Below, in pieces: positions 1-64,000 of a stretch of DNA of 64,000 nucleotides. The DNA is taken from assembly GCA_963667785.2 (NCBI GenBank), contig CAXXMU010000006.1, forward strand, positions 320,001-384,000, written 5' to 3'. Under the pieces are notes generated by a model, which had not been told where the DNA came from, did no database searches, and worked only from the letters and a program-made list of their open reading frames with translations. Made by a program: the position numbers and the translations under genes. The DNA is from Alphaproteobacteria bacterium (GTDB taxonomy: Bacteria; Pseudomonadota; Alphaproteobacteria; UBA828). The number at the start of each line of letters is the position of its first letter. The stretch's first letter is position 1.

Positions 1-94
1 TTCCAGGCTCTCTTTCTTCAGGCACCCTATAGGCACCACTGTTTCGTAACCTCCCGGCCGCTCCAGACCACGGCGAAGGTGAGGGTTCGGGTAA

Positions 95-226
95 GTTCGG
101 GTGGTGCGGGGCGATGCGACCTCGCACACCTACGAGCGCACGATCCAGCCGCTGCCGAAGCTTGGGCCGTGGGTGGACGAGCTCAAGCGCCGTCTGGAGG
201 CCAACGAGAGGACGAAGCGCCGGAGG
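95..226 (+). mobile_element. IS21-family transposase (IstA) N-terminal remnant
   Basis: Translates VRVVRGDATSHTYERTIQPLPKLGPWVDELKRRLEANERTKRR, resembling the IstA segment after the HTH (VRKVLRSGET.F.YER..QP.PKLG.W..ELD..L.AN). No start, DDE domain or istB follows. Confidence 0.65.
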
Positions 227-361
227 TTCCTGTCGGCCCACCGGGGCAACCGGGTTGAAGGCGAGGTCGGTGCCGGCGACGTGAAGGCAAACGGCACGGG
301 CGCTCAACTGCGTATAACAAGAGATAATAGTAAGGCCTCCGGCTCGCGTATTTCTCATTGC

Positions 362-389
362 TTGACCGCGTCCTTTCGCTAAGGACAAT
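362..389 (+). promoter_or_regulatory. Candidate sigma70 promoter for the tailoring operon
   Basis: TTGACC-N16-GACAAT, 45 nt upstream of the ATG at 434. Confidence 0.35.
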
Positions 390-433
390 TGAGTCCGCTG
401 GTGCAGAGTCACTTGACCATGTGAGAAGCCGAC

Positions 434-2881
434 ATGGCTGAGGTTGGGGCCGATCCAGGCGGCTTGGGCGCCGGAGCGGCCGCGGGCGGCAGGCCGCTCC
501 AGCCGTCGCTCTGGAGCGCCCTCCCCCACTTCCTGCCGCTTCTGATCTTTCCGCTGATCGTCAACGCCGCGCTGCAGGGCAGCTGGTGGATCGCGGCGCC
601 CTTCGTCTTCTTCATGCTTGCGGGTCCCCTGGATGTCGCGCTCGGCGCGGACGAGAAGAACATGGACCCGGCGAAGACGCCCGAGAGGCGCCTGTTCTGG
701 CACAATCTGCCGGTCTGGGGGTGGGCGTTTCTCTGGCCCCTGACCTTCGCCTTCACGCTCTGGCAAGTCCTCGTCGTCGGCCATCTGGCCCTTTGGGAGA
801 CCGCGTTGATGGCGGTGGTGCTCGCGACCGAGGCCCAGGCGGTCTTCATCGTCGGCCACGAGCTGGTCCATCGGCGGCACGCGTGGGAGCGCCGCCTCGG
901 CGAGTTTCTGCTCGCGTCGGCCTCCTACCCGCACTACGCCACGGAGCACATCTACATTCACCACGCCCTCGTCGGCACGCCGCTTGACGTGGGGTCTGCG
1001 CCCAAGGGCGAGAGCCTCTGGCGCTATTTCCCGCGCGAGCTGGCGAGCAACATCCTCGGCGCCTGGCGCGTCACCCGCGAGCGGCTGGCCCGCCGCCGCC
1101 TGCCCATGTGGCACTACAGCAATCCCTTCTGGCGGTACGGCTTCGAAACCGCTCTCTGGTACGCGCTGATCTACTGGATGGGCGATTGGTGGGCAGTCTT
1201 GATCTACGCCGTACTCTGCCTCGGCGTCGTGCTCTCGATGAAGATCAGCAACTACATCCAGCACTACGGCCTGCGCCGCATCCGCATGCCCAACGGCCGC
1301 TTCGAGAAGGTCCGGCCCCGGCATTCGTGGAGCGCCAGCTGCAGGTTCAGCAACTGGATGTTCTACAACATGCAGCGCCATCCGGATCACCACGCGGTGG
1401 CGAGCCGGCCGTATGCACTGCTGCAGCATCGCGGCGAGGACGAATCGCCGCAGTTGCCTGGGAGCTACGGCAAGATGTTCGGCTTGGCGGTGCGACCGAA
1501 GCGCTGGTTCCGGACCATGGACCCGCTGGTCGATCAGTGGCGCGCCCACTTCTACCCCGAGATCGAGGACTGGAGCCCCTACGACAGCGCGGTTGCCGAA
1601 GCCCGGCCGGAGGCCTTCGACGCCATCGTCGAGATCTTCGGCGCAGCGCCGCGGCTCGCCGGGCTGATCGAGCGAAGCCCGGAGCTGCTCGACAGCCTCA
1701 AAAGCCGGGAGTTTACCGATCTCGATCTTCCGGGCGGCTTCGGGCCGGACCTGGAATTCGAGGCGACCGCCCGCAGTGGCCTCACGCGCCTCTACTGGAC
1801 GCACGAGTTCGGCGTCGCGGAGATGACCGAACAGATCGCCGAAGCGCCCGTTCAGGATGTGAGCGACACGGCGGACTCCGTGCGCAACTGGTCGAACGAC
1901 AAGACCTTCCAGATCGGCATCCACACGCTGCGCGGCAATCTCACCCCGATCGAGGCGGGAACGGCGCTCGCGAATGTCGCGGAGGCCGCGATCGCCGCCG
2001 TGCTCGAGGCGGTCGACGAGGAGATCGCCGAGACCCGCGGCCCGCGCGGCGAGGGAGGGATCGCGGCGGTGGCTCTGGGCGATCTGGCAAGCCGGGACGT
2101 GGCGCCCGGCATGGCGCTGGACCTCCTGTTCGTGCATGAGGGCGGCTCCGCCGGCGAGCAGGAGGCGACGTGCCGCCGCTACCGCGATGCGCTCCGCCGG
2201 CTGTCGCGCGGCAGCCTGCTGTTCGCGGACGCGCCGCGCGGTGGAAAGGGACGGGCCGCGAGAGCGCTCTCGGAGTTCGCCGATGGCGGCTGGAGCGCCG
2301 GATCGGCAGACGCGCTACTGGAGCTGACACGCACGCGCTGCGTCTTCGAATCGGGCGAGAGCGGGATCGGCCGGCGCTTCGACGAGGCGCGGCAGGCGCT
2401 GCTCGGCCGCGGCGACGCGCACGCGGCGCTCGTCGCCGAGCTGCGGGGCGGAGCCGGCGGCACGGCCGCACCGGGGCTTGCCGCGCTCGACGAGATGACC
2501 GGCGGCCTCGACGACGTCGAGCGCACTGCCCGGCTTCTCCAGCTGACCGGCCCCGGAGACGCCGTGGACGATCCGGCGCCCAGGGCGGTGGCAGTCTTCG
2601 AAGTCGCGGGGGCGCATGGCGCGATCCCCGACGACAGCGCGGAGGCCTTGATCGAGGCCGCCACGATGTGGCGCACCCTGCGCGGCATTCTGCGGCTGAT
2701 TGCGGACGACGGCGTCGTGGACGGTGCAGCGGCGACCGGGGTCAAGGCCGCCATTGCGCAGGCCGCCGGGCTGGACGATTTCGACGCGCTCGCCAACACG
2801 ATCCGCGATAGGGCATCCCGCGCCGCAGCCGCGCGCGATGCAGTGAACGGAACGCGTGGCCCCGCTGCCGGCACGAGCTGA
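434..2881 (+). CDS. AlkB-like membrane di-iron hydroxylase/desaturase fused to a degenerate GlnE (GS adenylyltransferase)-like C-terminal half
   Basis: N-terminal TM helices and His boxes HELVH, EHIYIHH, NYIQHYGL, QRHPDHH. C-half has GlnE-like segments IFGAAPRLAGLIERSPELLD, AVALGDLASRDVAPGMALDLLFV and GGLDDVERTARLLQL. Confidence 0.8.
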   Translation: MAEVGADPGGLGAGAAAGGRPLQPSLWSALPHFLPLLIFPLIVNAALQGSWWIAAPFVFFMLAGPLDVALGADEKNMDPAKTPERRLFWHNLPVWGWAFLWPLTFAFTLWQVLVVGHLALWETALMAVVLATEAQAVFIVGHELVHRRHAWERRLGEFLLASASYPHYATEHIYIHHALVGTPLDVGSAPKGESLWRYFPRELASNILGAWRVTRERLARRRLPMWHYSNPFWRYGFETALWYALIYWMGDWWAVLIYAVLCLGVVLSMKISNYIQHYGLRRIRMPNGRFEKVRPRHSWSASCRFSNWMFYNMQRHPDHHAVASRPYALLQHRGEDESPQLPGSYGKMFGLAVRPKRWFRTMDPLVDQWRAHFYPEIEDWSPYDSAVAEARPEAFDAIVEIFGAAPRLAGLIERSPELLDSLKSREFTDLDLPGGFGPDLEFEATARSGLTRLYWTHEFGVAEMTEQIAEAPVQDVSDTADSVRNWSNDKTFQIGIHTLRGNLTPIEAGTALANVAEAAIAAVLEAVDEEIAETRGPRGEGGIAAVALGDLASRDVAPGMALDLLFVHEGGSAGEQEATCRRYRDALRRLSRGSLLFADAPRGGKGRAARALSEFADGGWSAGSADALLELTRTRCVFESGESGIGRRFDEARQALLGRGDAHAALVAELRGGAGGTAAPGLAALDEMTGGLDDVERTARLLQLTGPGDAVDDPAPRAVAVFEVAGAHGAIPDDSAEALIEAATMWRTLRGILRLIADDGVVDGAAATGVKAAIAQAAGLDDFDALANTIRDRASRAAAARDAVNGTRGPAAGTS

Positions 2882-2882
2882 C

Positions 2883-5210
2883 GTGACGGATCGCCCTGCC
2901 CGATCCGGTTCGCGCCGCGGCATCCTGACGACGACATCCGCTGCCGATCACGATCCGATCGAGCGGCCGGCGCTGACGCCGCACCTTGAATTCCGGTCGC
3001 TCGGTGAAGACCGGGCGCTGCTGGTGTCGGACTCCTTCAACACGTTGCTGCACGGGCGGATCCACTGCGATCTGCTGCCCCTTCTCGACGGCCGGCGCGC
3101 GCGGGACGAGATCGTTGCCGCCCTCGCGGGCGTCCATGCGGGCGCCGAGGTGGAGCAGGCGCTGACCTCGCTTGCGGCGAGGGGATACGTCGTCTCCGGC
3201 GCGCATGTCATGGACCGGTCCCGGGCGGCGTTCTGGTCCGCGCTGGGCGCCTCGCCCTGCCGGGCGGAGGAGCGGCTCGGCGCATCGACGGTCGCGGTCG
3301 AGGGCGACGACGGCCGTCTCGCCCGCGGCCTCGGCGCCATGGGCGTGACGGTGGGCGCAGACCGCCCGACGCTCATCGTCGTCGTCTGCGCGGACTATCT
3401 CGACGAGCGGCACGACTCCCTCAATCGCCGCCACCTTGCCGCACGCACGCCCTGGATGCTGGTCCGGCCCGCCGGCCTGCAGCCGCTCTTCGGACCCGTC
3501 TTCCGGCCGGCGGAGCAGGGCCCCTGCTGGGCCTGCCTCGCCTACCGGATGCGCGGCAATCAGGAGGTTCACACCTTCCTGCGCAATCTGGGCGGCGAGG
3601 ATGCGGCCTTCGTGCCCTTCGCCGCCGTGCCTACCGCCCTGGATGCGGTGGCGGGCCTCGCCGCGGCCGAGATCGCCAAGTGGCTGGTCCTGGGAGACGC
3701 GGCGACGCTCCACGAGAGGGCGATCTCGCTGGACCTCGCCAGCCTCGAGAGCGCGCACCATCCGACCATGCGCCGGCCGCAGTGCCCCGTCTGCGGCGAC
3801 GAGGCGCGCCATCGCGCCGACCGGCCGGCGCAGCCGGTGCGCCTCGGCCCGAGCCCGAAGGGCACGCGCAACAGCGGCGGCGTGCGCACCGTCTCGCCGG
3901 AGGAGACCCTCGCCCGTTACCGGCATCTGATCAGCCCGGTGAGCGGGATCGTCACATGGGTGGCGCGCACCACGGCGGAGTCCGACCCCTGGCTGCACGT
4001 CCACTGGGCCGGCAGCAATCTGGCGCTCCGGATCAGGAGCCTGAGCTCGCTCAGGCGCAGCCTGCGGAGCAAGAGCGCGGGCAAGGGGAGCACCGCGCAG
4101 CAGTCCGAGGTGAGCGCGCTCTGCGAGGCGATCGAGCGCTATTGCGGCGCCTTCCACGGCGACGAGATCAGGCGGCCGGCGCGGTTCTCGGATTTTGCGG
4201 CGGCCGGTGGCACGGAGGCGATCCACCCCAACCAGGTTCAGCTCTTCAGCGAACGGCAACTGGACCACGCAGACGAGATCAATGCCCGCGGCCATCCCTA
4301 CAACGTGGTGCCGCCGCGCTTCGATCCCGAGAAGGAGATCGACTGGTCGCCGGTGTGGTCGCTCACGCAAGGCCGGCACCGCTATCTCCCCACATCCATG
4401 CTCTACGGCATGACTCCCGAGCAGCGGGCGCATGCGGACCTCTGGGCGGATTCGAACGGATGCGCCGCCGGCAACACGCTCGAGGAGGCGATCCTGCAGG
4501 GGTTCTACGAGCTGGTGGAGCGCGATGCCGTCGCCATCTGGTGGTACAACCGGCTGCGCCTGCCCGCGGTGGAGCTCGGGAGCTTCGGCGACGACTACCT
4601 GTCCGCCGCGCCCGACTACTACCGGGGCCGCAATCGCGACATGTGGGTGCTGGACGCGACCTCAGACCTCGGCATCCCCGCCTTCGTCGCGCTCTCGCGC
4701 CGCACGGACGTCGAGAACGAGGACATCATCTACGGCGCCGGCGCGCACGCGGACCCGCACATCGCAGCGCTCCGCGCGGTGTGCGAGATGAACCAGTGCC
4801 TGACCTGGGTGCCAAGCCCGGGCGACGGCGACGGCCGCTACGGCGTGGACGATCCCATGTGCCTGTGGTGGTGGAAGAACGCGACGCTCGCGGACCATCC
4901 CTACCTGGCGTCGGCGCCGGATGCCACGCCGCGCCGCCGGGCGGACTATCCGGTTCCCGACGGCGCCGACCTGAGAGAGGACGTGGAGCGTTGCCGCGCG
5001 CTGGTCGAGGCCCGGGGCATGGAGTTCCTCGTTCTCGACCAGACCCGGGCGGACGTCGGGATGCCGGTGGTTCGGGTGATCGTGCCGGGCCTGCGCCACT
5101 TCTGGGAACGCTTCGCGCCGGGGCGGCTCTTCGACGTGCCGGTGGAGATGGGCCGGCGCGAGTCTCCCCTGGCGGAGTCCGACCTCAATCCGGTCCCGGT
5201 CATCGCCTGA
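2883..5210 (+). CDS. srpC: Fused leader-binding/E1-like + YcaO cyclodehydratase (TOMM type, SrpC-like)
   Basis: GP...CWAC and CPVC in the E1-like domain; YcaO ATP-binding motifs EAIER, SNGCAAG, ELVERD; C-terminal PxP (NPVPVIA). GTG start chosen right after the upstream stop (ORF track starts at 2856). Confidence 0.9.
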   Translation: MTDRPARSGSRRGILTTTSAADHDPIERPALTPHLEFRSLGEDRALLVSDSFNTLLHGRIHCDLLPLLDGRRARDEIVAALAGVHAGAEVEQALTSLAARGYVVSGAHVMDRSRAAFWSALGASPCRAEERLGASTVAVEGDDGRLARGLGAMGVTVGADRPTLIVVVCADYLDERHDSLNRRHLAARTPWMLVRPAGLQPLFGPVFRPAEQGPCWACLAYRMRGNQEVHTFLRNLGGEDAAFVPFAAVPTALDAVAGLAAAEIAKWLVLGDAATLHERAISLDLASLESAHHPTMRRPQCPVCGDEARHRADRPAQPVRLGPSPKGTRNSGGVRTVSPEETLARYRHLISPVSGIVTWVARTTAESDPWLHVHWAGSNLALRIRSLSSLRRSLRSKSAGKGSTAQQSEVSALCEAIERYCGAFHGDEIRRPARFSDFAAAGGTEAIHPNQVQLFSERQLDHADEINARGHPYNVVPPRFDPEKEIDWSPVWSLTQGRHRYLPTSMLYGMTPEQRAHADLWADSNGCAAGNTLEEAILQGFYELVERDAVAIWWYNRLRLPAVELGSFGDDYLSAAPDYYRGRNRDMWVLDATSDLGIPAFVALSRRTDVENEDIIYGAGAHADPHIAALRAVCEMNQCLTWVPSPGDGDGRYGVDDPMCLWWWKNATLADHPYLASAPDATPRRRADYPVPDGADLREDVERCRALVEARGMEFLVLDQTRADVGMPVVRVIVPGLRHFWERFAPGRLFDVPVEMGRRESPLAESDLNPVPVIA

Positions 5211-5220
5211 GAGGCCGACA

Positions 5221-6522
5221 ATGAAGAGCCCCATCGACGCAGCAGAATTTCTCGTGTCGAAAGCCGGCGACGACGACGCGTTTCGTGACCGTCTGCGCGC
5301 AAACCCCACGGAAACGATCGAAACGGAGCTGGGCGTCACCCTTGACGAAGGTCATCGGATTCACGTGCACGAAGACAGCTATTCGGCGACCCATCTCGTG
5401 CTTCCGCCGCGCGAGAAATACACTCGAGAAGAACGGGAGGAAGCAAGAGGCGGTGCGGCGTCGCTCGAGTTTCTTCGCAAGACAATGCACGACCCCGCGC
5501 CTCCCCGTCGTCCGCCTGCGCCCGGACGGTCGCGCTCCCGAGAGATCGTTCCTACCGCCGAGGCACTGGCGAGAGAGGCCGAAGAAAGCATCGGTCTCGG
5601 TCTCGAATTCCTGACATCGACCATCGACGAATTCGGAGCCTGGCACTGCATCCGCTTCAACACCGCCGACCCGGACATTCCCCGGCACTTCGAAAGACCC
5701 CCCTTCGTTTCGGCTCTCTGCGTGCTTGCCTTGGAGCGTTGCCGTGACGCGCGCGCAAAGGCCGTGTGCGCTGCCACAAGGGCGTATCTCGTCGGCACGA
5801 TCGAATATCCCGGGCTATGGCGCTACTACCGCCATTTGCCGCAAGACCTCGACAGCACGGCGCTCTGTTCGCTCGTCCTCCGGGCTCATCCCTGGATTTT
5901 GCTGGGCAGAAACGTTCCGAAAATACTGGCCAATCGCGACGAGGAGGGTCGTTTCCTGACATGGCTCCTGGCGGAAGACGAGCCCACCGTCGTGTCGACC
6001 TTTCGCATCGAAGCCGACCCCGTGGTCAATGCGAACGTCATCGCCTATCTCGGCGACCACCCCGAAACCGAACCCGCCCAACGCTGGCTGGAAGCCCTGC
6101 TTGGCGAAGGCGGCGAGACGAATTCGTCCAAATGGTATCCGGATACCGTCGCGATCTACTATGCGATCAGCCGCGCCGTGGTTCGCGTGCAGCCTGCTCT
6201 CGATCGCCTGCGCCCGGTGCTCGCGGAGCGTATCCTGGGTTTGCGCGACGGGGCGGGAGAATTCGGCAACGTTCTCCAGACCGCCCAGGCCGCGTCGGCG
6301 CTCCACAACGTCGGACGCCTCGAAAACGATCACGCCAAACGCCAGGCGGAAACGTTGATCAGTTTGCAAGGTAACGACGGTAGCTGGCCGGAGCTTCTCG
6401 CCTTCGGCGACCAGTCCGTCAAGTGGGGTACGGCAGGCCGGATAGGGCACGGCTCCGAAGCCGTGACGTCCGCGTTCTGCATCGAAGCTCTGGCGCGTCT
6501 CGTCGAGATATTGCGGACTTGA
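5221..6522 (+). CDS. NHLP-leader domain (aa 1-78, ends GG) fused to a class II terpene cyclase / prenyltransferase-squalene-oxidase-repeat domain
   Basis: aa 1-78 align without gaps to the precursor leader. The downstream domain has a DLDST (DxDD-like) motif, a QW-like repeat QGNDGSWP, GAW/GLW repeats and a C-terminal GSEAVTSAFCIEAL helix. Confidence 0.75.
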   Translation: MKSPIDAAEFLVSKAGDDDAFRDRLRANPTETIETELGVTLDEGHRIHVHEDSYSATHLVLPPREKYTREEREEARGGAASLEFLRKTMHDPAPPRRPPAPGRSRSREIVPTAEALAREAEESIGLGLEFLTSTIDEFGAWHCIRFNTADPDIPRHFERPPFVSALCVLALERCRDARAKAVCAATRAYLVGTIEYPGLWRYYRHLPQDLDSTALCSLVLRAHPWILLGRNVPKILANRDEEGRFLTWLLAEDEPTVVSTFRIEADPVVNANVIAYLGDHPETEPAQRWLEALLGEGGETNSSKWYPDTVAIYYAISRAVVRVQPALDRLRPVLAERILGLRDGAGEFGNVLQTAQAASALHNVGRLENDHAKRQAETLISLQGNDGSWPELLAFGDQSVKWGTAGRIGHGSEAVTSAFCIEALARLVEILRT

Positions 6523-6624
6523 GGGAGGCGCCTTTGCGACGCGCTCGCCGGCACGGGCGTTCGCAAGCGCCCTCTCGTTGAAGCCGATTCGACTCCTGCA
6601 CCCGTTGTCGCGTGAGGAAGCACC

Positions 6625-7743
6625 ATGGACGTTGACGAGGCAGTCACGCTTACCCAGGACCGTCTTGCCCGAGAGGGCGGCACCATGGCCGACCTGCTCG
6701 GGCACTTTCGAAGCGGGATCTCGCCGGTTCTCATCGGCGATCCGGAATGGGAGGACATACTCGACTGCGCCGGGAAACTTCCCATCACCATGGGCGCTCT
6801 GCCGTTCGGCTTTGAACTGCCGCTGCATGCGCGCAGGCCACAGGCCGATTTCGGTGTTTCGCTCGCGAGCGGAACCAGAACGGCGGCGTTTTTCGAGGAA
6901 CGCGCTCGGACCGACCGGTCGGATGGAACCGCGAAAGCGATCATGCAGTTGTTCAGACAAATGGATGACGAAGACTCACCGCTGCGTGACATTGTCGGCC
7001 GCAAGTTGATGCTGGAATTCGACATCGGCTCGGCGCGGGAAGGCAAGACATCGCTTCCGGGCATGTTCCTGCGGCCGGGCGAACGCCCCATCATCGGCGC
7101 CCGTGGTCAGGCGGACGATGTCGCCATGGTGGTCGACGCGCTCGCTTCCTGCGTCGGCTGGGAGGTGACCGACGCCGAGCGGGCGACCGTCGAACGCGTT
7201 TACCTGGCGCAGCCGGGAGAGACGCGCATGGATTCGTTCGGTGTGTTCCCGTCTCGCTCGCGGGCGATCCGCCTGGCGATCATGGGCTTCAGATCGGGGC
7301 AGGAAACATGTTCCTATCTTGAAGACACGGGCTGGCCGGGCCGAATCCAGACCGTCGCCTCCGTGATTGCGCGCTTCAGGGAGCGCGCGAACATCGTCAG
7401 GATCGGGGCGAACATCGACGTGCAGGAAGAGGGTCTCGGTCCAACGCTCGGCCTCACGCTCATCGTCAAGCAGAGATACACGAAGGATTCGCGCTATTGG
7501 CTCGACGGCCTGACCGATTGGGACCCGTTCCTGGCGGCACTGAGCCACGAGGACCTCGTCGTTCCGGAGAAGCTTGCGGCGCTTGCTGACTGGGTCTCGA
7601 AACCGACAACGCTTTTTGCGAAGTCCGGGCAGTATGTACTGCTGCGCGGCATTCACCACATAAAGCTTGTCATATCCGGAAATCGGCTCCGACACGCGAA
7701 AGCCTACGTGTTCATGGTGCTTTCCGGAGCGGTCTCGGCTTAG
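6625..7743 (+). CDS. Hypothetical protein, putative ABBA-fold peptide/aromatic prenyltransferase
   Basis: 372 aa with a good RBS (GAGGA). Motifs FGFELPL...ADFGV and HHIKLV...AKAYVF, alternating alpha/beta pattern, adjacent to the cyclase-like gene. Function is inferred. Confidence 0.5.
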   Translation: MDVDEAVTLTQDRLAREGGTMADLLGHFRSGISPVLIGDPEWEDILDCAGKLPITMGALPFGFELPLHARRPQADFGVSLASGTRTAAFFEERARTDRSDGTAKAIMQLFRQMDDEDSPLRDIVGRKLMLEFDIGSAREGKTSLPGMFLRPGERPIIGARGQADDVAMVVDALASCVGWEVTDAERATVERVYLAQPGETRMDSFGVFPSRSRAIRLAIMGFRSGQETCSYLEDTGWPGRIQTVASVIARFRERANIVRIGANIDVQEEGLGPTLGLTLIVKQRYTKDSRYWLDGLTDWDPFLAALSHEDLVVPEKLAALADWVSKPTTLFAKSGQYVLLRGIHHIKLVISGNRLRHAKAYVFMVLSGAVSA

Positions 7744-7752
7744 AGACGAAGG

Positions 7753-7780
7753 TGCCCCCCGGCGTTCGCGAAGGGGGGCA
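7753..7780. terminator. Stem-loop between convergent genes
   Basis: TGCCCCCC-N12-GGGGGGCA between the stops at 7743 (+) and 7850 (-). Confidence 0.5.
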
Positions 7781-7849
7781 GTTCAGGCCGCGCACGAACG
7801 CGGATTCGGAATGTTCCGCTTGTGACCGGCTACACGCCGGCCATGGGAT

Positions 7850-8101
7850 CTACCAGCAGCAGCACAGCCCGGCCGAGATGGCCTCGAGCTGCTCCTCGCT
7901 GATGTTTGGGTCCGGCGGCAACGCGAGATGCACCGTCTGCATGTCGCTCTCATGGACCTTAATCGTCATCGACTCGGGAATGGTGATGCCCAGCTCCTCG
8001 GAGATGGTGCTCTTCGGATCTGCGAGAAGCTGCTGCCTGAAATCCGCATCCAGAGCAGACTTCTCGACTATCTGCTTCAGCATTTCGTCGCCACTTCTCA
8101 T
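7850..8101 (-). CDS. srpE: NHLP (proteusin) RiPP precursor: 78-aa leader + core LCCCW (SrpE-like)
   Basis: MRSGDEML...DADFRQQLLADPK...EELGITIP...VHE...HLALPP...EEQLEAISAG|LCCCW. AG double-Gly-type site; RBS AGGGAG before the ATG at 8101. Confidence 0.93.
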   Translation of the reverse strand: MRSGDEMLKQIVEKSALDADFRQQLLADPKSTISEELGITIPESMTIKVHESDMQTVHLALPPDPNISEEQLEAISAGLCCCW

Positions 8102-8131
8102 GGCAATGCTCCCTTGGTTCACGCACGATAC

Positions 8132-8160
8132 CGAGTAACACGATCATTTTTCCCGGTCAA
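8132..8160 (-). promoter_or_regulatory. Candidate dedicated promoter for the precursor gene
   Basis: Minus strand TTGACC-N17-TACTCG in an AT-rich spacer. Confidence 0.35.
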
Positions 8161-8255
8161 GCGCCTGAAGTAACGGAATTTATTATGGTATCGGCAAGTT
8201 TATCTTATGACGCCGGAATGCCTGGTGTGGCGTACGGCGGCCGCGCGCCGGCTTC

Positions 8256-10598
8256 TCAGGACTCGGTCGCGGCCCGCTTCGCAGATCGCCGGTCGAGCGC
8301 CGTCAGCAGCGCCGGCAAGAGCGTCAGGTCGGCAACGAGCGCAAAGGCGATGATCAGCGCGGTAAGGACCCCGACCTGCGCGGTCGGAACGAACGGAGAG
8401 AACACGAAGATGAGAAAACCGGCGACGAGCACGACCGTCGTCGTGAACAGGGCACGGCCGCTCGTGTCGAAGGCGTAGCGCACCGCCTCGTCCGGGTCAT
8501 GGCCGAATTCATGCCGCGCACGGCGGTACTTGCTGAGGAAATGCACCGTATCGTCGACGACGATGCCTATGGTCATGGCCACCACGACAGACAGCGAAAG
8601 ACCGACCTGTCCGACCGCCAATCCCCAGACGCCGAAACCCAGCACGGCGGGAAGCAGGTTGGGAACGATGCTTATCAGGCCCAGCCGCAGCGAGCGTAGA
8701 GCGAAGAGGAGAATGGCGGAGATGGCCAGGAGCACGACCAGCGTCCCGATCAGCACCGCCTGGATGTTGCGCTGCCCGATGTAGGCGAACAGCGCCGAGG
8801 GCCCGGTGCTGTTCACGCTGGCGACATGCGGCGCGTTTTCCTTCAGCCAGGTCTCGGCACGTTCGTTCAGTTCGAGCACATCCTTCGAATAGAGGGTCTC
8901 GGTCGATACCGACATGCGCGTGGCCGACCTGGACCGGTCGATCTGGTTGTTCACGTCGAGACCGTCCGGCAGCGAAAGCTCGTAGAGGAGCAGATATTGC
9001 GCTGCCAGCTCCCGGCTTTCCGGAATCCCGTAAGCGCCCGGGTCGTCGCCGTGCATGCTCTTGTTGAGTTGCCGGAAGGTATCGGTGATGACCGACACGT
9101 GGCGTACCGGTGCCTGCTCCCGGTACCAGTCGGCGAAGTTCGCGACGTCGGCGAGGAAAAGCGGATCCGTGGCGCCGCCTTCGCTGGATGCATGCAGCGA
9201 GTATTCGAGCAGGGTATTCCCGCTCAAGCGCTCATCCATGAAATCCGTGTCCTGCCTGAACTCGACGCTCTCGTCGAAGAAATGGACCAGAACGTCATTG
9301 AGATCGTTGCGCGGAATGCCCAGAGCCATCGCCACCACGACCACCAGCCATCCCGCGAACAGCGCCTTCCTGTGGTGCAGCACGAAATCCGCCACGCGGT
9401 TCATCGAGAGCCCGCGGAAGAGCCGGCGCTCCTTCGGCGCACGCATGGGGAGAAGCGAGAGGATGGCCGGCAGGAAGGTGACGGAAAGTATGAACGACGC
9501 GCCAATGCCGATGGCGACGAAGTTGCCGAGATGGCGGTAGGGCGGAACCTCGGAAAAGTTCATGCTCAGGAAGCCGAGCGCCGTCGTGAGACTCGCCAGA
9601 AACACCGGATGCAAGTTGAGCCGGACGGCTTCGACGATGGCATCGCGCTTGGAATCCCCGGCTCGGAGACGCTGCTGCAACGCCACCAGCAGGTGCACGC
9701 AGTTCGCCACGACAATCATCAACACGATGGTGGGGGCCGGGGAGACGGGCGGCGAAAAGGGCAGGCCGAACCACACGCCGAGGCCCACCGACACGAAAAT
9801 CGAGAAGACGATCACCATCCCGGTCGTCGCCACCCCCGCCCAGCGCCGTGTCAGGAGGCCGAGGATCACGGCCATGAGCAGAAGGCTCGCGGGAAGAAAG
9901 ATCATCTGGCTGCTGAGCGAGGCTTCCACGAAGGTCTGGTTGACCATGACCGTCCCGACGACGCGGAGGTCCATGCCCGGGAATCGCTCTTCCGCCTCCG
10001 CCGCGATCGATCTGGCGAATTCGGCAACCTCGGCGACGGCCTCCAGCAGGCCGTCCTCCGGCAGCTCGACGGTGACGTTCACGACGCTGACATCGCCGTT
10101 CAGGGCCAGGATGCTGCCCGCGATGCGCGGGTCGGACAAAGCGATGGCACGGACGTGCTCCCGCGCTTCGGCTCGGGTCAGCTCCTGGGGATCGACGAGG
10201 TCCCGCACGTACAGGTCGTCGCCGTCGGCGGTCGTGTATTGAAAATTGGCGAGTGAGTCGACGCGCCGGGAATAGGGTGTCTGCCAGGCGGCCTTCGTCA
10301 GCCAGACGGCCGCAGAGAGTGCGTCTTGCGAGGTGGCGTCGCCATCGTCCGGCACGATCAGGAAGGCGATGTTCTCGTGCTTGCCGTACGTATTCTCCAG
10401 CTCCTCGAGCGCCAGAAGCTGCGGATTGTCTTCGTCGAAGAAGATTCGATAGTTGGCAGAGAACTCGAGCTGGGTAACGCCCAGCGTCGCGACCGCAACC
10501 ACGAACACCGTGGCCGCGATGACCCACCAGCGAGCCGCAAGCACCCGCTCGGCAAATCGCTTAGCGAATTGCTCTCTTGCTATCTCGGGCTTATCCAC
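8256..10598 (-). CDS. MMPL/RND-family transporter
   Basis: Two repeats of (TM + periplasmic loop + 5 TM); GIVVDDTVHFL and ASLTTALGF motifs. Confidence 0.9.
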   Translation of the reverse strand: MDKPEIAREQFAKRFAERVLAARWWVIAATVFVVAVATLGVTQLEFSANYRIFFDEDNPQLLALEELENTYGKHENIAFLIVPDDGDATSQDALSAAVWLTKAAWQTPYSRRVDSLANFQYTTADGDDLYVRDLVDPQELTRAEAREHVRAIALSDPRIAGSILALNGDVSVVNVTVELPEDGLLEAVAEVAEFARSIAAEAEERFPGMDLRVVGTVMVNQTFVEASLSSQMIFLPASLLLMAVILGLLTRRWAGVATTGMVIVFSIFVSVGLGVWFGLPFSPPVSPAPTIVLMIVVANCVHLLVALQQRLRAGDSKRDAIVEAVRLNLHPVFLASLTTALGFLSMNFSEVPPYRHLGNFVAIGIGASFILSVTFLPAILSLLPMRAPKERRLFRGLSMNRVADFVLHHRKALFAGWLVVVVAMALGIPRNDLNDVLVHFFDESVEFRQDTDFMDERLSGNTLLEYSLHASSEGGATDPLFLADVANFADWYREQAPVRHVSVITDTFRQLNKSMHGDDPGAYGIPESRELAAQYLLLYELSLPDGLDVNNQIDRSRSATRMSVSTETLYSKDVLELNERAETWLKENAPHVASVNSTGPSALFAYIGQRNIQAVLIGTLVVLLAISAILLFALRSLRLGLISIVPNLLPAVLGFGVWGLAVGQVGLSLSVVVAMTIGIVVDDTVHFLSKYRRARHEFGHDPDEAVRYAFDTSGRALFTTTVVLVAGFLIFVFSPFVPTAQVGVLTALIIAFALVADLTLLPALLTALDRRSAKRAATES

Positions 10599-10620
10599 TG
10601 GACTGGCGCCACCTTTCCGC

Positions 10621-13563
10621 TCACGCGATCTGCCTCCTGACCAGTTCCCTGAATACGCCGTCGGCCTCCATGAGTTCGGCGAAGGAGCCGCTCTGCACGA
10701 CTCTTCCGGCCTGCAATACGTAGATTCGGTCGGCCTGTTCCAGCGTGGACAGGCGGTGGGCGATGACGAGCCGGGTGGACGTCAGGGCGGCGAGGTTGCG
10801 CATGACCTTGGCCTGGTTCTCGTTGTCCAGCCAGTTGGTGGCCTCGTCGAACAGCATGATCCGCGGGCTGCCAATGACCGAGCGGGCGATCGTCAGGCGC
10901 TGGCTCTCGCCGCCGGACAGCACCGCCCCGCTGGTGCCGACCATGGTCATCATGCCCATGGGCATGCTCTTGATTTCGGCCTCGAGCTCGGCGATCCGGA
11001 CCGCCGTCCAGACCTCCTCGCTGGCCACGTCGTCGTGGTGGCCGACCAGGTTATCCCAAAGATCCTGTGGATGGAGTCCGACCGATTGCGGTACCGCGCC
11101 GATTCTCCGGCGCACCTGCCTCAGGTTCAGGTGCCTCAGATCGCGGCCGTCGTAATACACCGCGCCGGCGGTAGGCCGGTCTATGCCAAGCGCGAGCCGG
11201 AAGAGCGTGCTCTTGCCGGCCCCGGACTCGCCGGCAATCGCGACGAATTCCCCGGCACGGGCGCGAATGGTGACGTCGTCGAGAACCAGCGGGCCATCAG
11301 GATCGTAACGGAAGGAGATGCGGTCGAACAAAATGTCGCCGCCCAAGTACTCGACCGGCTCTCCTTCGAGCTCGGTTTCAGGAGCCGCGGCGAGCAGCGG
11401 ACGCATCTGATCGAACGCCGGCAGCATGGCGACAATGGTGCCGAAGGACTCTCCGAGGCGGGCGATGGCAGACTGGAACGTGATGAAGACGATGTAGACG
11501 ACGAGAAAATCGCCGACCGGAACGGCCCGATCGCCCACCGCGATCACCGCGAAGAGTAGCACCCCGCCGGCGAGAAACGGGAGCGCGGCACCGAACGCCC
11601 GTGAATGCCCCTCCAGCGCATTCAGCTCCAGCTCCGCCCGCTTCTGCTCGCGATAGTCTCGCGCCCAGATCGCGAACGCCGATCCTTCCGCGTTTTCCAC
11701 ACGCAGCTTGGCGATGCCGCCCACGATCTGGAACAGCCGGCCGGCGACGCGACGCGCCGCACCGATCATCCGCCCATAGGGCGAAATCTGGCGCAACCCG
11801 AGGAGGACGGTGACCAGCAGCGACGCCAGGCTGAAGGCGAGCGCAATGGCTCCGAGAGTCGCATCGTAGAAGAAGATGACGCCGAAGACCGGAAGCAGGA
11901 AAACGATCGACAGCAGGCTGTCGGCGACGATTCCCTGCACACCGTCGCGAAGGGTCTGGAACGTCATTCCCGACATGGCCAGATCGCCGGCCGGATGGCG
12001 GCGCAGGACGCTCGGCGGCAAGCGCATGAGGCGGTCCCACACGGCAGCTTCGACCCGCGACGCCGAGCGCCCCTCGAGCCGCATCATGGCCGTGCTCTGA
12101 GCCATGTGCAGCAGTGCACCGAGCAGGCCGAACACCGCCACCACCACGGCAACAACGTAGAGCGCTCCGACGTTTCCGCCCGTCGCGACGTGACTTGCGA
12201 CGAAGCCAAGCGCGATCGCCGGCAGCAGCTTGATCAGGCCGCCCGGAAGACCGGCAATCACCAGCCGCGCCAGATCCGGGGCCGATCCATGCAGGGCGAT
12301 ACCCAGCAGGTCTGCCGGTTTCACGTTCCCCGACGGCAATGGCCGATAGAACATCCAGGCTTCGTCGCCCAGCGCATCGGCGCGCTCCGCCGTCATCCGA
12401 ACGCTGCGCTTGCTGACCGGGTCGACTTCCCGGTAGCGCCCGAGCATCCCCGGCAATAGCGCTACGGGCCGGCCGTCTTCGGCGCGGAATGCCAGCAACG
12501 CGTTGCTGTCGCCGCGCCACCAGTCGCCCTCGTCCTTGAGCCGCACGCGCCGGGCACGCACGCCCGACGCATCGAGAACGTCAACGAGGCCGATCGGAGA
12601 TTCGGACGGTCCCGAGCGCGCCGGAATCCTGAAATCGATGCCCTCACGGCGGCCGATGATGTGCAGGGCATCCGTGAGGGACGTGTCCTCGACGCTTGCA
12701 TCCCGTTCGATCGGACGATCGTAGATGTTGTAGAGCCGCTGCCGCGCAGCTCGTTCTGCCGTCCGGCGGCTGGTGGTTCGCGCGCGTTCGAGATTCGCCT
12801 CGTCGACCATCGCCAGCCGGCGGTTGAGGCGCTCCAGGGCGAGAGCAACCGCGTGAAAGGAGGCGAGCGCGGGCAGCAGCTTGCCCGTTCGCGCCAGAGC
12901 CTCGGTCGACTTGCCGGAAAGAGTCGCCTCGTCGAACAAGGTGAGCCAGCTCGTCCTCGTCAGCGCTATCACGGCGTCGTGCGGACCGCCGGTCCCGGCA
13001 AGCTCCGACTGGTCGACGACATCCATGAACAGGCTCGTGCCGGGTGGCGGTTGGGATACCCACACCACGCCGCGCCGCACCGACAGCGTGCAGGGGGCGA
13101 GCGCCCGTGTCATGCCGGGCTCGGCCAGCGCGGTCGGACGCGGGAGGCGACCCGCGAAACGCGACAACGTCTCGGTAATGGCGTTCAGCCATGTGTTGGT
13201 CTGCTCCGCCAGCTCCGACGGCCGAACCTCCGACAGCAGGGATGTCGGCAGGCGTCTCAGGAGAGTACCGGGCTGTCCCTTGGCGATCAGGCTGAGCGTC
13301 GTGCCTTCGTCGTCGTCTCCTTCATCCGGTGCGACGCCCGGCACCAGCCATCCCGCGTCGCGGCGCAGCAGGTGCTGCGGCGCCGCCTGCTCGACGCCGT
13401 CCTTGAATTCGACCAGGAACAGATTGACGGCACCCTGATCGATGAACCAGACACTGTCCGGGTCGTCGAGCGTCACGGGCAGATTGCCCGCGCAGGGCAC
13501 CGACGTGCCGGCGCGCTCGGCGAGCGCGGCCAACGAGGTATATGCCGTCCCGGCGCCCTGCAT
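10621..13563 (-). CDS. NHLP bacteriocin-system ABC transporter permease/ATPase (no peptidase)
   Basis: Walker A GESGAGKST, LSGGE, FDEATNWLD. ATG at 13563 overlaps the upstream TGA (TGATG). Confidence 0.88.
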   Translation of the reverse strand: MQGAGTAYTSLAALAERAGTSVPCAGNLPVTLDDPDSVWFIDQGAVNLFLVEFKDGVEQAAPQHLLRRDAGWLVPGVAPDEGDDDEGTTLSLIAKGQPGTLLRRLPTSLLSEVRPSELAEQTNTWLNAITETLSRFAGRLPRPTALAEPGMTRALAPCTLSVRRGVVWVSQPPPGTSLFMDVVDQSELAGTGGPHDAVIALTRTSWLTLFDEATLSGKSTEALARTGKLLPALASFHAVALALERLNRRLAMVDEANLERARTTSRRTAERAARQRLYNIYDRPIERDASVEDTSLTDALHIIGRREGIDFRIPARSGPSESPIGLVDVLDASGVRARRVRLKDEGDWWRGDSNALLAFRAEDGRPVALLPGMLGRYREVDPVSKRSVRMTAERADALGDEAWMFYRPLPSGNVKPADLLGIALHGSAPDLARLVIAGLPGGLIKLLPAIALGFVASHVATGGNVGALYVVAVVVAVFGLLGALLHMAQSTAMMRLEGRSASRVEAAVWDRLMRLPPSVLRRHPAGDLAMSGMTFQTLRDGVQGIVADSLLSIVFLLPVFGVIFFYDATLGAIALAFSLASLLVTVLLGLRQISPYGRMIGAARRVAGRLFQIVGGIAKLRVENAEGSAFAIWARDYREQKRAELELNALEGHSRAFGAALPFLAGGVLLFAVIAVGDRAVPVGDFLVVYIVFITFQSAIARLGESFGTIVAMLPAFDQMRPLLAAAPETELEGEPVEYLGGDILFDRISFRYDPDGPLVLDDVTIRARAGEFVAIAGESGAGKSTLFRLALGIDRPTAGAVYYDGRDLRHLNLRQVRRRIGAVPQSVGLHPQDLWDNLVGHHDDVASEEVWTAVRIAELEAEIKSMPMGMMTMVGTSGAVLSGGESQRLTIARSVIGSPRIMLFDEATNWLDNENQAKVMRNLAALTSTRLVIAHRLSTLEQADRIYVLQAGRVVQSGSFAELMEADGVFRELVRRQIA

Positions 13564-15773
13564 CAGCCTGACCTCGCCAGCTTGAAATAGGTGCCGTCCC
13601 GGTCCGCGATCAGCTCCTCGTGCGTGCCGCGCTGCACTTCGACGCCCTTGTCGAGCACGATGATCTCGTCGCAATCCCGCACGGTGCTGAGCCGGTGTGC
13701 GACGATCAGGCAGGTGGTGCCGCGACGCCGCAAGGCGTCGTCCACGCGTTCCTCCGTCGCGGCGTCGAGGGCGCTGGTCGCTTCGTCCAGAATCAGCAGG
13801 GTCGGATTGCCGACCAGCGCACGGGCGATCTCCAGCCGTTGCCGCTGACCGCCGCTGAAATTCGCCCCGCCTTCCTCGACGAGGGTCGAATACCCCTGCG
13901 GCCTGACGAGAATTTCGTCATGGATTCCCGCATCCCGCGTCGCGGCGAAGATGGCTTCATCGGGAACAGCCGGGTTCCACAGGGTGATGTTGTCGCGAAG
14001 GGTGGCGGAAAAGAGCACGACGTCCTGATCCACCATGGAAATGGACTGCCGCAGCACTTCCTCCGGAATCTCGTCCCGCACGTGGCCGTCGAACAGAATC
14101 TCACCCGACCAGGGCTGATAGACGCCCGAAACCAGTCGCGCCAGGGTCGACTTGCCGGACCCGCTGGGGCCGACCACCGCAACGCGATGCCCCGGCTTGA
14201 TCACGAGGTTGAAGTCCTTGATCAAGGGCGGCCGGCTCTTGTTGAACCCGAAGGTGATGTTTCGCAGCTCGAGCTGGCCGGCAAGCTGGAGCCGGCCGTT
14301 GAACGTGGGGATCGATTCCGATTCCGGACTGCGGCGCTCGAACACGGGGTCTTCGGCGGCCTTGGAAATGTCGTCCAGGCGCTGCAAGTCGGTTTCCAGC
14401 GCCTGGCGCTTCTCGGCGAACTCCAGGAAGCGCCCGACGGGTGCCAGAAACATCTCCGCCAGTATGTAGAACCCGACCAGCGTCCCCAGCGTCATGTCTC
14501 CGGCCATGACAAGACTTCCTCCGAAGCCCAGGATCGCCGCGCTGCGAAGTGCGGCAATCAGGCCCGGAAGCGCGGTATTGACGGAACCCAGTTCCGAATA
14601 GAGCTGGCGCGCCCGAAGCTCGCGCGCCTGCTGACCGCTCCAGCGCGAAAAGAAGCGGTCATCCGCGCCCGTCATGCGCAGGTTTTCCGCGTGATTCAGC
14701 ATCTGCATGCCGAAGCCGATCAGCAGGCCTTGTTCGCGCCTCATTGCCTGACTTCGAACGGCCCGGAGCCCGTTGAGAAAGTGAGCCAGAATTCCGTGCA
14801 GAAGGGCAAGAAACAACACGATCAGCGTCAGCAGTGCATCGTAGGCGAACATCGCGATGAGCAATATCACGCTCATCGCCATGTCGATGATGAGCACGAG
14901 GAACTGATCCGTCAGATTCTTTGCGACTCTGTCGATGGACGAGACTCGATCGGTGAGGTCGCCGACCAGTCTGTGTTCGAAGAAATCCACCGGCAATCGC
15001 AGCAGCCGGGTCAAGCCCCGACTGTAGCCAATCACTGAAATTCGGACGGCCAGTCGCTTCAGGAACCGGTGCTTGAGCAGCGAGAGAACGTAGACCAGTA
15101 CACCGCCGCCCAGCAACGCCGCCACCACTCCGCCCCACGCCCCGTGGTTTTCCAGAACGTCGTCCACGAACACGCCGAGAGAAGCGGGAACGATGAGCGT
15201 GAGCAGCGTCAACAGGAGTCCGCAGGCAAGAAGTCCCGCAACCACACGCCACGACTCCACGGGCAGGCTGCTCAACTGCCTGACCAGGCCGATGCGCTCG
15301 CCACCGGGCGTGAAGTCGGCACCGCGGCTGAACTGCAACGCTATTCCACTGTAGCTCCGCGTGAACTCTTCTGCGGAAACCCGGCGCCGACCGGTCGCCG
15401 GATCATTGAGATGGAAATAGCGGTCGTCAAACCCTTCGAGAATGACGAAATGGCTGAATTGCCAGAACAGAATCAGGGGTAACTGCAGCCTTTTCAGCTG
15501 CTCGGCCCGCACGCTGAGTCCCCTGCATTCGAGACCGTAATGTCTTGAGGCGCGCAAGATGCTCGCGGCACTGCTGCCGTCCCGGCTCACCTCGCATTTC
15601 TCGCGCAATTCGGTAGGTGGCACCCAGCGTCCGAAGTAGGCCAGGACGCTGCCGAGGCAGGTGGCGCCACATTCCGATGCATGCATCTGCAACAGAATTG
15701 GCGTCGTTACCCTTCGTTTCGAGACGTCCGCGCCGGCCTTGTCGCTTGCCCCCTTGGAGGCGCGCAGGGGCAT
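13563..15773 (-). CDS. NHLP bacteriocin export ABC transporter with C39 peptidase (PCAT)
   Basis: LQMHASECGATCL (catalytic Cys), HFVILEG, GPSGSGKST, FSGGQ, DEATSALD. Confidence 0.92.
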   Translation of the reverse strand: MPLRASKGASDKAGADVSKRRVTTPILLQMHASECGATCLGSVLAYFGRWVPPTELREKCEVSRDGSSAASILRASRHYGLECRGLSVRAEQLKRLQLPLILFWQFSHFVILEGFDDRYFHLNDPATGRRRVSAEEFTRSYSGIALQFSRGADFTPGGERIGLVRQLSSLPVESWRVVAGLLACGLLLTLLTLIVPASLGVFVDDVLENHGAWGGVVAALLGGGVLVYVLSLLKHRFLKRLAVRISVIGYSRGLTRLLRLPVDFFEHRLVGDLTDRVSSIDRVAKNLTDQFLVLIIDMAMSVILLIAMFAYDALLTLIVLFLALLHGILAHFLNGLRAVRSQAMRREQGLLIGFGMQMLNHAENLRMTGADDRFFSRWSGQQARELRARQLYSELGSVNTALPGLIAALRSAAILGFGGSLVMAGDMTLGTLVGFYILAEMFLAPVGRFLEFAEKRQALETDLQRLDDISKAAEDPVFERRSPESESIPTFNGRLQLAGQLELRNITFGFNKSRPPLIKDFNLVIKPGHRVAVVGPSGSGKSTLARLVSGVYQPWSGEILFDGHVRDEIPEEVLRQSISMVDQDVVLFSATLRDNITLWNPAVPDEAIFAATRDAGIHDEILVRPQGYSTLVEEGGANFSGGQRQRLEIARALVGNPTLLILDEATSALDAATEERVDDALRRRGTTCLIVAHRLSTVRDCDEIIVLDKGVEVQRGTHEELIADRDGTYFKLARSG

Positions 15774-15774
15774 T

Positions 15775-16326
15775 TTATGATCGCCTCATTTGCAGGAAGG
15801 CGACCGGCGACTGTCTGCCGAGCTCGATGACGATCCGGCATTCTCTGCTCGCAAGGGATGCAATATCCAAACCGGCATCGAGCGCAATCTCGATTCGGTG
15901 CATCAGGACCGGCGCCGCACCCTCCAACGTCGCCAGCGAGCCGGACAGCGGTACGGCGGAAACGCTCGCGACCTCTCCGTCCCGGGTGGCCGCCTCTCCA
16001 TCCGCCATGACGAGCTCGATCACTGCCGGCAGTCCCGCCTTGATATTCGGCGCGAATTCGCTCTCGATCCAGACGAGGGCCTGCACGGACTCGCTGTCGA
16101 CGCCCAGGCTTTCGCCGGGCTCGATAAGGACGCCGTCTACCGAATGGCTGCGCGCTACATCGCCAAAGACGAGCCATGCTGCCAGCGCAACCAGCAACAG
16201 GGCGATACCCGCGACGAGCAGGCGCTCCCGCGGTGTGGAAATCGTCAGAAGCCGGTCGAGTTGTTCGCGTTCTTCTTTTGCCTTGGCAACTGTATCATGA
16301 AAGGAGTCAAAGGGATTATTGAACAC
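15775..16326 (-). CDS. Short NHLP-system HlyD-like secretion accessory protein
   Basis: EQLDRLLTISTPRERL + TM helix typical of NHLP secretion proteins, then a beta-rich domain. About 183 aa from the GTG at 16326 (GGAGG upstream). Confidence 0.7.
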   Translation of the reverse strand: MFNNPFDSFHDTVAKAKEEREQLDRLLTISTPRERLLVAGIALLLVALAAWLVFGDVARSHSVDGVLIEPGESLGVDSESVQALVWIESEFAPNIKAGLPAVIELVMADGEAATRDGEVASVSAVPLSGSLATLEGAAPVLMHRIEIALDAGLDIASLASRECRIVIELGRQSPVAFLQMRRS

Positions 16327-16403
16327 GACCGCCGTAGCCTCCGCAAAGAAATCGGCCAATTCCAAGAAAAAGCTGATGTGACTTGCGTGGCGCTTTGTCG
16401 AAT

Positions 16404-16432
16404 CCTATACAAGCTCGACCGAAAAAGGTCAA
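16404..16432 (-). promoter_or_regulatory. Candidate sigma70 promoter of the export operon
   Basis: Minus strand TTGACC-N17-TATAGG with TG just upstream of the -10. Confidence 0.5.
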
Positions 16433-16614
16433 GTCTTGGGACTCCCGGCAAATTCGGCTTGACGTGCTTCGGTTGAGTGCGACCATCCTGCGGCGCGCGC
16501 CGCCACCGTGTCGCGAATCCCATGCAGAGGATGCGTCCTGAAGTTGCCGGATAGTCCGGGACTTCGCCCTTTCCGGGAAGTCAAGGTACAATACGCGGTG
16601 CTCATCACTGGACG

Positions 16615-17493
16615 TTGCGGATGTTCCCTGGGCACGAAACCGGCGACAGGCGCGTTGCCCACCACGGCTGGGCCAGGCGCTTTAGGTTCTCCCTGCGCGC
16701 GTCGTCGGCAGTCCTGATTCTGATGCTGGCGGGCTTATGCCTGCAATTTGTGGAAGCCCTCGCCCAGGACGAAACGCCGGAGGAAAAGGGCCTCAGGATT
16801 GCGCGTGAAGCCAGCGCCCGCAACGACGGTTTCGGCGACTTCACCGCCGAGATGACGATGGTGCTGCGCGATCGCCACGGTCGGGAAAGTGTCCGTCAAA
16901 TGCGCCTCAAGGTGCTGGAGGTGCCGGAAGACGGCGACAGGAGCCTGTTCGTGTTCGATCAGCCGCGAGACGTGCAGGGAACCGCCCTGCTCACCCATGC
17001 CCACGTCAACGCGCCGGACGACCAATGGCTCTATCTGCCGGCCCTGAAAAGGGTGAAGCGCATCAACGCCTCGAGGCGTTCGGGGGCCTTCATGGGAAGC
17101 GAGTTTTCATACGAAGACATGAGCTCGCAGGAGGTGGACGAATACAACTACAAGTACCTTCGCGACGAGCCCTGCGGGGAACTGACCTGTACGGTGACCG
17201 AGCAAATTCCCCTGGACAAGGAGTCCGGATACAGCCGCAGAATCGCTTGGCAAGACACGATCGAGCTTCGAATCTGGAAGATGGAGCTTTACGACCGAAA
17301 GAACTCGCACCTGAAGACCCTTACACTCGTGGGTTATCAGCAGTATCTGGATCGGTACTGGCGGGCGGGGGAGCAGACCATGGTGAACCACCTCACCGGA
17401 GCGAGCACGGTTCTCAAGTGGTCAGGTTTTCAGTTTCGCAACAATCTTAGCGAGAGCGAATTTACCCAGACGGCACTTAGACGCGTGCGCTGA
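16615..17493 (+). CDS. Outer-membrane lipoprotein-sorting (LolA-like) periplasmic protein
   Basis: Signal peptide ending ALA-QD; family motifs DDQWLYLPALKRVKRI and FMGSEFSYEDM. True start may lie downstream of 16615. Confidence 0.85.
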   Translation: MRMFPGHETGDRRVAHHGWARRFRFSLRASSAVLILMLAGLCLQFVEALAQDETPEEKGLRIAREASARNDGFGDFTAEMTMVLRDRHGRESVRQMRLKVLEVPEDGDRSLFVFDQPRDVQGTALLTHAHVNAPDDQWLYLPALKRVKRINASRRSGAFMGSEFSYEDMSSQEVDEYNYKYLRDEPCGELTCTVTEQIPLDKESGYSRRIAWQDTIELRIWKMELYDRKNSHLKTLTLVGYQQYLDRYWRAGEQTMVNHLTGASTVLKWSGFQFRNNLSESEFTQTALRRVR

Positions 17494-18713
17494 TGCGAGT
17501 CGGCGGTGCAATTGCGGCCCTCCTGTTCTTGGCCGCCGCAAGCGCCAAGGCACAAACTCTGGATTACTCGGGCGACCTGAGCCTGGAGGGGCGGTGGTAT
17601 CCGCAATCGCCGGCGTTCCCGGATCAGCGCTCCGGCACCGGCGGACTGGTCGTCAAGCCGACTGTCTACGGCGATTTGGGGGAATCGACCAGCTTTGCTG
17701 TCTCCGCGTTCTATCGGTACGACAGCGCCGATTCGCGGCGCACGCACGCGGACCTGCGCGAGGCGTATCTCCTGACCTACGGAGACTGGGAGGACATTTC
17801 CTGGGAGCTCAGGCTGGGCATTGACCGCGTTTTCTGGGGCGTTGCCGAGCTGACCAACCTCGTGGATATCGTCAACCAATTGGACCTCGTCGAGCATCCC
17901 CGCAATCGACCGAAGCTCGGCCAACCCATGGCGCACCTGACGATATTCGGCGACTGGGGCATCGCCGAGACGTTCGTGCTGCCGTATCATCGCAAGCGCC
18001 CCTCTGCGGGACGTCACGGGCGTCACCGTTCCGGCTTTCTGATTGACGAAAGCGCCTTGTACGAGAGCGGTGCCGGAGAACGTCACGTCGACTTCGCCTT
18101 TCGCTACAGCAACACCGTGGATTTGCTCGATTTCGGCCTGACGGCATTTGCCGGAACAAGCCGCGAGCCGTCTTTTCTCGCCCGCCATCAATCCGAGACG
18201 ATCGGCGCGGCCCTGATTCCGTACTACGAGCAAATCCGGCAATTCGGATTGGACGCGCAGCTCACGACCGAGCCATGGCTTTACAAAATGGAGGCGATTT
18301 ACCGCAGCGGAGCGCACAATCTCCTGGGCCGGGAGGAGGATTACGGCGCCGTCATCGTCGGCACGGAACGCACCCTCTACGCCGTGTTCGATACCCGAGC
18401 CGACCTGACCGTCCTGGCCGAGACGCTCTACGACGGACGCGATCGTCGTGCGACGAGTGCCTGGGCGAACGACCTGTTTGTCGCGGGGTCCGTCGCATTC
18501 AACGACGTGCAGAGCACCACGCTCGTTGCCGGCATCCTGGCCGACCTCCGCCACGATTATCGTGTGTTGAGCCTGGATCTGAAACGTCGGCTGTCGAGCG
18601 GCTGGTCGATGCGCGTGGAGGCCATCGCGAATCTCAGCATGGATCCGCAGGACCTGACTTACGATGGACGGCGCGACAGCTTCCTGGGCGCAGAAGTCAC
18701 GTACAGCTTCTGA
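17493..18713 (+). CDS. Outer-membrane beta-barrel protein
   Basis: Signal peptide (AKA-QT), DLREAY...LRLG..RVFWG motif, amphipathic strands, C-terminal VTYSF; translationally coupled (TGATG). Confidence 0.75.
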   Translation: MRVGGAIAALLFLAAASAKAQTLDYSGDLSLEGRWYPQSPAFPDQRSGTGGLVVKPTVYGDLGESTSFAVSAFYRYDSADSRRTHADLREAYLLTYGDWEDISWELRLGIDRVFWGVAELTNLVDIVNQLDLVEHPRNRPKLGQPMAHLTIFGDWGIAETFVLPYHRKRPSAGRHGRHRSGFLIDESALYESGAGERHVDFAFRYSNTVDLLDFGLTAFAGTSREPSFLARHQSETIGAALIPYYEQIRQFGLDAQLTTEPWLYKMEAIYRSGAHNLLGREEDYGAVIVGTERTLYAVFDTRADLTVLAETLYDGRDRRATSAWANDLFVAGSVAFNDVQSTTLVAGILADLRHDYRVLSLDLKRRLSSGWSMRVEAIANLSMDPQDLTYDGRRDSFLGAEVTYSF

Positions 18714-18852
18714 TGGGCATCCGTGGCCTGGACGTGGCAGCCGCTGCAATCGGCGATGACAGGACGATCATGGTAGCCGGCCCCGCACACCGCCCTTCCA
18801 TGCGTTCCGGCGCGGGGCGGCCGGGCGCCGACCGCTGCGAGGGTCAGTCGCG

Positions 18853-20127
18853 GTGATGCTGCCGGGCATGAGTTCCTTGCGGAGGATCGCGGTCGTCGGG
18901 CGAGGCACCGCAGGGTCCCTGGCGGCCGCGAGCGTGTCCCGGCTTCTCTCGGGCAGCGACCACGAATTGCACCACATATACGATTCGCGCATCCCCGTTA
19001 TCGGCGTCGGCGAAGGCAGCTGGCCGAGCCTGGTACAGGAACTGCAGCGGCTGACCGATTTGCCCCACGAAACGGTCCAGCAGCGCCTGAAGGGAACGCG
19101 CAAGTACGGCGTGGCGTTCGAGGGATGGGGGCGACGCGGCCGCGACTTCACCCACTACTTCACGCCGCAACAGGTGTCCTACGCCTACCACCTGTCAGCC
19201 GACTTGATGGGCGAGCTGTTGCACGAAAGCACGCGCGCTCGCCACATCGACGCAAGGGTGCTCGACATCGCGAGGGTGGAAGGCGGCGCGCAGGTGGAAT
19301 GCGAGGGCCTGGCGCCGGAGCGCTATGATCTGGTCTTCGATGCCCGCGGGTTCCCCAAGGAGCTCGATCCCGACCGCCACATCGACATTTCCTTCATCCC
19401 CACCAACACGGCCGTCATCCGCCGCTGCCCGGCAATCGTCGAGGACAGGCAGGACGGGCCGGTCGTGCAGCATACCTACACCCGTGCGGTCGCGCGTCCG
19501 CACGGCTGGATATTCGTCATTCCGCTGACGGTCCACACGTCCTACGGGTACATCTTCAACCGCGACGTCACCGGCCTTACCGACGTGGAGTCGGACTTCG
19601 ACGCATTTCTCGAAGGCGACGGCGTGTCGGAATTCGAACAACGCGCCGTCATTCCCTTTCCCAACTATGTCCACCGTCAGATATTCGATGGTGCGGTGGC
19701 ACGCGTCGGCAACGCGGCGGCCTTCATGGAGCCTCTCGAAGCGACGGCGATCGTATCCGCCCAGTTGCAGATCGGGATGGTCCCCCACATGCGCCTCAAC
19801 CGTTCGATCGAGCATCTCGAGCGCGACGCACCGGTGGTCAATCGCTTTCTCATCAGCAACATGCTCTGCTACGGCCTGTTCGTCGGCTGGCACTATTCCT
19901 GCGGTTCCCGGTACGACAGCGAGTTCTGGCGCCACGCCCGCAACCACGTCTGGCCTCGACACCGAGAGGCAGCGGACCCCGAGGCGGTGGATTGCACCGC
20001 GCTCCGCAAGTTCGACGACATGATCGAACTGATGAACCGGGCAGTCATCGACAAGGCGGACTGGAACCGGATGTGCGCGGTCCCCCTCACCAGCTACGCC
20101 CAGATGTCGCAGGGGCTTGGCGTTTAG
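18853..20127 (+). CDS. srpI: Flavin-dependent tryptophan-halogenase-family enzyme (SrpI-like peptidyl halogenase)
   Basis: GRGTAG Rossmann motif, IGVGEG, catalytic-Lys context GTRKYGVAF, GWIFVIP, FMEPLEAT. About 420 aa; start may be the ATG at 18868. Confidence 0.88.
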   Translation: MMLPGMSSLRRIAVVGRGTAGSLAAASVSRLLSGSDHELHHIYDSRIPVIGVGEGSWPSLVQELQRLTDLPHETVQQRLKGTRKYGVAFEGWGRRGRDFTHYFTPQQVSYAYHLSADLMGELLHESTRARHIDARVLDIARVEGGAQVECEGLAPERYDLVFDARGFPKELDPDRHIDISFIPTNTAVIRRCPAIVEDRQDGPVVQHTYTRAVARPHGWIFVIPLTVHTSYGYIFNRDVTGLTDVESDFDAFLEGDGVSEFEQRAVIPFPNYVHRQIFDGAVARVGNAAAFMEPLEATAIVSAQLQIGMVPHMRLNRSIEHLERDAPVVNRFLISNMLCYGLFVGWHYSCGSRYDSEFWRHARNHVWPRHREAADPEAVDCTALRKFDDMIELMNRAVIDKADWNRMCAVPLTSYAQMSQGLGV

Positions 20128-20132
20128 AGCCT

Positions 20133-20149
20133 ATCCGTCTGTGACGGAT
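20133..20149 (+). terminator. Hairpin after the halogenase gene
   Basis: ATCCGTC-TGT-GACGGAT just after the stop, T-rich tract further downstream. Confidence 0.35.
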
Positions 20150-20236
20150 GCGGGCTGACTCTTTGGTATTCTTCGATTGTAGGGGGGGCGAAGTTACACG
20201 CCGAACGATACCCTGCGCCACATGGCGCGCAATCGC

Positions 20237-21094
20237 TCACGGAGCGGTTGAGCCCTGCCGGCCGGCAAAGAACCGGCAGAGCTCGGAATCCGGCATCTGC
20301 TCTTCCGCATAGCTGAAGGTGCCGTGATCGCGGATCTCCGCGGCCGCCCGCCGGATGAGTCCGAAGGTGGCGCGGGCGAGCGACCCGCCGATGCTGACGC
20401 GCTTCACCCCCAGGTCCTCGAGCTGGTTCACGCTCATCGGGCTGCCGGCGAGACCCATGACCACGTTGACCGGGGCGCCGACTTCCCTCACCAACCGGCC
20501 GATGGTCTCAGCGCCGGCGATACCGGGCACGTAGAGGCAATCCGCGCCCGCGGCCCGATAGGCCACCGCCCGTGCCACCGATTCCCCGAACGGGTCCGGG
20601 TGCCCGACGAGATAGCACTCGGCCCTCGCGGTGAGCGTGAAGGGAAACGGCAGGGAGGAAGCTGCCGCCGCGGCCGCCTCGATCCTCTCCGTCGCCAGCA
20701 CCCGATCGTAGAGATCGCCTGTACCGTAAGCGACCGCATGGTCTTCGATGCTGGCGCCGACCGCGCCGGTCTCCGCCACCCGGCGGATGGTCTCGGCCAC
20801 CTCCTCCGGGGTGTGTCCGTAGCCGTTCTCGGCATCCACGCTGACCGGTATCCGAACCGCACCGGCAATCCGCTGGGTCTCCTCCAGCGCCGCGTCCCGG
20901 CCGAGCGCCCCCTCATAGTCGGGGAGCCCCAGGCAGTACGCGATGCCCGCGCTCGTCGTGCCCACCGCCGGGAAGCCGGCCGCTTCGAGCATGCAGGCGC
21001 TGCCGGCGTTCCACGCGTTCGGCATCACGAATATCCCGTCGGCCGCATGCAGATCCTTGAACGCCGCTCCCTTGGCTTTCTGCGCTTCATTCAT
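20237..21094 (-). CDS. Isocitrate lyase/PEP mutase family protein
   Basis: MPNAWNAGSA, TTSAG, VDAENGYG, SIED, GADCLYVPG, GVKRVSIGG. Confidence 0.9.
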   Translation of the reverse strand: MNEAQKAKGAAFKDLHAADGIFVMPNAWNAGSACMLEAAGFPAVGTTSAGIAYCLGLPDYEGALGRDAALEETQRIAGAVRIPVSVDAENGYGHTPEEVAETIRRVAETGAVGASIEDHAVAYGTGDLYDRVLATERIEAAAAAASSLPFPFTLTARAECYLVGHPDPFGESVARAVAYRAAGADCLYVPGIAGAETIGRLVREVGAPVNVVMGLAGSPMSVNQLEDLGVKRVSIGGSLARATFGLIRRAAAEIRDHGTFSYAEEQMPDSELCRFFAGRQGSTAP

Positions 21095-21172
21095 GGTCGC
21101 GCTTTCGTTTGCGATCCCGGAAGATGGCGTCCCTGCGACGGACGGATCGGCCCTCGATGCGGCCGGCGCGGC

Positions 21173-21862
21173 TCACGACCCCGAGCCCTCGGAGTTCGGC
21201 TGCTTGCCGTAGGTCTTCATGATCTCCAGGACCTCGGCCATCTTGCGGCTCAGGATGACCGTGGGTTCCCTGCCGGCGGCCGCGCCGATGGCGAGGGTGC
21301 GGCAATAGAGCTCGGCGAGATACTCGACCTCGACCAGCAGCCTGACGCAGGCGTCGGGCGTCTCGCCGATCACCACGGCGCCGTGGTTCTGCAGGAGACA
21401 CGCCTTCCGCCCGTCGAGCGCCTCGACCGCCACGTCCGAGAGCGCCTGGGTCGTGGGCGTGCGGTAGGGCGCGCAACGGATGCTCGTGCCACCTGCGGCA
21501 GCCACCATGTAATGCACCGCGGGGATCTCCAGCCCGAGCACGGCGAGCGCGGTGCAATGGACGGAATGGCTGTGCAGGACCGCGTCCACGTCGGGCCTGG
21601 TGGCCAGGATGTCGCGATGCAGCCGCCACTCGCTGGTGGGGCGGAGCGGGCTCTCGTGCCCGCCGGCGAAATCCATCTCGACGATGTCGCCCGGCGTCAT
21701 GGTCTCGTAGTCGCGCCCGGAGGGCGTCACGAGAAAGCGCTCGCCGGCCCGGAACCCGATATTGCCCGAGGTGCCGTGATTGAGGCCGAGCGCGTTCATC
21801 CTGCGGGCGGCATCGAGGATGGCGCGCCGCGCCCGGAGGTTCGTGGTTCGCTTCCGGGCCAT
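21173..21862 (-). CDS. Class II aldolase/adducin family (FucA-like)
   Basis: GTSGN, TPSG, PTSEWRLH, HSHS, LQNHG. Confidence 0.88.
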   Translation of the reverse strand: MARKRTTNLRARRAILDAARRMNALGLNHGTSGNIGFRAGERFLVTPSGRDYETMTPGDIVEMDFAGGHESPLRPTSEWRLHRDILATRPDVDAVLHSHSVHCTALAVLGLEIPAVHYMVAAAGGTSIRCAPYRTPTTQALSDVAVEALDGRKACLLQNHGAVVIGETPDACVRLLVEVEYLAELYCRTLAIGAAAGREPTVILSRKMAEVLEIMKTYGKQPNSEGSGS

Positions 21863-21905
21863 GAGGGTGCAAGCGGCGGACTCTAGGAGCCGCCCGGGCC
21901 TCGCG

Positions 21906-22549
21906 TCATTGCTCGAGGGCGGCGACGATGTCCGCCGTGATCGCGTCGATATCGCCGCCGCCGTCCACCCGCGCGAAGCGCCCGCCGGCCTCGTAGTGGG
22001 GGATGATCGGCGCGGTCTGCTCGCGGTAGGCGGCGAGCCGGGCGATCATGGTCTCGCGGTTGTCGTCCGCGCGCCGGGTGAAGTTCGTGCCCCCGCACTG
22101 GTCGCAGACGCCCTCGGTCGCCGGCAGGTTGAAGCGCTCGTGATAGCCGGCACCGCAGTCAGCGCAGGAGAAGCGGCCGACGATGCGCTCGATCAGCGCC
22201 TCCTCGTCGACCTCGATGGCAACCACCCTGTCGAGCACGAGGCCGCGCTCGGCCAGCATCTCGTCCAGCGCCGCGGCCTGCGCCACCGTGCGCGGGAAGC
22301 CGTCGAGGATGAAGCCGTTGGCGCAGTCCGGCGCCTCGATCCGCTCCGCGATCAGCGCCACCATCAGCTCGTCCGGCACCAGCTCGCCGGCCTCCATGAT
22401 CGCCTTCGCCTGGGTGCCGAGCGCGGTGCCGGCCTTGACGGCGGCCCGCAGCATGTCGCCGGTGGAGATCTGGACGATGCGGAAGCGCTCGACCAGCCGC
22501 TGCGCCTGCGTGCCCTTGCCCGCCCCCGGTGGGCCGAGAAGGATCAGGT

Positions 22550-22553
<4 letters not shown>
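21906..22553 (-). CDS. adk: Adenylate kinase (zinc-lid type)
   Basis: TTG start overlapping the secY stop; [23 protein letters not shown], CxxC...CxxC lid. Confidence 0.95.
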
Positions 22554-23893
<1,340 letters not shown>

Positions 23894-23898
23894 GTTCG

Positions 23899-24402
23899 TC
23901 AGGCTTCCTTCGTCGTTGCCTCGGCCTCTGCCTCGGCCTTGGCCGCCACGCTGACGGTCACCGAGCCGCCGGCAGCCTCGACCGCGGCGATCGCCGCCTT
24001 GGATGCGCCGGTCACCTCGACCGCGACCGCGCTCTCGATCCGGCCCTTGGCGAGCAGCCGCACGCCGTGCCGCCCGCGCACCAAGCCGGCCGCAGCGAGC
24101 GCTGCCTCGGTGACGGGCGCGCCGGCGTCGATCCTGCCACGCTCGATCGCCTCCTGCAGGCGGCCGATGTTGACGGTCTCGAAGGTCTTGCGGAAGCGCG
24201 CGTTGGTGAAGCCCCGCTTGGGCAAACGCCGGTAGAGGGGCATCTGGCCGCCCTCGAAGCCCTTGAGGGTGACGCCCGCCCGGGACTTCTGGCCCTTGTG
24301 GCCGCGACCCGAGGTCTTGCCCCGGCCCGAGCCGATGCCGCGGCCGAGCCGCCGCCCCTTCTTGGACGCGCCCGCGCGGTCCTTGAGCTCGTTCAGCCGC
24401 AT
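23899..24402 (-). CDS. rplO: 50S ribosomal protein L15
   Basis: [39 protein letters not shown]. Confidence 0.97.
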
Positions 24403-24623
24403 CACTCCGCCTCCGCCTCCACCGGCTCGGCCCGCACGAGATGCGAAATCTTGTCGATCATCCCGCGCACGGCGGGCGTGTCCTCAAGGACGCGGCTCCG
24501 GTGCATCTTGTTGAGGCCGAGGCCGACCAGCGTCGCGCGCTGCTTCGCCGGACGGCCGATCGGGCTGCCGATCTGGGTGACGCGCACCTTGCGCGCCTTG
24601 GCCTCGGCCGCACGTCCCGCCAT
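24402..24623 (-). CDS. rpmD: 50S ribosomal protein L30
   Basis: [10 protein letters not shown]...TLVGLGLNK...DTPAVRGM. Confidence 0.96.
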
Positions 24624-24626
24624 CGC

Positions 24627-25205
24627 CTACTCCTGCCCCTTGTCGGCCGCAGCGGACTCGTCCTGGCCGAAGATCTGGCTCACTGTCCGGTTGCGCTTGG
24701 CCGCGACGGCGCGGGGGGAATGGCAACGCCCCAGCGCATCGAACGTCGCCTTGACCATGTTCTGCGGATTGGAGGTGCCGACCGACTTGGCGACCACGTC
24801 CTTCACGCCCAGCATCTCGAACACGGCGCGCATCGGGCCGCCCGCGATGATCCCGGTGCCGGGCGGTGCGGCGCGAACGATCACCTTGCCCGCCCCGAAG
24901 CGCCCCTGGACATCGTGGTGCAGGGTGCGCCCCTCGCGCAGCGGCACGCGGATCATGCGCCGGCGCGCCTGCTCGGTCGCCTTGCGGATCGCCTCCGGCA
25001 CCTCGCGCGCCTTGCCCGAGCCGCCGCCGACGCGCCCGCGCTGATCGCCCACGACGACGAGCGCCGAGAAGCCGAAGCGCCGGCCGCCCTTCACCACCTT
25101 GGCGACGCGGTTGATGCTGACCAGCTTGTCGAGAAGCTCGGGCTCCTCGCGGTCCCTGTCCCGCTCCCGCCCGCGGCCGCCGCGATCCATGGATGGTCGT
25201 GCCAT
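24627..25205 (-). CDS. rpsE: 30S ribosomal protein S5
   Basis: [24 protein letters not shown]. Confidence 0.98.
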
Positions 25206-25220
25206 AGTGGGCCCTTCCCC

Positions 25221-25571
25221 CTAGAAAGAGAGGCCGCCTTCGCGGGCCGCCTCGGCAAGCGCGCGCACGCGCCCGTGATACTGATATCCCCCGCGGTCGA
25301 AGACCACTTCCTTGTGACCGGCGGCCAGCGCACGCTCGGCGATCAAGGCGCCGACGCGGCCTGCGGCCGCGCGGTCCGCTCCGCTCTGGCTGCGCAGCGC
25401 GCCTTCCACCGTCGAGGCCGCGGCGACCGTCCTGCCCGCTCTATCGTCGATCACTTGGGCGTAAATGTGGCGGTTGGAGCGGAAGACCGAAAGCCGGGGC
25501 CTGCCGCCCGCGGCGGTGCGCAGCTTGAACCGCACCCGCTGCTTCCGCTTATCGAAGTCGCTCTTGCTCAT
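25221..25571 (-). CDS. rplR: 50S ribosomal protein L18
   Basis: [28 protein letters not shown]. Confidence 0.97.
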
Positions 25572-25573
25572 GG

Positions 25574-26107
25574 CTACTTCTTCTTGCCCTCCTTGCGCCG
25601 GACGTACTCGCCGACATAGCGGATGCCCTTGCCCTTGTAGGGTTCCGGCTTGCGGAAGGCGCGGATCTCGGCGGCCACCTGGCCGACCGCCTGGCGGTCG
25701 GCGCCGGCGACCCTGATCGCCGTCGGCCGCTCGCAGGTGATCTCGATGCCGTCGGGGATCGGAAACTCGATCCTGTGGCTGTAGCCGAGATCGAGCGTGA
25801 GCGTGCGGCCCGCGACCTGGGCCCGGTAGCCGACACCCTCGATCTGCAGGTCCTTGTGGAAACCCTGGCTGACGCCCACCACCATGTTGTTGATGACGCT
25901 CCGGGCGAGCCCCCACATCTGGCGCGCGCGCTTGCCCTCGCCATGCGGCGTGACCACGACCTTGCCGTCGTCGAGCGCCGCGCTCACCTCCGGCGCGATG
26001 CGCCCGTCGAGGCGGCCGAGCTTGCCCGCCACGGAGACCAAGGCGCCGTCGATCGTCACCTCGACGCCGTCGGGGATCGGAACCGGATTCTTGCCGACGC
26101 GGGACAT
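25574..26107 (-). CDS. rplF: 50S ribosomal protein L6
   Basis: [20 protein letters not shown]. Confidence 0.97.
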
Positions 26108-26108
26108 C

Positions 26109-26504
26109 TCAGAAGACCCGGCAGAGCACTTCGCCGCCCACATTCTGCTGGCGCGCCTCGTTGTCGGAGAGCACGCCGCGCGGCGTGGAGAGAATGGAGA
26201 TACCGAGCCCGCCATAGTAGCGGGGCAGGTCCTTGATGCCTGAATAGACCCGCCTGCCCGGCTTCGACACCCGCTGCAGCTCGGCGATCACCGGGCGACC
26301 CTCGTGGTACTTCAGCTCGATCGAGAACGCCGGCTTGCCGCCGTCCGTCTCCGCCGGCTCGTAGCCGCGGATGTAGCCCTCGCGCTTCAGCACGTCGAGC
26401 ACGGCGCCGCGCAGCCTGGACGCCGGCGACAGGACGGCGGACTTGCGCGCCTGCTGCCCGTTCCGGATCCGGGTCAGCATGTCCGCGAGCGGATCGGTCA
26501 TCAT
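26109..26504 (-). CDS. rpsH: 30S ribosomal protein S8
   Basis: [26 protein letters not shown]. Confidence 0.97.
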
Positions 26505-26514
26505 GGCTTCGGCC

Positions 26515-26820
26515 TCACCAGCTCGACTTGACCATGCCGGGCACCTGGCCCGCCGAGGCGAGCTCGCGGAGCGCGATGCGCGACAGGCCGAACTTGCGAT
26601 AGGTGCCGCGCGGCCGGCCGGTCAGCCCGCAGCGGTTCCGCACCCGCACCTGAGCCCCGTTGCGCGGCAGTTGCGCGAGCTTGAGTTGCGCCGCGAAGCG
26701 TTCCTCCGCCGGGCGCGAGCGGTCGCGCACGATGGCGCGCAGGCTGGCGCGCTTGGCGGCATCCCGCTTGGCGAGGCGGCGGCGCCTGTTGTTCTTCTCG
26801 ATGGTGCTCTTCTTTGCCAT
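26515..26820 (-). CDS. rpsN: 30S ribosomal protein S14
   Basis: [12 protein letters not shown]...PGMVKSSW. Confidence 0.97.
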
Positions 26821-26843
26821 CTCCGTGCCCGGCTCCTCCGCGC

Positions 26844-27404
26844 CTAGTGGCCTGTGAACGGCATTCCGAAGCCGGCGAGCAGAGACCGGCCCTCGTCGTC
26901 GTTCCTCGCCGTCGTGCAGATGACGACATTCATCCCGCGCACCTGATCCACCTTGTCGTAGTCGATCTCGGGAAAGACGATCTGCTCCTTGAGGCCCAGC
27001 GCATAGTTGCCCCGGCCGTCGAACGCGCGTCCCGAAAGCCCGCGGAAATCGCGCACCCTGGGGAGCGCGATGGTGACCAGCCGGTCAAGGAACTCGTACA
27101 TCCTCTCCCGCCTGAGCGTCGCCTTGCAGCCGACCAGCATGCCGGTGCGCACCTTGAACGCGGCGACCGACTTGCGCGCCCGGGTGATGATCGGCTTCTG
27201 ACCGGCGATCAGCGTCATGTCCTGGACCGCCGCCTCGATCTTCTTGTTGTCGGCCGCGCCTTCGCCCACGCCCATGTTGAGCACGATCTTCTCGAGCCTC
27301 GGCGCCTGCATCGCGTTGACGTAGCCGAACCGCTCCATGAGCTGAGGCCTGACCTCGCTTTCGTAGAGCGCCTTGAGCCGGCTCGCGCCGTTGGCTTCAG
27401 ACAT
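26844..27404 (-). CDS. rplE: 50S ribosomal protein L5
   Basis: [25 protein letters not shown]. Confidence 0.97.
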
Positions 27405-27720
27405 CGATCACTTCTCCGGAGCGGGCCGCGGCACGCACCTTGCGCCCGTCCTCGAGGGTCTTGTAGCGGACCCGGGTGGGGCGATCGCTCGCCGGATCGA
27501 TCAGGGCGACGTTGGAGATATGGATCGGCGCCTCGCGCTCGACAATGCCGCCCTGAGGGTCGCCCTGGCTGGGCTTGACGTGGCGCTTGGTCACGTTGAC
27601 GCCCTCAACCAGCACCCGGTCGGTCTTGGTGACGACCCTGAGCACGGCGCCGCGCTTTCCCTTGTCGCGGCCCGTGAGGACGATCACCTCGTCATCCTTG
27701 CGAATTTTTCTCTTGCGCAT
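27397..27720 (-). CDS. rplX: 50S ribosomal protein L24
   Basis: [17 protein letters not shown]. Confidence 0.97.
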
Positions 27721-27726
27721 GGCCGC

Positions 27727-28095
27727 TCACAACACTTCGGGCGCGAGTGAGATGATCTTCATGTACTGGCGGGCGCGGAGCTCGCGGGTCACCGGCCCGA
27801 AGATGCGGGTGCCGATCGGCTCGCCCTGCGCCGTGATGAGCACCGCCGCGTTGCTGTCGAAGCGGATGGCGCTCCCGTCCGGGCGCCGGATCTCCTTGGC
27901 GGTTCGCACGATGACGGCGCGGTGAAGCTCGCCCTTGCGCACCTTGCCGCGCGGGATCGCCTCCTTGACGGTGACCACGATCGTGTCGCCGACCGAGGCG
28001 GTCTTGCGCTTCGACCCGCCGAGCACCTTGACGCACTGCACGCGCCGGGCGCCGGAGTTGTCGGCGACATCCAGATTCGTCTGCATCTGAATCAT
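27727..28095 (-). CDS. rplN: 50S ribosomal protein L14
   Basis: [16 protein letters not shown]...SLAPEVL. Confidence 0.98.
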
Positions 28096-28128
28096 GGCAC
28101 CCGCTCCTTCCGCTCAGCGCCGGAACGC

Positions 28129-28377
28129 TCAGCCCTGCGCCGCGCCGGCATCGTCGAGGACGATCCAGCGCTTGCGCTTGGAGATCGGCGCGCATTCGCG
28201 AATCTGCACGATGTCGCCCACCTTGCACCTGTTGCCGTCGTCGTGCGCGGCGTAGCGCTTGGAACGGCGCACGACCTTCTTGTAGAGCGGGTGCATGACG
28301 CGGCGATCGACGCGGACGATGACGGTCTTGTCCGCCTTGTCGCCGACCACGGTGCCCCGCATTACACGGCGCGGCAT
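28129..28377 (-). CDS. rpsQ: 30S ribosomal protein S17
   Basis: KTVIVRV...HPLYKK...[11 protein letters not shown]. Confidence 0.96.
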
Positions 28378-28402
28378 GCCGAGCCTCCTTCAGCCATCGT
28401 CC

Positions 28403-28624
28403 TCACCCGTCGCTCCCAGCCGCCGCGCCCTGCGCATGCCTGCGCTCGGCGACGACCGTCTTGATGCGGGCCACGTCGCGCCTGACGGCACGCATGCGCG
28501 CGGTATTCTCGAGCTGCCCCGACGCCCGCTGGAAGCGCAGGTTGAACGCCTCCTTCTTCAGGTCGAGCAGCATCGTCCTGAGCTCGTCGTCGGTCTTGAG
28601 GCGAATCTCCACGCCGTTCATCAC
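28403..28624 (-). CDS. rpmC: 50S ribosomal protein L29
   Basis: [18 protein letters not shown]. Confidence 0.95.
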
Positions 28625-29043
28625 GACGCCCCCTCGCCGAGGCGCGCGATCACCTTGGTCCGCACCCTGAACTTCGCCGACGCCCGCCGGAACGCCTCCT
28701 CGGCGACGCTGCGGGGCACGCCGTCGACCTCGAACATGATGCGGCCCGGCTTCACCTTCGCCACCCAGTATTCCGGCGTGCCCTTGCCCTTGCCCATGCG
28801 CACCTCGGCGGGCTTGGTGGAGACGGGCACGTCGGGGAACACGCGGATCCAGATCTTGCCGGTGCGCTTCATGTGGCGCGTGATGGTGCGCCGGCCGGCC
28901 TCGATCTCGCGCGCGGTGATGCGGCCGGGCGAAATCGCCTTGAGCCCGTAGGCGCCGAAATTGAGCTGCGTGCCGCCCTTGGCATTGCCATGGATGCGGC
29001 CCTTGTGGGCCTTGCGGTACTTGGTCGATTTCGGCTGCTGCAT
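28621..29043 (-). CDS. rplP: 50S ribosomal protein L16
   Basis: [25 protein letters not shown]. Confidence 0.97.
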
Positions 29044-29062
29044 GATCCGGTCCTGGCGGGGC

Positions 29063-29740
29063 CTAGCGGGGCGTGGCCTGCTCCATGGCGCGCTTGTCCT
29101 GCGCCATGGGGTCGTGCGCCATGATCTCGCCCTTGAACACCCAGACCTTGACGCCGCAGGTGCCGTAGGCGGTGCGCGCCGTGGCGAGGCCGAAGTCGAC
29201 GTCGGCCCTGAGGGTGTGGAGCGGCACCCGGCCCTCGCGATACCACTCGGTCCGCGCGATCTCCGCACCGCCGAGCCGGCCGCCGCAGTTGATGCGGATG
29301 CCCTGCGCGCCGAGCCTGATCGCCGACTGCACGGCCCGCTTCATGGCGCGGCGGAACGCCACCCGGCGCACCAGCTGCTGGGCGATATTCTCGGCCACCA
29401 GCTTGGCCTCGATCTCGGGCTTGCGGATCTCGACGATGTTCAGATGGACGTCGCTGCCTGTCATCCCGGTGATGTCGGTGCGTAGCCGCTCGATGTCCGC
29501 GCCCTTCTTGCCGATCACCACGCCGGGCCGGGCGGTATGGATCGTGATGCGCGCCTTCTTGGCGGGCCGCTCGATGACGATGCGTCCGATCCCCGCCTGG
29601 CTCAGCCGCTTGAAGAGGAAGCCGCGAATCTGCAGATCCTCGTGCAGCAGCTGGGCATAGTCGTCATCGGCATACCAGCGCGAATCCCAGGTGCGGTTGA
29701 TGCCGAGGCGCAGCCCGACGGGATTGACCTTCTGGCCCAT
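29063..29740 (-). CDS. rpsC: 30S ribosomal protein S3
   Basis: [24 protein letters not shown]. Confidence 0.98.
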
Positions 29741-30120
29741 CAGGCCCCCTTCGCGCGTTCGCGCACGACGATGGTGAGATGACTGAACGGCTTCATCACG
29801 CGCCCGACCCGCCCGCGCGCGCGCGGACGCCAGCGCTTCATCACGAGACCCTTGCCGACCGTCGCCTCGGCGACGACCAGGCGGTCCACGTCCAGCTCGT
29901 GGTTGTTCTCGGCGTTGGCGATCGCCGACTGCAGGCACTTGCGCACGTCGCCGGCGATGCGGCGGCGCGAATGGGCCAGCGTGATCAGCGCCTCGTCCAC
30001 CTTGCGGCCGCGAATGGTGGCGGCGACCAGGCCGAGCTTCTGCGGGCTGATCCGCAGGTTCCGGACCATGGCCTGGGCCTCGGCCTCGCCGAGCCGCCGG
30101 GGACGCGATTCCTTGCCCAT
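29740..30120 (-). CDS. rplV: 50S ribosomal protein L22
   Basis: [26 protein letters not shown]. Confidence 0.97.
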
Positions 30121-30122
30121 GC

Positions 30123-30401
30123 TCAGCCCCGCCGCGCCCTCTTGTCGCCGGCATGGCCGTGGAACACGCGCGTCGGCGAGAACTCGCCGAACTTGTGGCC
30201 GACCATGTTCTCGTTGACCAGCACGGGCAGGAACTTCCGCCCGTTGTAGACCCCGAAGGTGAGGCCGACGAACTGCGGCAGGATCGTCGAGCGCCGGGAC
30301 CAGGTGCGGATGATGTCCTTGCGGCCGCTCGCCCGCGCCTCCTCGGCCTTCTTCAGCAGATAGCCGTCGACGAAGGGGCCCTTCCACACGGAACGTGCCA
30401 T
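30123..30401 (-). CDS. rpsS: 30S ribosomal protein S19
   Basis: [23 protein letters not shown]. Confidence 0.98.
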
Positions 30402-30417
30402 CGACTGTCCCCCTGCC

Positions 30418-31245
30418 CTACTTCTTGCCCCGGCGCCGCATGATGAAGCGGTCGGTTCTCTTGTTGCGCCGGGTGCGTTTGCCCTTGGTCGGCACGCCCC
30501 AGGGTGTGACCGGATGCCGCCCACCCGAGGACTTCCCCTCGCCGCCGCCGTGGGGATGGTCGACCGGGTTCATGGCGACGCCGCGCACCGACGGCCTGCG
30601 GCCCTTCCAGCGCATGCGGCCGGCCTTGCCCTGGTTGGTGTTCTGGTTGTCCGGATTCGAGACCGCGCCGATGGTGGCCATGCAGCGCGCGTGGACCATC
30701 CGCTGCTCGCCGGAAGGGAGCCTGAGCAGGGCGTAGCCCTGGTCCTTGCCGACGAGCTGCACGTAGTTGCCGGCCGAGCGCGCGATCTGGCCGCCCTTCC
30801 CCGGCTTCATCTCGATGTTGTGGATGATTGTGCCGACGGGGATGTTGCTCATCGGCATCGCGTTGCCGGGCCTGATGTCGCAGCGGTCGCCGGAGACCAC
30901 CTTGTCGCCGGGCGAGACCCGCTGCGGCGCCAGGATGTAGGCCTGCTCGCCGTCCTCGTAGCGGATCAGCGCGATGAAGGCGGAGCGGTTGGGGTCGTAC
31001 TCCAGACGCTCCACCGTCGCCGGCACGCCGAACTTGCGCCGTTTGAAGTCGATCTTGCGGTAGCGGCGCTTATGCCCGCCGCCGCGATGGCGCATGGTGA
31101 TGCGGCCGTCGCTGTTGCGCCCGCCCTTCTGGCTGAGACCCTCGGTCAGCGCCTTGACCGGCTTGCCCTTCCACAGGTCGGCGCGGTCCACCAGGATGAG
31201 CTGGCGGCGCCCCGGCGTGGTCGGCTTGTAGTGCTTGAGTGCCAT
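30418..31245 (-). CDS. rplB: 50S ribosomal protein L2
   Basis: [21 protein letters not shown]. Confidence 0.98.
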
Positions 31246-31249
31246 CGCC

Positions 31250-31555
31250 CTAGAGCCCGGTCATCACGTCGATCGAATCGCCTTCGCCCAGCGAGACCGT
31301 CGCCTTCTTCCAATCCGAACGCCTGCCCAGCCGTCCGGCCCGGCCGCGCTTCACCTTGCCCTTGACCATGAGGGTGTTGACCTTCGTCACCTTCACCTCG
31401 AACAGACCCTCGACGGCCTCCTTGATCTCCGGCTTGCTGGCGTCGGTGCGCACCTTGAAGGTGACCTGGTTGTACTCGCTGCCCTGGGTCGACTTCTCGG
31501 TCACCACCGGACCGAGGATCACGTCGTACCAGCGCTCCTTCGGCTCGGCGCTCAT
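31250..31555 (-). CDS. rplW: 50S ribosomal protein L23
   Basis: [23 protein letters not shown]. Confidence 0.96.
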
Positions 31556-32172
31556 GTCAGCCGCGCCTCCAGCGTCTCCACCGCCTTGCGGGTCAGCACC
31601 AGCCGATCCCGGCGGAGGATGTCGTAGACGTTGGCGCCCTGCTGCGGCAGCACCTGGACCTCGGTGAGGTTGCGCGCCGCAAGCGCGAAATCGGCGTCGA
31701 CCTCGTCGCCGTCGATCACCAGCGCCGACGACCAGCCGAGGCCCGCCAGCCGCTCGGCGAGCACCCGGGTCTTGGCCGAGCCGAGCGCGAGGGACTCCAC
31801 GACGGAGAGCTTGCCGTCCGCCTGCTTGGCCGACAGCGCGGACTTCAACGCGAGCCTGCGGACCTTCTTGGGCAGCTTGTGCGCGTGGTCGCGCAGCACG
31901 GGGCCGAAGATCGCCACGCCGCCCCGATGATGCGGCGCCCGCCGCGTGCCGGCCCGGGCGCGGCCCGTTCCCTTCTGCTTGAAGGGCTTGCGGGTCGAGC
32001 CGCGAAGCTCCGCCACCGACTTGGTCTTGTGCGTGCCGGCGCGCCGCTTGGCGAGCTGCCAGCGCACCGTGCGGTGCATCAGGTCGGGCCGCACGGGCGC
32101 GCCGAACACAGCCTCGGCGAGCTCGATCTCGCCGACCTGCTTGGCGTCGAGGTCGATGACGTCGACCTTCAC
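31552..32172 (-). CDS. rplD: 50S ribosomal protein L4
   Basis: [14 protein letters not shown]. Confidence 0.97.
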
Positions 32173-32975
32173 GACGACTCCTCCCCTGCGCCGTCCGCAG
32201 CGCTCTCGGCGGACGTCTCGCCGACATCCTCCTCAGGCGTCTCGGCCTCCTCGGGCGCGCGCTCGTCTGCCTCCGGCGCCACCTCGATCCCCGCCGGGAA
32301 CGGCACGTCCTCCGGCAGGGGGCGCTTCTTGGCGTCGGAGAGCAGGATGACGCCGCCCTTCGGCCCCGGTACGCCGCCCTTGACCATGATCAGGCCGCGC
32401 GCCGTGTCCGTCGCCACCACCTCGAGGTTCTGCACGGTTGCGCGCGCGTGCCCCAGATGGCCCGCCATCTTCTTGCCCTTGAAGACCTTGCCCGGATCCT
32501 GGCACTGGCCGGTCGAGCCGTGGGAGCGATGCGAGACCGAGACCCCGTGACTCGCGCGCAGGCCCGAGAAGTTGTGCCGCTTCATCCCGCCGGCGAAGCC
32601 CTTGCCGATCGAGGTGCCGACCGCATCGACGAACTGGCCCGTGGCGAAGTGATCGACGCTGAGGGTGGCGCCCACGTCCACCAGCGCATCCTCGCTGACG
32701 CGGAATTCGGCCACGTGGCGCTTGGGCTCGATGCGCGCCTTGGCGAAGTGGCCGCGCAGCGCGCGGCTGGTGTTCTTGACCTTGACGCGGCCGGCGCCGA
32801 GCTGCAGCGCCACATAGCCGCCGCGCTCGCGGGTCCGCTGGGCGATGACCTGGCAACCGTCCACGCGCAGCACCGTGACCGGCACATGCTCGCCGTCGTC
32901 GTTGAAGACGCGGGACATGCCGAGCTTCTCGGCTATCACGCCCGTGCGCCTGCGCGCTGATACCTGGCCGGCCAT
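32169..32975 (-). CDS. rplC: 50S ribosomal protein L3
   Basis: [38 protein letters not shown]; acidic tail. Confidence 0.97.
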
Positions 32976-32983
32976 GACGCCCT

Positions 32984-33298
<315 letters not shown>

Positions 33299-33334
33299 CG
33301 TGCCTGCCCGGTCCTTGTCCGTATCCGCCGCGCT

Positions 33335-34525
<1,191 letters not shown>

Positions 34526-34563
34526 CGGTGCTCTCTCTCAGGGGGTCTCTCTCGGCCACTCGA

Positions 34564-36639
<2,076 letters not shown>

Positions 36640-36665
36640 GACCGTCTATCCGCGAACGCCTGCGC

Positions 36666-37136
36666 CTACCAGCGGTAGTGCGAGAAGGCGCGGTTGGCCT
36701 CGGCCATGCGGTGGGTGTCTTCCCGCTTCTTGACGGCGACGCCGCGGCTGGCCGCGGCGTCGAGGAGCTCGTTGCTGAGGCGATCGACCATCGTGGTCTC
36801 GGAGCGATCGCGCGTCGCGCCGATGAGCCAGCGGATCGCCAGCGTCTGGCGCCGGTCCGGCCGGACCTCGGTCGGCACCTGGTAGGTGGCGCCGCCGACC
36901 CGGCGGGAGCGCACCTCGACCGCCGGCTTCACGTTGTCGAGCGCCTCGTGGAACACCCTGACCGGATCCTGCCCGGTCTTGTCCCTGATGCGGTCGAGCG
37001 CGCCATAGACGATACGCTCGGCCGTGGACTTCTTGCCGTCGAGCATCAGCGAGTTCATGAACTTCGCCAGCACCACGTCGCCGTGACGGGGATCGGGATT
37101 GACGGTTCTGCGCTCGGCAGCGCGGCGACGAGACAC
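36666..37136 (-). CDS. rpsG: 30S ribosomal protein S7
   Basis: [25 protein letters not shown]. Confidence 0.98.
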
Positions 37137-37157
37137 CGGGAGGCTCCCTCTGCTTCG

Positions 37158-37529
37158 CTATTTCGGGCGCTTGGCGCCGTACTTGGAGCGCCGCTGACGG
37201 CGGTCCTGGATGCCCTGGGTGTCAAGCGAGCCGCGAATGATGTGATAGCGCACGCCCGGCAGATCCTTCACCCGGCCGCCGCGAATCATCACCACAGAAT
37301 GTTCCTGAAGATTGTGCCCCTCGCCGGGGATGTAGCTGGTTACCTCGAAACCGTTGGTGAGCCGGACGCGCGCGACCTTGCGCAGTGCCGAGTTGGGCTT
37401 CTTCGGCGTCGTCGTGTAGACGCGCGTACAGACGCCCCGCTTCTGCGGACACGACTGCAGCGCCGGCACCTTGTTGCGTGCGGCGGGCGCCGTGCGCGGC
37501 TTGCGGATCAGCTGGTTGATCGTCGGCAT
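37158..37529 (-). CDS. rpsL: 30S ribosomal protein S12
   Basis: [27 protein letters not shown]. Confidence 0.99.
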
Positions 37530-37707
37530 CGCGGCGGTTCCAGGTTCGACAAACAGCGCGGCGCGTGCAGGTGGATGGAGGCTAGCGGCGACGCCCCGCT
37601 TCCCCACCGCCGGCCCGCGCCGACCCATCGGAATCTCTCTCGAACACAAAGCATGGCAACAGGCGCCCGGAGGCGCGCCGACCAGCCTCGTCGGCAAGAG
37701 GAGGCGC

Positions 37708-37736
37708 ATCCTAGTGTCGAGCCCAGCCATCGTCAA
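37708..37736 (-). promoter_or_regulatory. Sigma70 promoter of the str/S10/spc superoperon
   Basis: Minus strand TTGACG-N17-TAGGAT with an AT-rich tract upstream. Confidence 0.6.
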
Positions 37737-37843
37737 GCGGCAAGAATGCCCGATTAAACAATAAATTCCGCATGAGAACGCGGACCGGAAGCGGCCGTAG
37801 CGTGTATCGTAGCGCCGGGAGAATCCGGCGCGGAGAAGTGGGC

Positions 37844-39106
37844 ATGAACGTTCTGGTCGTGGGCTCGGGCGGACGCGAGCACGCGCTCTGCTGGCGCCTC
37901 GCGGCGTCGCCTCTGCTGGAGTCCCTCTGGTGCGCGCCGGGCAACGCCGGAATCGAGAACGAGGCCAGGTGCGTCGCGATCGATCCTATGGACTTCGACG
38001 GCCTGGTCGCCTTCTGCCGCGCCAACGCGATCGATTTCGTCGTGGTGGGGCCCGAGGCGCCGCTCGTCGCCGGCCTGGTCGACCGGCTCGAGGCGGACGG
38101 CATCGCCGCCTTCGGGCCGCGTGCGGCCGCGGCGCGGATCGAGGGATCGAAGGGCTTCATGAAGGATCTCTGCGTGCGCTGCGGGGTGCCGACCGCCGCC
38201 TACCGGCACGTCGCCTCGCTGGCGGACGCCGAGGCCTTCATCGCAGCCCAGGGAGCGCCGCTTGCGGTCAAGGTGGACGGGCTCGCCGCAGGCAAGGGCG
38301 TCGTGCTGGCGGAGACCGAGGACGAGGCGCTCGAGGCGGCGCGCGCGGCCCTCGGCGGCGCCTTCGGCGAGGCCGGCGCCACGCTGGTGATCGAGGAAAT
38401 GCTGGAGGGCGAGGAAGCCAGCTATTTCGCCCTGGTCGACGGCGAGACGGTGCTGCCGCTGGAGACCGCGCAGGATCACAAGGCGGTCGGCGACGGCGAT
38501 ACCGGGCCCAACACCGGCGGCATGGGGGCCTATTCGCCGGCGCCGGCGATGACCCCGGCGCTCTGTGAGGAAGCGCGGGAGCGGATCGTGGCGCCGCTCG
38601 TGCGCGGCCTCGCGGCTGCCGGCACGCCCTATGCGGGCGTCTTCTACGCCGGCCTGATGCTCACCGCGGAGGGACCGAAGCTGCTGGAGGTCAACGCCCG
38701 CTTCGGCGACCCCGAGTGCCAGGTGCTGATGCCGCGCCTCCGCTCGGACCTGCTGGCGGCGCTGCTGGCCGCCCGCGACGGCGAGCTCGGGGATTTCGAC
38801 CTGCGCTGGCATGACGATGCCGCGCTCTGCGTCGTGCTGGCTGCGGCCGGCTATCCGGGCTCTTATGAGAAGGGCAGCACGATCCGGGGCATCGACGCGG
38901 CCGAAGCGCTGGACGGCGTCACCCTGTTCCATGCCGGGACGGCGCGCGCGGGCGCGGACATCGCCGCCGCAGGCGGCCGTGTGCTCGGCGTGACGGCGCT
39001 GGGCGAGACCGTCGCGGCCGCTCAGGCCCGCGCCTACGAGGCGGTCGGGCGCATCGACTGGCCCGAGGGATTCTGCCGCAGGGACATCGGCTGGCGCGCG
39101 GTCTGA
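37844..39106 (+). CDS. purD: Phosphoribosylamine-glycine ligase
   Basis: [33 protein letters not shown]. Confidence 0.97.
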
Positions 39107-39120
39107 AAGCACGCGCCTCC

Positions 39121-39148
39121 TTGGCGAAGCGCGGCGCGGGTCTATAAT
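39121..39148 (+). promoter_or_regulatory. Candidate promoter, probably giving a leaderless mRNA
   Basis: TTGGCG-N16-TATAAT ends 7 nt before the ATG at 39156; no SD. Confidence 0.45.
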
Positions 39149-39155
39149 CGGGCCG

Positions 39156-39953
39156 ATGACCAGCGAGAATCGTCCGCTCGTGCGCGAACACCCGGTAACG
39201 CCGGCTGTGCCGCTCCGCGGCGGGCTGAGATTCCTCGGCGTCACCCCGCTCCGCCCCTGCCCCTACCTGCCGGGACGCCTCGAGCGCACCATCGTCACCC
39301 CGCTCGCCGGGCGGCGCGCCGGCGACGCCTACGACGAGATGCTGCGCGGCGGCTTCCGCCGCAGCCACCTCGCCGCCTACCGGCCCGCGTGCCCGGGCTG
39401 CCGGGCCTGCGTCTCCGTGCGGGTCTGCGTGAACGCCTTCTCCCCCAGCCGCTCGCTCCGCCGCGTCGGCGCGCGCAACGCGGGCGTGGCGCTGACCGTC
39501 ATGCCGGCGCTGGCACGGCCCGATCACTACGCGCTCTTCCGGCGCTATCTGGCGGCCCGCCACCCGGACGGCGCCATGGCGGGGATGGGGCGCGAGGGCT
39601 ACGGCGCGCTGATCGAGGAAAGCGCGCTGGACACGCGCCTCGCGGAGTTCCGCACGTCCGACGGGAGCCTCTACGGCGTCTGCGTGGTCGATGTCGTCGC
39701 CGACGGCCTCTCGGCGGTCTATTCCTTCTACGAGCCGGACCGGATCAAGGACAGTCCAGGCAGCTACATGATCCTCAGGCTGCTCAGCGAGGCCCGCGCC
39801 CGGGCCCTGCCCTACCTCTATCTCGGCTACTGGATCGACGGCTGCGACAAGATGGACTACAAGGCCCGCTTTCGCCCGCTCGAAGTGCTGGGCGCCAACG
39901 GCTGGACCGTGCTCGATGCGCGAGCGACGGGCCGCGGCGCCCCGGATCATTGA
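39156..39953 (+). CDS. Arginyl-tRNA-protein transferase family (Bpt/ATE-like aminoacyl transferase)
   Basis: PCPYLPGR, GFRRS, YRPAC..C.AC, GLSAVYSFY, YLYLGYWI, KMDYK. Confidence 0.92.
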   Translation: MTSENRPLVREHPVTPAVPLRGGLRFLGVTPLRPCPYLPGRLERTIVTPLAGRRAGDAYDEMLRGGFRRSHLAAYRPACPGCRACVSVRVCVNAFSPSRSLRRVGARNAGVALTVMPALARPDHYALFRRYLAARHPDGAMAGMGREGYGALIEESALDTRLAEFRTSDGSLYGVCVVDVVADGLSAVYSFYEPDRIKDSPGSYMILRLLSEARARALPYLYLGYWIDGCDKMDYKARFRPLEVLGANGWTVLDARATGRGAPDH

Positions 39954-39982
39954 CCGCAACCATCCAAGGGAGACCCCAGGAC

Positions 39983-41095
39983 ATGAGCACGAAGATAGGA
40001 CGACGCAGCCTCCTCAAGGGAACGGCCATCGCCGGCGCGGCCGCAGCCGTCGCCGCCGCATCGTCGAGCTTCCCCGCGCCCGCGATCGCGCAGGGCAAGA
40101 TGGAGCTCAAGCTGGCCACCTCGTGGCCGAAGCAGTTCCCGGGCCTCGGCACCGGCGCGCAGCGTCTCGCCGACCGCATCACCGACGCGACCGAAGGACG
40201 CATCGAGGTCAAGCACTACGGCGGGGGCGAGCTGGTACCGCCGCTCGGCTGCTTCGACGCCGTCTCGGAGGGTGCCGCGGACCTCTACCACTCCGCCGAG
40301 TACTACTGGCAGGGCAAGTCCAAGGCCTTCAACTTCTTCGCCACCGTCCCGTTCGGCCTGACGGCTGACGAGGTCAACGCCTGGGTCTACCACGCCGGCG
40401 GCCAAGAGCTCTGGGACGAGCTCGGCGCCGACTTCAACGTGAAGCCGCTGATGGCGGGCAACACGGGCGTCCAGTGGGGCGGCTGGTTCAACAAGGAGAT
40501 GAACTCGCTCGAGGACTACAAGGGCCTCAAGATGCGCATGCCGGGCCTCGGCGGCGAGGTGCTGCGCCGCGTCGGCGCCAACGCCCTGCTGCTGCCGGGC
40601 GGCGAGATCTATCCGGCGCTGGAGGCAGGCACCATCGACGCCACCGAGTGGGTGGGGCCGTGGAACGATCTCGCCTTCGGCTTCTACAAGGTGACCAAGT
40701 ACTACTACTGGCCCGGCTTCCACGAGCCCGGCACGGTGCTGAGCTGCGGCATCAACAGGGGCGTGTGGGAGAGCCTCAGCGATGCGGACCGGAGCCTGAT
40801 CGAGAGCTGCTGCGCCGCCGACAACGCGGTCATGCTGGCCGAGTTCAACGCGCGCAATGCCGGTGCGCTGGACACGCTCATCAACGAGCACGGCGTGCAG
40901 GTGCGGCGCGTTTCGGACGACATGCTGAAGGCACTCGGAGAGCAGTCGGCCCAGGTGGTCGCCGAGGTGGGCGCCGAGGGCGGCATCACCCAACGCGTCT
41001 ACGAGAGCTTCTCCGCCTTCCGCAAGACGGCGGTGCCGTACAACGAGCGCTCGGAGCTTGCCTACGGGAGCGCCCGGCTTCTGACCGCCCAGTAG
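39983..41095 (+). CDS. dctP: TRAP transporter substrate-binding protein (TakP-like), Tat signal
   Basis: RRSLLKG...FPAPAIAQ, GNTGVQWGGWF, GLKMRMPG, DATEWVGP. Confidence 0.92.
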   Translation: MSTKIGRRSLLKGTAIAGAAAAVAAASSSFPAPAIAQGKMELKLATSWPKQFPGLGTGAQRLADRITDATEGRIEVKHYGGGELVPPLGCFDAVSEGAADLYHSAEYYWQGKSKAFNFFATVPFGLTADEVNAWVYHAGGQELWDELGADFNVKPLMAGNTGVQWGGWFNKEMNSLEDYKGLKMRMPGLGGEVLRRVGANALLLPGGEIYPALEAGTIDATEWVGPWNDLAFGFYKVTKYYYWPGFHEPGTVLSCGINRGVWESLSDADRSLIESCCAADNAVMLAEFNARNAGALDTLINEHGVQVRRVSDDMLKALGEQSAQVVAEVGAEGGITQRVYESFSAFRKTAVPYNERSELAYGSARLLTAQ

Positions 41096-41113
41096 GCTCG
41101 CAAGTCGCGCGTT

Positions 41114-41140
41114 CGGGGCGGGCGGCAGAGGCCCGCCCCG
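41114..41140 (+). terminator. GC-rich stem-loop after dctP
   Basis: CGGGGCGGGC-N7-GCCCGCCCCG; no U-tract, so possibly an mRNA-stabilising hairpin. Confidence 0.5.
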
Positions 41141-41263
41141 CCTCGCGCCGGACGTCGCTGGATTGGCCCGGCGCCACTCGGGGGCGCCGGGACGGTGCGC
41201 ACGAGGGCCATTGCCGCGTCGGAGTGCCGGCGCCTGAAGGGAGCACCGGCCGCCTGAAATGAG

Positions 41264-41827
41264 ATGCAGGCGTCTCTCTCCGCATTAGCCGCGCTCACAC
41301 GCGTCATCGACGTGGCCAACGAGCACGTCGGCCGCGTCGCGTCGTGGCTCGCGCTGCTCATGGTGCTCCTCCAGTTCGTCGTCGTGGTGATGCGCTACAT
41401 CTTCGGGTGGGGCTTCATCGCGATGCAGGAAGGGGTGATCTACCTCCACGCCACCCTCTTCCTCGTGGGTGCGGGCTACACGCTGCTCCACGGCGGCCAC
41501 GTTCGCGTCGACATCTTCTACCGCGACGCGCGCCCGCGCCTGCGCGCGCTGATCGATCTCCTCGGCGTCATTCTCTTCCTGATGCCGGTCTGCGTGATCA
41601 TCGGCTGGGCGAGCTGGCCCTATGTGGAGCAGTCCTGGTCGGTGTTCGAAAGTTCGGCGGAAACCAGCGGCATTCCGGCGATCTACACGCTCAAGTCGAT
41701 GATCCTGGCCTTCGTGGTGCTCATCTCCTTGCAGGGCCTCTCGCTGGCTCTCAACGCGGTGCTGACGCTCGCCGGGCGAAGGGCGCGCCACGACGAGACC
41801 GCAGAAGCAGGCGGCGAGGCCGCCTGA
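41264..41827 (+). CDS. dctQ: TRAP transporter small permease
   Basis: 4 TM; HVRVDIFY. Confidence 0.92.
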   Translation: MQASLSALAALTRVIDVANEHVGRVASWLALLMVLLQFVVVVMRYIFGWGFIAMQEGVIYLHATLFLVGAGYTLLHGGHVRVDIFYRDARPRLRALIDLLGVILFLMPVCVIIGWASWPYVEQSWSVFESSAETSGIPAIYTLKSMILAFVVLISLQGLSLALNAVLTLAGRRARHDETAEAGGEAA

Positions 41828-41833
41828 CCCGCC

Positions 41834-43426
41834 ATGCCTGTCGGCGAAGTCCTCGTCATCGTCATGTTCGTGACGACCTTCGCCTGTCTGCTGGCGGGGT
41901 TCCCGGTGGCCTTCACGCTGTCGGGCGTGGCCGCGCTGTTCGGCCTCTTCTCCTACGCCTTCGGCGTCTTCGACATCAGCTTCATGCGCGCCATGCCCCA
42001 GCGCATCTTCGGCAACGCGATGTGGAACGAGGTGCTGATCGCCGTGCCGCTCTTCGTCTTCATGGGCGTGATGCTGGAACGCTCGAAGGTGGCGGAGGAG
42101 CTGCTGGAGGCCATGGGGCGGCTCTTCGGGGGCTTGCGCGGCGGAATCGGGCTCTCGGTGATTACCGTGGGCGCGCTGCTCGCCGCCTCCACGGGGATCG
42201 TCGGCGCCACCGTCGTGACCATGGGCCTGCTCTCGCTGCCGACGATGCTCAGGCGCGGCTACGACCCCAAGCTCGCGACCGGGGCGATCTGCGCCTCCGG
42301 CACCCTCGGCCAGATCATCCCGCCGTCGATCGTGCTGGTGATCCTCGGCGAGCAGATCTCGAATGCCTATGTCGACGCGCAGCGTGCCATCGGCAACTGG
42401 TCGCCGGAGCCGGTATCGGTGGGCGACCTCTTCGCCGGCGCCCTGCTGCCGGGGATGGTGCTCGTCGCGCTCTACATGCTCTACGTGATCGTCGTCGCCT
42501 GGCTGCGGCCGGCCGCGGCACCGGCCATTCCGCGCGGCGAGCTGGGCGGCGACTGGCGCGAGGTGTGGCGGCGCACCGGACGCGCGCTGGTGCCGCCGAT
42601 CGTGCTCATCATCGCCGTGCTCGGCTCGATTCTGGGCGGCATCGCGACCCCGACGGAGGCCGCGGCCGTGGGCGCCGTGGGCTCGCTGATCCTCGCCGGC
42701 GCCAGGCTCGCGCCGGGCGGCGGCACCAGGCTCGAGCGCGGTGCCGGCGGCCTCCCGCTCTACGCCGCGGGCGGCGGGCTGATCGTGATGATGGTCCTCG
42801 CCGGCCAGTTCGACCTCGTCGTGACGCGTAGCGGCATCGGCGGACCCGCTATCGCCGCCTTCGCCTGCAGCGCGCTCGTCGTCTACGGCGTGAGCGTCAG
42901 CCTGTGGCGGGTCTGGCGCTCCGGCGTCCTCGTGCCGGTCATGCGGTCGACCATGCAGATCAGCGCCATGGTGTTCGTCATCCTGATCGGCGCCGCTCTC
43001 TTCTCGCTGGTGTTCCGCGGCCTCGGCGGCGACGACATGGTGCACGAGGCGCTCTCCAACGTGCCGGGGGGCGTGATCGGCGCGATGCTCGTGGTCATGC
43101 TGATCATGTTCGCGCTCGGCTTCTTCCTCGACTTCATCGAGATCACCTTCGTGGTGGTGCCGATCATCGCGCCCGTGCTGCTGCAGATGGACATCAACCC
43201 GATCTGGCTCGGCATCATGATGGCGGTGAACCTGCAGACCTCGTTCCTCACGCCCCCCTTCGGCTTCTCCCTCTTCTACCTGCGCGGTGTGGCGCCGCGC
43301 TCGGTCCGCACCGGCGACATCTACAAGGGCGTCATTCCCTTCGTCCTGATCCAGCTCGTGGCGCTTGCCGTGCTCGGCATGTTTCCCGAGCTCACCACCT
43401 GGCTGCCGTCGATCGTCTTCGACTGA
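41834..43426 (+). CDS. dctM: TRAP transporter large permease
   Basis: GTLGQIIPPS, TPTEAA, LTPPFGF. Confidence 0.94.
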   Translation: MPVGEVLVIVMFVTTFACLLAGFPVAFTLSGVAALFGLFSYAFGVFDISFMRAMPQRIFGNAMWNEVLIAVPLFVFMGVMLERSKVAEELLEAMGRLFGGLRGGIGLSVITVGALLAASTGIVGATVVTMGLLSLPTMLRRGYDPKLATGAICASGTLGQIIPPSIVLVILGEQISNAYVDAQRAIGNWSPEPVSVGDLFAGALLPGMVLVALYMLYVIVVAWLRPAAAPAIPRGELGGDWREVWRRTGRALVPPIVLIIAVLGSILGGIATPTEAAAVGAVGSLILAGARLAPGGGTRLERGAGGLPLYAAGGGLIVMMVLAGQFDLVVTRSGIGGPAIAAFACSALVVYGVSVSLWRVWRSGVLVPVMRSTMQISAMVFVILIGAALFSLVFRGLGGDDMVHEALSNVPGGVIGAMLVVMLIMFALGFFLDFIEITFVVVPIIAPVLLQMDINPIWLGIMMAVNLQTSFLTPPFGFSLFYLRGVAPRSVRTGDIYKGVIPFVLIQLVALAVLGMFPELTTWLPSIVFD

Positions 43427-43440
43427 GGCGCAGGCGCCGG

Positions 43441-43669
43441 CTAGAGCATTATCCGACCATACGAGGTCGCCACGGCTTGACTCCCACCTCCCCCTGTCCC
43501 CCTCCCCCAAAGGCGGAGGGGGAACGCAAGCGGCGCCGCCTTCTCTCCCTCTCCGCCCCTGGGGGCGGAGAGGGCCGGGGTGAGGTGGGGGAAGCTCGGG
43601 CAACACCGCACGAAGATTGGGCACCCGCAGCAACGCGCTGCGATCGTGTCTGAACGAAAAGTGCTCTAG
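43441..43669. repeat. MITE/REP-like palindromic element
   Basis: Terminal inverted repeats CTAGAGCA...TGCTCTAG; internal hairpins CCCCCTCC..GGAGGGGG and CCCTCTCCGCCCC..GGGGCGGAGAGGG enclosed by CCCACCTC/GAGGTGGG. Confidence 0.7.
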
Positions 43670-44973
43670 CGCTCCCTCGACCAGGCGGTCACGACGTCGA
43701 TCAGCGCATCGGTGAGCCGGGCGAGGTCGGCCTCGTCGATGGTGAGCGCCGGCGTGACGTAGACGATGTCGGCGAAGGGGCGGACCCAGACTCCGGCATC
43801 GACGAAGCGCGCCTTGAGCCAGTCGATGCGGCTCATGTCGTCGAGCTGAATCACCCCGATCGCGCCGCGAGAGCGGACATCGACCACGCCGGGCAGCGCC
43901 CGCGCCGGCTCGAGCGCGGCCTCGAGGTGGCGTTCGATGGCGTGCGCCTGGGCGAGGCGCGGCTCGCGCTCGAAGAGGTCGAGCGAGGCATTGGCGGCGG
44001 CGCACGCGAGCGGGTTGGCCATGAATGTCGGCCCGTGCATGAGCGCATCGTCCGCCCGCTCCGAGAGGAAGGCCTCGAACACGCGATCGCTCGCCACGGT
44101 CGCGGCGAGCGCCATGGTGCCGCCGGTAAGCGCCTTTGAAAGCGTGACGATGTCGGGCACGACGCCCGCCTGCTCGCAGGCGAACAGCGTACCGGTGCGG
44201 CCGAAGCCGGTCATGATCTCGTCGGCGATGAGCAGCAGCCCGTGCCGGTCGCAGGCCGTGCGGACCGCCTGCAGCGTCTCCGGCTCGTGGAAGCGCATGC
44301 CGCCCGCGCCCTGGACCAGCGGCTCGATGATCACCGCCGCCGCGCTATCCCCCTCGGCATCGAGAAAGGCGTTGAAGGCGGCGATGCCGGCCTCGCCCCG
44401 TGGCAGCGGCACGACATGCTGCTCCGGCAGCGCGCCCGCGAAGAGGCTGTGCATGCCTTCCTCGGGATCGCACACCGACATGGCGGCGAAGGTGTCGCCA
44501 TGGTAGGCGCCCTGGAAGCTGACGAAGCGATGGCGCCCGCGCTCCCCCTGGTTGAAGCGGTATTGCAGCGCCATCTTGAGCGCGATCTCGACGGCGACCG
44601 AGCCGGACTCGGAGAAGAACACGCGGTTGAGCGGATCGGGGAGCAGACCGGCCAGGCGCCGCGCCAGCCGGAGCGCCGGCTCGTTCACCAGGCCACCGAA
44701 CATCACATGGGGCATGCGGGCGAGCTGGTCGGCGACGGCGGTGCGGATGTGGGGATGGTTGTAGCCGTGGCAGGCGGTCCACCAGGACGCGATGCCGTCG
44801 ACCAGCTCGCGGCCGTCCGCGAGGACGATGTGCGTGCCCTCGGTCGCGGCCACCGGCAGCGGCGGCGGCACCGTCGCCATCTGGGTATAGGGCAGCCAGA
44901 TGTGGCGCTCGCCCTCGGCGAACCAGTCGGGCGACGGAACCGCCGGCGCTCCTGCGGCTGAGCGGCACGCCAT
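43666..44973 (-). CDS. bioA: Adenosylmethionine-8-amino-7-oxononanoate aminotransferase
   Basis: WLPYTQM, SWW, SGSVAVE, YHGDT, DEIMTGFGRTG, HGPTFMANP. Confidence 0.95.
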   Translation of the reverse strand: MACRSAAGAPAVPSPDWFAEGERHIWLPYTQMATVPPPLPVAATEGTHIVLADGRELVDGIASWWTACHGYNHPHIRTAVADQLARMPHVMFGGLVNEPALRLARRLAGLLPDPLNRVFFSESGSVAVEIALKMALQYRFNQGERGRHRFVSFQGAYHGDTFAAMSVCDPEEGMHSLFAGALPEQHVVPLPRGEAGIAAFNAFLDAEGDSAAAVIIEPLVQGAGGMRFHEPETLQAVRTACDRHGLLLIADEIMTGFGRTGTLFACEQAGVVPDIVTLSKALTGGTMALAATVASDRVFEAFLSERADDALMHGPTFMANPLACAAANASLDLFEREPRLAQAHAIERHLEAALEPARALPGVVDVRSRGAIGVIQLDDMSRIDWLKARFVDAGVWVRPFADIVYVTPALTIDEADLARLTDALIDVVTAWSRER

Positions 44974-44985
44974 GGCGCGCGCCGC

Positions 44986-45981
44986 CTAGGACGGCATCGG
45001 CTCGATGCCGAGGCGGGCGAAGAGCGCGGCGTCGCGCTCGCGGGCGGGGTTGGGCGTCGTCAGCAGCTCGGACCCGACGAACACCGAGTTGGCACCGGCG
45101 AGAAAGGCCAGCGCCTGCATCTCGTCCGACATCTGCTCGCGCCCGGCGGAGAGCCGCACCACCGAGCGCGGCATGGCGATCCGCGCGGCTGCCACCGTGC
45201 GCACGAACTCGAAGGGATCGAGCGCGTCCCGGCCTGCGAGCGGCGTGCCCTCGACCTGCACCAGCATGTTGATCGGCACGCTCTCCGGATGGCTCGGCAG
45301 GCTCGCGAGCGTGGCGATCATGTCCGCGCGGTCGCGCCGCGCCTCGCCCATGCCGACGATGCCGCCGCAGCAGACGCTGATGCCCGCATCCCGGACGTTG
45401 GCCAGGGTGTCGAGCCGGTCCCGGTAGGTGCGGGTGGTGATGATCTCGCCGTAGAACGATTCGGAGGTGTCGAGATTGTGGTTGTAGTAGTCGAGGCCGG
45501 CGTCGGCGAGCCGGGCCGCCTGGGGCGCACTCAGCATGCCGAGGGTGACGCAGGTCTCCATGCCGAGCGCCTTGACGCCTGTGACCATCTCCGCCACCGC
45601 GTCGAGGTCGCGGTCCTTCGGGCTGCGCCAGGCGGCGCCCATGCAGTAGCGGGTGGCGCCGGCGGCCTGCGCGCGCCGGGCCTCGGCCAGCACCGCATCG
45701 ACCGATATCAGCTTCTCCGCCGCGAGCCCGGTCTCGTAGTGAGCGCTCTGCGGGCAGTAGGCGCAGTCCTCCGGGCAGCCGCCGGTCTTGATGCTGAGCA
45801 GGGTCGACATCTGCACCTGGTTGGCGTCGAAGTGCCGGCGGTGCACGCCCTGCGCCCGGTACATCAGCTCGGCGAAGGGCAGCGCGAGCAGCGCCTCCAC
45901 CTCGGCAGCGGTCCAGTCGTGCCTGAGAGCGGGCGCCGCCACGGGCGGCGGTGCCGCGTCGATCGCCTCGACAGTGTTCAT
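44986..45981 (-). CDS. bioB: Biotin synthase
   Basis: [28 protein letters not shown]. Confidence 0.97.
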
Positions 45982-46222
45982 GATCGCTCGCCTCCCGCCC
46001 TCGACCGCGCAGGATAGGCCCGGGCGCCGCCGGGTCAAGGAATGCGGCCCCGGCGAGGCCGGCCGTGGGCGCCCTTCAACCGCCTGCGGCGTGCCGCTAT
46101 GCCGTTTCCATATACAACATATGGGCAACAGCATGGGAAACGGCCACAAGACCGGCAATATTCATTGACGGACGAGCCGGTCGGCATCATGCTTGCCACG
46201 CTTTAGACAAAATTAGAAACCC

Positions 46223-47215
46223 GTGAGCCGGACTGCCGCAACCGCTGCACTCGACGTCATTGGGCATGACGATCTTGCCGCCGCCCGCCGGGTGGTGATG
46301 CAGGAATCGCGCGCGCTCGCGCGGCTGGCGGAATCGGTGACCGGCGACTTCGCCGAGGCGACCGCGCTGCTGGCGGCGACACGGGGCCGGATCGTGCTCT
46401 CCGGCATGGGCAAGAGCGGCCACATCGCGAACAAGATCGCGGCCACCTTCGCCTCGACCGGCGCGCCCGCACTCTTCGTCCATCCGGCGGAGGCGAGCCA
46501 CGGCGATCTCGGCATGATCACGGGCGCCGACACGCTGCTGATGCTGTCCAACTCCGGCGAGACGCCGGAGCTCGCCGATCTCGTGAACTACGCCAAGCGC
46601 TTCAGCATTCCTCTGGTGGCGATCGTCGGCCGGGCGCCCAGCACGCTCGCCGATGCGGCCGGCATCGCGCTGGTCCTGCCGGACGAGCCGGAAGCGGGCA
46701 CGCTCGGCCTCGCGCCGACGACGTCGACCATCATGATGCTGGCGCTGGGCGATGCACTCGCGGTCGCCCTGCTGGAGCGCAAGGGGCTCACGGCCGAGGA
46801 CTTCAAGCTCTACCACCCGGGCGGCAAGCTCGGCCGGCGGCTGGTCCGGGTCGGCGACATCATGCACGAGGGCGACGACCTGCCGCTGGTGCCCGCCGAT
46901 ACGGCGATGGCCGAGGCCCTCATCGTGATGACGGCCAAGCGCCTCGGCTGCGTCGGCGCCATCGATGGCCGGGGCGTGCTGACCGGCATCGTGACCGACG
47001 GCGACCTCAGGCGCCACATGGACGCGCGGCTGCTGCAACGGCCGGTGTCCGAGATCATGACGGACCATCCGGTGACGATTCACGCGGGCGCGCTCGGCGC
47101 GGAGGCCGTGCAGGTGATGAACCGGCGCAAGATCACCAGCCTCTTCGTCGTCGAGGCCGACCGCCCCGTCGGCATCGTCCACATTCACGACTGCCTGCGG
47201 GCGGGTCTGGCATGA
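46223..47215 (+). CDS. kdsD: Arabinose-5-phosphate isomerase (SIS + CBS)
   Basis: GMGKSGH, EASHGDLG, SNSGET, APTTST, HPGGKLG. Confidence 0.93.
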   Translation: MSRTAATAALDVIGHDDLAAARRVVMQESRALARLAESVTGDFAEATALLAATRGRIVLSGMGKSGHIANKIAATFASTGAPALFVHPAEASHGDLGMITGADTLLMLSNSGETPELADLVNYAKRFSIPLVAIVGRAPSTLADAAGIALVLPDEPEAGTLGLAPTTSTIMMLALGDALAVALLERKGLTAEDFKLYHPGGKLGRRLVRVGDIMHEGDDLPLVPADTAMAEALIVMTAKRLGCVGAIDGRGVLTGIVTDGDLRRHMDARLLQRPVSEIMTDHPVTIHAGALGAEAVQVMNRRKITSLFVVEADRPVGIVHIHDCLRAGLA

Positions 47216-47916
47216 GCGCAGGCTCGGACACAGGCACGGGCGCCGCCCCGGCTGCAGGCCGGCTCAGGCACTATCGGGCCGGCGCGGGCGGCAGCGCCGG
47301 GCCCGGCTCCTACAGCGAATTCGTTGGCCTCATGCGCTACCTGCTGCCGGCGATGGCGGCGGCCCTGCTCGGCCTCGTGGTGGCGTGGCCGCTCATCAGT
47401 GGGGGGGAAGCGGGCTTTCACGTGCCGCTGGTCACCGCCTCCGAGAGCGACGGCCGATTGATGATGGTCAACGCCAGCTACCAGGGGACCGACGCCAAGA
47501 ACCGGCCCTTCACCATCAGGGGCGAGGAAGCCTCCCAGCCCGACAGCGACTCGCCCGTCGTGCACATCAGCGGGATCGAGGCCGATATCGTCGTCGATCG
47601 GGCGCGGGACGAGGGGCTGGCAATGAGCGCGGACGAGGGGCTGTACCGGCGGGATGCCGAGCTTCTCGAGCTCGAGGGCGACGTGACGCTGCGCTCCGAT
47701 TCCGGCCACGAGTTCCGTACCGCCAGCGCCCGCGTCGACCTGCCGGCAGGCATTGCGCAGGGCGACGAGCCGGTGAGCGGGACGGGCCCGCACGGGGCGC
47801 TCGACGCCGGCAATTTCGCGCTCATGGAGCGGGGGCAGATCATGACGTTCGGCGGCGGGGTACGGGTGACCCTGTTCCCGCACGCGGTCGGGGGGCTGGA
47901 TGGCGAAGCGGGCTAG
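47212..47916 (+). CDS. lptC: LPS export protein LptC
   Basis: Single TM then beta-jellyroll; lies between kdsD and lptA. Confidence 0.8.
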   Translation: MSAGSDTGTGAAPAAGRLRHYRAGAGGSAGPGSYSEFVGLMRYLLPAMAAALLGLVVAWPLISGGEAGFHVPLVTASESDGRLMMVNASYQGTDAKNRPFTIRGEEASQPDSDSPVVHISGIEADIVVDRARDEGLAMSADEGLYRRDAELLELEGDVTLRSDSGHEFRTASARVDLPAGIAQGDEPVSGTGPHGALDAGNFALMERGQIMTFGGGVRVTLFPHAVGGLDGEAG

Positions 47917-48478
47917 CGAGGCTATGGGCGCCGGCTGTGGCCGGCCCCGGCGCATGCGGCGCCTGTGGCGAGCAACCACGCTCGCGCCCGTGTTCGCGGC
48001 GGCGATCCTGCTGGCCGGTGCCGGGGCTGCGCAGGACGATGCCTCCGGCGGCGACGGGCCCGACCGGGCGATCGAGATCAGCGCCGATACGCTCGAAGTG
48101 CGCCAGTCGGAGAACCTCGCCATCTTTCAGGGCAGCGTCAAAGCGGAACAGGGCGACATGGTGCTGACCGCGAACACGCTCACCGTGCACTACCGCGAGG
48201 CGCAGGATGAGCAGGGCAACCTGGGGGTCTCGCGCATCGAGGCCGAGGGCGACGTCGTCGTTTCCTCGCCGGAGGAGACCGCGCGGGGGCAGCGGGGCGT
48301 CTACGACATCGATGCCGGGCGGATCGACCTCGCCGGCGGCGTGGTGCTGAACCAGGGCAACAATATCGTCAGGGGCGAGACCCTCACGATGGACCTCGAA
48401 TCCGGGGTCAGCAAGGTCTCCGGCGACGGCGACGGGCGCGTGGAAGGTCTCTTCGTCCCGGATGAGGAAGGCGAGTAA
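47900..48478 (+). CDS. lptA: LPS transport periplasmic protein LptA
   Basis: IEISADTLEV...F.G.V...QG, OstA-like; start uncertain. Confidence 0.85.
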   Translation: MAKRASEAMGAGCGRPRRMRRLWRATTLAPVFAAAILLAGAGAAQDDASGGDGPDRAIEISADTLEVRQSENLAIFQGSVKAEQGDMVLTANTLTVHYREAQDEQGNLGVSRIEAEGDVVVSSPEETARGQRGVYDIDAGRIDLAGGVVLNQGNNIVRGETLTMDLESGVSKVSGDGDGRVEGLFVPDEEGE

Positions 48479-48505
48479 GGTGCCCGCCTGTCGGGTGGTT
48501 CCCGC

Positions 48506-49291
48506 ATGAAGCCGCGCCTGACCGCAGGCGCCGGGCGAAGCCCCGCGACGCCCGTCGTGGTTGCCGGCAATCCCGGCCTGCGGGCGGAGAACCTCGGCAA
48601 GAGCTTCAGGAAGCGGCCGGTCCTGCGGGGCATCAGCCTCACCCTCCAGCGCGGCGAGGCGGTGGGTCTGCTCGGCCCCAACGGCGCGGGCAAGACGACC
48701 TGCTTCTATCTGATGACCGGGCTGATGGCGGCGGACTACGGCCGCGTCCACCTCGACGGCCACGACATCACCGACCTGCCGATGTACCGCCGCGCCCGCC
48801 TCGGCCTCGGCTACCTGCCGCAGGAGGCCTCGATCTTTCGCGGGCTCACGGTGGAGAACAACATCCGCGCGGTGCTGGAAGTCGTCGTGCCGGCACGTGA
48901 CGAACGCGAGCTCGTGCTCGACGAGCTGCTTGCGGAGTTCTCGATCACCCACCTGCGCCGCACGCCCTCTCTGGCGCTCTCCGGCGGCGAGCGGCGGCGT
49001 GTCGAGATCGCCCGCGCGCTGGCCTCGAAGCCGCGCTTCATGCTGCTCGACGAGCCCCTGTCAGGGATCGACCCGATCGCGGTGGCGGAGATCCGCGATC
49101 TCGTCGCGCACCTCAAGGACCGCGGCATCGGCGTGCTGCTGACCGATCACAATGTGAGGGAGGCGCTCGACATCGTCGATCGCGCCTACATCATCAACGA
49201 AGGCGCCGTGCTGATGGAGGGCGCGCCCTCGGAGATCGTCTCCCACGAAGAGGTCCGCCGCGTCTACCTCGGCGATCGCTTCCGTCTCTAG
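48506..49291 (+). CDS. lptB: LPS export ABC ATPase LptB
   Basis: GPNGAGKTT, YLPQEASIF, LSGGERRR, TDHNVRE. Confidence 0.96.
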   Translation: MKPRLTAGAGRSPATPVVVAGNPGLRAENLGKSFRKRPVLRGISLTLQRGEAVGLLGPNGAGKTTCFYLMTGLMAADYGRVHLDGHDITDLPMYRRARLGLGYLPQEASIFRGLTVENNIRAVLEVVVPARDERELVLDELLAEFSITHLRRTPSLALSGGERRRVEIARALASKPRFMLLDEPLSGIDPIAVAEIRDLVAHLKDRGIGVLLTDHNVREALDIVDRAYIINEGAVLMEGAPSEIVSHEEVRRVYLGDRFRL

Positions 49292-49299
49292 GCGACCCT

Positions 49300-51072
49300 C
49301 TAGGCCACCTGCTTCGCCATCTCGGCGCGCCGCGCCTCGGTCGCGGCCACGTCGAGCTCCAGAGACTCCGTCAGAACCACCCCGTAGGCCTCCAGAGCGT
49401 GCTCGCGGGTGCAGAAGTCGTCGAGCACGTCCTCGCGGACCTGCTCTGCCGGGCGCTCCAGGGGGTCTCCGTAGCCGCCGCCGCAGGGCCCGAGAAAGCC
49501 GATGCAGTCGCCGGCCTGATTGCGCAGCCCGTGGATCTTCGCCGGCAGATCCTCAACGCTACCGGGCTCCGCGATATTGTACTTGATGAGCCGCCCGCCC
49601 CGGCCGGCGGTGCCGCCGCGAAAGCCCCAGGGCGGGTCGTCGTGCCGGTCCGCCTCGTGGGTGAGGAAGCCCGGCGTGAGGTAGCGCTGGACCTTGATCA
49701 CGCCGATGCCGCCGCGATGGCGGCCGGCGCCCGGCATCACGTCGTCGCGCAGCTCGTAGCGATCGCACAGCAGCGGCAGATGCATGCCGAGATCCTCGAT
49801 CGGGTTGTTGCGCGTGTTGCGCATCAGCTCCTCGATCGTGTCGGGCCCGTCGGAATGGGGCCTGCCGCCGCAGGCGCCCTCGTTGACCTCGATGAAGACC
49901 CAGTACTGGCCGTCGGGCCGGACGCCGGAATAGGCGATCGCCGAGACGTCCGCGGACGAGCCTGCGGTCACCTTCTCCGGGATCACCGGGGCGAGCGCCT
50001 TGGCGATGCAGTCGACCACCCGCTGGATCTGGTTGAAGCGCGCCTCCGCCGAGGCCGGATACTCGGGATTGAAGATCGTGCCCTTGGGCGCGGTGACCGC
50101 GATGGGACGGAAGGAGCCCTCGTTCTGCGGCACGTGCTCGCTGATCGTCGCGGTATCCAGCAGCAGCGCGCGAAAGGCGAAGTAGCAGGCGACCTTGGTG
50201 GAGCCCTCGAAGGGCACGTTGAAGGCGGTCGGCACCTGCGGTGCCGAGCCGGTGAGATCGACCTCGGCCGAATCCCCCTCGATGCGCACCGCCACCTTGA
50301 CCGGCAGCGGCTCCTTCCGGTTGCGCCCGTCGTCGTCGAGGAATCCCTCGGCGGTGTACTCGCCGTCCGGGATCGCCGCGATCTGGCGCCGCAGCATGCG
50401 CTCGGAGTAATCCATGAGCTGCTCGGTCGCCGCGAACACGACGTCCTTGCCGTGCTGGTCCAGCAGCTCGACGAAGCGCTTGACGCCCAGCTCGGCGGAG
50501 GCGACCTGGGCCTCGATGTCGCCCATCACCTGGCTCGGCACCCGCGTGTTGGTCTCGATGAACTGCCAGAGCGCGCGGTTGAGCACGCCTCCCTCGTAGA
50601 GCTTCACGCCCTTGAAGAGCATGCCCTCGGCGAACACGTCCGGCACGTCGATGATGAGCCCCGGCGTAGCCGCGCCGATGTCCACGTGGTGCGCCGTGTT
50701 GGCCGAGTAGCCCACAAGCTCACCGTCGTAGAAGACCGGTGCCACGGCGGCGATGTCCGGCGAGTGGCTGGCGCCGTAGTAGGGGTGGTTGTGGATCACG
50801 ATGTCGCCGGGCTGCCAGGGATCGTGCAGGGTCTCGTCGATTCCCCTCAGGTAGGCCGGAATCGAGCCGATGTGCATGGGCGTCGAATCCGATTCGCAGA
50901 GGGTGTTGAAGCTGCGATCGAAGAGCCCGGCGCCGAGGTCCTCGGATTCCCGGATGATCGACGAGTAGGACATGCGGTAGAGCACATGCCCCATCTCCTT
51001 CGCGATCGTGTGCAATGCGCCGCCGATCACCTGCAGGGTGATCGGATCGACCTCGATTCGCTTGGCGGTCAT
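49300..51072 (-). CDS. Hydantoinase B/oxoprolinase family protein
   Basis: DPITLQVI, SSIIRES, NHPYYGASHSPD, HHVDIG, GGGYGDP. Confidence 0.9.
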   Translation of the reverse strand: MTAKRIEVDPITLQVIGGALHTIAKEMGHVLYRMSYSSIIRESEDLGAGLFDRSFNTLCESDSTPMHIGSIPAYLRGIDETLHDPWQPGDIVIHNHPYYGASHSPDIAAVAPVFYDGELVGYSANTAHHVDIGAATPGLIIDVPDVFAEGMLFKGVKLYEGGVLNRALWQFIETNTRVPSQVMGDIEAQVASAELGVKRFVELLDQHGKDVVFAATEQLMDYSERMLRRQIAAIPDGEYTAEGFLDDDGRNRKEPLPVKVAVRIEGDSAEVDLTGSAPQVPTAFNVPFEGSTKVACYFAFRALLLDTATISEHVPQNEGSFRPIAVTAPKGTIFNPEYPASAEARFNQIQRVVDCIAKALAPVIPEKVTAGSSADVSAIAYSGVRPDGQYWVFIEVNEGACGGRPHSDGPDTIEELMRNTRNNPIEDLGMHLPLLCDRYELRDDVMPGAGRHRGGIGVIKVQRYLTPGFLTHEADRHDDPPWGFRGGTAGRGGRLIKYNIAEPGSVEDLPAKIHGLRNQAGDCIGFLGPCGGGYGDPLERPAEQVREDVLDDFCTREHALEAYGVVLTESLELDVAATEARRAEMAKQVA

Positions 51073-53168
51073 GACCCTGCGACCTCCCTCACGTGCAGAT
51101 TGCCCGATGTCGCCACCGCCGCCTCGTGGCCCGGCGGCACCAGCGTGGTCGAATCGGTCTGGATGACGATGGCGGGCCCGTCGATATGCTGGCCGGCCCT
51201 GAGCCCGGCGCGGTCGAAGCGGGGCGTCTCGTAGGCCTTGCCGTCGTCGAATGTGGTGGCGCGCCGGTAGAGCAGCGCACCCTCCGGGTTGCGGCCGTCG
51301 CCGGCGGGCGCCTCGGGCCAGCTCAGCGCGCCGATCCCCGCTGACGCCACGACCCGGAGCGTGATGACCTCGACCTCCTGATCCTCGAAGGCGTGGCCAT
51401 AGTCCTGCCGGTGCCGCTCGTGGAAGCTCGCCAGCAGCGCGTCCCGGTTCTCCAGGGTCAGCGGCTCGTCCGGCATGGTGCCGCGCAGCTCGAAGCCCTG
51501 CCCTTGGTAGCGGCATTCCGCGACCTTGACCACGCGCTGGCGATCGGGCGGCACGCCGTCCGCCGCCAGCGCATCGCGCGCACGCTGCACCAGGGCATCG
51601 GTCTCGGCGTTGAGCGCGTCGATCTCCTCCTGGCTCGCCTTGGTGAGGACGCACAGCACCGAACGGGTGAACTCGTAACGCATGTCGGTGGCGAGCAGCC
51701 CGGTCGCGGCGTTGATCCCCGGCGCCGGCGGCACGATCACCTCGCGGGCGAAGACGGAGCGCGCGAGCGCGGCGCCGTGCAGCGGGCCGGCGCCGCCGAA
51801 GGCCACCAGCGCGTAGTCGCGCGGGTCGACTCCCTTGGCCACCGAGTTGGCTCGGATCGCGAGCGACATGTTGGAGTTGATGACCCGGATCACGCCGAGC
51901 GCCGCCTCCTCCAGCGTCATGCCGAGGGGGCCGCAGAGATTGTCCTCCAGCGCCTTGCGCGACCTCGCGGGGTCGATCTCGAGACCGCCGCCGAGGAACT
52001 GCTCGGGATCGAGCCGGCCGAGCACCACCTGGGCGTCGGTCACGGTGGGCTCGGTGCCGCCGCGGCCATAGCAGGCCGGCCCCGGCTCGGCGCCGGCCGA
52101 GCGCGGGCCCACGCGGAAGGCCCCGCCCGCATCCACGTAGGCGATCGAGCCGCCGCCCGCGCCGATCGTCGCGAGATCGATCATCGGCGCGAGGATCGGG
52201 TAGCCGCCGACCTGCGTGTCGCGCGGGTTCATGATGCGGACCTCGCCGTCCGGCACCACGCTGATGTCGGCCGACGTGCCGCCGATATCGACCGTGATGA
52301 GGTTGCGCGCGCCCGACATGTCGCCTGCCCACTGGCCGCCGATGACGCCGCCAGCCGGCCCCGACATGAGGATCGTCACCGGGCGCTCGGCGGCGCCGGC
52401 GAGCGTGGTCACGCCGCCGTTGGACTGCATGACGCGGATCTGGGCATCGACGCCGTTCTCGTTCAGCGCCGTCGCGAGATTGTTCAGGTAGTAGGAGGTG
52501 CGCGGGCCGATGAAGGCGTTCATCGCCGCGGTCGAGAAGCGCTCGTACTCGCGGATCACGTCGACCACTTCCGACGAGCAGCTGACGTAGGCATCCGGCA
52601 TCACCTCCTTCACGATCTCCTTCGCGCGGCGCTCGTGCGCATCGTTCAGGAAGGCGAAGAGGAAGCAGACGATGACCGCGTCCACCTCGCGCGCCTTGAA
52701 GAGCTCGGCCGCGGCACGCACCTCGTCCTCGTCGAGCGCGGTCTCGACGTTGCCGTCTGGCGGCAGGACGCGCTCGGTGATGGGGACGCGGTTCCGGCGC
52801 TTGACCAGCGGGCGCGACTGCCAGGGCACGTCGAACTGCACCGAGAAGTTGTGGGGCCTCTTGTGCCGCGCCATGTGCAGGATGTCGCGGAAGCCCCGCG
52901 TGGTGAGCATGCCGACCTCGGCGCCCGAGTACTCGATCACCGTGTTGGTCGCGATGGTGGTGCCGTGGACGATCTGCTCGATGTCGCCCGGTGCGACGCC
53001 GGCGTCGGCGCAGATCTCAAGGACGCCGCGGATGACGCCGCGCGACTGGTCCTCCGGCGTGCTCGGCACCTTGTGCACGAAGACCCGGCCGCCGCCTGCG
53101 CCGCTGCCGTCGGTCTCCAGGATGAGGTCGGTGAACGTGCCCCCGACATCGACGCCGATTCTCGCCAT
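51069..53168 (-). CDS. Hydantoinase A/oxoprolinase family protein
   Basis: DVGGTFTD, HGTT, SGPAGG, DIGGTS, GAGGGS, GPACYG. Confidence 0.92.
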   Translation of the reverse strand: MARIGVDVGGTFTDLILETDGSGAGGGRVFVHKVPSTPEDQSRGVIRGVLEICADAGVAPGDIEQIVHGTTIATNTVIEYSGAEVGMLTTRGFRDILHMARHKRPHNFSVQFDVPWQSRPLVKRRNRVPITERVLPPDGNVETALDEDEVRAAAELFKAREVDAVIVCFLFAFLNDAHERRAKEIVKEVMPDAYVSCSSEVVDVIREYERFSTAAMNAFIGPRTSYYLNNLATALNENGVDAQIRVMQSNGGVTTLAGAAERPVTILMSGPAGGVIGGQWAGDMSGARNLITVDIGGTSADISVVPDGEVRIMNPRDTQVGGYPILAPMIDLATIGAGGGSIAYVDAGGAFRVGPRSAGAEPGPACYGRGGTEPTVTDAQVVLGRLDPEQFLGGGLEIDPARSRKALEDNLCGPLGMTLEEAALGVIRVINSNMSLAIRANSVAKGVDPRDYALVAFGGAGPLHGAALARSVFAREVIVPPAPGINAATGLLATDMRYEFTRSVLCVLTKASQEEIDALNAETDALVQRARDALAADGVPPDRQRVVKVAECRYQGQGFELRGTMPDEPLTLENRDALLASFHERHRQDYGHAFEDQEVEVITLRVVASAGIGALSWPEAPAGDGRNPEGALLYRRATTFDDGKAYETPRFDRAGLRAGQHIDGPAIVIQTDSTTLVPPGHEAAVATSGNLHVREVAGS

Positions 53169-53221
53169 CGTCCCTCGCGCCTGCGTGAATTCGCGGCCCT
53201 GACGGCCGCGAGCGGGTCATC

Positions 53222-54319
53222 TTAGCGGGCAGACGGGCCGATGGAAGGGGATTCCCGTGCCGGCGCGGGAGGAAAGCGGCGGCGCTCGCGATCCGTGGCG
53301 CGTCCTCCGGCTCGGTACGGCGCGGCGTCGGCCGTGGTCCGCTCCGGCTCCGGCACGAGCGTCAGCGCCTCCTCGATGACCTCGGCGCCGGCGCCCGGGC
53401 GGTGGGAGGTGCCGCCGAGAGCGCGACGCCAGGCGCGCCCGCCCGGCCGGCCTGCGAACAGCCCCAGCATGTGCCTGGCGATGCAGTGGAGCGGCACGCC
53501 GTCCGCGCACTTGTCCCGCACGTAGGGGAGCATGGCGCGGGCGACATCGTGCCGGCTGGGCAGAGGCTCGGCCTGCGCCCCGAAGAAGCGCCGGTCGACG
53601 CCGCGCAGCATGGCGGGGTCGGCGTAGGCCGCGCGCCCGATCATGGCGCCGTCCACCCGGCCGAGATGCGCGTCGGCCTCGTCGAGGCTGCGGACGCCGC
53701 CGTTGATGACCACCTCGAGCGCCGGCAGCTCCTGCTTCAGGCGGTAGACCGCATCGTAGCGGAGCGGCGGCACCTCCCGGTTCTCGGCCGGGCTGAGCCC
53801 GTCGAGTACGGCGATCCGCGCGTGCACGGCGAAGCTTCGCACGCCGGCGGCGGCGACCGTCTCGACGAAGGACCTGAGATCCTCGTAGGCGCCCCGCCCG
53901 TCAATTCCAATGCGGCACTTGACCGTGACAGGCACGTCGACCGCGCGGATCATCGCCCGGGCGCAGTCCGCCACCAGATCGGGCGTCTCCATGAGGGCCG
54001 CGCCGAAGCGGCCGGCGCGCACCCGCGGGCTCGGGCAGCCGATATTGAGATTGATCTCGTCATAGCCGAAAGCCTGGCCGATTTCCGCCGCCCGGGCCAG
54101 CGTATCCGGCTCCGCGCCGCCGAGCTGGAGCCCGAGAGGATGCTCCGCCTCGTCGAAGGCGAGCAGCCGGGTGCGGTCGCCGTGCACCACGGCGTCCGCC
54201 GTCACCATCTCGCTGTAGAGGAGCGTGCGCGCGGTGATCTGCCGCAGGAAGTAGCGGCAGTGCCGGTCGGTCCGCGCCATCATCGGCGCGACGCTCAGCC
54301 TGCGATCGAGCCTCGCCAC
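53222..54319 (-). CDS. dusA: tRNA-dihydrouridine(20/20a) synthase
   Basis: SVAPMM..TDRHCR, NLNIGCPS, VHARIA, SPAENR. Confidence 0.92.
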   Translation of the reverse strand: MARLDRRLSVAPMMARTDRHCRYFLRQITARTLLYSEMVTADAVVHGDRTRLLAFDEAEHPLGLQLGGAEPDTLARAAEIGQAFGYDEINLNIGCPSPRVRAGRFGAALMETPDLVADCARAMIRAVDVPVTVKCRIGIDGRGAYEDLRSFVETVAAAGVRSFAVHARIAVLDGLSPAENREVPPLRYDAVYRLKQELPALEVVINGGVRSLDEADAHLGRVDGAMIGRAAYADPAMLRGVDRRFFGAQAEPLPSRHDVARAMLPYVRDKCADGVPLHCIARHMLGLFAGRPGGRAWRRALGGTSHRPGAGAEVIEEALTLVPEPERTTADAAPYRAGGRATDRERRRFPPAPARESPSIGPSAR

Positions 54320-54452
54320 GTGTCCCCGGTCCGCTTTCCCGATCCGCCCGCGGGCGGTTCCGGCCGAAGCGTGCCACAGCGCCGGCCCGAGCGACAGCTT
54401 GCAGGCGCGCCGGCATAGAGGCTAAAGCGTCGTCAGGCGACAGGAGGAGCCG

Positions 54453-55208
54453 ATGTCCCGGATGCACGTCGATTTCAGCGGCCGCAACGCCTTCGTCACC
54501 GGCGCGGGCGGCGGCATGGGACTGCAGATCGCGCGCGACCTGATCGATTCGGGCGCGCGGGCCACCCTCCTCGACGTGAAGCCCGCGCCGGACGATCTGC
54601 CGGCCGGCGCCCGCTACGTTCAGGCGGACCTCCGCTCCGCGCCCGATATCGCCCGGGCGCTCGCCGCGTGCCACGCGGAGGCCGGCCGGCTCGACTATCT
54701 GGTGAACGCGGCGGGCGTTCTCTGGTTCGGCCGCGACCGCTCGCTGGTCGATATCGACCTCGACGTCTGGGACGACGTGCTCGCGATCAACCTCAAGGGC
54801 GCGGCTCTCTGCGCCCGCCACGCCGTGCCGCTGATGAGAGAGAGCGGCGGCGGCGCCATGGTGCACATCTCGACCATCCAGTGCGTGCGCGGCGACGATG
54901 CGCCCCAGGATGCCTACCAGGCCTCCAAGGCCGGCCTGATCGCCTTGTCGAAATCCATCGCGATCCAGTTCGCAGGCGACGGCATCCGCTCCAACACCAT
55001 TCTGCCGGGGCCAACGCAGTCGCCGATGCAGCAGCGCTGGCTCGACACGCCTGCGCTCAAGGAGGCGACGGCGGCGGTCGTGCCGCTCGGGCGCGTCGGC
55101 ACCGTCCGCGACATGGCGAACGCCACGCTCTTCCTGCTCTCGGACGCGGCCTCCTTCATCACCGGAACCGAGCTGATCGTCGACGGCGGCGTCCTGGCGA
55201 AGCCCTAG
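54453..55208 (+). CDS. Short-chain dehydrogenase/reductase
   Basis: TGAGGGMG, NAAG, YQASK. Confidence 0.92.
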   Translation: MSRMHVDFSGRNAFVTGAGGGMGLQIARDLIDSGARATLLDVKPAPDDLPAGARYVQADLRSAPDIARALAACHAEAGRLDYLVNAAGVLWFGRDRSLVDIDLDVWDDVLAINLKGAALCARHAVPLMRESGGGAMVHISTIQCVRGDDAPQDAYQASKAGLIALSKSIAIQFAGDGIRSNTILPGPTQSPMQQRWLDTPALKEATAAVVPLGRVGTVRDMANATLFLLSDAASFITGTELIVDGGVLAKP

Positions 55209-55237
55209 CGGCATCGCCTTCGCGCGCCGGCGACGTC

Positions 55238-56272
55238 CTACTCCGCGAGCACCGGCGGCAGCTCGGCAACCTTGATCGTCGCGACCGAGAGGACGCCGTC
55301 CTGCGCGGTGACCGGCACCGCGCGCAAGACCGGCGGGCTGCCGTCCTCGGGCTTCTCGGCCAGCATGTTGAACGCCACCTTGGCAATGAAGCCGTCGCCG
55401 AGGGGAATCAGGTTGCTCATGATGAGCGCGTCGATCACATCGCCGTAGCCGATGATGTCGGCGGTCATCGCGGCGATCGGGCGCATCGCCGCGTCGAGCG
55501 CGATGGTCCCGCTCGATTCGATCCCGAGCGGCCCCCAGCGGATGCGGAAGCCGGTCAGCTCCAGGGCGCCGCCGGCGTCGCGCCAGGCGGCGACCGCCTC
55601 GCTGGTGCCGCGCTCGCTCGGGATGGATCCGACGACGCTCGCATCGATATCGAGAAAGTCGAGGCTCTCGCCGAGCCCTTCCGCCAGGCCACTCGGGAGC
55701 ACGGCATCACGCAGGGCGATGGACGTCTTCAGCACCTCCTCGCCGCCGTCATCCATGGCGACGCCGTTGGCACGCAGGCTGCCGACGAGAGCGGTCTCGC
55801 CCGGCCACACGCCCTCCACCTCGAGCCCGTGCAGATCGAGCGTGACCTCCCGGAAGCGCCTGTCCCCATCCAGCATGACGACGAGCCGCGAGTCGTCGAT
55901 CCGCGCATCGATGTCGCGCCACTCGCCGTCCTCGAGCAGGACCTGAACCGCGTTGCGCCGGTCGGGGTGGACGGTGACCTCGCTGAAGTCCCACGCGCTG
56001 GCCTCGGCCCTGAGCGACTCCGTCGCCCAGCGCCATCCGTTCCGCGTGTCGTGAACGCGCGGCTCGCGCAGGGTGATCTCGAAGCGGGTGGGGAAGCCGC
56101 TTACCTCGATACCCTGCCGTTCGATCTCCAGTCCCTGCGCCCGCTGCTTGTCGGCCCAGGCGTCGAACCGCTCCCCGATCTCGCCCGCGGCGATGAACCA
56201 GTAGCCGGTGTAGCCTGCCGCTGCGACCGCGATCGCGCCCGCGACACCGGCAGCGAGGAGAACGAGCCGCAT
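55238..56272 (-). CDS. DUF2125-like membrane-anchored protein
   Basis: N-terminal TM, YW..A, VSGFP.RF motif. Confidence 0.7.
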   Translation of the reverse strand: MRLVLLAAGVAGAIAVAAAGYTGYWFIAAGEIGERFDAWADKQRAQGLEIERQGIEVSGFPTRFEITLREPRVHDTRNGWRWATESLRAEASAWDFSEVTVHPDRRNAVQVLLEDGEWRDIDARIDDSRLVVMLDGDRRFREVTLDLHGLEVEGVWPGETALVGSLRANGVAMDDGGEEVLKTSIALRDAVLPSGLAEGLGESLDFLDIDASVVGSIPSERGTSEAVAAWRDAGGALELTGFRIRWGPLGIESSGTIALDAAMRPIAAMTADIIGYGDVIDALIMSNLIPLGDGFIAKVAFNMLAEKPEDGSPPVLRAVPVTAQDGVLSVATIKVAELPPVLAE

Positions 56273-56379
56273 CCCTCCTCCCGTGGAAGGTCTCGGTCCG
56301 GCGAACGGTAATCAGCCGAAGCGGCGGGTTCAACCGCCGAGCCGCAGCCCCCCGCCCCCGTGGTCGCCGCGCTCCGGCG

Positions 56380-58764
56380 TCATGCGCACTTCGAGTAGCC
56401 GCAGGAGGGGCACAGGTCGCAGCCTTCGCGATGCAGCAGGCCGGGCTGTCCGCAGCGCACGCAGAGCCGCGGCGGCGCCCCCTGCACGCCCTCGCCGTCA
56501 GCCGCCTCCGGGGCCGGCAGGGCGGCCCCGGCCTCCGGCGGCGCGAGCGCGCCGATGCTGACGAGATGCCGCTCGATCACGCTGCCGATGGCGGCGAGGA
56601 TGGAGGGCACGTAGTGGCCGCCCATCCACTGGCCGCCGCGCGGGTCGAACACCGCCTTGAGCTCGTCGACGATGAACGACACGTCGCCGCCCCGGCGAAA
56701 GACGGCGCTGATCATCCGCGTCAGCGCCACCGTCCAGGCATAGTGCTCGGTGTTCTTCGAGTTGATGAAGATCTCGAAGGGCTGCCGCCGCCCGTCGCGG
56801 ACGACGTCGTTGATGGTGATGTAGATGGCGTGGTCGCTCTCCGGCCAGCGGATCTTGTAGGTGCTGCCCTGCAGCGCCTCCGGCCGCTCCAGCGGCTGGG
56901 TCATGTGGATCACGGCGCCGGCTTCGTAGGCATCCTCGGGCCGCGCCGGCGGCGACTCGAGCGGCAGCTCGCTCTGCCGGGCGAGCGGCAGGATCTCGGC
57001 CGTCCTCGCCGCCGGCCCAGCGGACTCCTCCTCGGCCGCGGCGGCGCCCTCGCTCCCCGTCGCGTCGCCGCGCGCGGTCTCCAGCACCGCGCCCGTCACC
57101 GGATTGGGCCGGTAGGTCGTGCATCCCTTGCAGCCGAGATCGAAGGCCTGCATGTAGACCTCCCTGAAGTCGTCGAACGCCATCTCCTCCGGGCAGTTGA
57201 TGGTCTTCGAGATGGAGCTGTCGACGAAGGCCTGCGCCTGCGCCTGGACGGCGAGGTGATCGGCCGGGCGGAGCGACTGGGCATCGACGAAGTAGTCGGG
57301 CAGTTGCGCCGCCTCGCCCTTCAGCCGGCGATAGAGCAGGTAGGCGTGGTCGTCTACGGTCTCCGCGCGGCGCGTGCCGTCGGGCATGAGCACGTTGCGC
57401 GTGTAGGAATAGCTGAACACCGGCTCGATGCCGGACGAGACATTGCCCGCGAGCAGCGAAATCGTGCCGGTCGGCGCCACCGAGGTGAGCAGCGCATTGC
57501 GCACGCCCGATTCGGCGATCGCCGCGCGCACATCGTCGTCGAGGCGCCGGACGGTCGGGCTCTCCGCATAGCGCGCGGCATCGTAGAGGGGAAAGGGTCC
57601 CTTCTCCGCCGCAAGACGCGCGGACGCCAGATAGGCCGCCCGCTGCAGGGTGCGCATCCACTGCTCGATCAGCACGCCCGCCGCGTCGCTGCCGTAGCGG
57701 GCCCGGCACATGATGAGGGCGTCGGCGAGCCCGGTGACGCCGAGCCCGATGCGGCGCTTGGCCGTCGCTTCCTCCTGCTGCGCCGCGATCGGGAAGCGTG
57801 AGCAGTCGATCGCGTTGTCGAGCATCCTGACAGCGGTCGCGGCCAGCGCCTGCAGGGCCGCCGTGTCGAGGGTCGCGTCCTTCTCGAACGGCTCTCTCAC
57901 CAGGCTCGCCAGGTTGATCGACCCCAGAAGGCAGGCGCCATAGGGCGGAAGCGGCTGCTCGCCGCAGGGATTGGTGGCGAAGATCTCCTCGCAGTAGGCG
58001 AGGTTGTTGGCCTGATTGATGCGGTCGATGAAGATCACTCCGGGCTCGGCGTAGGCGTAGGTCGAGCGGATGATCCGCTCCCAGAGCGCGCGCGCGGACA
58101 CGGTGCGGTAGACGACTCCGTCGAAGGCGAGCTCCCAGGGAGCGTTGTCCTTGACCGCCTGCATGAAGGCATCGCTCACCAGCACCGAGAGGTTGAACAT
58201 GCGCAGCCGACCGGGGTCGCGCTTCGCCTCGATGAAGGCCTCGATATCGGGATGGTCGCAGCGCAGGCACCCCATCATCGCGCCGCGGCGAAAGCCCGCG
58301 CTCATGATCGTCCTGCACATCGCGTCCCAGACATCCATGAAGGGCAGCGGGCCCGAGGCATCGGCGCCGACTCCCTTGACCGGCGCCCCCTTGGGCCGGA
58401 GGGTGGAGAAGTCGTAGCCGATGCCGCCGCCCTGCTGCATGGTCAGCGCGGCTTCCTTCAGGTGCTGGAAGATCGCCGACATGTCGTCGCCGATCCGCCC
58501 CATCACGAAGCAGTTGAAGAGCGTGACCTGGCGATCGGCCCCGGCGCCGGCGAGGATGCGGCCCGCCGGCAGGAACTTGAACCCTTCGAGGGCGTCGTAG
58601 AACGCGGGCTCCCAGCGCGCGGGCTCCGCCTCGACCGAGGCGAGCGCCCGCGCCACCCGGCGCCAGCTGTCCTCGATCGTGCCGTCGACGGGCGTGCCGT
58701 CCGGCGCCTTCAGGCGGTACTTCATGTCCCAGATCCGGGACGAGATCGGCAGCATGTCGGTCAT
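56380..58764 (-). CDS. nrdJ: Adenosylcobalamin-dependent (class II) ribonucleotide reductase
   Basis: TLFNCF, GGGIG, TNPCGEQ, APTGTIS, SKTIN, KGCTTYR; C-terminal domain with zinc ribbon. Confidence 0.95.
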   Translation of the reverse strand: MTDMLPISSRIWDMKYRLKAPDGTPVDGTIEDSWRRVARALASVEAEPARWEPAFYDALEGFKFLPAGRILAGAGADRQVTLFNCFVMGRIGDDMSAIFQHLKEAALTMQQGGGIGYDFSTLRPKGAPVKGVGADASGPLPFMDVWDAMCRTIMSAGFRRGAMMGCLRCDHPDIEAFIEAKRDPGRLRMFNLSVLVSDAFMQAVKDNAPWELAFDGVVYRTVSARALWERIIRSTYAYAEPGVIFIDRINQANNLAYCEEIFATNPCGEQPLPPYGACLLGSINLASLVREPFEKDATLDTAALQALAATAVRMLDNAIDCSRFPIAAQQEEATAKRRIGLGVTGLADALIMCRARYGSDAAGVLIEQWMRTLQRAAYLASARLAAEKGPFPLYDAARYAESPTVRRLDDDVRAAIAESGVRNALLTSVAPTGTISLLAGNVSSGIEPVFSYSYTRNVLMPDGTRRAETVDDHAYLLYRRLKGEAAQLPDYFVDAQSLRPADHLAVQAQAQAFVDSSISKTINCPEEMAFDDFREVYMQAFDLGCKGCTTYRPNPVTGAVLETARGDATGSEGAAAAEEESAGPAARTAEILPLARQSELPLESPPARPEDAYEAGAVIHMTQPLERPEALQGSTYKIRWPESDHAIYITINDVVRDGRRQPFEIFINSKNTEHYAWTVALTRMISAVFRRGGDVSFIVDELKAVFDPRGGQWMGGHYVPSILAAIGSVIERHLVSIGALAPPEAGAALPAPEAADGEGVQGAPPRLCVRCGQPGLLHREGCDLCPSCGYSKCA

Positions 58765-58864
58765 GGCCGGCCCGGCGCGCCTGCGTGCGCCGCCATCCCC
58801 CCGTCGTGCCCGATTGTTCGCTTTTTGTTTCCCACGCTGCACACTCTACCGCTGACGCGCCCTT

Positions 58865-58880
58865 CATACAATATAGTGCG
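58865..58880. promoter_or_regulatory. Candidate NrdR box
   Basis: CATACAATATAGTG in the only AT-rich patch upstream of nrdJ; right half matches the acaCwAtATaTwGtg consensus. Confidence 0.5.
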
Positions 58881-58918
58881 ACCGCGCGACGAACAGGCCG
58901 GCAGCGGGAGCGGGAGGC

Positions 58919-59707
58919 CTATCCCCCGCCGGCCGCGGCCGTGCTGCCAGGCTGCGCGGAGTCCTCGGCCGGAGCGCCGTAGAGCTCCGCGAACAATCTG
59001 TGCGAGGCCTCCTCCATCGTCGATTCGAGGCGTTCCATGAACTCGCGCCTGGGCAGACCGGCCGGTATCGGCGGCAGATACTCCATGACGATGGTCCCGG
59101 GATAGCGCCTGAAGGAGCCCTTGGGCCAGTGCATGCCGGAATTGAGGACGACCGGGACCACGGGCACGTCGAGCGCGCCGTAGAGCGCGGCGACGCCGGG
59201 CCGGTAGGGCAGCTTCGCCCCCGGCCTGACCCGGGTTCCCTCGGGGAAGATGACGACCGGCCGGCCGCGGGCCACCGCCTTCTGCGCACCCTTGACGAGC
59301 GCCCGCAGCGACTTGGCGCCGCCGTGGCGGTCGACGAAGATCATGTTCACCTTGGCGGAGAACCAGCCGTAGCCGGGAACGTAGGAGAGCTCCTTCTTGA
59401 TGACGTAGGCCGGGTCGTCGAGCTCGTGCAGGAAGACGTGGGCTTCCCACTCCGACTGGTGCTTGGAGGCGATGATCGCAGGCCCGGAGGGCCTATGCTG
59501 GCGGTTGCGGATCTCGGAACGGACGCCCGCGATGATCCGGAGCAGCACGCCGTTGCCCGCCGACCAGGTGATCACGAATTGGCGGAAGAGCGGGCGCGGC
59601 AGCAGCAGCGCCGGCACCATGACGGTGCCGATCATCACCCCCCAGGTGTAGAACGCGACCGTGCAGAGCGCGGAGCGCAGCGTGTTCCCCAAGGTGTGCG
59701 ACGGCAC
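58919..59707 (-). CDS. plsC: 1-acyl-sn-glycerol-3-phosphate acyltransferase
   Basis: KHQSEWE, FVDR, FPEGTR; start uncertain (GTG 59707 or TTG 59692). Confidence 0.85.
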   Translation of the reverse strand: MPSHTLGNTLRSALCTVAFYTWGVMIGTVMVPALLLPRPLFRQFVITWSAGNGVLLRIIAGVRSEIRNRQHRPSGPAIIASKHQSEWEAHVFLHELDDPAYVIKKELSYVPGYGWFSAKVNMIFVDRHGGAKSLRALVKGAQKAVARGRPVVIFPEGTRVRPGAKLPYRPGVAALYGALDVPVVPVVLNSGMHWPKGSFRRYPGTIVMEYLPPIPAGLPRREFMERLESTMEEASHRLFAELYGAPAEDSAQPGSTAAAGGG

Positions 59708-60321
59708 GTGCCGAAACCCAACGTCCGGCGCGCCAGCGTCCACAGATACTTGGTGAACTCGCTCGCGATCAGGCCCGCGGTCCCGCGATAACGCCACCAA
59801 TGCTCGACCTTGACGTGTTCCGGAAACACAGGATGTGCCACGAGGGTAGCACTTGGCATGGCGCTGCGGAACTCCATCATCGCCCGCTTCATGTGATAGC
59901 CGCTGGTGACGAGACGCAGGCTGGAGAAGGAGTGGCTCTGCATCCATGCCGCCGCCTCCCGCGCGTTCGCGGCGGTGTCGTCCGCCTCGTAGCCGAGCTC
60001 CACGCAGCAGGCCCAGAGCGCGGGATCGTGGCGCTCGCTCAGCTCGGCGTGCTCGACGCCCTCGCCCACACCGGTCACGAAGAGTATCTGCGCGAGGCCG
60101 CCCTCGAGCAGGCGCATCCCCTCCTCCAGCCTGCCGGAGCCGCCGGTCGGCACGACGATGGCCTCGGTGGCGAGCGCCGGCCGCTCGGGTCCCTGGCGCG
60201 ATGCCTCCGCGAACCAGGCGAGACCGCCGGACCAGAGCAGGGCTAGCAGCGCGACTGCCGCGAGCGCCGCCTGCAGGGTGCGGAGCGCGCCGCGGCGGGC
60301 GGAGAGGCCCGGGCCGGCCAT
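59635..60321 (-). CDS. YdcF/DUF218 family protein
   Basis: IVVPTGGSGR, TAANA, LVTSGYHMKRA, EFTKY. Confidence 0.85.
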   Translation of the reverse strand: MAGPGLSARRGALRTLQAALAAVALLALLWSGGLAWFAEASRQGPERPALATEAIVVPTGGSGRLEEGMRLLEGGLAQILFVTGVGEGVEHAELSERHDPALWACCVELGYEADDTAANAREAAAWMQSHSFSSLRLVTSGYHMKRAMMEFRSAMPSATLVAHPVFPEHVKVEHWWRYRGTAGLIASEFTKYLWTLARRTLGFGTCRRTPWGTRCAPRSARSRSTPGG

Positions 60322-60481
60322 GTCAGGCGGCCCTCCCGGCTGCCGGCTGGCGCCGGATGCGCACGCACGCCCGTCCCTCGCCCGGCCGCGCAGGCTTGAC
60401 AGGGCAGGTCACAAGGTGACTTGGTCTCAGTGCCCGCATGACGGGCCTCGTCGCTGAGAGAAGGCGCCTCCCCGCATCCCG

Positions 60482-61102
60482 ATGATCATACGCTGCTCCG
60501 CCTGCGACACGCGCTATCGGATCGACCCGACCGAACTCGGTATCTCCGGCCGAAAGCTGCGCTGCACGCGCTGCGGTCATCTCTGGCTCGAGCTGCCCTC
60601 GGCCGGTGGGGCCGCATTGTCCGGGGCGCCGCAGCAGGCACAGGCGACGCGCCGGAGCTGGTCCGACGGAGCCGGCTGGTTCGTAGCGGGCCTCGTCATC
60701 GCTGTCGTCGTCGCCGGGCTCGCGCTCGCGCGCAACGGGATCGTCGCCGCGTGGCCGGACACGGTGCAGCACTACGATTTCGTCGGTCTCTCGATCGCGA
60801 CTCCGCTCGCCGACGGGCTCCGCGTCACGGACGTCCGGTCCGAGCGCGTGAAGGACGGCGACAGGACGGTCCTGCTCCTGCAGGGTACTGTCGAGAACAT
60901 CATCGGATCGAGTCGCACCGTGCCCCCTCTGCGGGCGGTGCTCACCGCCGAGGACGGCGCGGAGCTGCAGCACTGGCGGGTGGCGCCGGTTGCGCGCGTC
61001 CTGGACGGCGGGGATTCGACGGCGTTCGTCAGCTGGCTCGCGGACCCGCCCGAAGCTGCGACGCGGGTGTCGGTCGACTTCCTCGCGGACGAGCCGGGAT
61101 AG
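60482..61102 (+). CDS. MJ0042-type zinc-ribbon / DUF3426-like membrane protein
   Basis: CSAC...RKLRCTRCGHLW, TM helix, WP..Y...G motif. Confidence 0.85.
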   Translation: MIIRCSACDTRYRIDPTELGISGRKLRCTRCGHLWLELPSAGGAALSGAPQQAQATRRSWSDGAGWFVAGLVIAVVVAGLALARNGIVAAWPDTVQHYDFVGLSIATPLADGLRVTDVRSERVKDGDRTVLLLQGTVENIIGSSRTVPPLRAVLTAEDGAELQHWRVAPVARVLDGGDSTAFVSWLADPPEAATRVSVDFLADEPG

Positions 61103-61125
61103 CCCGCGGCGGAGCGGACCCTCTC

Positions 61126-62394
61126 TCAGGCGAGCCAGGGCGGGACCACATCGCGCGCCAGCAGCGCCTCGTGGTCCTGGCGCGGCCGGACAGGAGCGAG
61201 GGCATCGCCCCGCACCATGACCTCGGCGGGCAGCGGGCGCCCGTTGTAGGTGGATGCCATGACGGCGCCGTAGGCGCCCACGTCGCGCACCGCCAGCAGG
61301 TCGCCGGCCGCGAGCGGCGGCAGCCTGCGCCCGCGACCCAGCACGTCCCCGCTCTCGCAGACCGGCCCGGCGATGTCGGTCTCCACCGTGGCACCGCCCG
61401 GCGCGGGCTCGACCACCGGGTCTATGGCGTGCCAGGCGTCGTAGAGCGCAGGGCGGAGCAGATCGTTCATGGCGGCGTCGACGATCGCCCAGCGCCGCTC
61501 GCCGGCCTGCTTGACCGCGATCACGCGGGTGAGCAGCACACCTGCCGGCGCCACCAGCCAGCGCCCCGGCTCGATCACCACCGTCACGCCGAGCCGCTGG
61601 CGGACCCGCTCGACCAGCAGGCCGTAGGCGGCGACATCGGGCGGCGTCTCGTCCCGGTAGCGCACGCCGAGCCCGCCGCCGAGGTTGACCCGCGTCACCG
61701 GGTGGCCCGCCGCCCGCAGGCCTTCCACCAGGTCGATCAGCCGCTCGTAGGCGGCCTCGAAGGGCGCGAGCCGTGAGAGCTGCGAGCCGATATGCACGGC
61801 GAGGCCGAGAGGCTCGATCCCTTCCAGCGCGGCGGCATGCGCGTAGAGCGCCGGAATCTCCGCGTCGTCGATCCCGAACTTGTCGCCGCGCCGGCCGGTG
61901 GCGATCTTCTCGTGGGTCCCGGCATCGACGTCGGGGTTGACCCGCAGCGCGACCGGCGCCTTCGTGCCCTGGGCGCCGGCGGCCGCATCGAGCGCGTCGA
62001 GTTCGGCCGGCGATTCGACGTTGAACTGCCCGATCCCGGCGGCAAGCGCCTGGTCCATCTCGTCCCGCGTCTTGCCGGGGCCGGCGAAGACCAGCCGCTC
62101 CGGCGCCACGCCGGCCCGGAGCGCGCCATGCATCTCGCCGCCCGAGATGATGTCGGCCCCGGCGCCGAGGCGGGCGAAGGTGCGGATCACCGCAACCGCG
62201 TCGTTCGCCTTGACCGCGTAGCAGATGAGCGCGCCCGGCGCCGCCTCGGCCAGGGCCCGGTAGCGGTCGACCAGCAGCGCATTGGCGTAGCAGTAGGTGG
62301 GCGTACCGAAGCGCGCGGCGACCGCCGGCAACGAGACTCCCTCGGCGTGCAGGACGCGGGCGCCGTTCTCCTCGCGATAGGCGAAGGCCTCCAC
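61126..62394 (-). CDS. lysA: Diaminopimelate decarboxylase
   Basis: YAVKAN, HIGSQ, GGG, EPGR, GPVCESGD, GAYG. Confidence 0.96.
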   Translation of the reverse strand: MEAFAYREENGARVLHAEGVSLPAVAARFGTPTYCYANALLVDRYRALAEAAPGALICYAVKANDAVAVIRTFARLGAGADIISGGEMHGALRAGVAPERLVFAGPGKTRDEMDQALAAGIGQFNVESPAELDALDAAAGAQGTKAPVALRVNPDVDAGTHEKIATGRRGDKFGIDDAEIPALYAHAAALEGIEPLGLAVHIGSQLSRLAPFEAAYERLIDLVEGLRAAGHPVTRVNLGGGLGVRYRDETPPDVAAYGLLVERVRQRLGVTVVIEPGRWLVAPAGVLLTRVIAVKQAGERRWAIVDAAMNDLLRPALYDAWHAIDPVVEPAPGGATVETDIAGPVCESGDVLGRGRRLPPLAAGDLLAVRDVGAYGAVMASTYNGRPLPAEVMVRGDALAPVRPRQDHEALLARDVVPPWLA

Positions 62395-62406
62395 GGCAGG
62401 CGTCCC

Positions 62407-62547
62407 TCAGCCCGCCGGCAGCCCGAGCTCGATCCGGGCTTCGGCAGGGGGCGGCTCGAGCGGCCCCTTCCTGCCGCAGCTGGACAGCGCCACGACCAGG
62501 CCGATCGCGGCAATGATCGTCATCAGCAGGCTGAGTTTGCGGATCAT
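62407..62547 (-). CDS. Small lipoprotein (LptM/YifL-like)
   Basis: 46 aa, lipobox LSS-C followed by GRKGPLEPP; conserved argH-lipoprotein-lysA position. Confidence 0.8.
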   Translation of the reverse strand: MIRKLSLLMTIIAAIGLVVALSSCGRKGPLEPPPAEARIELGLPAG

Positions 62548-62600
62548 GTGAGCGGCCCCTCCGAGCGGCCTCCCTGCCCCTGCCGGCGCGAACGTGCCTC

Positions 62601-63995
62601 TTACAGGAAACGCTGGCGGGCGCGGGCAATCTGCTTCGCGACCTCGCTGGGCGCGGTGCCACCCTCGCTGGTGCGGCGCGCGATCGCCCGTGCGGGGTCG
62701 AGCAGCGCCAGCGCGTCTGCCGTGATGCGCGGCTCGATGGCCTGCAGGTCGTCGAGCGCCAGGTCCTTGAGATCGCAGCCGCTCTCGTCGGCGTGCTTCA
62801 CCACCCGTCCGGTGATGGCGTGCGCCTCGCGGAACGGCAGCCCCGCCTCCTGCACCAGCCAGTCGGCGAGATCGGTCGCGGTCGCGTGGCCGGTGCCGGC
62901 GGCGCGCGCCATCGCACCCTCGTGCACGGTCATGTCGCGCACCATCCCGGTCGCGGCCGCGAGGCAAAGCTCGAGGGAATCGAAGGCATTGAAGAGAGGC
63001 TCCTTGTCCTCCTGCATGTCCTTCGAGTAGGTCAGCGCGAGGCCCTTCATCACCGTGAGCAGAGCGATCAGCGCGCCAACGATGCGCCCGGACTTGCCGC
63101 GCACCAGCTCGGCGGCGTCCGGATTGCGCTTCTGCGGCATGATCGAGCTGCCGGTCGAGAAGCGGTCGGAGAGCGTGATGAAGCCGAACTGCGCGCTCGA
63201 CCAGAGGACCAGCTCCTCGGCGAGGCGCGACAAGTGCGTGGCGATCAGCGCGGCCGCCGCGAGCGCCTCGATCACGAAGTCGCGGTCCGAGACGGCGTCG
63301 ATGGAGTTGGCCGCGGGCCGGTCGAAGCCGAGCTGCTCGGCGGTCATGGCACGGTCGATGGGGTACGAGGTGCCGGCGAGCGCGGCGGCGCCGAGCGGCG
63401 ATTCGTTGAGCCGCCGGCGGCAGTCCGCAAGCCGCCCGCGGTCGCGCCCGATCATCTCCACGTAGGCGAGCAGGTGATGGCCGAGGGAGATCGGCTGGGC
63501 GACCTGGAGGTGGGTGAAGCCGGGCATGACGGTGGCCGCGTGCTCCTCGGCCCGGTCGACGAACGCGGCCTGCAGGCCCCGGCACGCCTCGTCGGCGCGG
63601 TCGAGGCTCGCGCGCAACCACAGCCTGAGGTCGGTCGCCACCTGATCGTTGCGCGAGCGCGCGGTATGCAGACGACCCGCCGCCGGGCCGATCAGCGCCG
63701 CCAGCCGGGCCTCGACGTTCATGTGGATGTCCTCGAGGCCGCGGTCGAAGGGAAAGCCGCCGGCCTCGATCTCGGCGCGCACCCGGTCGAGGCCGCCCAC
63801 GATCGCGTCTGCGTCCTCCCGCGTCACGATGCCCTGCTTCGCCAGCATGGTCACGTGGGCGATCGAGCCCTCGATGTCCTCGGCATAGAGCCTGCGGTCG
63901 AAGTCGACCGACGCGTTGATCGCCTCCATCACCGCGTCCGGCGACGACGAGAAGCGGCCGCCCCACATGCGGTTGGGGGCGTCGCCATCGTCCAC
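62601..63995 (-). CDS. argH: Argininosuccinate lyase
   Basis: [33 protein letters not shown]. Confidence 0.97.
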
Positions 63996-64000
63996 CTCGG

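Follow-up and report, generated by a model that had tools for sequence, protein, structure and literature searches.

Near the left end of the window, by which we mean the whole stretch of 64,000 nucleotides analysed, a single ORF of 815 amino acids on the plus strand (positions 434–2881) encodes a fusion protein (P0001) recognized from Pfam, NCBIfam and PDB sequence matches. Its first part (aa 1–389; 434–1600, plus strand) corresponds in sequence and fold to the AlkB-type di-iron membrane oxygenase 8f6t, and the remainder (aa 390–815; 1601–2878, plus strand) resembles the adenylyltransferase (AT) half of GlnE in Pfam, NCBIfam, fold and profile comparisons and in alignment with the GlnE2 of the same genome, and is probably a pseudo-enzyme domain. 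The following genes on the plus strand encode an SrpC-like E1-like/RRE plus YcaO cyclodehydratase (2883–5210, or from a GTG at 2856; TOMM_cyclo_SagD, 275.6 bits), a 433-aa protein with an NHLP-leader-like N-terminal domain and a squalene-cyclase/prenyltransferase-type toroid-like domain (5221–6522), and a 372-aa protein predicted to fold like ABBA aromatic prenyltransferases (6625–7743; model pLDDT 90.2). The minus strand then carries the genes for an SrpE-like NHLP precursor ending in ...EEQLEAISAGLCCCW (7850–8122; 83 or 90 aa, depending on whether the ATG at 8101 or the GTG at 8122 is the start), an MMPL/RND-type transporter (8256–10598), a 1017-aa ABC transporter with a long N-terminal extension lacking a Pfam match (10621–13674) and a Peptidase C39 plus ABC exporter (PCAT; 13563–15773). 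Genes for a LolA-like protein (16615–17493), a DUF1302-like protein with a weak match (17493–18713) and an SrpI-like flavin-dependent Trp halogenase (18853–20127; Trp_halogenase, E 2.9e-44) follow on the plus strand, the last forming the right-hand end of the cluster, whose edge is marked by the housekeeping genes beyond it.

The locus is an already published one, the srp (sponge-derived RiPP proteusin) cluster, which had been overlooked in the first-pass annotation; these proteusins were reportedly published by Nguyen et al. in J Am Chem Soc in 2021 (doi 10.1021/jacs.1c03474). Compared with the descriptions given in the accessible portions of papers citing that work, no difference was found at the cluster level: the NHLP precursor with an LCCCW core, the YcaO cyclodehydratase and the Trp halogenase are shared, as is the occurrence in numerous bacterial taxa of sponge microbiomes. 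According to the same portions, sponges harbour srp clusters in different bacterial phyla, and few biosynthetic genes there are transcribed more strongly than those for the srp precursors; the product is a thiazoline-containing peptide with a 6-bromo-Trp, and its ecological role is unknown. The only two srp enzymes described in them are SrpC, which forms the thiazolines, and SrpI, which brominates, in both cases without the fusion gene. In our survey, the LCCCW core was found at 34 of 46 precursor-bearing loci. The neighbours of the fusion gene also look as if they handle isoprenoids, which the first-pass annotation had missed too. The model of the 372-aa protein gave 62 PDB matches at E ≤ 0.001, with ABBA prenyltransferases among the matches listed, and the 433-aa protein resembles terpene-cyclase toroids; both assignments, prenyltransferase and cyclase, are leads drawn from resemblances in fold or features. 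To our knowledge, no prenylated srp product has been reported. Pfam scans of the cluster ORFs detected no nitroreductase or SagB-type match. A nitroreductase ORF lying 8.6 kb upstream was considered as the azoline dehydrogenase of the cluster and rejected as a member because it has a counterpart at none of the 80 loci.

The fusion is genuine and not an assembly artefact. The same AlkB plus GlnE-like architecture recurs in 465 loci or relatives in one genome collection, which rules out chance, and both junctions are spanned by contigs from independent sponge-metagenome runs; the suspicion that the fusion might be confined to one assembly and lack spanning reads is thereby removed, and the single frame described at first stands. 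FA_desaturase (Pfam) matches aa 121–349 (E 9.6e-26), GlnE (PF03710) matches aa 464–572 with 30.4 bits, above its gathering cut-off of 24, and GlnD_UR_UTase matches aa 689–759 with a score under its cut-off. The AF2 model of the whole protein has a pLDDT of 80.7. Two kinds of match that might have represented separate halves were discarded. The 'standalone' GlnE-like matches of about 455 aa (P0133 and P0136) start within the AlkB C-terminal segment and are therefore read as fragments and not as a free domain, and the many AlkB-only matches (250–440 aa, 53–90% identity) have out-of-frame-looking tails or lie at contig ends and were not accepted as split genes.

The fusion gene is a core member of the srp cluster, as tightly conserved there as the YcaO gene. 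It had been stated that the YcaO gene starts 1 nt after the fusion gene; this holds for the in-frame GTG at 2883, the fusion stop codon TGA occupying 2879–2881, whereas the alternative, earlier in-frame GTG at 2856 would give a 26-nt overlap. Among the 73 loci informative for this adjacency, namely those with at least 3 kb downstream, 55 have a same-strand YcaO gene within −30 to +344 nt after the fusion gene, another six have one 1.2–1.7 kb downstream, and 12 have none in the flank. Where at least 8 kb was available on both sides, at least one other srp gene accompanied the fusion gene at 54 of 57 loci, and no srp gene was found within 8–10 kb at the other three. Two of these three loci have YcaO fragments nearby in the same genomes, which suggests decayed clusters; in one genome (L034) no srp-type YcaO match at all was obtained. 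Fusion-family loci and the YcaO adjacency are spread across many labelled phyla. In two genomes, YcaO relatives that are 57–61% identical lie in non-srp proteusin clusters and have no adjoining fusion gene. A 35%-identical fusion (L089) resides in a non-RiPP neighbourhood, next to CysN/APS-kinase, sulfotransferase, penicillin-amidase and MatE genes, which implies that this type of enzyme is not tied to RiPPs. For the srp-associated family, the tight and conserved linkage makes a role in RiPP tailoring, already proposed from the adjacency in this one stretch, the best reading.

Judged by sequence and model, the AlkB half would be an intact membrane di-iron oxygenase. Its aa 40–368 match AlkB 8f6t in sequence (E 9.4e-49), and the AF2 model matches 8f6t and 8sbb with E-values of 8e-13 and 2e-10, respectively (TM 0.72, target-normalized). 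Like the AlkB alkane 1-monooxygenase of Fontimonas thermophila (FtAlkB; PDB 8F6T/8SBB), it has, besides the fold, all four His motifs (HELVH, EHIYIHH, NYIQHYG and QRHPDHH), as had been noticed initially, and each of the nine iron-binding His is kept in 80/80 family sequences. The change from NYxEHYG to NYIQHYG (aa 273–279; 1250–1270, plus strand), also recorded at the outset, proved to be a family trait: in contrast to FtAlkB, position 276 is Gln in all 80 fusion sequences. All 48 of the closest unfused AlkBs, with 30–50% identity, have Glu, a relative that looks unfused (39% identity) has Gln, and three more distant fusions retain the Glu; P0163 and P0172 are not AlkB fusions and were excluded from this count. 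In the consulted parts of the structural reports on FtAlkB, this Glu coordinates or adjoins Fe2 at 3.2 Å from the substrate methyl (PMC10113152, PMC10110569), and a water molecule takes the equivalent place in the desaturase SCD1 (PMC10110569). Since Q276 replaces an iron-coordinating, substrate-near residue, hydroxylation may be altered or lost.

The surroundings of the AlkB active site and its C-terminus follow the known enzymes as well. The basic patch by which FtAlkB docks rubredoxin, given in the consulted text as Arg143, 148, 169, 215, 284 and 287 (PMC10113152), corresponds in the 8f6t alignment to R148, R153, Y174, R220, R289 and K292 of the fusion and is largely kept: among the 80 sequences, the five basic positions are R in 77, R in 79, R in 74, R in 75, and K in 48 plus R in 26, and position 174 is Tyr in 79. 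AlkB-type alkane monooxygenases hydroxylate terminal positions of alkanes and receive their electrons from rubredoxin. No electron-transfer partner gene is encoded within the cluster; the genome has one rubredoxin gene, located outside it. The native AlkB C-terminal tail, WRAHFYPEIEDWSPYDS, which is also C-terminal in unfused AlkBs, is present within the AlkB half. The extra domain is appended to a cytoplasmic C-terminus, as rubredoxin is reported to be in the fusion FtAlkBG (PMC10113152). Unlike in AlkB–rubredoxin fusions, what is appended is a relic of a GlnE-type nucleotidyltransferase and not a redox domain, and unlike the genes of AlkB alkane hydroxylases, the fusion gene lies in a RiPP cluster and not in an alkane-degradation operon.

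That the second half derives from the C-terminal half of GlnE, as first suggested, was borne out by several comparisons. Residues 473–797 align to positions 632–974 of the 986 positions of the GlnE equivalog PRK14108 (NCBIfam), scoring 87.7 bits where the equivalog cut-off is 724. The half is 38% identical to aa 600–1040 of the genome's own GlnE2 (E 2e-69), and the family profile matches the AT domain of Escherichia coli GlnE (3k7d; E 6.4e-18) better than its N-terminal domain (1v4a; E 3.7e-5); the predicted fold matches both structures. The homology therefore runs over the whole AT half as in 3k7d and GlnE2, and unlike in GlnE, the bifunctional glutamine synthetase adenylyltransferase/adenylyl-removing enzyme of about 950–1050 aa with two tandem nucleotidyltransferase halves, only one half is present, the C-terminal one, with a sub-cut-off score and a degenerate, variable motif, joined to a membrane enzyme. 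Two intact glnE genes reside elsewhere in the genome (1020 and 1030 bits, both above the PRK14108 cut-off).

In the profile alignment, the degenerate motif GDLASRDVAPGMALD (aa 549–563; 2078–2122, plus strand) pairs with GKLGGWELGYSSDLD of 3k7d, and instead of the GlnE signature GKLG[GS]xE ... SDxD the fusion reads GDLASRD...MALD. At the Lys position of GKLG, none of the 80 family sequences has K or R, and 73 have Asp. Of the two Asp positions of SDxD, the first is variable (A 32, E 19, others), the second is D in 50, E in 19, N in 6, H in 3 and R in 2, and both metal positions are acidic in only 18 sequences, so that the catalytic degeneracy initially noted in one protein extends to the family. 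The loop G549-D550-x-A552-S553-x-E555 is strongly conserved, and the distant fusions P0141 (GDLG...SDVEL) and P0155 (GRLG...SEVEL) have near-canonical-looking motifs. Both halves are under purifying selection, the median dN/dS over 34 independent pairs being 0.25 for aa 390–800 and 0.09 for AlkB (one locus, L042, was left out of the codon analysis owing to a stop or X in its translation), which disposes of neutral evolution of the GlnE part. The least constrained regions of that part are the nucleotidyltransferase core (0.28) and the C-terminal helices (0.36), and the best conserved is the helical stretch adjoining the AlkB tail (0.11–0.17). From its residues, then, the GlnE-like half appears to be dead as an adenylyltransferase, yet retained. 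The same type of domain also occurs on RND transporters (P0174, P0192) and on fusions outside RiPP clusters (L089), which makes a role dedicated to a RiPP leader less likely. A first scan of metagenome contigs for the context of the two RND fusions gave no matches, and a second gave just ordinary RND pumps, with matches that end near residue 1090–1170 and without a GlnE-like tail. A complex prediction for the full-length fusion and the SrpE precursor returned a score of 0.00 ('no answer'), which is neutral with respect to binding.

On balance, we lean towards the fusion being a tailoring oxidase of the srp pathway that acts on a hydrophobic part of the product and carries a non-catalytic GlnE-like module for docking or regulation. 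The data show the architecture and its conservation, the degenerate motif, selection on both halves and the synteny; what the enzyme acts on, which reaction it catalyses, where its electrons come from and what the GlnE-like domain does are inferred from them. On the cytoplasmic side of the membrane, the AlkB half would oxidize this hydrophobic part while the product matures, most likely by hydroxylating a terminal methyl. As its target, an isoprenoid group attached by the 372-aa neighbour is the likeliest candidate, a prenyl group coming into question because this neighbour is predicted to fold as an ABBA prenyltransferase; alternatively, the side chain of the conserved Leu1 of the core could be oxidized. 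A greasy substrate is plausible given the ABBA-fold, toroid-like, MMPL, LolA-like and DUF1302-like neighbours. A rubredoxin-type protein encoded by a separate gene would supply the electrons by docking at the largely retained basic patch. The GlnE-like half, having lost nucleotide transfer, may persist in the cytoplasm as a module for docking or regulation on the native AlkB C-terminus.

It could also be that the fusion acts on a hydrophobic compound other than the peptide, such as a membrane lipid or some other metabolite, for instance in self-protection or export, and merely travels with the cluster. Fusions without srp genes at three full-flank loci, the relative beside sulfotransferase and MatE genes, the presence of the same C-terminal module on RND transporters and the lipid-type exporters of the cluster would all agree with this; we nevertheless regard it as unlikely, since a same-strand YcaO gene, here separated by 1 nt or overlapping, adjoins at 55 of 73 loci over many labelled phyla, and two of the three srp-less loci look like decayed clusters. 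About as improbable to us is that the AlkB half is a desaturase, turning the SrpC thiazolines into thiazoles or introducing another desaturation in place of the FMN dehydrogenase that is usual in azole-forming clusters. The want of a nitroreductase or SagB-type match in the cluster would fit, as would the invariant Glu-to-Gln change, which removes a carboxylate beside Fe2 where SCD1, in the text consulted, has water. However, the passages available describe the SrpI substrate as physiologically carrying thiazolines, the AlkB tunnel, according to the consulted text, opens into the membrane and would poorly fit a leader-bound soluble peptide (PMC10113152), and the Glu is retained in the three more distant fusions. 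In the papers searched that mention SrpI, no desaturase is mentioned in the srp context.

Two further alternatives concern the GlnE-like half, and we give little credence to either. It might be an active enzyme with a non-canonical site that adenylylates the hydroxyl made by the AlkB half or AMPylates a protein, thereby coupling two steps. The strong conservation of the 549–555 loop, the 18 sequences with two acidic metal-position residues and the near-canonical-looking motifs of the distant fusions speak for activity, but the metal positions vary freely in the srp clade, no basic residue ever occupies the GKLG Lys position, and constraint is weakest in the nucleotidyltransferase core and the C-terminal helices. 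The AT half of GlnE responds to glutamine and PII. The domain might accordingly, as the first-pass annotation offered, sense nitrogen status and gate the oxygenase through retained glutamine or PII binding; descent from the AT half together with purifying selection would favour such a sensor, which seems highly improbable, whereas no gene related to PII or nitrogen turned up among those of the cluster and the low dN/dS beside the AlkB tail fits an intramolecular or partner contact equally well.

If the preferred tailoring-oxidase reading is extended to the whole cluster, the cryptic srp product might be a lipidated RiPP and more than a brominated pentapeptide with three thiazolines: the ABBA protein would prenylate the peptide, the NHLP-tagged toroid protein would cyclize or process it, the AlkB/pseudo-GlnE protein would oxidize a terminal methyl in the membrane, and the MMPL, LolA-like and DUF1302-like proteins would export the product by a lipid-type route, with pseudo-GlnE as a new docking module grafted onto AlkB and RND pumps. 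This scenario is speculative, and we think it more doubtful than probable. A review (PMC9505594) and a preprint (10.64898/2026.08.03.742642) contain nothing on srp genes, and no report of a GlnE-type pseudo-enzyme domain on AlkB was found in the literature searched. The fusion gene is thus a conserved, still uncharacterized part of srp clusters that are common to many sponge-associated bacteria. It encodes what appears to be an alkane-type C–H oxidase in which an active-site ligand is changed throughout the family, joined to a pseudo-enzyme domain, and the family offers a natural case for the effect of a Glu-to-Gln change on AlkB chemistry. Taken with its prenyltransferase-fold and cyclase-like neighbours, the fusion provides a concrete proposal for how the gaps in a widespread symbiont pathway may be filled.

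The fused gene (434-2881, plus strand) is a single ORF of 815 aa in which Pfam recognizes an FA_desaturase domain (PF00487) at aa 121-349 (E 9.6e-26) and a GlnE domain (PF03710) at aa 464-572 (30.4 bits, cut-off 24). In NCBIfam, aa 473-797 correspond to positions 632-974 of the 986 of the GlnE equivalog PRK14108, with a score of 87.7 bits, far under the cut-off of 724. A single base separates the TGA stop (2879-2881) from a GTG that lies in frame with YcaO; if the YcaO gene instead began at an earlier in-frame GTG (2856), the two genes would overlap by 26 nt. What the first-pass annotation had read from the sequence, namely the 815-aa ORF, the AlkB His boxes, the NYIQHYG variant, the degenerate GlnE signature and the 1-nt gap, was borne out throughout. 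The fusion is also real, and the assembly artefact that the annotation had entertained is excluded, by recurring relatives as well as by metagenome contigs bridging the junctions. When one genome per species was scanned, 465 relatives were recovered and the 80 best, with 56-77% identity, were retained; the best 120 matches of a protein search are 732-903 aa long and 58-98% identical, with a precomputed GlnE-family Pfam domain next to PF00487 in 108. Near-identical DNA occurs in public runs labelled sponge metagenome: in run X3 one contig over 300-1659 (13 differences) spans the AlkB/GlnE junction and a second over 1630-5294 (87 differences) spans the junction to the YcaO gene, run X5 has contigs over 1351-1633 and 1797-3683, and run X1, whose match is free of differences, may be the source sample. 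Record titles place the relatives in Alphaproteobacteria, Gammaproteobacteria, Nitrospirales, Opitutales, Acidobacteria orders, Nitrospinota, Deltaproteobacteria and Binatia, though these are MAG labels in which binning errors are possible, and several indicate sponges (Spongia bin, Poriferihabitaceae). Among 301 evenly sampled genomes from the same class, three encode a full-length fusion: the present one and two others, whose fusions have 66% and 37% identity.

Upstream of 434 there is nothing in common with the other loci compared, and the fused gene is thus the first gene of its cluster in this genome. Directly downstream lies an E1-like/YcaO fusion, and then come a 433-aa protein whose N-terminus resembles an NHLP leader (5221-6522, plus strand), a 372-aa protein matching nothing in Pfam or NCBIfam (6625-7743, plus strand) and an NHLP precursor ending EEQLEAISAGLCCCW (7850-8122, minus strand). 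Further neighbours are an MMPL transporter, a long ABC transporter of 1017 aa (10621-13674, minus strand), a C39-peptidase ABC exporter, LolA-like and DUF1302-like genes, and a Trp halogenase with housekeeping genes past its far side. This gene set is exactly that described for the srp cluster (Nguyen et al. 2021) in the accessible text of three later papers (PMC9426513; 10.1101/2023.06.09.544420; PMC10858898), and the cluster is therefore already published. According to the same text, the precursor SrpE has the core LCCCW, three thiazolines are made by the YcaO enzyme SrpC, Trp is brominated by SrpI, the precursor is very highly transcribed, and srp is spread across many taxa in sponge microbiomes. 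Among the accessible main-text papers that were searched, no relevant one paired 'AlkB' with 'GlnE' or 'SrpI' with 'desaturase'. The srp cluster sits beside core housekeeping genes, its end adjoining (20237-30154) a PEP-mutase-family gene and an adenylate kinase/SecY/ribosomal protein operon. The 1017-aa ABC transporter, in which about 470 N-terminal residues are without any Pfam match, is the best-conserved cluster protein, with 80-85% identity among loci from differently labelled phyla. Plus-strand ORFs at 7752-8138, 8826-10256, 10453-11559 and 11605-12459 were rejected as genes, being shadows of the minus-strand precursor, MMPL and ABC transporter genes in DNA of 61-74% GC; their apparent conservation in other loci arises because the genes on the opposite strand are conserved.

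In 55 of the 73 loci whose downstream flank reaches 3 kb or more, YcaO follows the fused gene immediately and on the same strand; it lies 1.2-1.7 kb further on in six and is absent from the flank in 12. Where both flanks extend for 8 kb or more (57 loci), 54 loci have at least one further srp gene. When the whole genomes of five exceptions were searched, YcaO was found elsewhere in two, as fragments alone in two and not at all in one. The genomes of relatives L036 and L071 have kept the fused gene near srp-type YcaO open frames of only 265 and 141 aa, and their clusters look decayed, with the oxygenase gene retained. Small precursors were seen in 46 loci, ending in LCCCW (34), LCCCG[VLIW] (8) or other Cys-rich sequences (4). 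Variant cores (LCCCG[VLIW], LCCC, LSCCL, LSCCG, LTCCGC), with the AGL cleavage-site context retained, occur in loci L006, L021, L022, L024, L045, L052, L064, L081, L030, L035, L073 and L080. In two genomes of the 301-genome sample, YcaO relatives at 57-61% identity are accompanied by precursors that differ from srp and by no srp accessory genes.

The reading we lean towards, and hold to be somewhat probable, is that the fused protein serves the srp pathway as a membrane-bound tailoring oxidase. Its AlkB half would oxidise a hydrophobic group of the srp product in the membrane, a prenyl chain being the preferred candidate and the core's Leu1 the next, electrons would come from a rubredoxin-type donor, and the dead GlnE domain would act as a docking or regulatory module. 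The closest solved structure by sequence is Fontimonas thermophila AlkB (FtAlkB; 8f6t, E 9.4e-49, aa 40-368), and an AlphaFold2 model built from 34 relatives (pLDDT 80.7, pTM 0.77) matches 8f6t and 8sbb with a TM of 0.72, normalised to the target. In an alignment of the fused protein with 79 relatives from genome loci, all nine His that bind iron are kept in 80/80 sequences, and the Glu of NYxEHYG is replaced by Gln in all 80. In the FtAlkB paper this Glu is an Fe2 ligand and is 3.2 A away from the methyl of the substrate (PMC10113152), and a second AlkB structure paper gives it as a conserved carboxylate near the iron, with water there in the desaturase SCD1 (PMC10110569). That the fused protein is instead a thiazoline or other desaturase seems improbable to us. 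Of 117 shorter AlkB-like matches, 48 have Glu and are 30-50% identical to the fused protein, 36 lack the motif region and 33 have Gln, 32 of these at 53-90% identity, which seem to be fragments of fused-family members, and one at 39%. Since 12 distant full-length fusions have Gln in nine cases and Glu in three, the change arose within the fused family. Rubredoxin docks on six Arg of FtAlkB, according to the FtAlkB paper (PMC10113152); by our own reading of the 8f6t alignment these correspond to R148, R153, Y174, R220, R289 and K292, and the five basic positions are retained in most of the 80 sequences. The single rubredoxin gene of the genome is on a different contig. A conserved WRxxFYPEIxDWxxYD stretch (aa 369-384) also terminates unfused AlkBs of the nearest clade; judged from sequence, it is the native AlkB C-terminus and no fusion-made linker, the GlnE-like part being added directly after it.

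The GlnE-like half matches the E. coli GlnE adenylyltransferase domain 3k7d (family profile, E 6.4e-18) and the GlnE N-terminal domain 1v4a (E 3.7e-5), in both cases also by predicted fold. In the profile alignment the 3k7d motif GKLGGWELGYSSDLD faces GDLASRDVAPGMALD. The catalytic degeneracy claimed in the first-pass annotation holds across the family: the Lys of GKLG is never K or R (0/80) and is Asp in 73/80, the motif Gly is Ala in 79/80, the first Asp position is unconstrained (A 32, E 19, P 7, G 6, others), the second has D 50, E 19, N 6, H 3 and R 2, and both are acidic in just 18/80. Such a site is, from its residues, not like that of a working nucleotidyltransferase, and a residual nucleotidyl-transfer step appears very unlikely, even if two distant fusions retain near-canonical motifs, so that the ancestor may have been active. 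Nor is the domain decaying, despite its dead motif: Nei-Gojobori estimates over 34 non-overlapping pairs from the 80 sequences (L042 excluded) gave median dN/dS of 0.09 for AlkB, 0.11 for aa 366-470, 0.17 for aa 471-545, 0.28 for the nucleotidyltransferase core and 0.36 for the C-terminal helices. The neutral evolution that the same annotation had named as a possible outcome is not seen, with 0.25 over aa 390-800. An intact glnE elsewhere, which it had left to be confirmed, is present, since both full-length GlnE proteins of the genome score above the PRK14108 cut-off. Aa 390-815 are 38% identical to aa 600-1040 of one of them (E 2e-69) and 29% identical to the other across 177 aa. In the paralog nearest the fused domain (L086, G000:C2:797623-800745) the adenylyltransferase half reads GRLGSRQMTVTAPLDL, in which another residue takes the place of the first metal-pair Asp, and the other has the canonical motif in both halves. 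Nitrogen sensing, another function proposed for the domain, we regard as hardly probable.

With aa 375-815 as query against 1.84 billion representatives, 768 matches were obtained, including Pfam-checked AlkB fusions as low as 26-33% identity. Two others (P0174 and P0192) are RND (AcrB-type) transporters of 1521-1525 aa with the same module at the C-terminus and a motif that is also degenerate; their genomic context was sought and not found. In another alphaproteobacterial genome, an AlkB/GlnE-like fusion of 35% identity (L089:8596-11082, plus strand) is flanked by CysN/APS-kinase, sulfotransferase, penicillin-amidase and MatE genes, and no srp gene was seen in its flanks. This neighbourhood suggests a hydroxylation-then-sulfation pathway that may act on a lipid-like substrate. 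For the srp-linked protein, we doubt a lipid function that is independent of the peptide. The AlkB fusions outside srp and the RND fusions imply that the module is a general cytoplasmic add-on of membrane proteins, and its wider occurrence makes a function linked to the leader of srp less likely.

Two neighbouring proteins bear on the substrate that the proposed tailoring oxidase might meet. The 372-aa protein models confidently (pLDDT 90.2) as a predicted ABBA aromatic prenyltransferase fold: 62 matches in the PDB reach E <= 0.001, and among those listed all are ABBA aromatic prenyltransferases, including the peptide prenyltransferases PatF and LimF (TM about 0.5). The 433-aa protein, conserved in 39/80 loci, consists of an NHLP-leader-like domain (aa 9-70; 39 bits, under the cut-off), a Pro-rich linker and a toroid-like domain, its C-terminal 330 aa being likened to squalene-hopene-cyclase-type toroids or prenyltransferase repeats by language-model features only, which is a lead. 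It contains QDLDSTA, which we take to resemble the cyclase motif DxDDTA, and it may be in effect an enzyme with a leader-like tag in cis. With its MMPL, LolA-like and DUF1302-like genes as well, the cluster seems to have the means of producing and exporting a lipid-like product, and an alkane-type methyl hydroxylase would fit such a product.

What the first reader, a model, noticed from the sequence alone, without database searches (positions are those of the whole stretch)
5221..6522. Enzyme carrying its own complete RiPP leader: NHLP leader + GG site fused to a terpene-cyclase-like domain
Seen: aa 1-78 (nt 5221-5454) align without gaps to the 78-aa leader of the precursor at 7850-8101, with 29/78 identities by manual count (FR..L.A.P..TI..ELG.T, I.VHE, HL.LPP). 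They end in ARGG exactly where the precursor has ISAG. In place of a 5-aa core there is a Pro/Arg-rich linker and a domain of about 320 aa with DLDST and a QW-like repeat. Known: NHLP leaders bind the leader-recognition domains of maturases and are cut at double-Gly sites by C39 transporters. Inference: the leader may (a) dock the cyclase onto the YcaO enzyme as a complex, (b) make the enzyme a co-exported PCAT substrate that is released at GG to act in the periplasm, or (c) act as a tethered activator or decoy. I know of no described natural tailoring enzyme built this way.
Basis: partly seen in the sequence, partly recalled or inferred. Interest (0 to 1): 0.92.

Follow-up and report, generated by a model that had tools for sequence, protein, structure and literature searches.

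The report
Terpene cyclase carrying a leader-like domain
A gene of a peptide-antibiotic-type cluster that is widespread in sponge bacteria joins a copy of the peptide's own leader to a terpene cyclase, which suggests that the cluster's still unknown product carries a cyclised lipid.

Summary
ORF 5221-6522 (433 aa) begins with an NHLP-leader-like domain: 29/78 identities to the neighbouring precursor, no gaps, E 5e-15; TIGR03793 E 5e-10, below its cut-off. A class II terpene-cyclase domain follows. The fusion is real: over 1000 full-length homologues, 71 genome loci, and contigs from two studies that bridge the junction.

The cluster is the published sponge 'srp' proteusin cluster (core LCCCW, YcaO, Trp brominase). 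The leader is not complete. GG occurs in 2 of 58 homologues (xG is invariant), and the second Leu of the L(X)4L motif is an invariant Arg. Cleavage and export are therefore unlikely.

The C-domain matches drimenol synthase (profile E 9e-30; Foldseek E 6e-13) and MstE, and keeps the catalytic Asp (DLDST). The neighbouring 372-aa ORF is homologous to the N-terminal half of two ~670-aa proteins whose C-terminal half is this cyclase domain. The two genes thus look like a split prenyltransferase-cyclase maturase, a kind reported in 2024.

A sister cluster holds only this pair, unfused, with Trp-containing NHLP precursors. Likely function: cyclisation of an isoprenoid placed on the core Trp, with the NHLP domain as a permanent docking module. 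Its partner is unknown. New variant of a known kind.

The parts
5221..5454 (+). NHLP-leader-like domain, aa 1-78. The model shows three helices, a beta-hairpin (VHE...THLVLPP) and a charged helix 69-76. It ends at the invariant G78.
   Evidence: BLASTP against the precursor: 29/78, E 5e-15. TIGR03793 E 5.3e-10, 39 bits, below cut-off. Secondary structure from the model. R72 58/58, A75 58/58, G78 58/58. Mean pairwise identity 65% over 63 sequences.
5455..5511 (+). Conserved segment aa 79-97 (AASLEFLRKTMHDPAPPRR), lying where a precursor would have its core. S81 is invariant.
   Evidence: 79% mean pairwise identity; 8 of 19 columns invariant over 63 sequences. S81 58/58.
5512..5556 (+). Variable Pro/Arg-rich linker, aa 98-112.
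   Evidence: 31% mean pairwise identity; 0 of 15 columns invariant.
5557..6522 (+). Single-domain class II terpene-cyclase-like alpha/alpha barrel, aa 113-433, plus the stop codon.
   Evidence: AlphaFold2 model with pLDDT 88.2 and pTM 0.80. Foldseek: drimenol synthase/AsDMS E 6e-13, monodomain cyclases 8pak/8paj E 1e-8, MstE E 4e-8. Family profile against the PDB: 9mhs_B E 8.9e-30 over profile positions 16-318 of 331.
5845..5859 (+). DLDST motif (aa 209-213), the counterpart of the class II DxDD motif. D211 is the presumed general acid.
   Evidence: Aligns with DLDTT of drimenol synthase; the D333N mutant entry 9m7d reads DLNTT at that place. The wider family consensus is PPDLDDTA. D209, L210, D211 and S212 are invariant in A1.
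6625..7743 (+). 372-aa ORF, the putative prenyltransferase ('P') partner of the cyclase.
   Evidence: No Pfam, NCBIfam or PDB sequence hit. An HMM of its family hits the N-terminal ~330 aa of P0247 (E 4e-19) and P0219 (E 1.5e-18), which carry the cyclase domain C-terminally. ESM Atlas lead: 0.90 to a cluster with 75% Trp_DMAT. Found in 61 of 71 loci.
7850..8101 (-). SrpE-type NHLP precursor: leader ...ISEEQLEAISAG, core LCCCW.
   Evidence: Translation. TIGR03793 70.7 bits. The same core occurs in 43 of the 45 precursors recovered from the 71 loci (variants LCCSW and LCCCGW). LCCCW is named as the srp core in the bioRxiv passage.
2856..5210 (+). SrpC-type fused leader-binding/YcaO cyclodehydratase; it ends 11 nt before the finding's ATG.
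   Evidence: PF02624 E 2e-97; TIGR03882 E 5e-45; TIGR03604 E 6e-82.
434..2881 (+). Fusion of a membrane fatty-acid-desaturase-like domain and a GlnE-like domain; a conserved cluster member.
   Evidence: PF00487 E 1e-25, PF03710 E 3e-7. Found in 45 of 71 loci.
18853..20127 (+). SrpI-type flavin-dependent tryptophan halogenase.
   Evidence: PF04820 E 2.9e-44. Found in 42 of 71 loci.
8256..16365 (-). Export genes: MMPL/HpnN-like RND (8256-10598), NHLM ABC2 (10621-13674), NHLM ABC1 with C39 peptidase (13563-15773), and a short HlyD-like ORF (15775-16365).
   Evidence: Found in 30, 58, 56 and 50 of 71 loci respectively.

Best explanation
ORF 5221-6522 is a genuine core gene of the sponge-symbiont 'srp' proteusin cluster.

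C-terminal domain. The C-terminal 320 aa are a single-domain, acid-initiated (class II) terpene cyclase of the MstE / drimenol-synthase-beta type. The catalytic Asp is kept (D211 in DLDST). This domain is the 'C' half of a split prenyltransferase-cyclase maturase. The 'P' half is the 372-aa ORF at 6625-7743; in other organisms the two are one polypeptide.

Most likely chemistry (inferred, not shown). P places an isoprenoid on the C-terminal Trp of the SrpE core LCCCW. C then protonates the distal double bond and cyclises the chain. This gives a lipidic, thiazoline-containing, brominated peptide suited to the cluster's RND/LolA-like export genes.

N-terminal domain. The N-terminal 97 aa are an old paralogue of an NHLP precursor. 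The folded nucleus is kept, but the hydrophobic L(X)4L / -7 determinant is replaced by an invariant Arg, and GG is not conserved. I therefore read it not as a cleavable export leader but as a permanently attached docking module. It would bring the cyclase into the leader-dependent maturation machinery. Its partner is unidentified: it could be the SrpC leader-binding domain, the P enzyme, or SrpE's own leader.

Origin. The arrangement plausibly arose by read-through fusion of a precursor gene lying directly upstream of the cyclase gene, as in locus L134.
For: Shown:
- The fusion is conserved. 1085 homologues were found, and the best 120 are full-length. There are 71 genome loci from MAGs labelled as many phyla, at 55-75% identity. 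Contigs bridge the junction.
- Cyclase fold and family. Model pLDDT is 88.2. Foldseek top hits are all class II cyclases. The profile against drimenol synthase gives E 8.9e-30, with DLDST aligned on DLDTT.
- Cluster identity. LCCCW precursor, YcaO, Trp halogenase and NHLM ABC pair are present. Literature passages agree.
- P-C link. The orf372 HMM hits 2 of 12 tested multi-domain relatives at E 4e-19 and 1.5e-18, over their N-terminal ~330 aa, upstream of their cyclase domain. orf372 is present in 61 of 71 loci.
- Sister cluster. Loci L080, L090, L094 and L116 (plus short contigs L101-L103) hold only an orf372-like gene, an unfused cyclase, two NHLP precursors and ABC genes. The precursor cores are (Y/F)GMMWG and GDIWSE(A/S)RPG or EDVWTPWRGP. 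Every precursor found next to this gene pair has a Trp in its short core.
- L134. An 87-aa NHLP ORF, then TAG-ACT-TGA, then the cyclase in the same frame, then an orf372-like gene.
- N-domain under selection. Identity is 65% for aa 1-78 and 79% for aa 79-97, against 31% for the linker. R72, A75, G78 and S81 are each 58/58.

From the literature (passages only). NctPC and ChrPC are prenyltransferase-cyclase fusions with an MstE-like C domain. They geranylgeranylate a peptide Trp and cyclise the chain (PMC13290415). SrpC alone is poorly active and gives partly modified SrpE (PMC10286304). The L(X)4L motif is the contact for SrpI and, together with helix alpha1, for a YcaO RRE (PMC10858898, PMC12455567).
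Against: - The P assignment is weak on its own. orf372 has no Pfam, NCBIfam or PDB sequence hit. There is only a language-model lead of 0.90 and a first hhalign result of 33% probability. I could not compare it with NctPC itself.
- 10 of the 12 multi-domain relatives tested did not match the orf372 HMM strongly.
- No isoprenyl diphosphate synthase lies in the cluster. The genome's two PF00348 genes are on other contigs.
- DLDST has Ser where most of the family has the last Asp.
- The sister cluster's cyclase works, presumably, without any NHLP domain, so docking is not intrinsic to the family.
- With the second Leu of L(X)4L gone, binding to an RRE in the published manner is doubtful.
- Published reconstitutions of thiazoline formation and bromination did not need this gene (passages).
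Confidence: 0.55

Rival explanations
1. Cleavable leader. The NHLM ABC transporter's C39 domain cuts after G78 and exports the cyclase, which then acts in the periplasm.
For: G78 is invariant (58/58). Position -12 is hydrophobic (F 28, L 20, Y 4, I 1 of 58). Ala at -4 also occurs in the sister cluster's genuine precursors. The cluster has envelope-trafficking genes: MMPL, LolA-like and DUF1302.
Against: GG occurs in 2 of 58. Position -7 is Arg in 58/58, where precursors have Leu (44/46) or Met. Hydrophobic -4/-7/-12 residues are the established determinants for C39 double-glycine peptidases (recalled; the LahT analogy is in the passage). Residues 79-97 are more conserved than the leader-like part. 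A folded 36-kDa alpha/alpha barrel is an unusual cargo for this transporter type (inference).
Confidence: 0.06
2. Tethered pseudo-precursor. The module of aa 1-97, a leader plus a conserved 19-aa 'pseudo-core', acts in one of three ways. It may be an allosteric activator. It may be a decoy for a leader-binding enzyme, for example switching on the poorly active SrpC. Or it may itself be modified, for example at the invariant S81, which aligns with the middle Cys of LCCCW.
For: The conserved segment sits exactly where a core would be, followed by a variable linker. S81 is 58/58. SrpC co-expressed with SrpE alone gave partial products and could not be purified (passage). In the window the gene starts 11 nt after the YcaO stop.
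Against: The L(X)4L Leu needed for RRE binding in the one NHLP/YcaO pair studied is an Arg here. In most loci the gene is not next to the YcaO gene but follows ABC2. There is no Cys or Trp in the pseudo-core.
Confidence: 0.17
3. The C-domain is not a working terpene cyclase. It is a cyclase-fold protein used for another purpose, such as lipid or peptide binding, a scaffold, or a different acid-catalysed step on the thiazoline peptide.
For: The last Asp of DxDD is Ser. No prenyl-donor gene is in the cluster. The prenyltransferase identity of orf372 is unproven.
Against: The aligned general acid D211 is invariant, and an active enzyme (drimenol synthase) has DLDTT at the same place. The domain is 77% conserved, with 89 of 321 columns invariant. 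The domain recurs with orf372-like partners, fused or adjacent, next to Trp-containing precursors.
Confidence: 0.15
4. Evolutionary relic. A precursor gene fused to the downstream cyclase gene by loss of its stop codon, and the N-terminal part no longer does anything.
For: The L134 arrangement shows how easily such a fusion could arise: same frame, with two stop codons between. The unfused sister-cluster cyclases suggest the domain is dispensable for catalysis.
Against: 11 of 78 columns are invariant, with 65% identity across MAGs of many phyla, against 31% for the true linker. The replacement residues (E71, R72, A75) are themselves invariant.
Confidence: 0.05

Closest known systems
srp (sponge-derived RiPP proteusin) gene clusters: SrpE precursor, SrpC YcaO, SrpI brominase (Nguyen et al., JACS 2021)
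   Same: The window holds the LCCCW NHLP precursor, a fused leader-binding/YcaO enzyme, a Trp halogenase and the NHLM ABC pair. The cluster is spread over MAGs of many phyla from sponge metagenomes. This matches the passages I saw in bioRxiv 10.1101/2023.06.09.544420 and PMC10286304.
   Different: None of the passages I could read mentions this gene, its leader-like domain or a terpenoid step. PMC11832590 speaks only of 'several genes of unknown function'. The primary paper was not held and supplements are closed, so its gene table may name the gene.
Bifunctional prenyltransferase-cyclase RiPP maturases NctPC and ChrPC (Hubrich et al., Chem 2024; seen only through review PMC13290415)
   Same: An MstE-like class II cyclase domain works with a peptide Trp prenyltransferase. 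Proteins with an orf372-like N-half and this cyclase as the C-half exist (P0219, P0247). Every precursor found next to this gene pair has a Trp in its core.
   Different: Here P and C are separate genes, and C carries an NHLP-leader-like domain at its N-terminus. The pathway also has YcaO, halogenase and desaturase-like enzymes. I had no NctPC or ChrPC sequence to compare with.
MstE and the class II domain of drimenol / drimenyl diphosphate synthases (PDB 6sbb, 9mhs, 9m7d, 7xq4)
   Same: Same single alpha/alpha-barrel fold (Foldseek E 6e-13 to 3e-7). Full-length profile match to 9mhs_B at E 8.9e-30. The acid motif aligns: DLDST against DLDTT.
   Different: About 20% sequence identity. Those enzymes act on free meroterpenoid or farnesyl substrates and carry no leader-like domain. 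The drimenol synthases have an N-terminal HAD domain instead.
NHLP leader peptides (TIGR03793) and the nitrile hydratase alpha subunit
   Same: Same motifs (FR..LL.(D/N)P, VHE, H.VLPP) and the same predicted helices and hairpin.
   Different: Scores below the family cut-off. The L(X)4L second Leu is Arg. There is no short core. It is closer to the sister cluster's precursors (42-48%) than to the cognate SrpE (37%).
Engineered leader-fused RiPP enzymes (leader peptide fused to a lanthipeptide synthetase or a cyclodehydratase; recalled, from no call)
   Same: A leader covalently attached to a tailoring enzyme.
   Different: Those are laboratory constructs, in which the leader activates the enzyme it is fused to. 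Here the fusion is natural, and the leader's known recognition motif is altered.

Membership tests
NHLP leader peptide family (TIGR03793) | HMM score at or above the curated cut-off (50.9 bits) | tested here: not met
   39.0 bits, E 5.3e-10; 42.8 bits in the genome search. The true precursor scores 70.7 bits.
NHLP leader peptide family (TIGR03793) | Folded nucleus: three helices plus a hairpin, with the FR..LL..P, VHE and H.VLPP motifs | tested here: met
   Of 25 columns that are >=90% conserved in both families, 15 are identical. The model gives H7-17, H19-27, H29-37, E48-53, E56-60, H69-76.
NHLP leader peptide family (TIGR03793) | L(X)4L recognition motif before the cleavage site | tested here: not met
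   Precursors: I/L67 46/46 and L72 44/46. Fused proteins: F/L/Y/I at 67 in 53/58, but R72 in 58/58.
NHLP leader peptide family (TIGR03793) | Double-glycine-type site followed by a short core peptide | tested here: not met
   xG is invariant, but GG occurs in 2/58. It is followed by 355 aa of conserved protein.
Class II (protonation-dependent) terpene cyclase, single beta-type domain | alpha/alpha-barrel fold like MstE, drimenol synthase or SHC | tested here: met
   Foldseek: the 36 best-ranked listed chains are all class II cyclases (rank 38 is the first other protein), E 6e-13 to 2e-4. Model pLDDT 88.2.
Class II (protonation-dependent) terpene cyclase, single beta-type domain | General-acid Asp in a DxD(D/T) motif | tested here: met
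   D209-L-D211-S-T is invariant in A1 and aligns with DLDTT of drimenol synthase. The last Asp of the classical DxDD is Ser.
Class II (protonation-dependent) terpene cyclase, single beta-type domain | QW-type repeat (Q...DG.W) | tested here: met
   Q383, D386, G387 and W389 are invariant. G387 is the only invariant column of the 116-sequence family alignment.
Class II (protonation-dependent) terpene cyclase, single beta-type domain | Cyclisation of an isoprenoid substrate | not testable with these tools
   Needs an enzyme assay or heterologous expression.
srp proteusin gene cluster | NHLP precursor with core LCCCW, SrpC-type YcaO, SrpI-type Trp halogenase, NHLM export genes | tested here: met
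   Defining features taken from passages.
Prenyltransferase-cyclase (PC) RiPP maturase system | Cyclase domain coupled to a peptide prenyltransferase domain | tested here: inconclusive
   The orf372 family is homologous to the N-half of P0219 and P0247, which have the cyclase as C-half. That this domain is a prenyltransferase rests on an Atlas lead of 0.90. There is no PDB or Pfam hit.
Prenyltransferase-cyclase (PC) RiPP maturase system | Trp in the core of the associated precursor | tested here: met
   LCCCW, (Y/F)GMMWG, GDIWSE(A/S)RPG, EDVWTPWRGP, and ...DTRWI in L134.

The most novel reading that the evidence does not exclude
The cyclase recognises its substrate leader-to-leader. Its own NHLP domain would pair with the folded NHLP leader of SrpE, rebuilding the two-repeat core of a nitrile hydratase alpha subunit. 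No RRE would be involved. NHLP domains seem to come in twos: two TIGR03793-like repeats per NHase alpha gene in this genome (two weak matches per chain); tandem or fused NHLP-Burk pairs (Haft 2010 passage); two precursors per sister cluster; and here one precursor plus one enzyme-borne copy. If true, this would be a new mode of substrate recruitment in RiPP biosynthesis. It would also explain why proteusin leaders are folded proteins.
Probability: 0.15. Interest if true: 0.85.

Novelty: new variant of a known kind. Interest (0 to 1): 0.6.

Why it matters
The srp cluster is described as exceptionally abundant in sponge microbiomes, yet its final product and role are still called cryptic (Nat Prod Rep 2025 passage). 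Only thiazoline formation and Trp bromination have been reconstituted.

Reading two of its 'unknown' core genes as a split prenyltransferase-cyclase pair predicts a cyclised isoprenoid on the core Trp. That makes the product question directly testable by co-expression and mass spectrometry.

The leader-like domain on the cyclase is, as far as I could read, an undescribed natural way of wiring a tailoring enzyme into a leader-dependent pathway. It may also explain why SrpC behaves poorly when expressed with SrpE alone. For enzyme engineers, it would be a natural precedent for leader-fused maturases.

Tried and rejected
- Complex prediction. SrpC aa 1-400 (alignment A5) with aa 1-110 of the finding (alignment A1) gave 'no answer', score 0.00 in both runs, and the controls were not folded. 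This counts neither for nor against binding.
- First structure prediction. With 26 close homologues the model was poor (pLDDT 46.7) and was not used. The second, with 116 diverse sequences, was used.
- orf372. BLASTP against P0188 and P0203 gave nothing. hhalign of a shallow orf372 alignment against six fusion proteins gave only 33% probability. The orf372 profile against the PDB gave 0 hits at E<=10. The search for homologous proteins returned only 78-97% identical relatives among the 120 listed. A more diverse HMM built in a script then gave the strong hits.
- Survey for other NHLP-enzyme fusions. TIGR03793 in 401 genomes of the window's phylum gave 51 genomes with a match. Only the window's own genome scored over the cut-off; the rest look like nitrile hydratase alpha genes of about 200-280 aa open frame. 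A few longer open frames were not followed up. An Atlas search with aa 1-100 gave only short NHLP-like peptides at scores <=0.81.
- The listing of cluster members for six fusion proteins gave no organism names.
- The look-up of sequencing runs: no RNA holder listed, so nothing can be said on expression.
- I first considered a CaaX-like Cys prenylation of CCCW by a farnesyltransferase-beta-like toroid. I dropped it when the fold and profile pointed to class II cyclases.
- Paper search was wasted: 'RiPP' matched 'ripple'. The search was too loose.
- Papers. I saw passages only of PMC2887384, PMC12426817, PMC10858898, 10.1101/2023.06.09.544420, PMC12455567, PMC9426513, PMC12537861, PMC10286304, PMC11832590, PMC12858407 and PMC13290415 (for the last, also reference-list parts 1-2). 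For PMC12715784 I saw only the abstract and outline. The abstract of Hubrich et al. 2024 is recalled, not seen. Supplementary Fig. 1 of PMC10858898 (the srp cluster map) could not be seen and may bear on the novelty claim.
Full report
WHAT IS THERE. ORF 5221-6522 on the + strand encodes 433 aa. The neighbouring precursor is on the minus strand, at 7850-8101, with leader ...ISEEQLEAISAG and core LCCCW. The + strand reading of the same coordinates is meaningless. Residues 1-78 of the ORF align without gaps to the precursor's leader: 29/78 identities, E 5e-15. The NHLP leader model TIGR03793 hits aa 9-70 at E 5.3e-10 but only 39 bits, under its cut-off of 50.9. The precursor itself scores 70.7 bits. 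Pfam gives nothing significant for the remaining 350 aa.

THE FUSION IS REAL AND OLD. A search of 5.8 billion proteins gave 1085 hits among the 8000 candidates scored. The best 120 are all 71-76% identical, cover 99-100% of the query and are 432-466 aa long. Species-representative genomes gave 71 loci at 55-75% identity. They come from MAGs whose record titles name Delta-, Alpha- and Gammaproteobacteria, Acidobacteriota, Gemmatimonadota, Binatia and others, many from sponge metagenomes. Logan contigs of four runs from two studies cover 5096-6030 or 5000-6057. That span runs from the YcaO gene's end across the leader-like part, the linker and into the cyclase. No insertion or deletion is seen, and two runs carry a strain variant with 29 substitutions. 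An assembly artefact is excluded.

THE CLUSTER IS THE PUBLISHED 'srp' CLUSTER. Around the ORF lie the following genes:
- a fused leader-binding/YcaO enzyme (2856-5210)
- a 372-aa ORF without any family (6625-7743)
- an MMPL/HpnN-like RND transporter
- the NHLM ABC pair, one with a C39 peptidase
- a short HlyD-like ORF
- LolA-like and DUF1302 genes
- a tryptophan halogenase (18853-20127)
- a fatty-acid-desaturase/GlnE-like fusion (434-2881)

Passages in a 2023 preprint describe srp genes as ubiquitous in sponges and characterised by an LCCCW core, bromination of the terminal Trp and azoline formation. A 2023 Biochemistry paper states that SrpC turns the three Cys into thiazolines and SrpI brominates the Trp. 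It also states that SrpC is poorly active, could not be purified, and gave partly modified products when co-expressed with SrpE alone. A 2025 review calls the cluster cryptic and its role unclear. Another paper notes 'several genes of unknown function' in such clusters. I could not read the primary paper.

tblastn of the window's proteins against the 71 loci shows what travels with the finding (hits covering more than half the query, out of 71):
- orf372: 61
- ABC2: 58
- ABC1: 56
- YcaO: 55
- short HlyD-like: 50
- desaturase/GlnE: 45
- halogenase: 42
- MMPL: 30

Gene order varies. Usually the finding follows ABC2 and precedes the desaturase gene; in the window it follows the YcaO gene.

THE C-TERMINAL DOMAIN. 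A representative-level search showed many unfused 300-340-aa relatives of aa ~113-430 at 30-48% identity. It also showed fusions to UbiA, P450 and sulfotransferase domains. The consensus of a 116-sequence alignment reads PPDLDDTA at the place of DLDST. With that alignment AlphaFold2 gave a good model, with pLDDT 88.2 and pTM 0.80; a first model from 26 close sequences had failed. Foldseek against the PDB ranks only class II terpene cyclases at the top:
- drimenol synthase / AsDMS: E 6e-13
- monodomain cyclases 8pak/8paj: E 1e-8
- MstE: E 4e-8
- drimenyl diphosphate synthase
- squalene-hopene cyclase

The family profile matches drimenol synthase's class II domain end to end, at E 8.9e-30. In that alignment DLDST lies on DLDTT, and the deposited D333N mutant reads DLNTT there. 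D211 is therefore the presumed general acid, and a non-Asp fourth residue has a precedent in an active enzyme. D209, L210, D211, S212 and the QW-like Q383/D386/G387/W389 are invariant.

THE PARTNER GENE. orf372 has no Pfam, NCBIfam or PDB sequence match. Protein-language-model features place it near clusters of ABBA-type aromatic prenyltransferases. The score is 0.90 to a cluster with 75% Trp_DMAT, which is a lead only.

An HMM built from 19 family members (the window, 12 srp loci, 5 sister-cluster loci and L134) was run against 12 multi-domain relatives of the cyclase. It hit the N-terminal ~330 aa of P0247 (E 4e-19) and P0219 (E 1.5e-18). A third, P0182, hit only weakly at E 0.003, and the other nine not at all. 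Both strong hits carry the cyclase domain in their C-terminal half. So the two srp genes are one polypeptide elsewhere.

A 2026 review describes exactly such enzymes. NctPC is an ABBA-fold prenyltransferase fused to an MstE-like cyclase. It geranylgeranylates a peptide Trp and cyclises the chain. ChrPC is similar, with another prenyltransferase fold. The source is Hubrich et al. 2024, which I could not read.

RELATED CLUSTERS. A metagenome scan with unfused relatives returned many srp loci and a sister cluster (L080, L090, L094, L116; short pieces L101-L103). The sister cluster holds:
- an orf372-like gene (30% identity)
- an unfused cyclase (about 44%)
- two NHLP precursors with GG sites and cores (Y/F)GMMWG and GDIWSE(A/S)RPG or EDVWTPWRGP
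- the two ABC genes

There was no YcaO, halogenase or desaturase hit in up to 14.7 kb. Every precursor found next to this gene pair thus has a Trp in a short core. That fits a Trp-directed prenylation and cyclisation.

In L134, a more distant relative at 30% identity, an 87-aa NHLP ORF ending ...DTRWI is followed by TAG-ACT-TGA. Then comes the cyclase gene in the same frame, then an orf372-like gene. This is the window's order, NHLP - cyclase - orf372, with stop codons still in place. It is a plausible picture of how the fusion arose.

THE N-TERMINAL DOMAIN. I compared 46 SrpE sequences with 58-60 fused N-domains column by column.
- Of 25 columns that are at least 90% conserved in both families, 15 are identical. 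These are the nucleus motifs.
- The precursor's I67-T-E-E-Q-L72 motif, followed by E-A-I75-S-A-G78, becomes [F/L]67-S-x-A-E-R72 followed by E-A-A75-[R/K]-[T/A]-G78.
- R72 is 58/58, A75 58/58, G78 58/58. GG occurs in 2/58.

Published work shows the two Leu of L(X)4L are the contact for SrpI, and also for a YcaO RRE. The RRE in addition needs helix alpha1 of the folded nucleus (passages). The enzyme-borne copy therefore keeps the nucleus but has lost half of the known recognition and cleavage motif.

Conservation over 63 sequences, as mean pairwise identity, is:
- aa 1-78: 65%
- aa 79-97: 79%
- aa 98-112: 31%
- cyclase domain: 77%

The module under selection is thus aa 1-97, a leader plus a conserved 'pseudo-core' with invariant S81, tied to the cyclase by a variable linker. 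The N-domain is nearer to the sister cluster's precursors (42-48%) than to SrpE (37%), so it is not a recent copy of SrpE.

HOW IT MOST LIKELY WORKS. Shown: homology, conservation, gene linkage and fusion elsewhere. Inferred: orf372 prenylates the core Trp of SrpE, and this protein's C-domain cyclises the chain by protonation from D211. The lipidic product fits the desaturase-like enzyme and the RND, LolA-like and DUF1302 genes. The N-terminal module is not removed but docks the cyclase into the leader-dependent machinery. I put 0.55 on this package: about 0.8 on the cyclase role and about 0.5 on docking.

Cleavage and export I put at 0.06, a tethered pseudo-substrate or activator at 0.17, a non-cyclase role of the C-domain at 0.15, and a functionless relic at 0.05.

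The boldest reading not excluded is leader-to-leader pairing with SrpE, rebuilding a nitrile-hydratase-alpha-like two-repeat core. It is suggested by NHLP units occurring in pairs. I put it at 0.15.

LIMITS. The one complex prediction gave no verdict. No isoprenyl diphosphate synthase is in the cluster. The two primary papers and all supplements were out of reach.

VERDICT. The cluster and the enzyme class are known. The natural fusion of a leader-like domain to the cyclase, and the reading of two unknown srp core genes as a split prenyltransferase-cyclase pair, are new as far as I could check. New variant of a known kind; interest 0.6.

Noticed in passing
window 434-2881 (+): An 815-aa fusion of a membrane fatty-acid-desaturase/alkane-hydroxylase-like domain (PF00487) with a GlnE-like nucleotidyltransferase region. 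It is conserved in 45 of 71 srp loci. Its role in the pathway is unknown; it may oxidise a lipid moiety.
   Followed up: partly
L080 6922-14741; also L090, L094, L116, L101-L103: A sister cluster in sponge-type metagenome contigs. It holds an orf372-like gene, an unfused cyclase, two NHLP precursors with cores (Y/F)GMMWG and GDIWSE(A/S)RPG or EDVWTPWRGP, and the NHLM ABC pair. No YcaO or halogenase was hit in the available flanks.
   Followed up: partly
L134 362-1630: An 87-aa NHLP ORF and a cyclase gene lie in the same reading frame, separated only by TAG-ACT-TGA, and are followed by an orf372-like gene. This may be the unfused ancestor state, or a precursor ending ...DTRWI.
   Followed up: partly
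G000:C2:768091-768486 and G000:C6:156461-156814 (own genome, outside the window): Two nitrile-hydratase-alpha-like genes each give two separate TIGR03793-like matches in one open frame of 210-214 aa. The alpha subunit thus seems to contain two tandem NHLP-like repeats.
   Followed up: no
window 15775-16365 (-): The HlyD-like ORF is only 196 aa and matches just positions 6-71 of the 421-position TIGR03794 model. It is conserved at this length in 50 of 71 loci, so it is a short form and not a broken gene.
   Followed up: partly
window 13563-13674: As listed, the ABC1 gene's end and the longest ABC2 ORF overlap by 112 nt. The ABC2 start is probably further downstream.
   Followed up: no
L080 3600-6600: A long stretch translates in several frames into repeated peptide words (GFPAHAGMDP, VSPPTRGWT, FPRPRGDGP). 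This points to a dense array of short DNA repeats beside the sister cluster.
   Followed up: no
window 16615-18713 (+): LolA-like (PF17131) and DUF1302 genes lie beside the MMPL-type RND gene. The set is present in only 13-30 of the 71 loci and looks like an optional hydrophobe-export module of the cluster.
   Followed up: no
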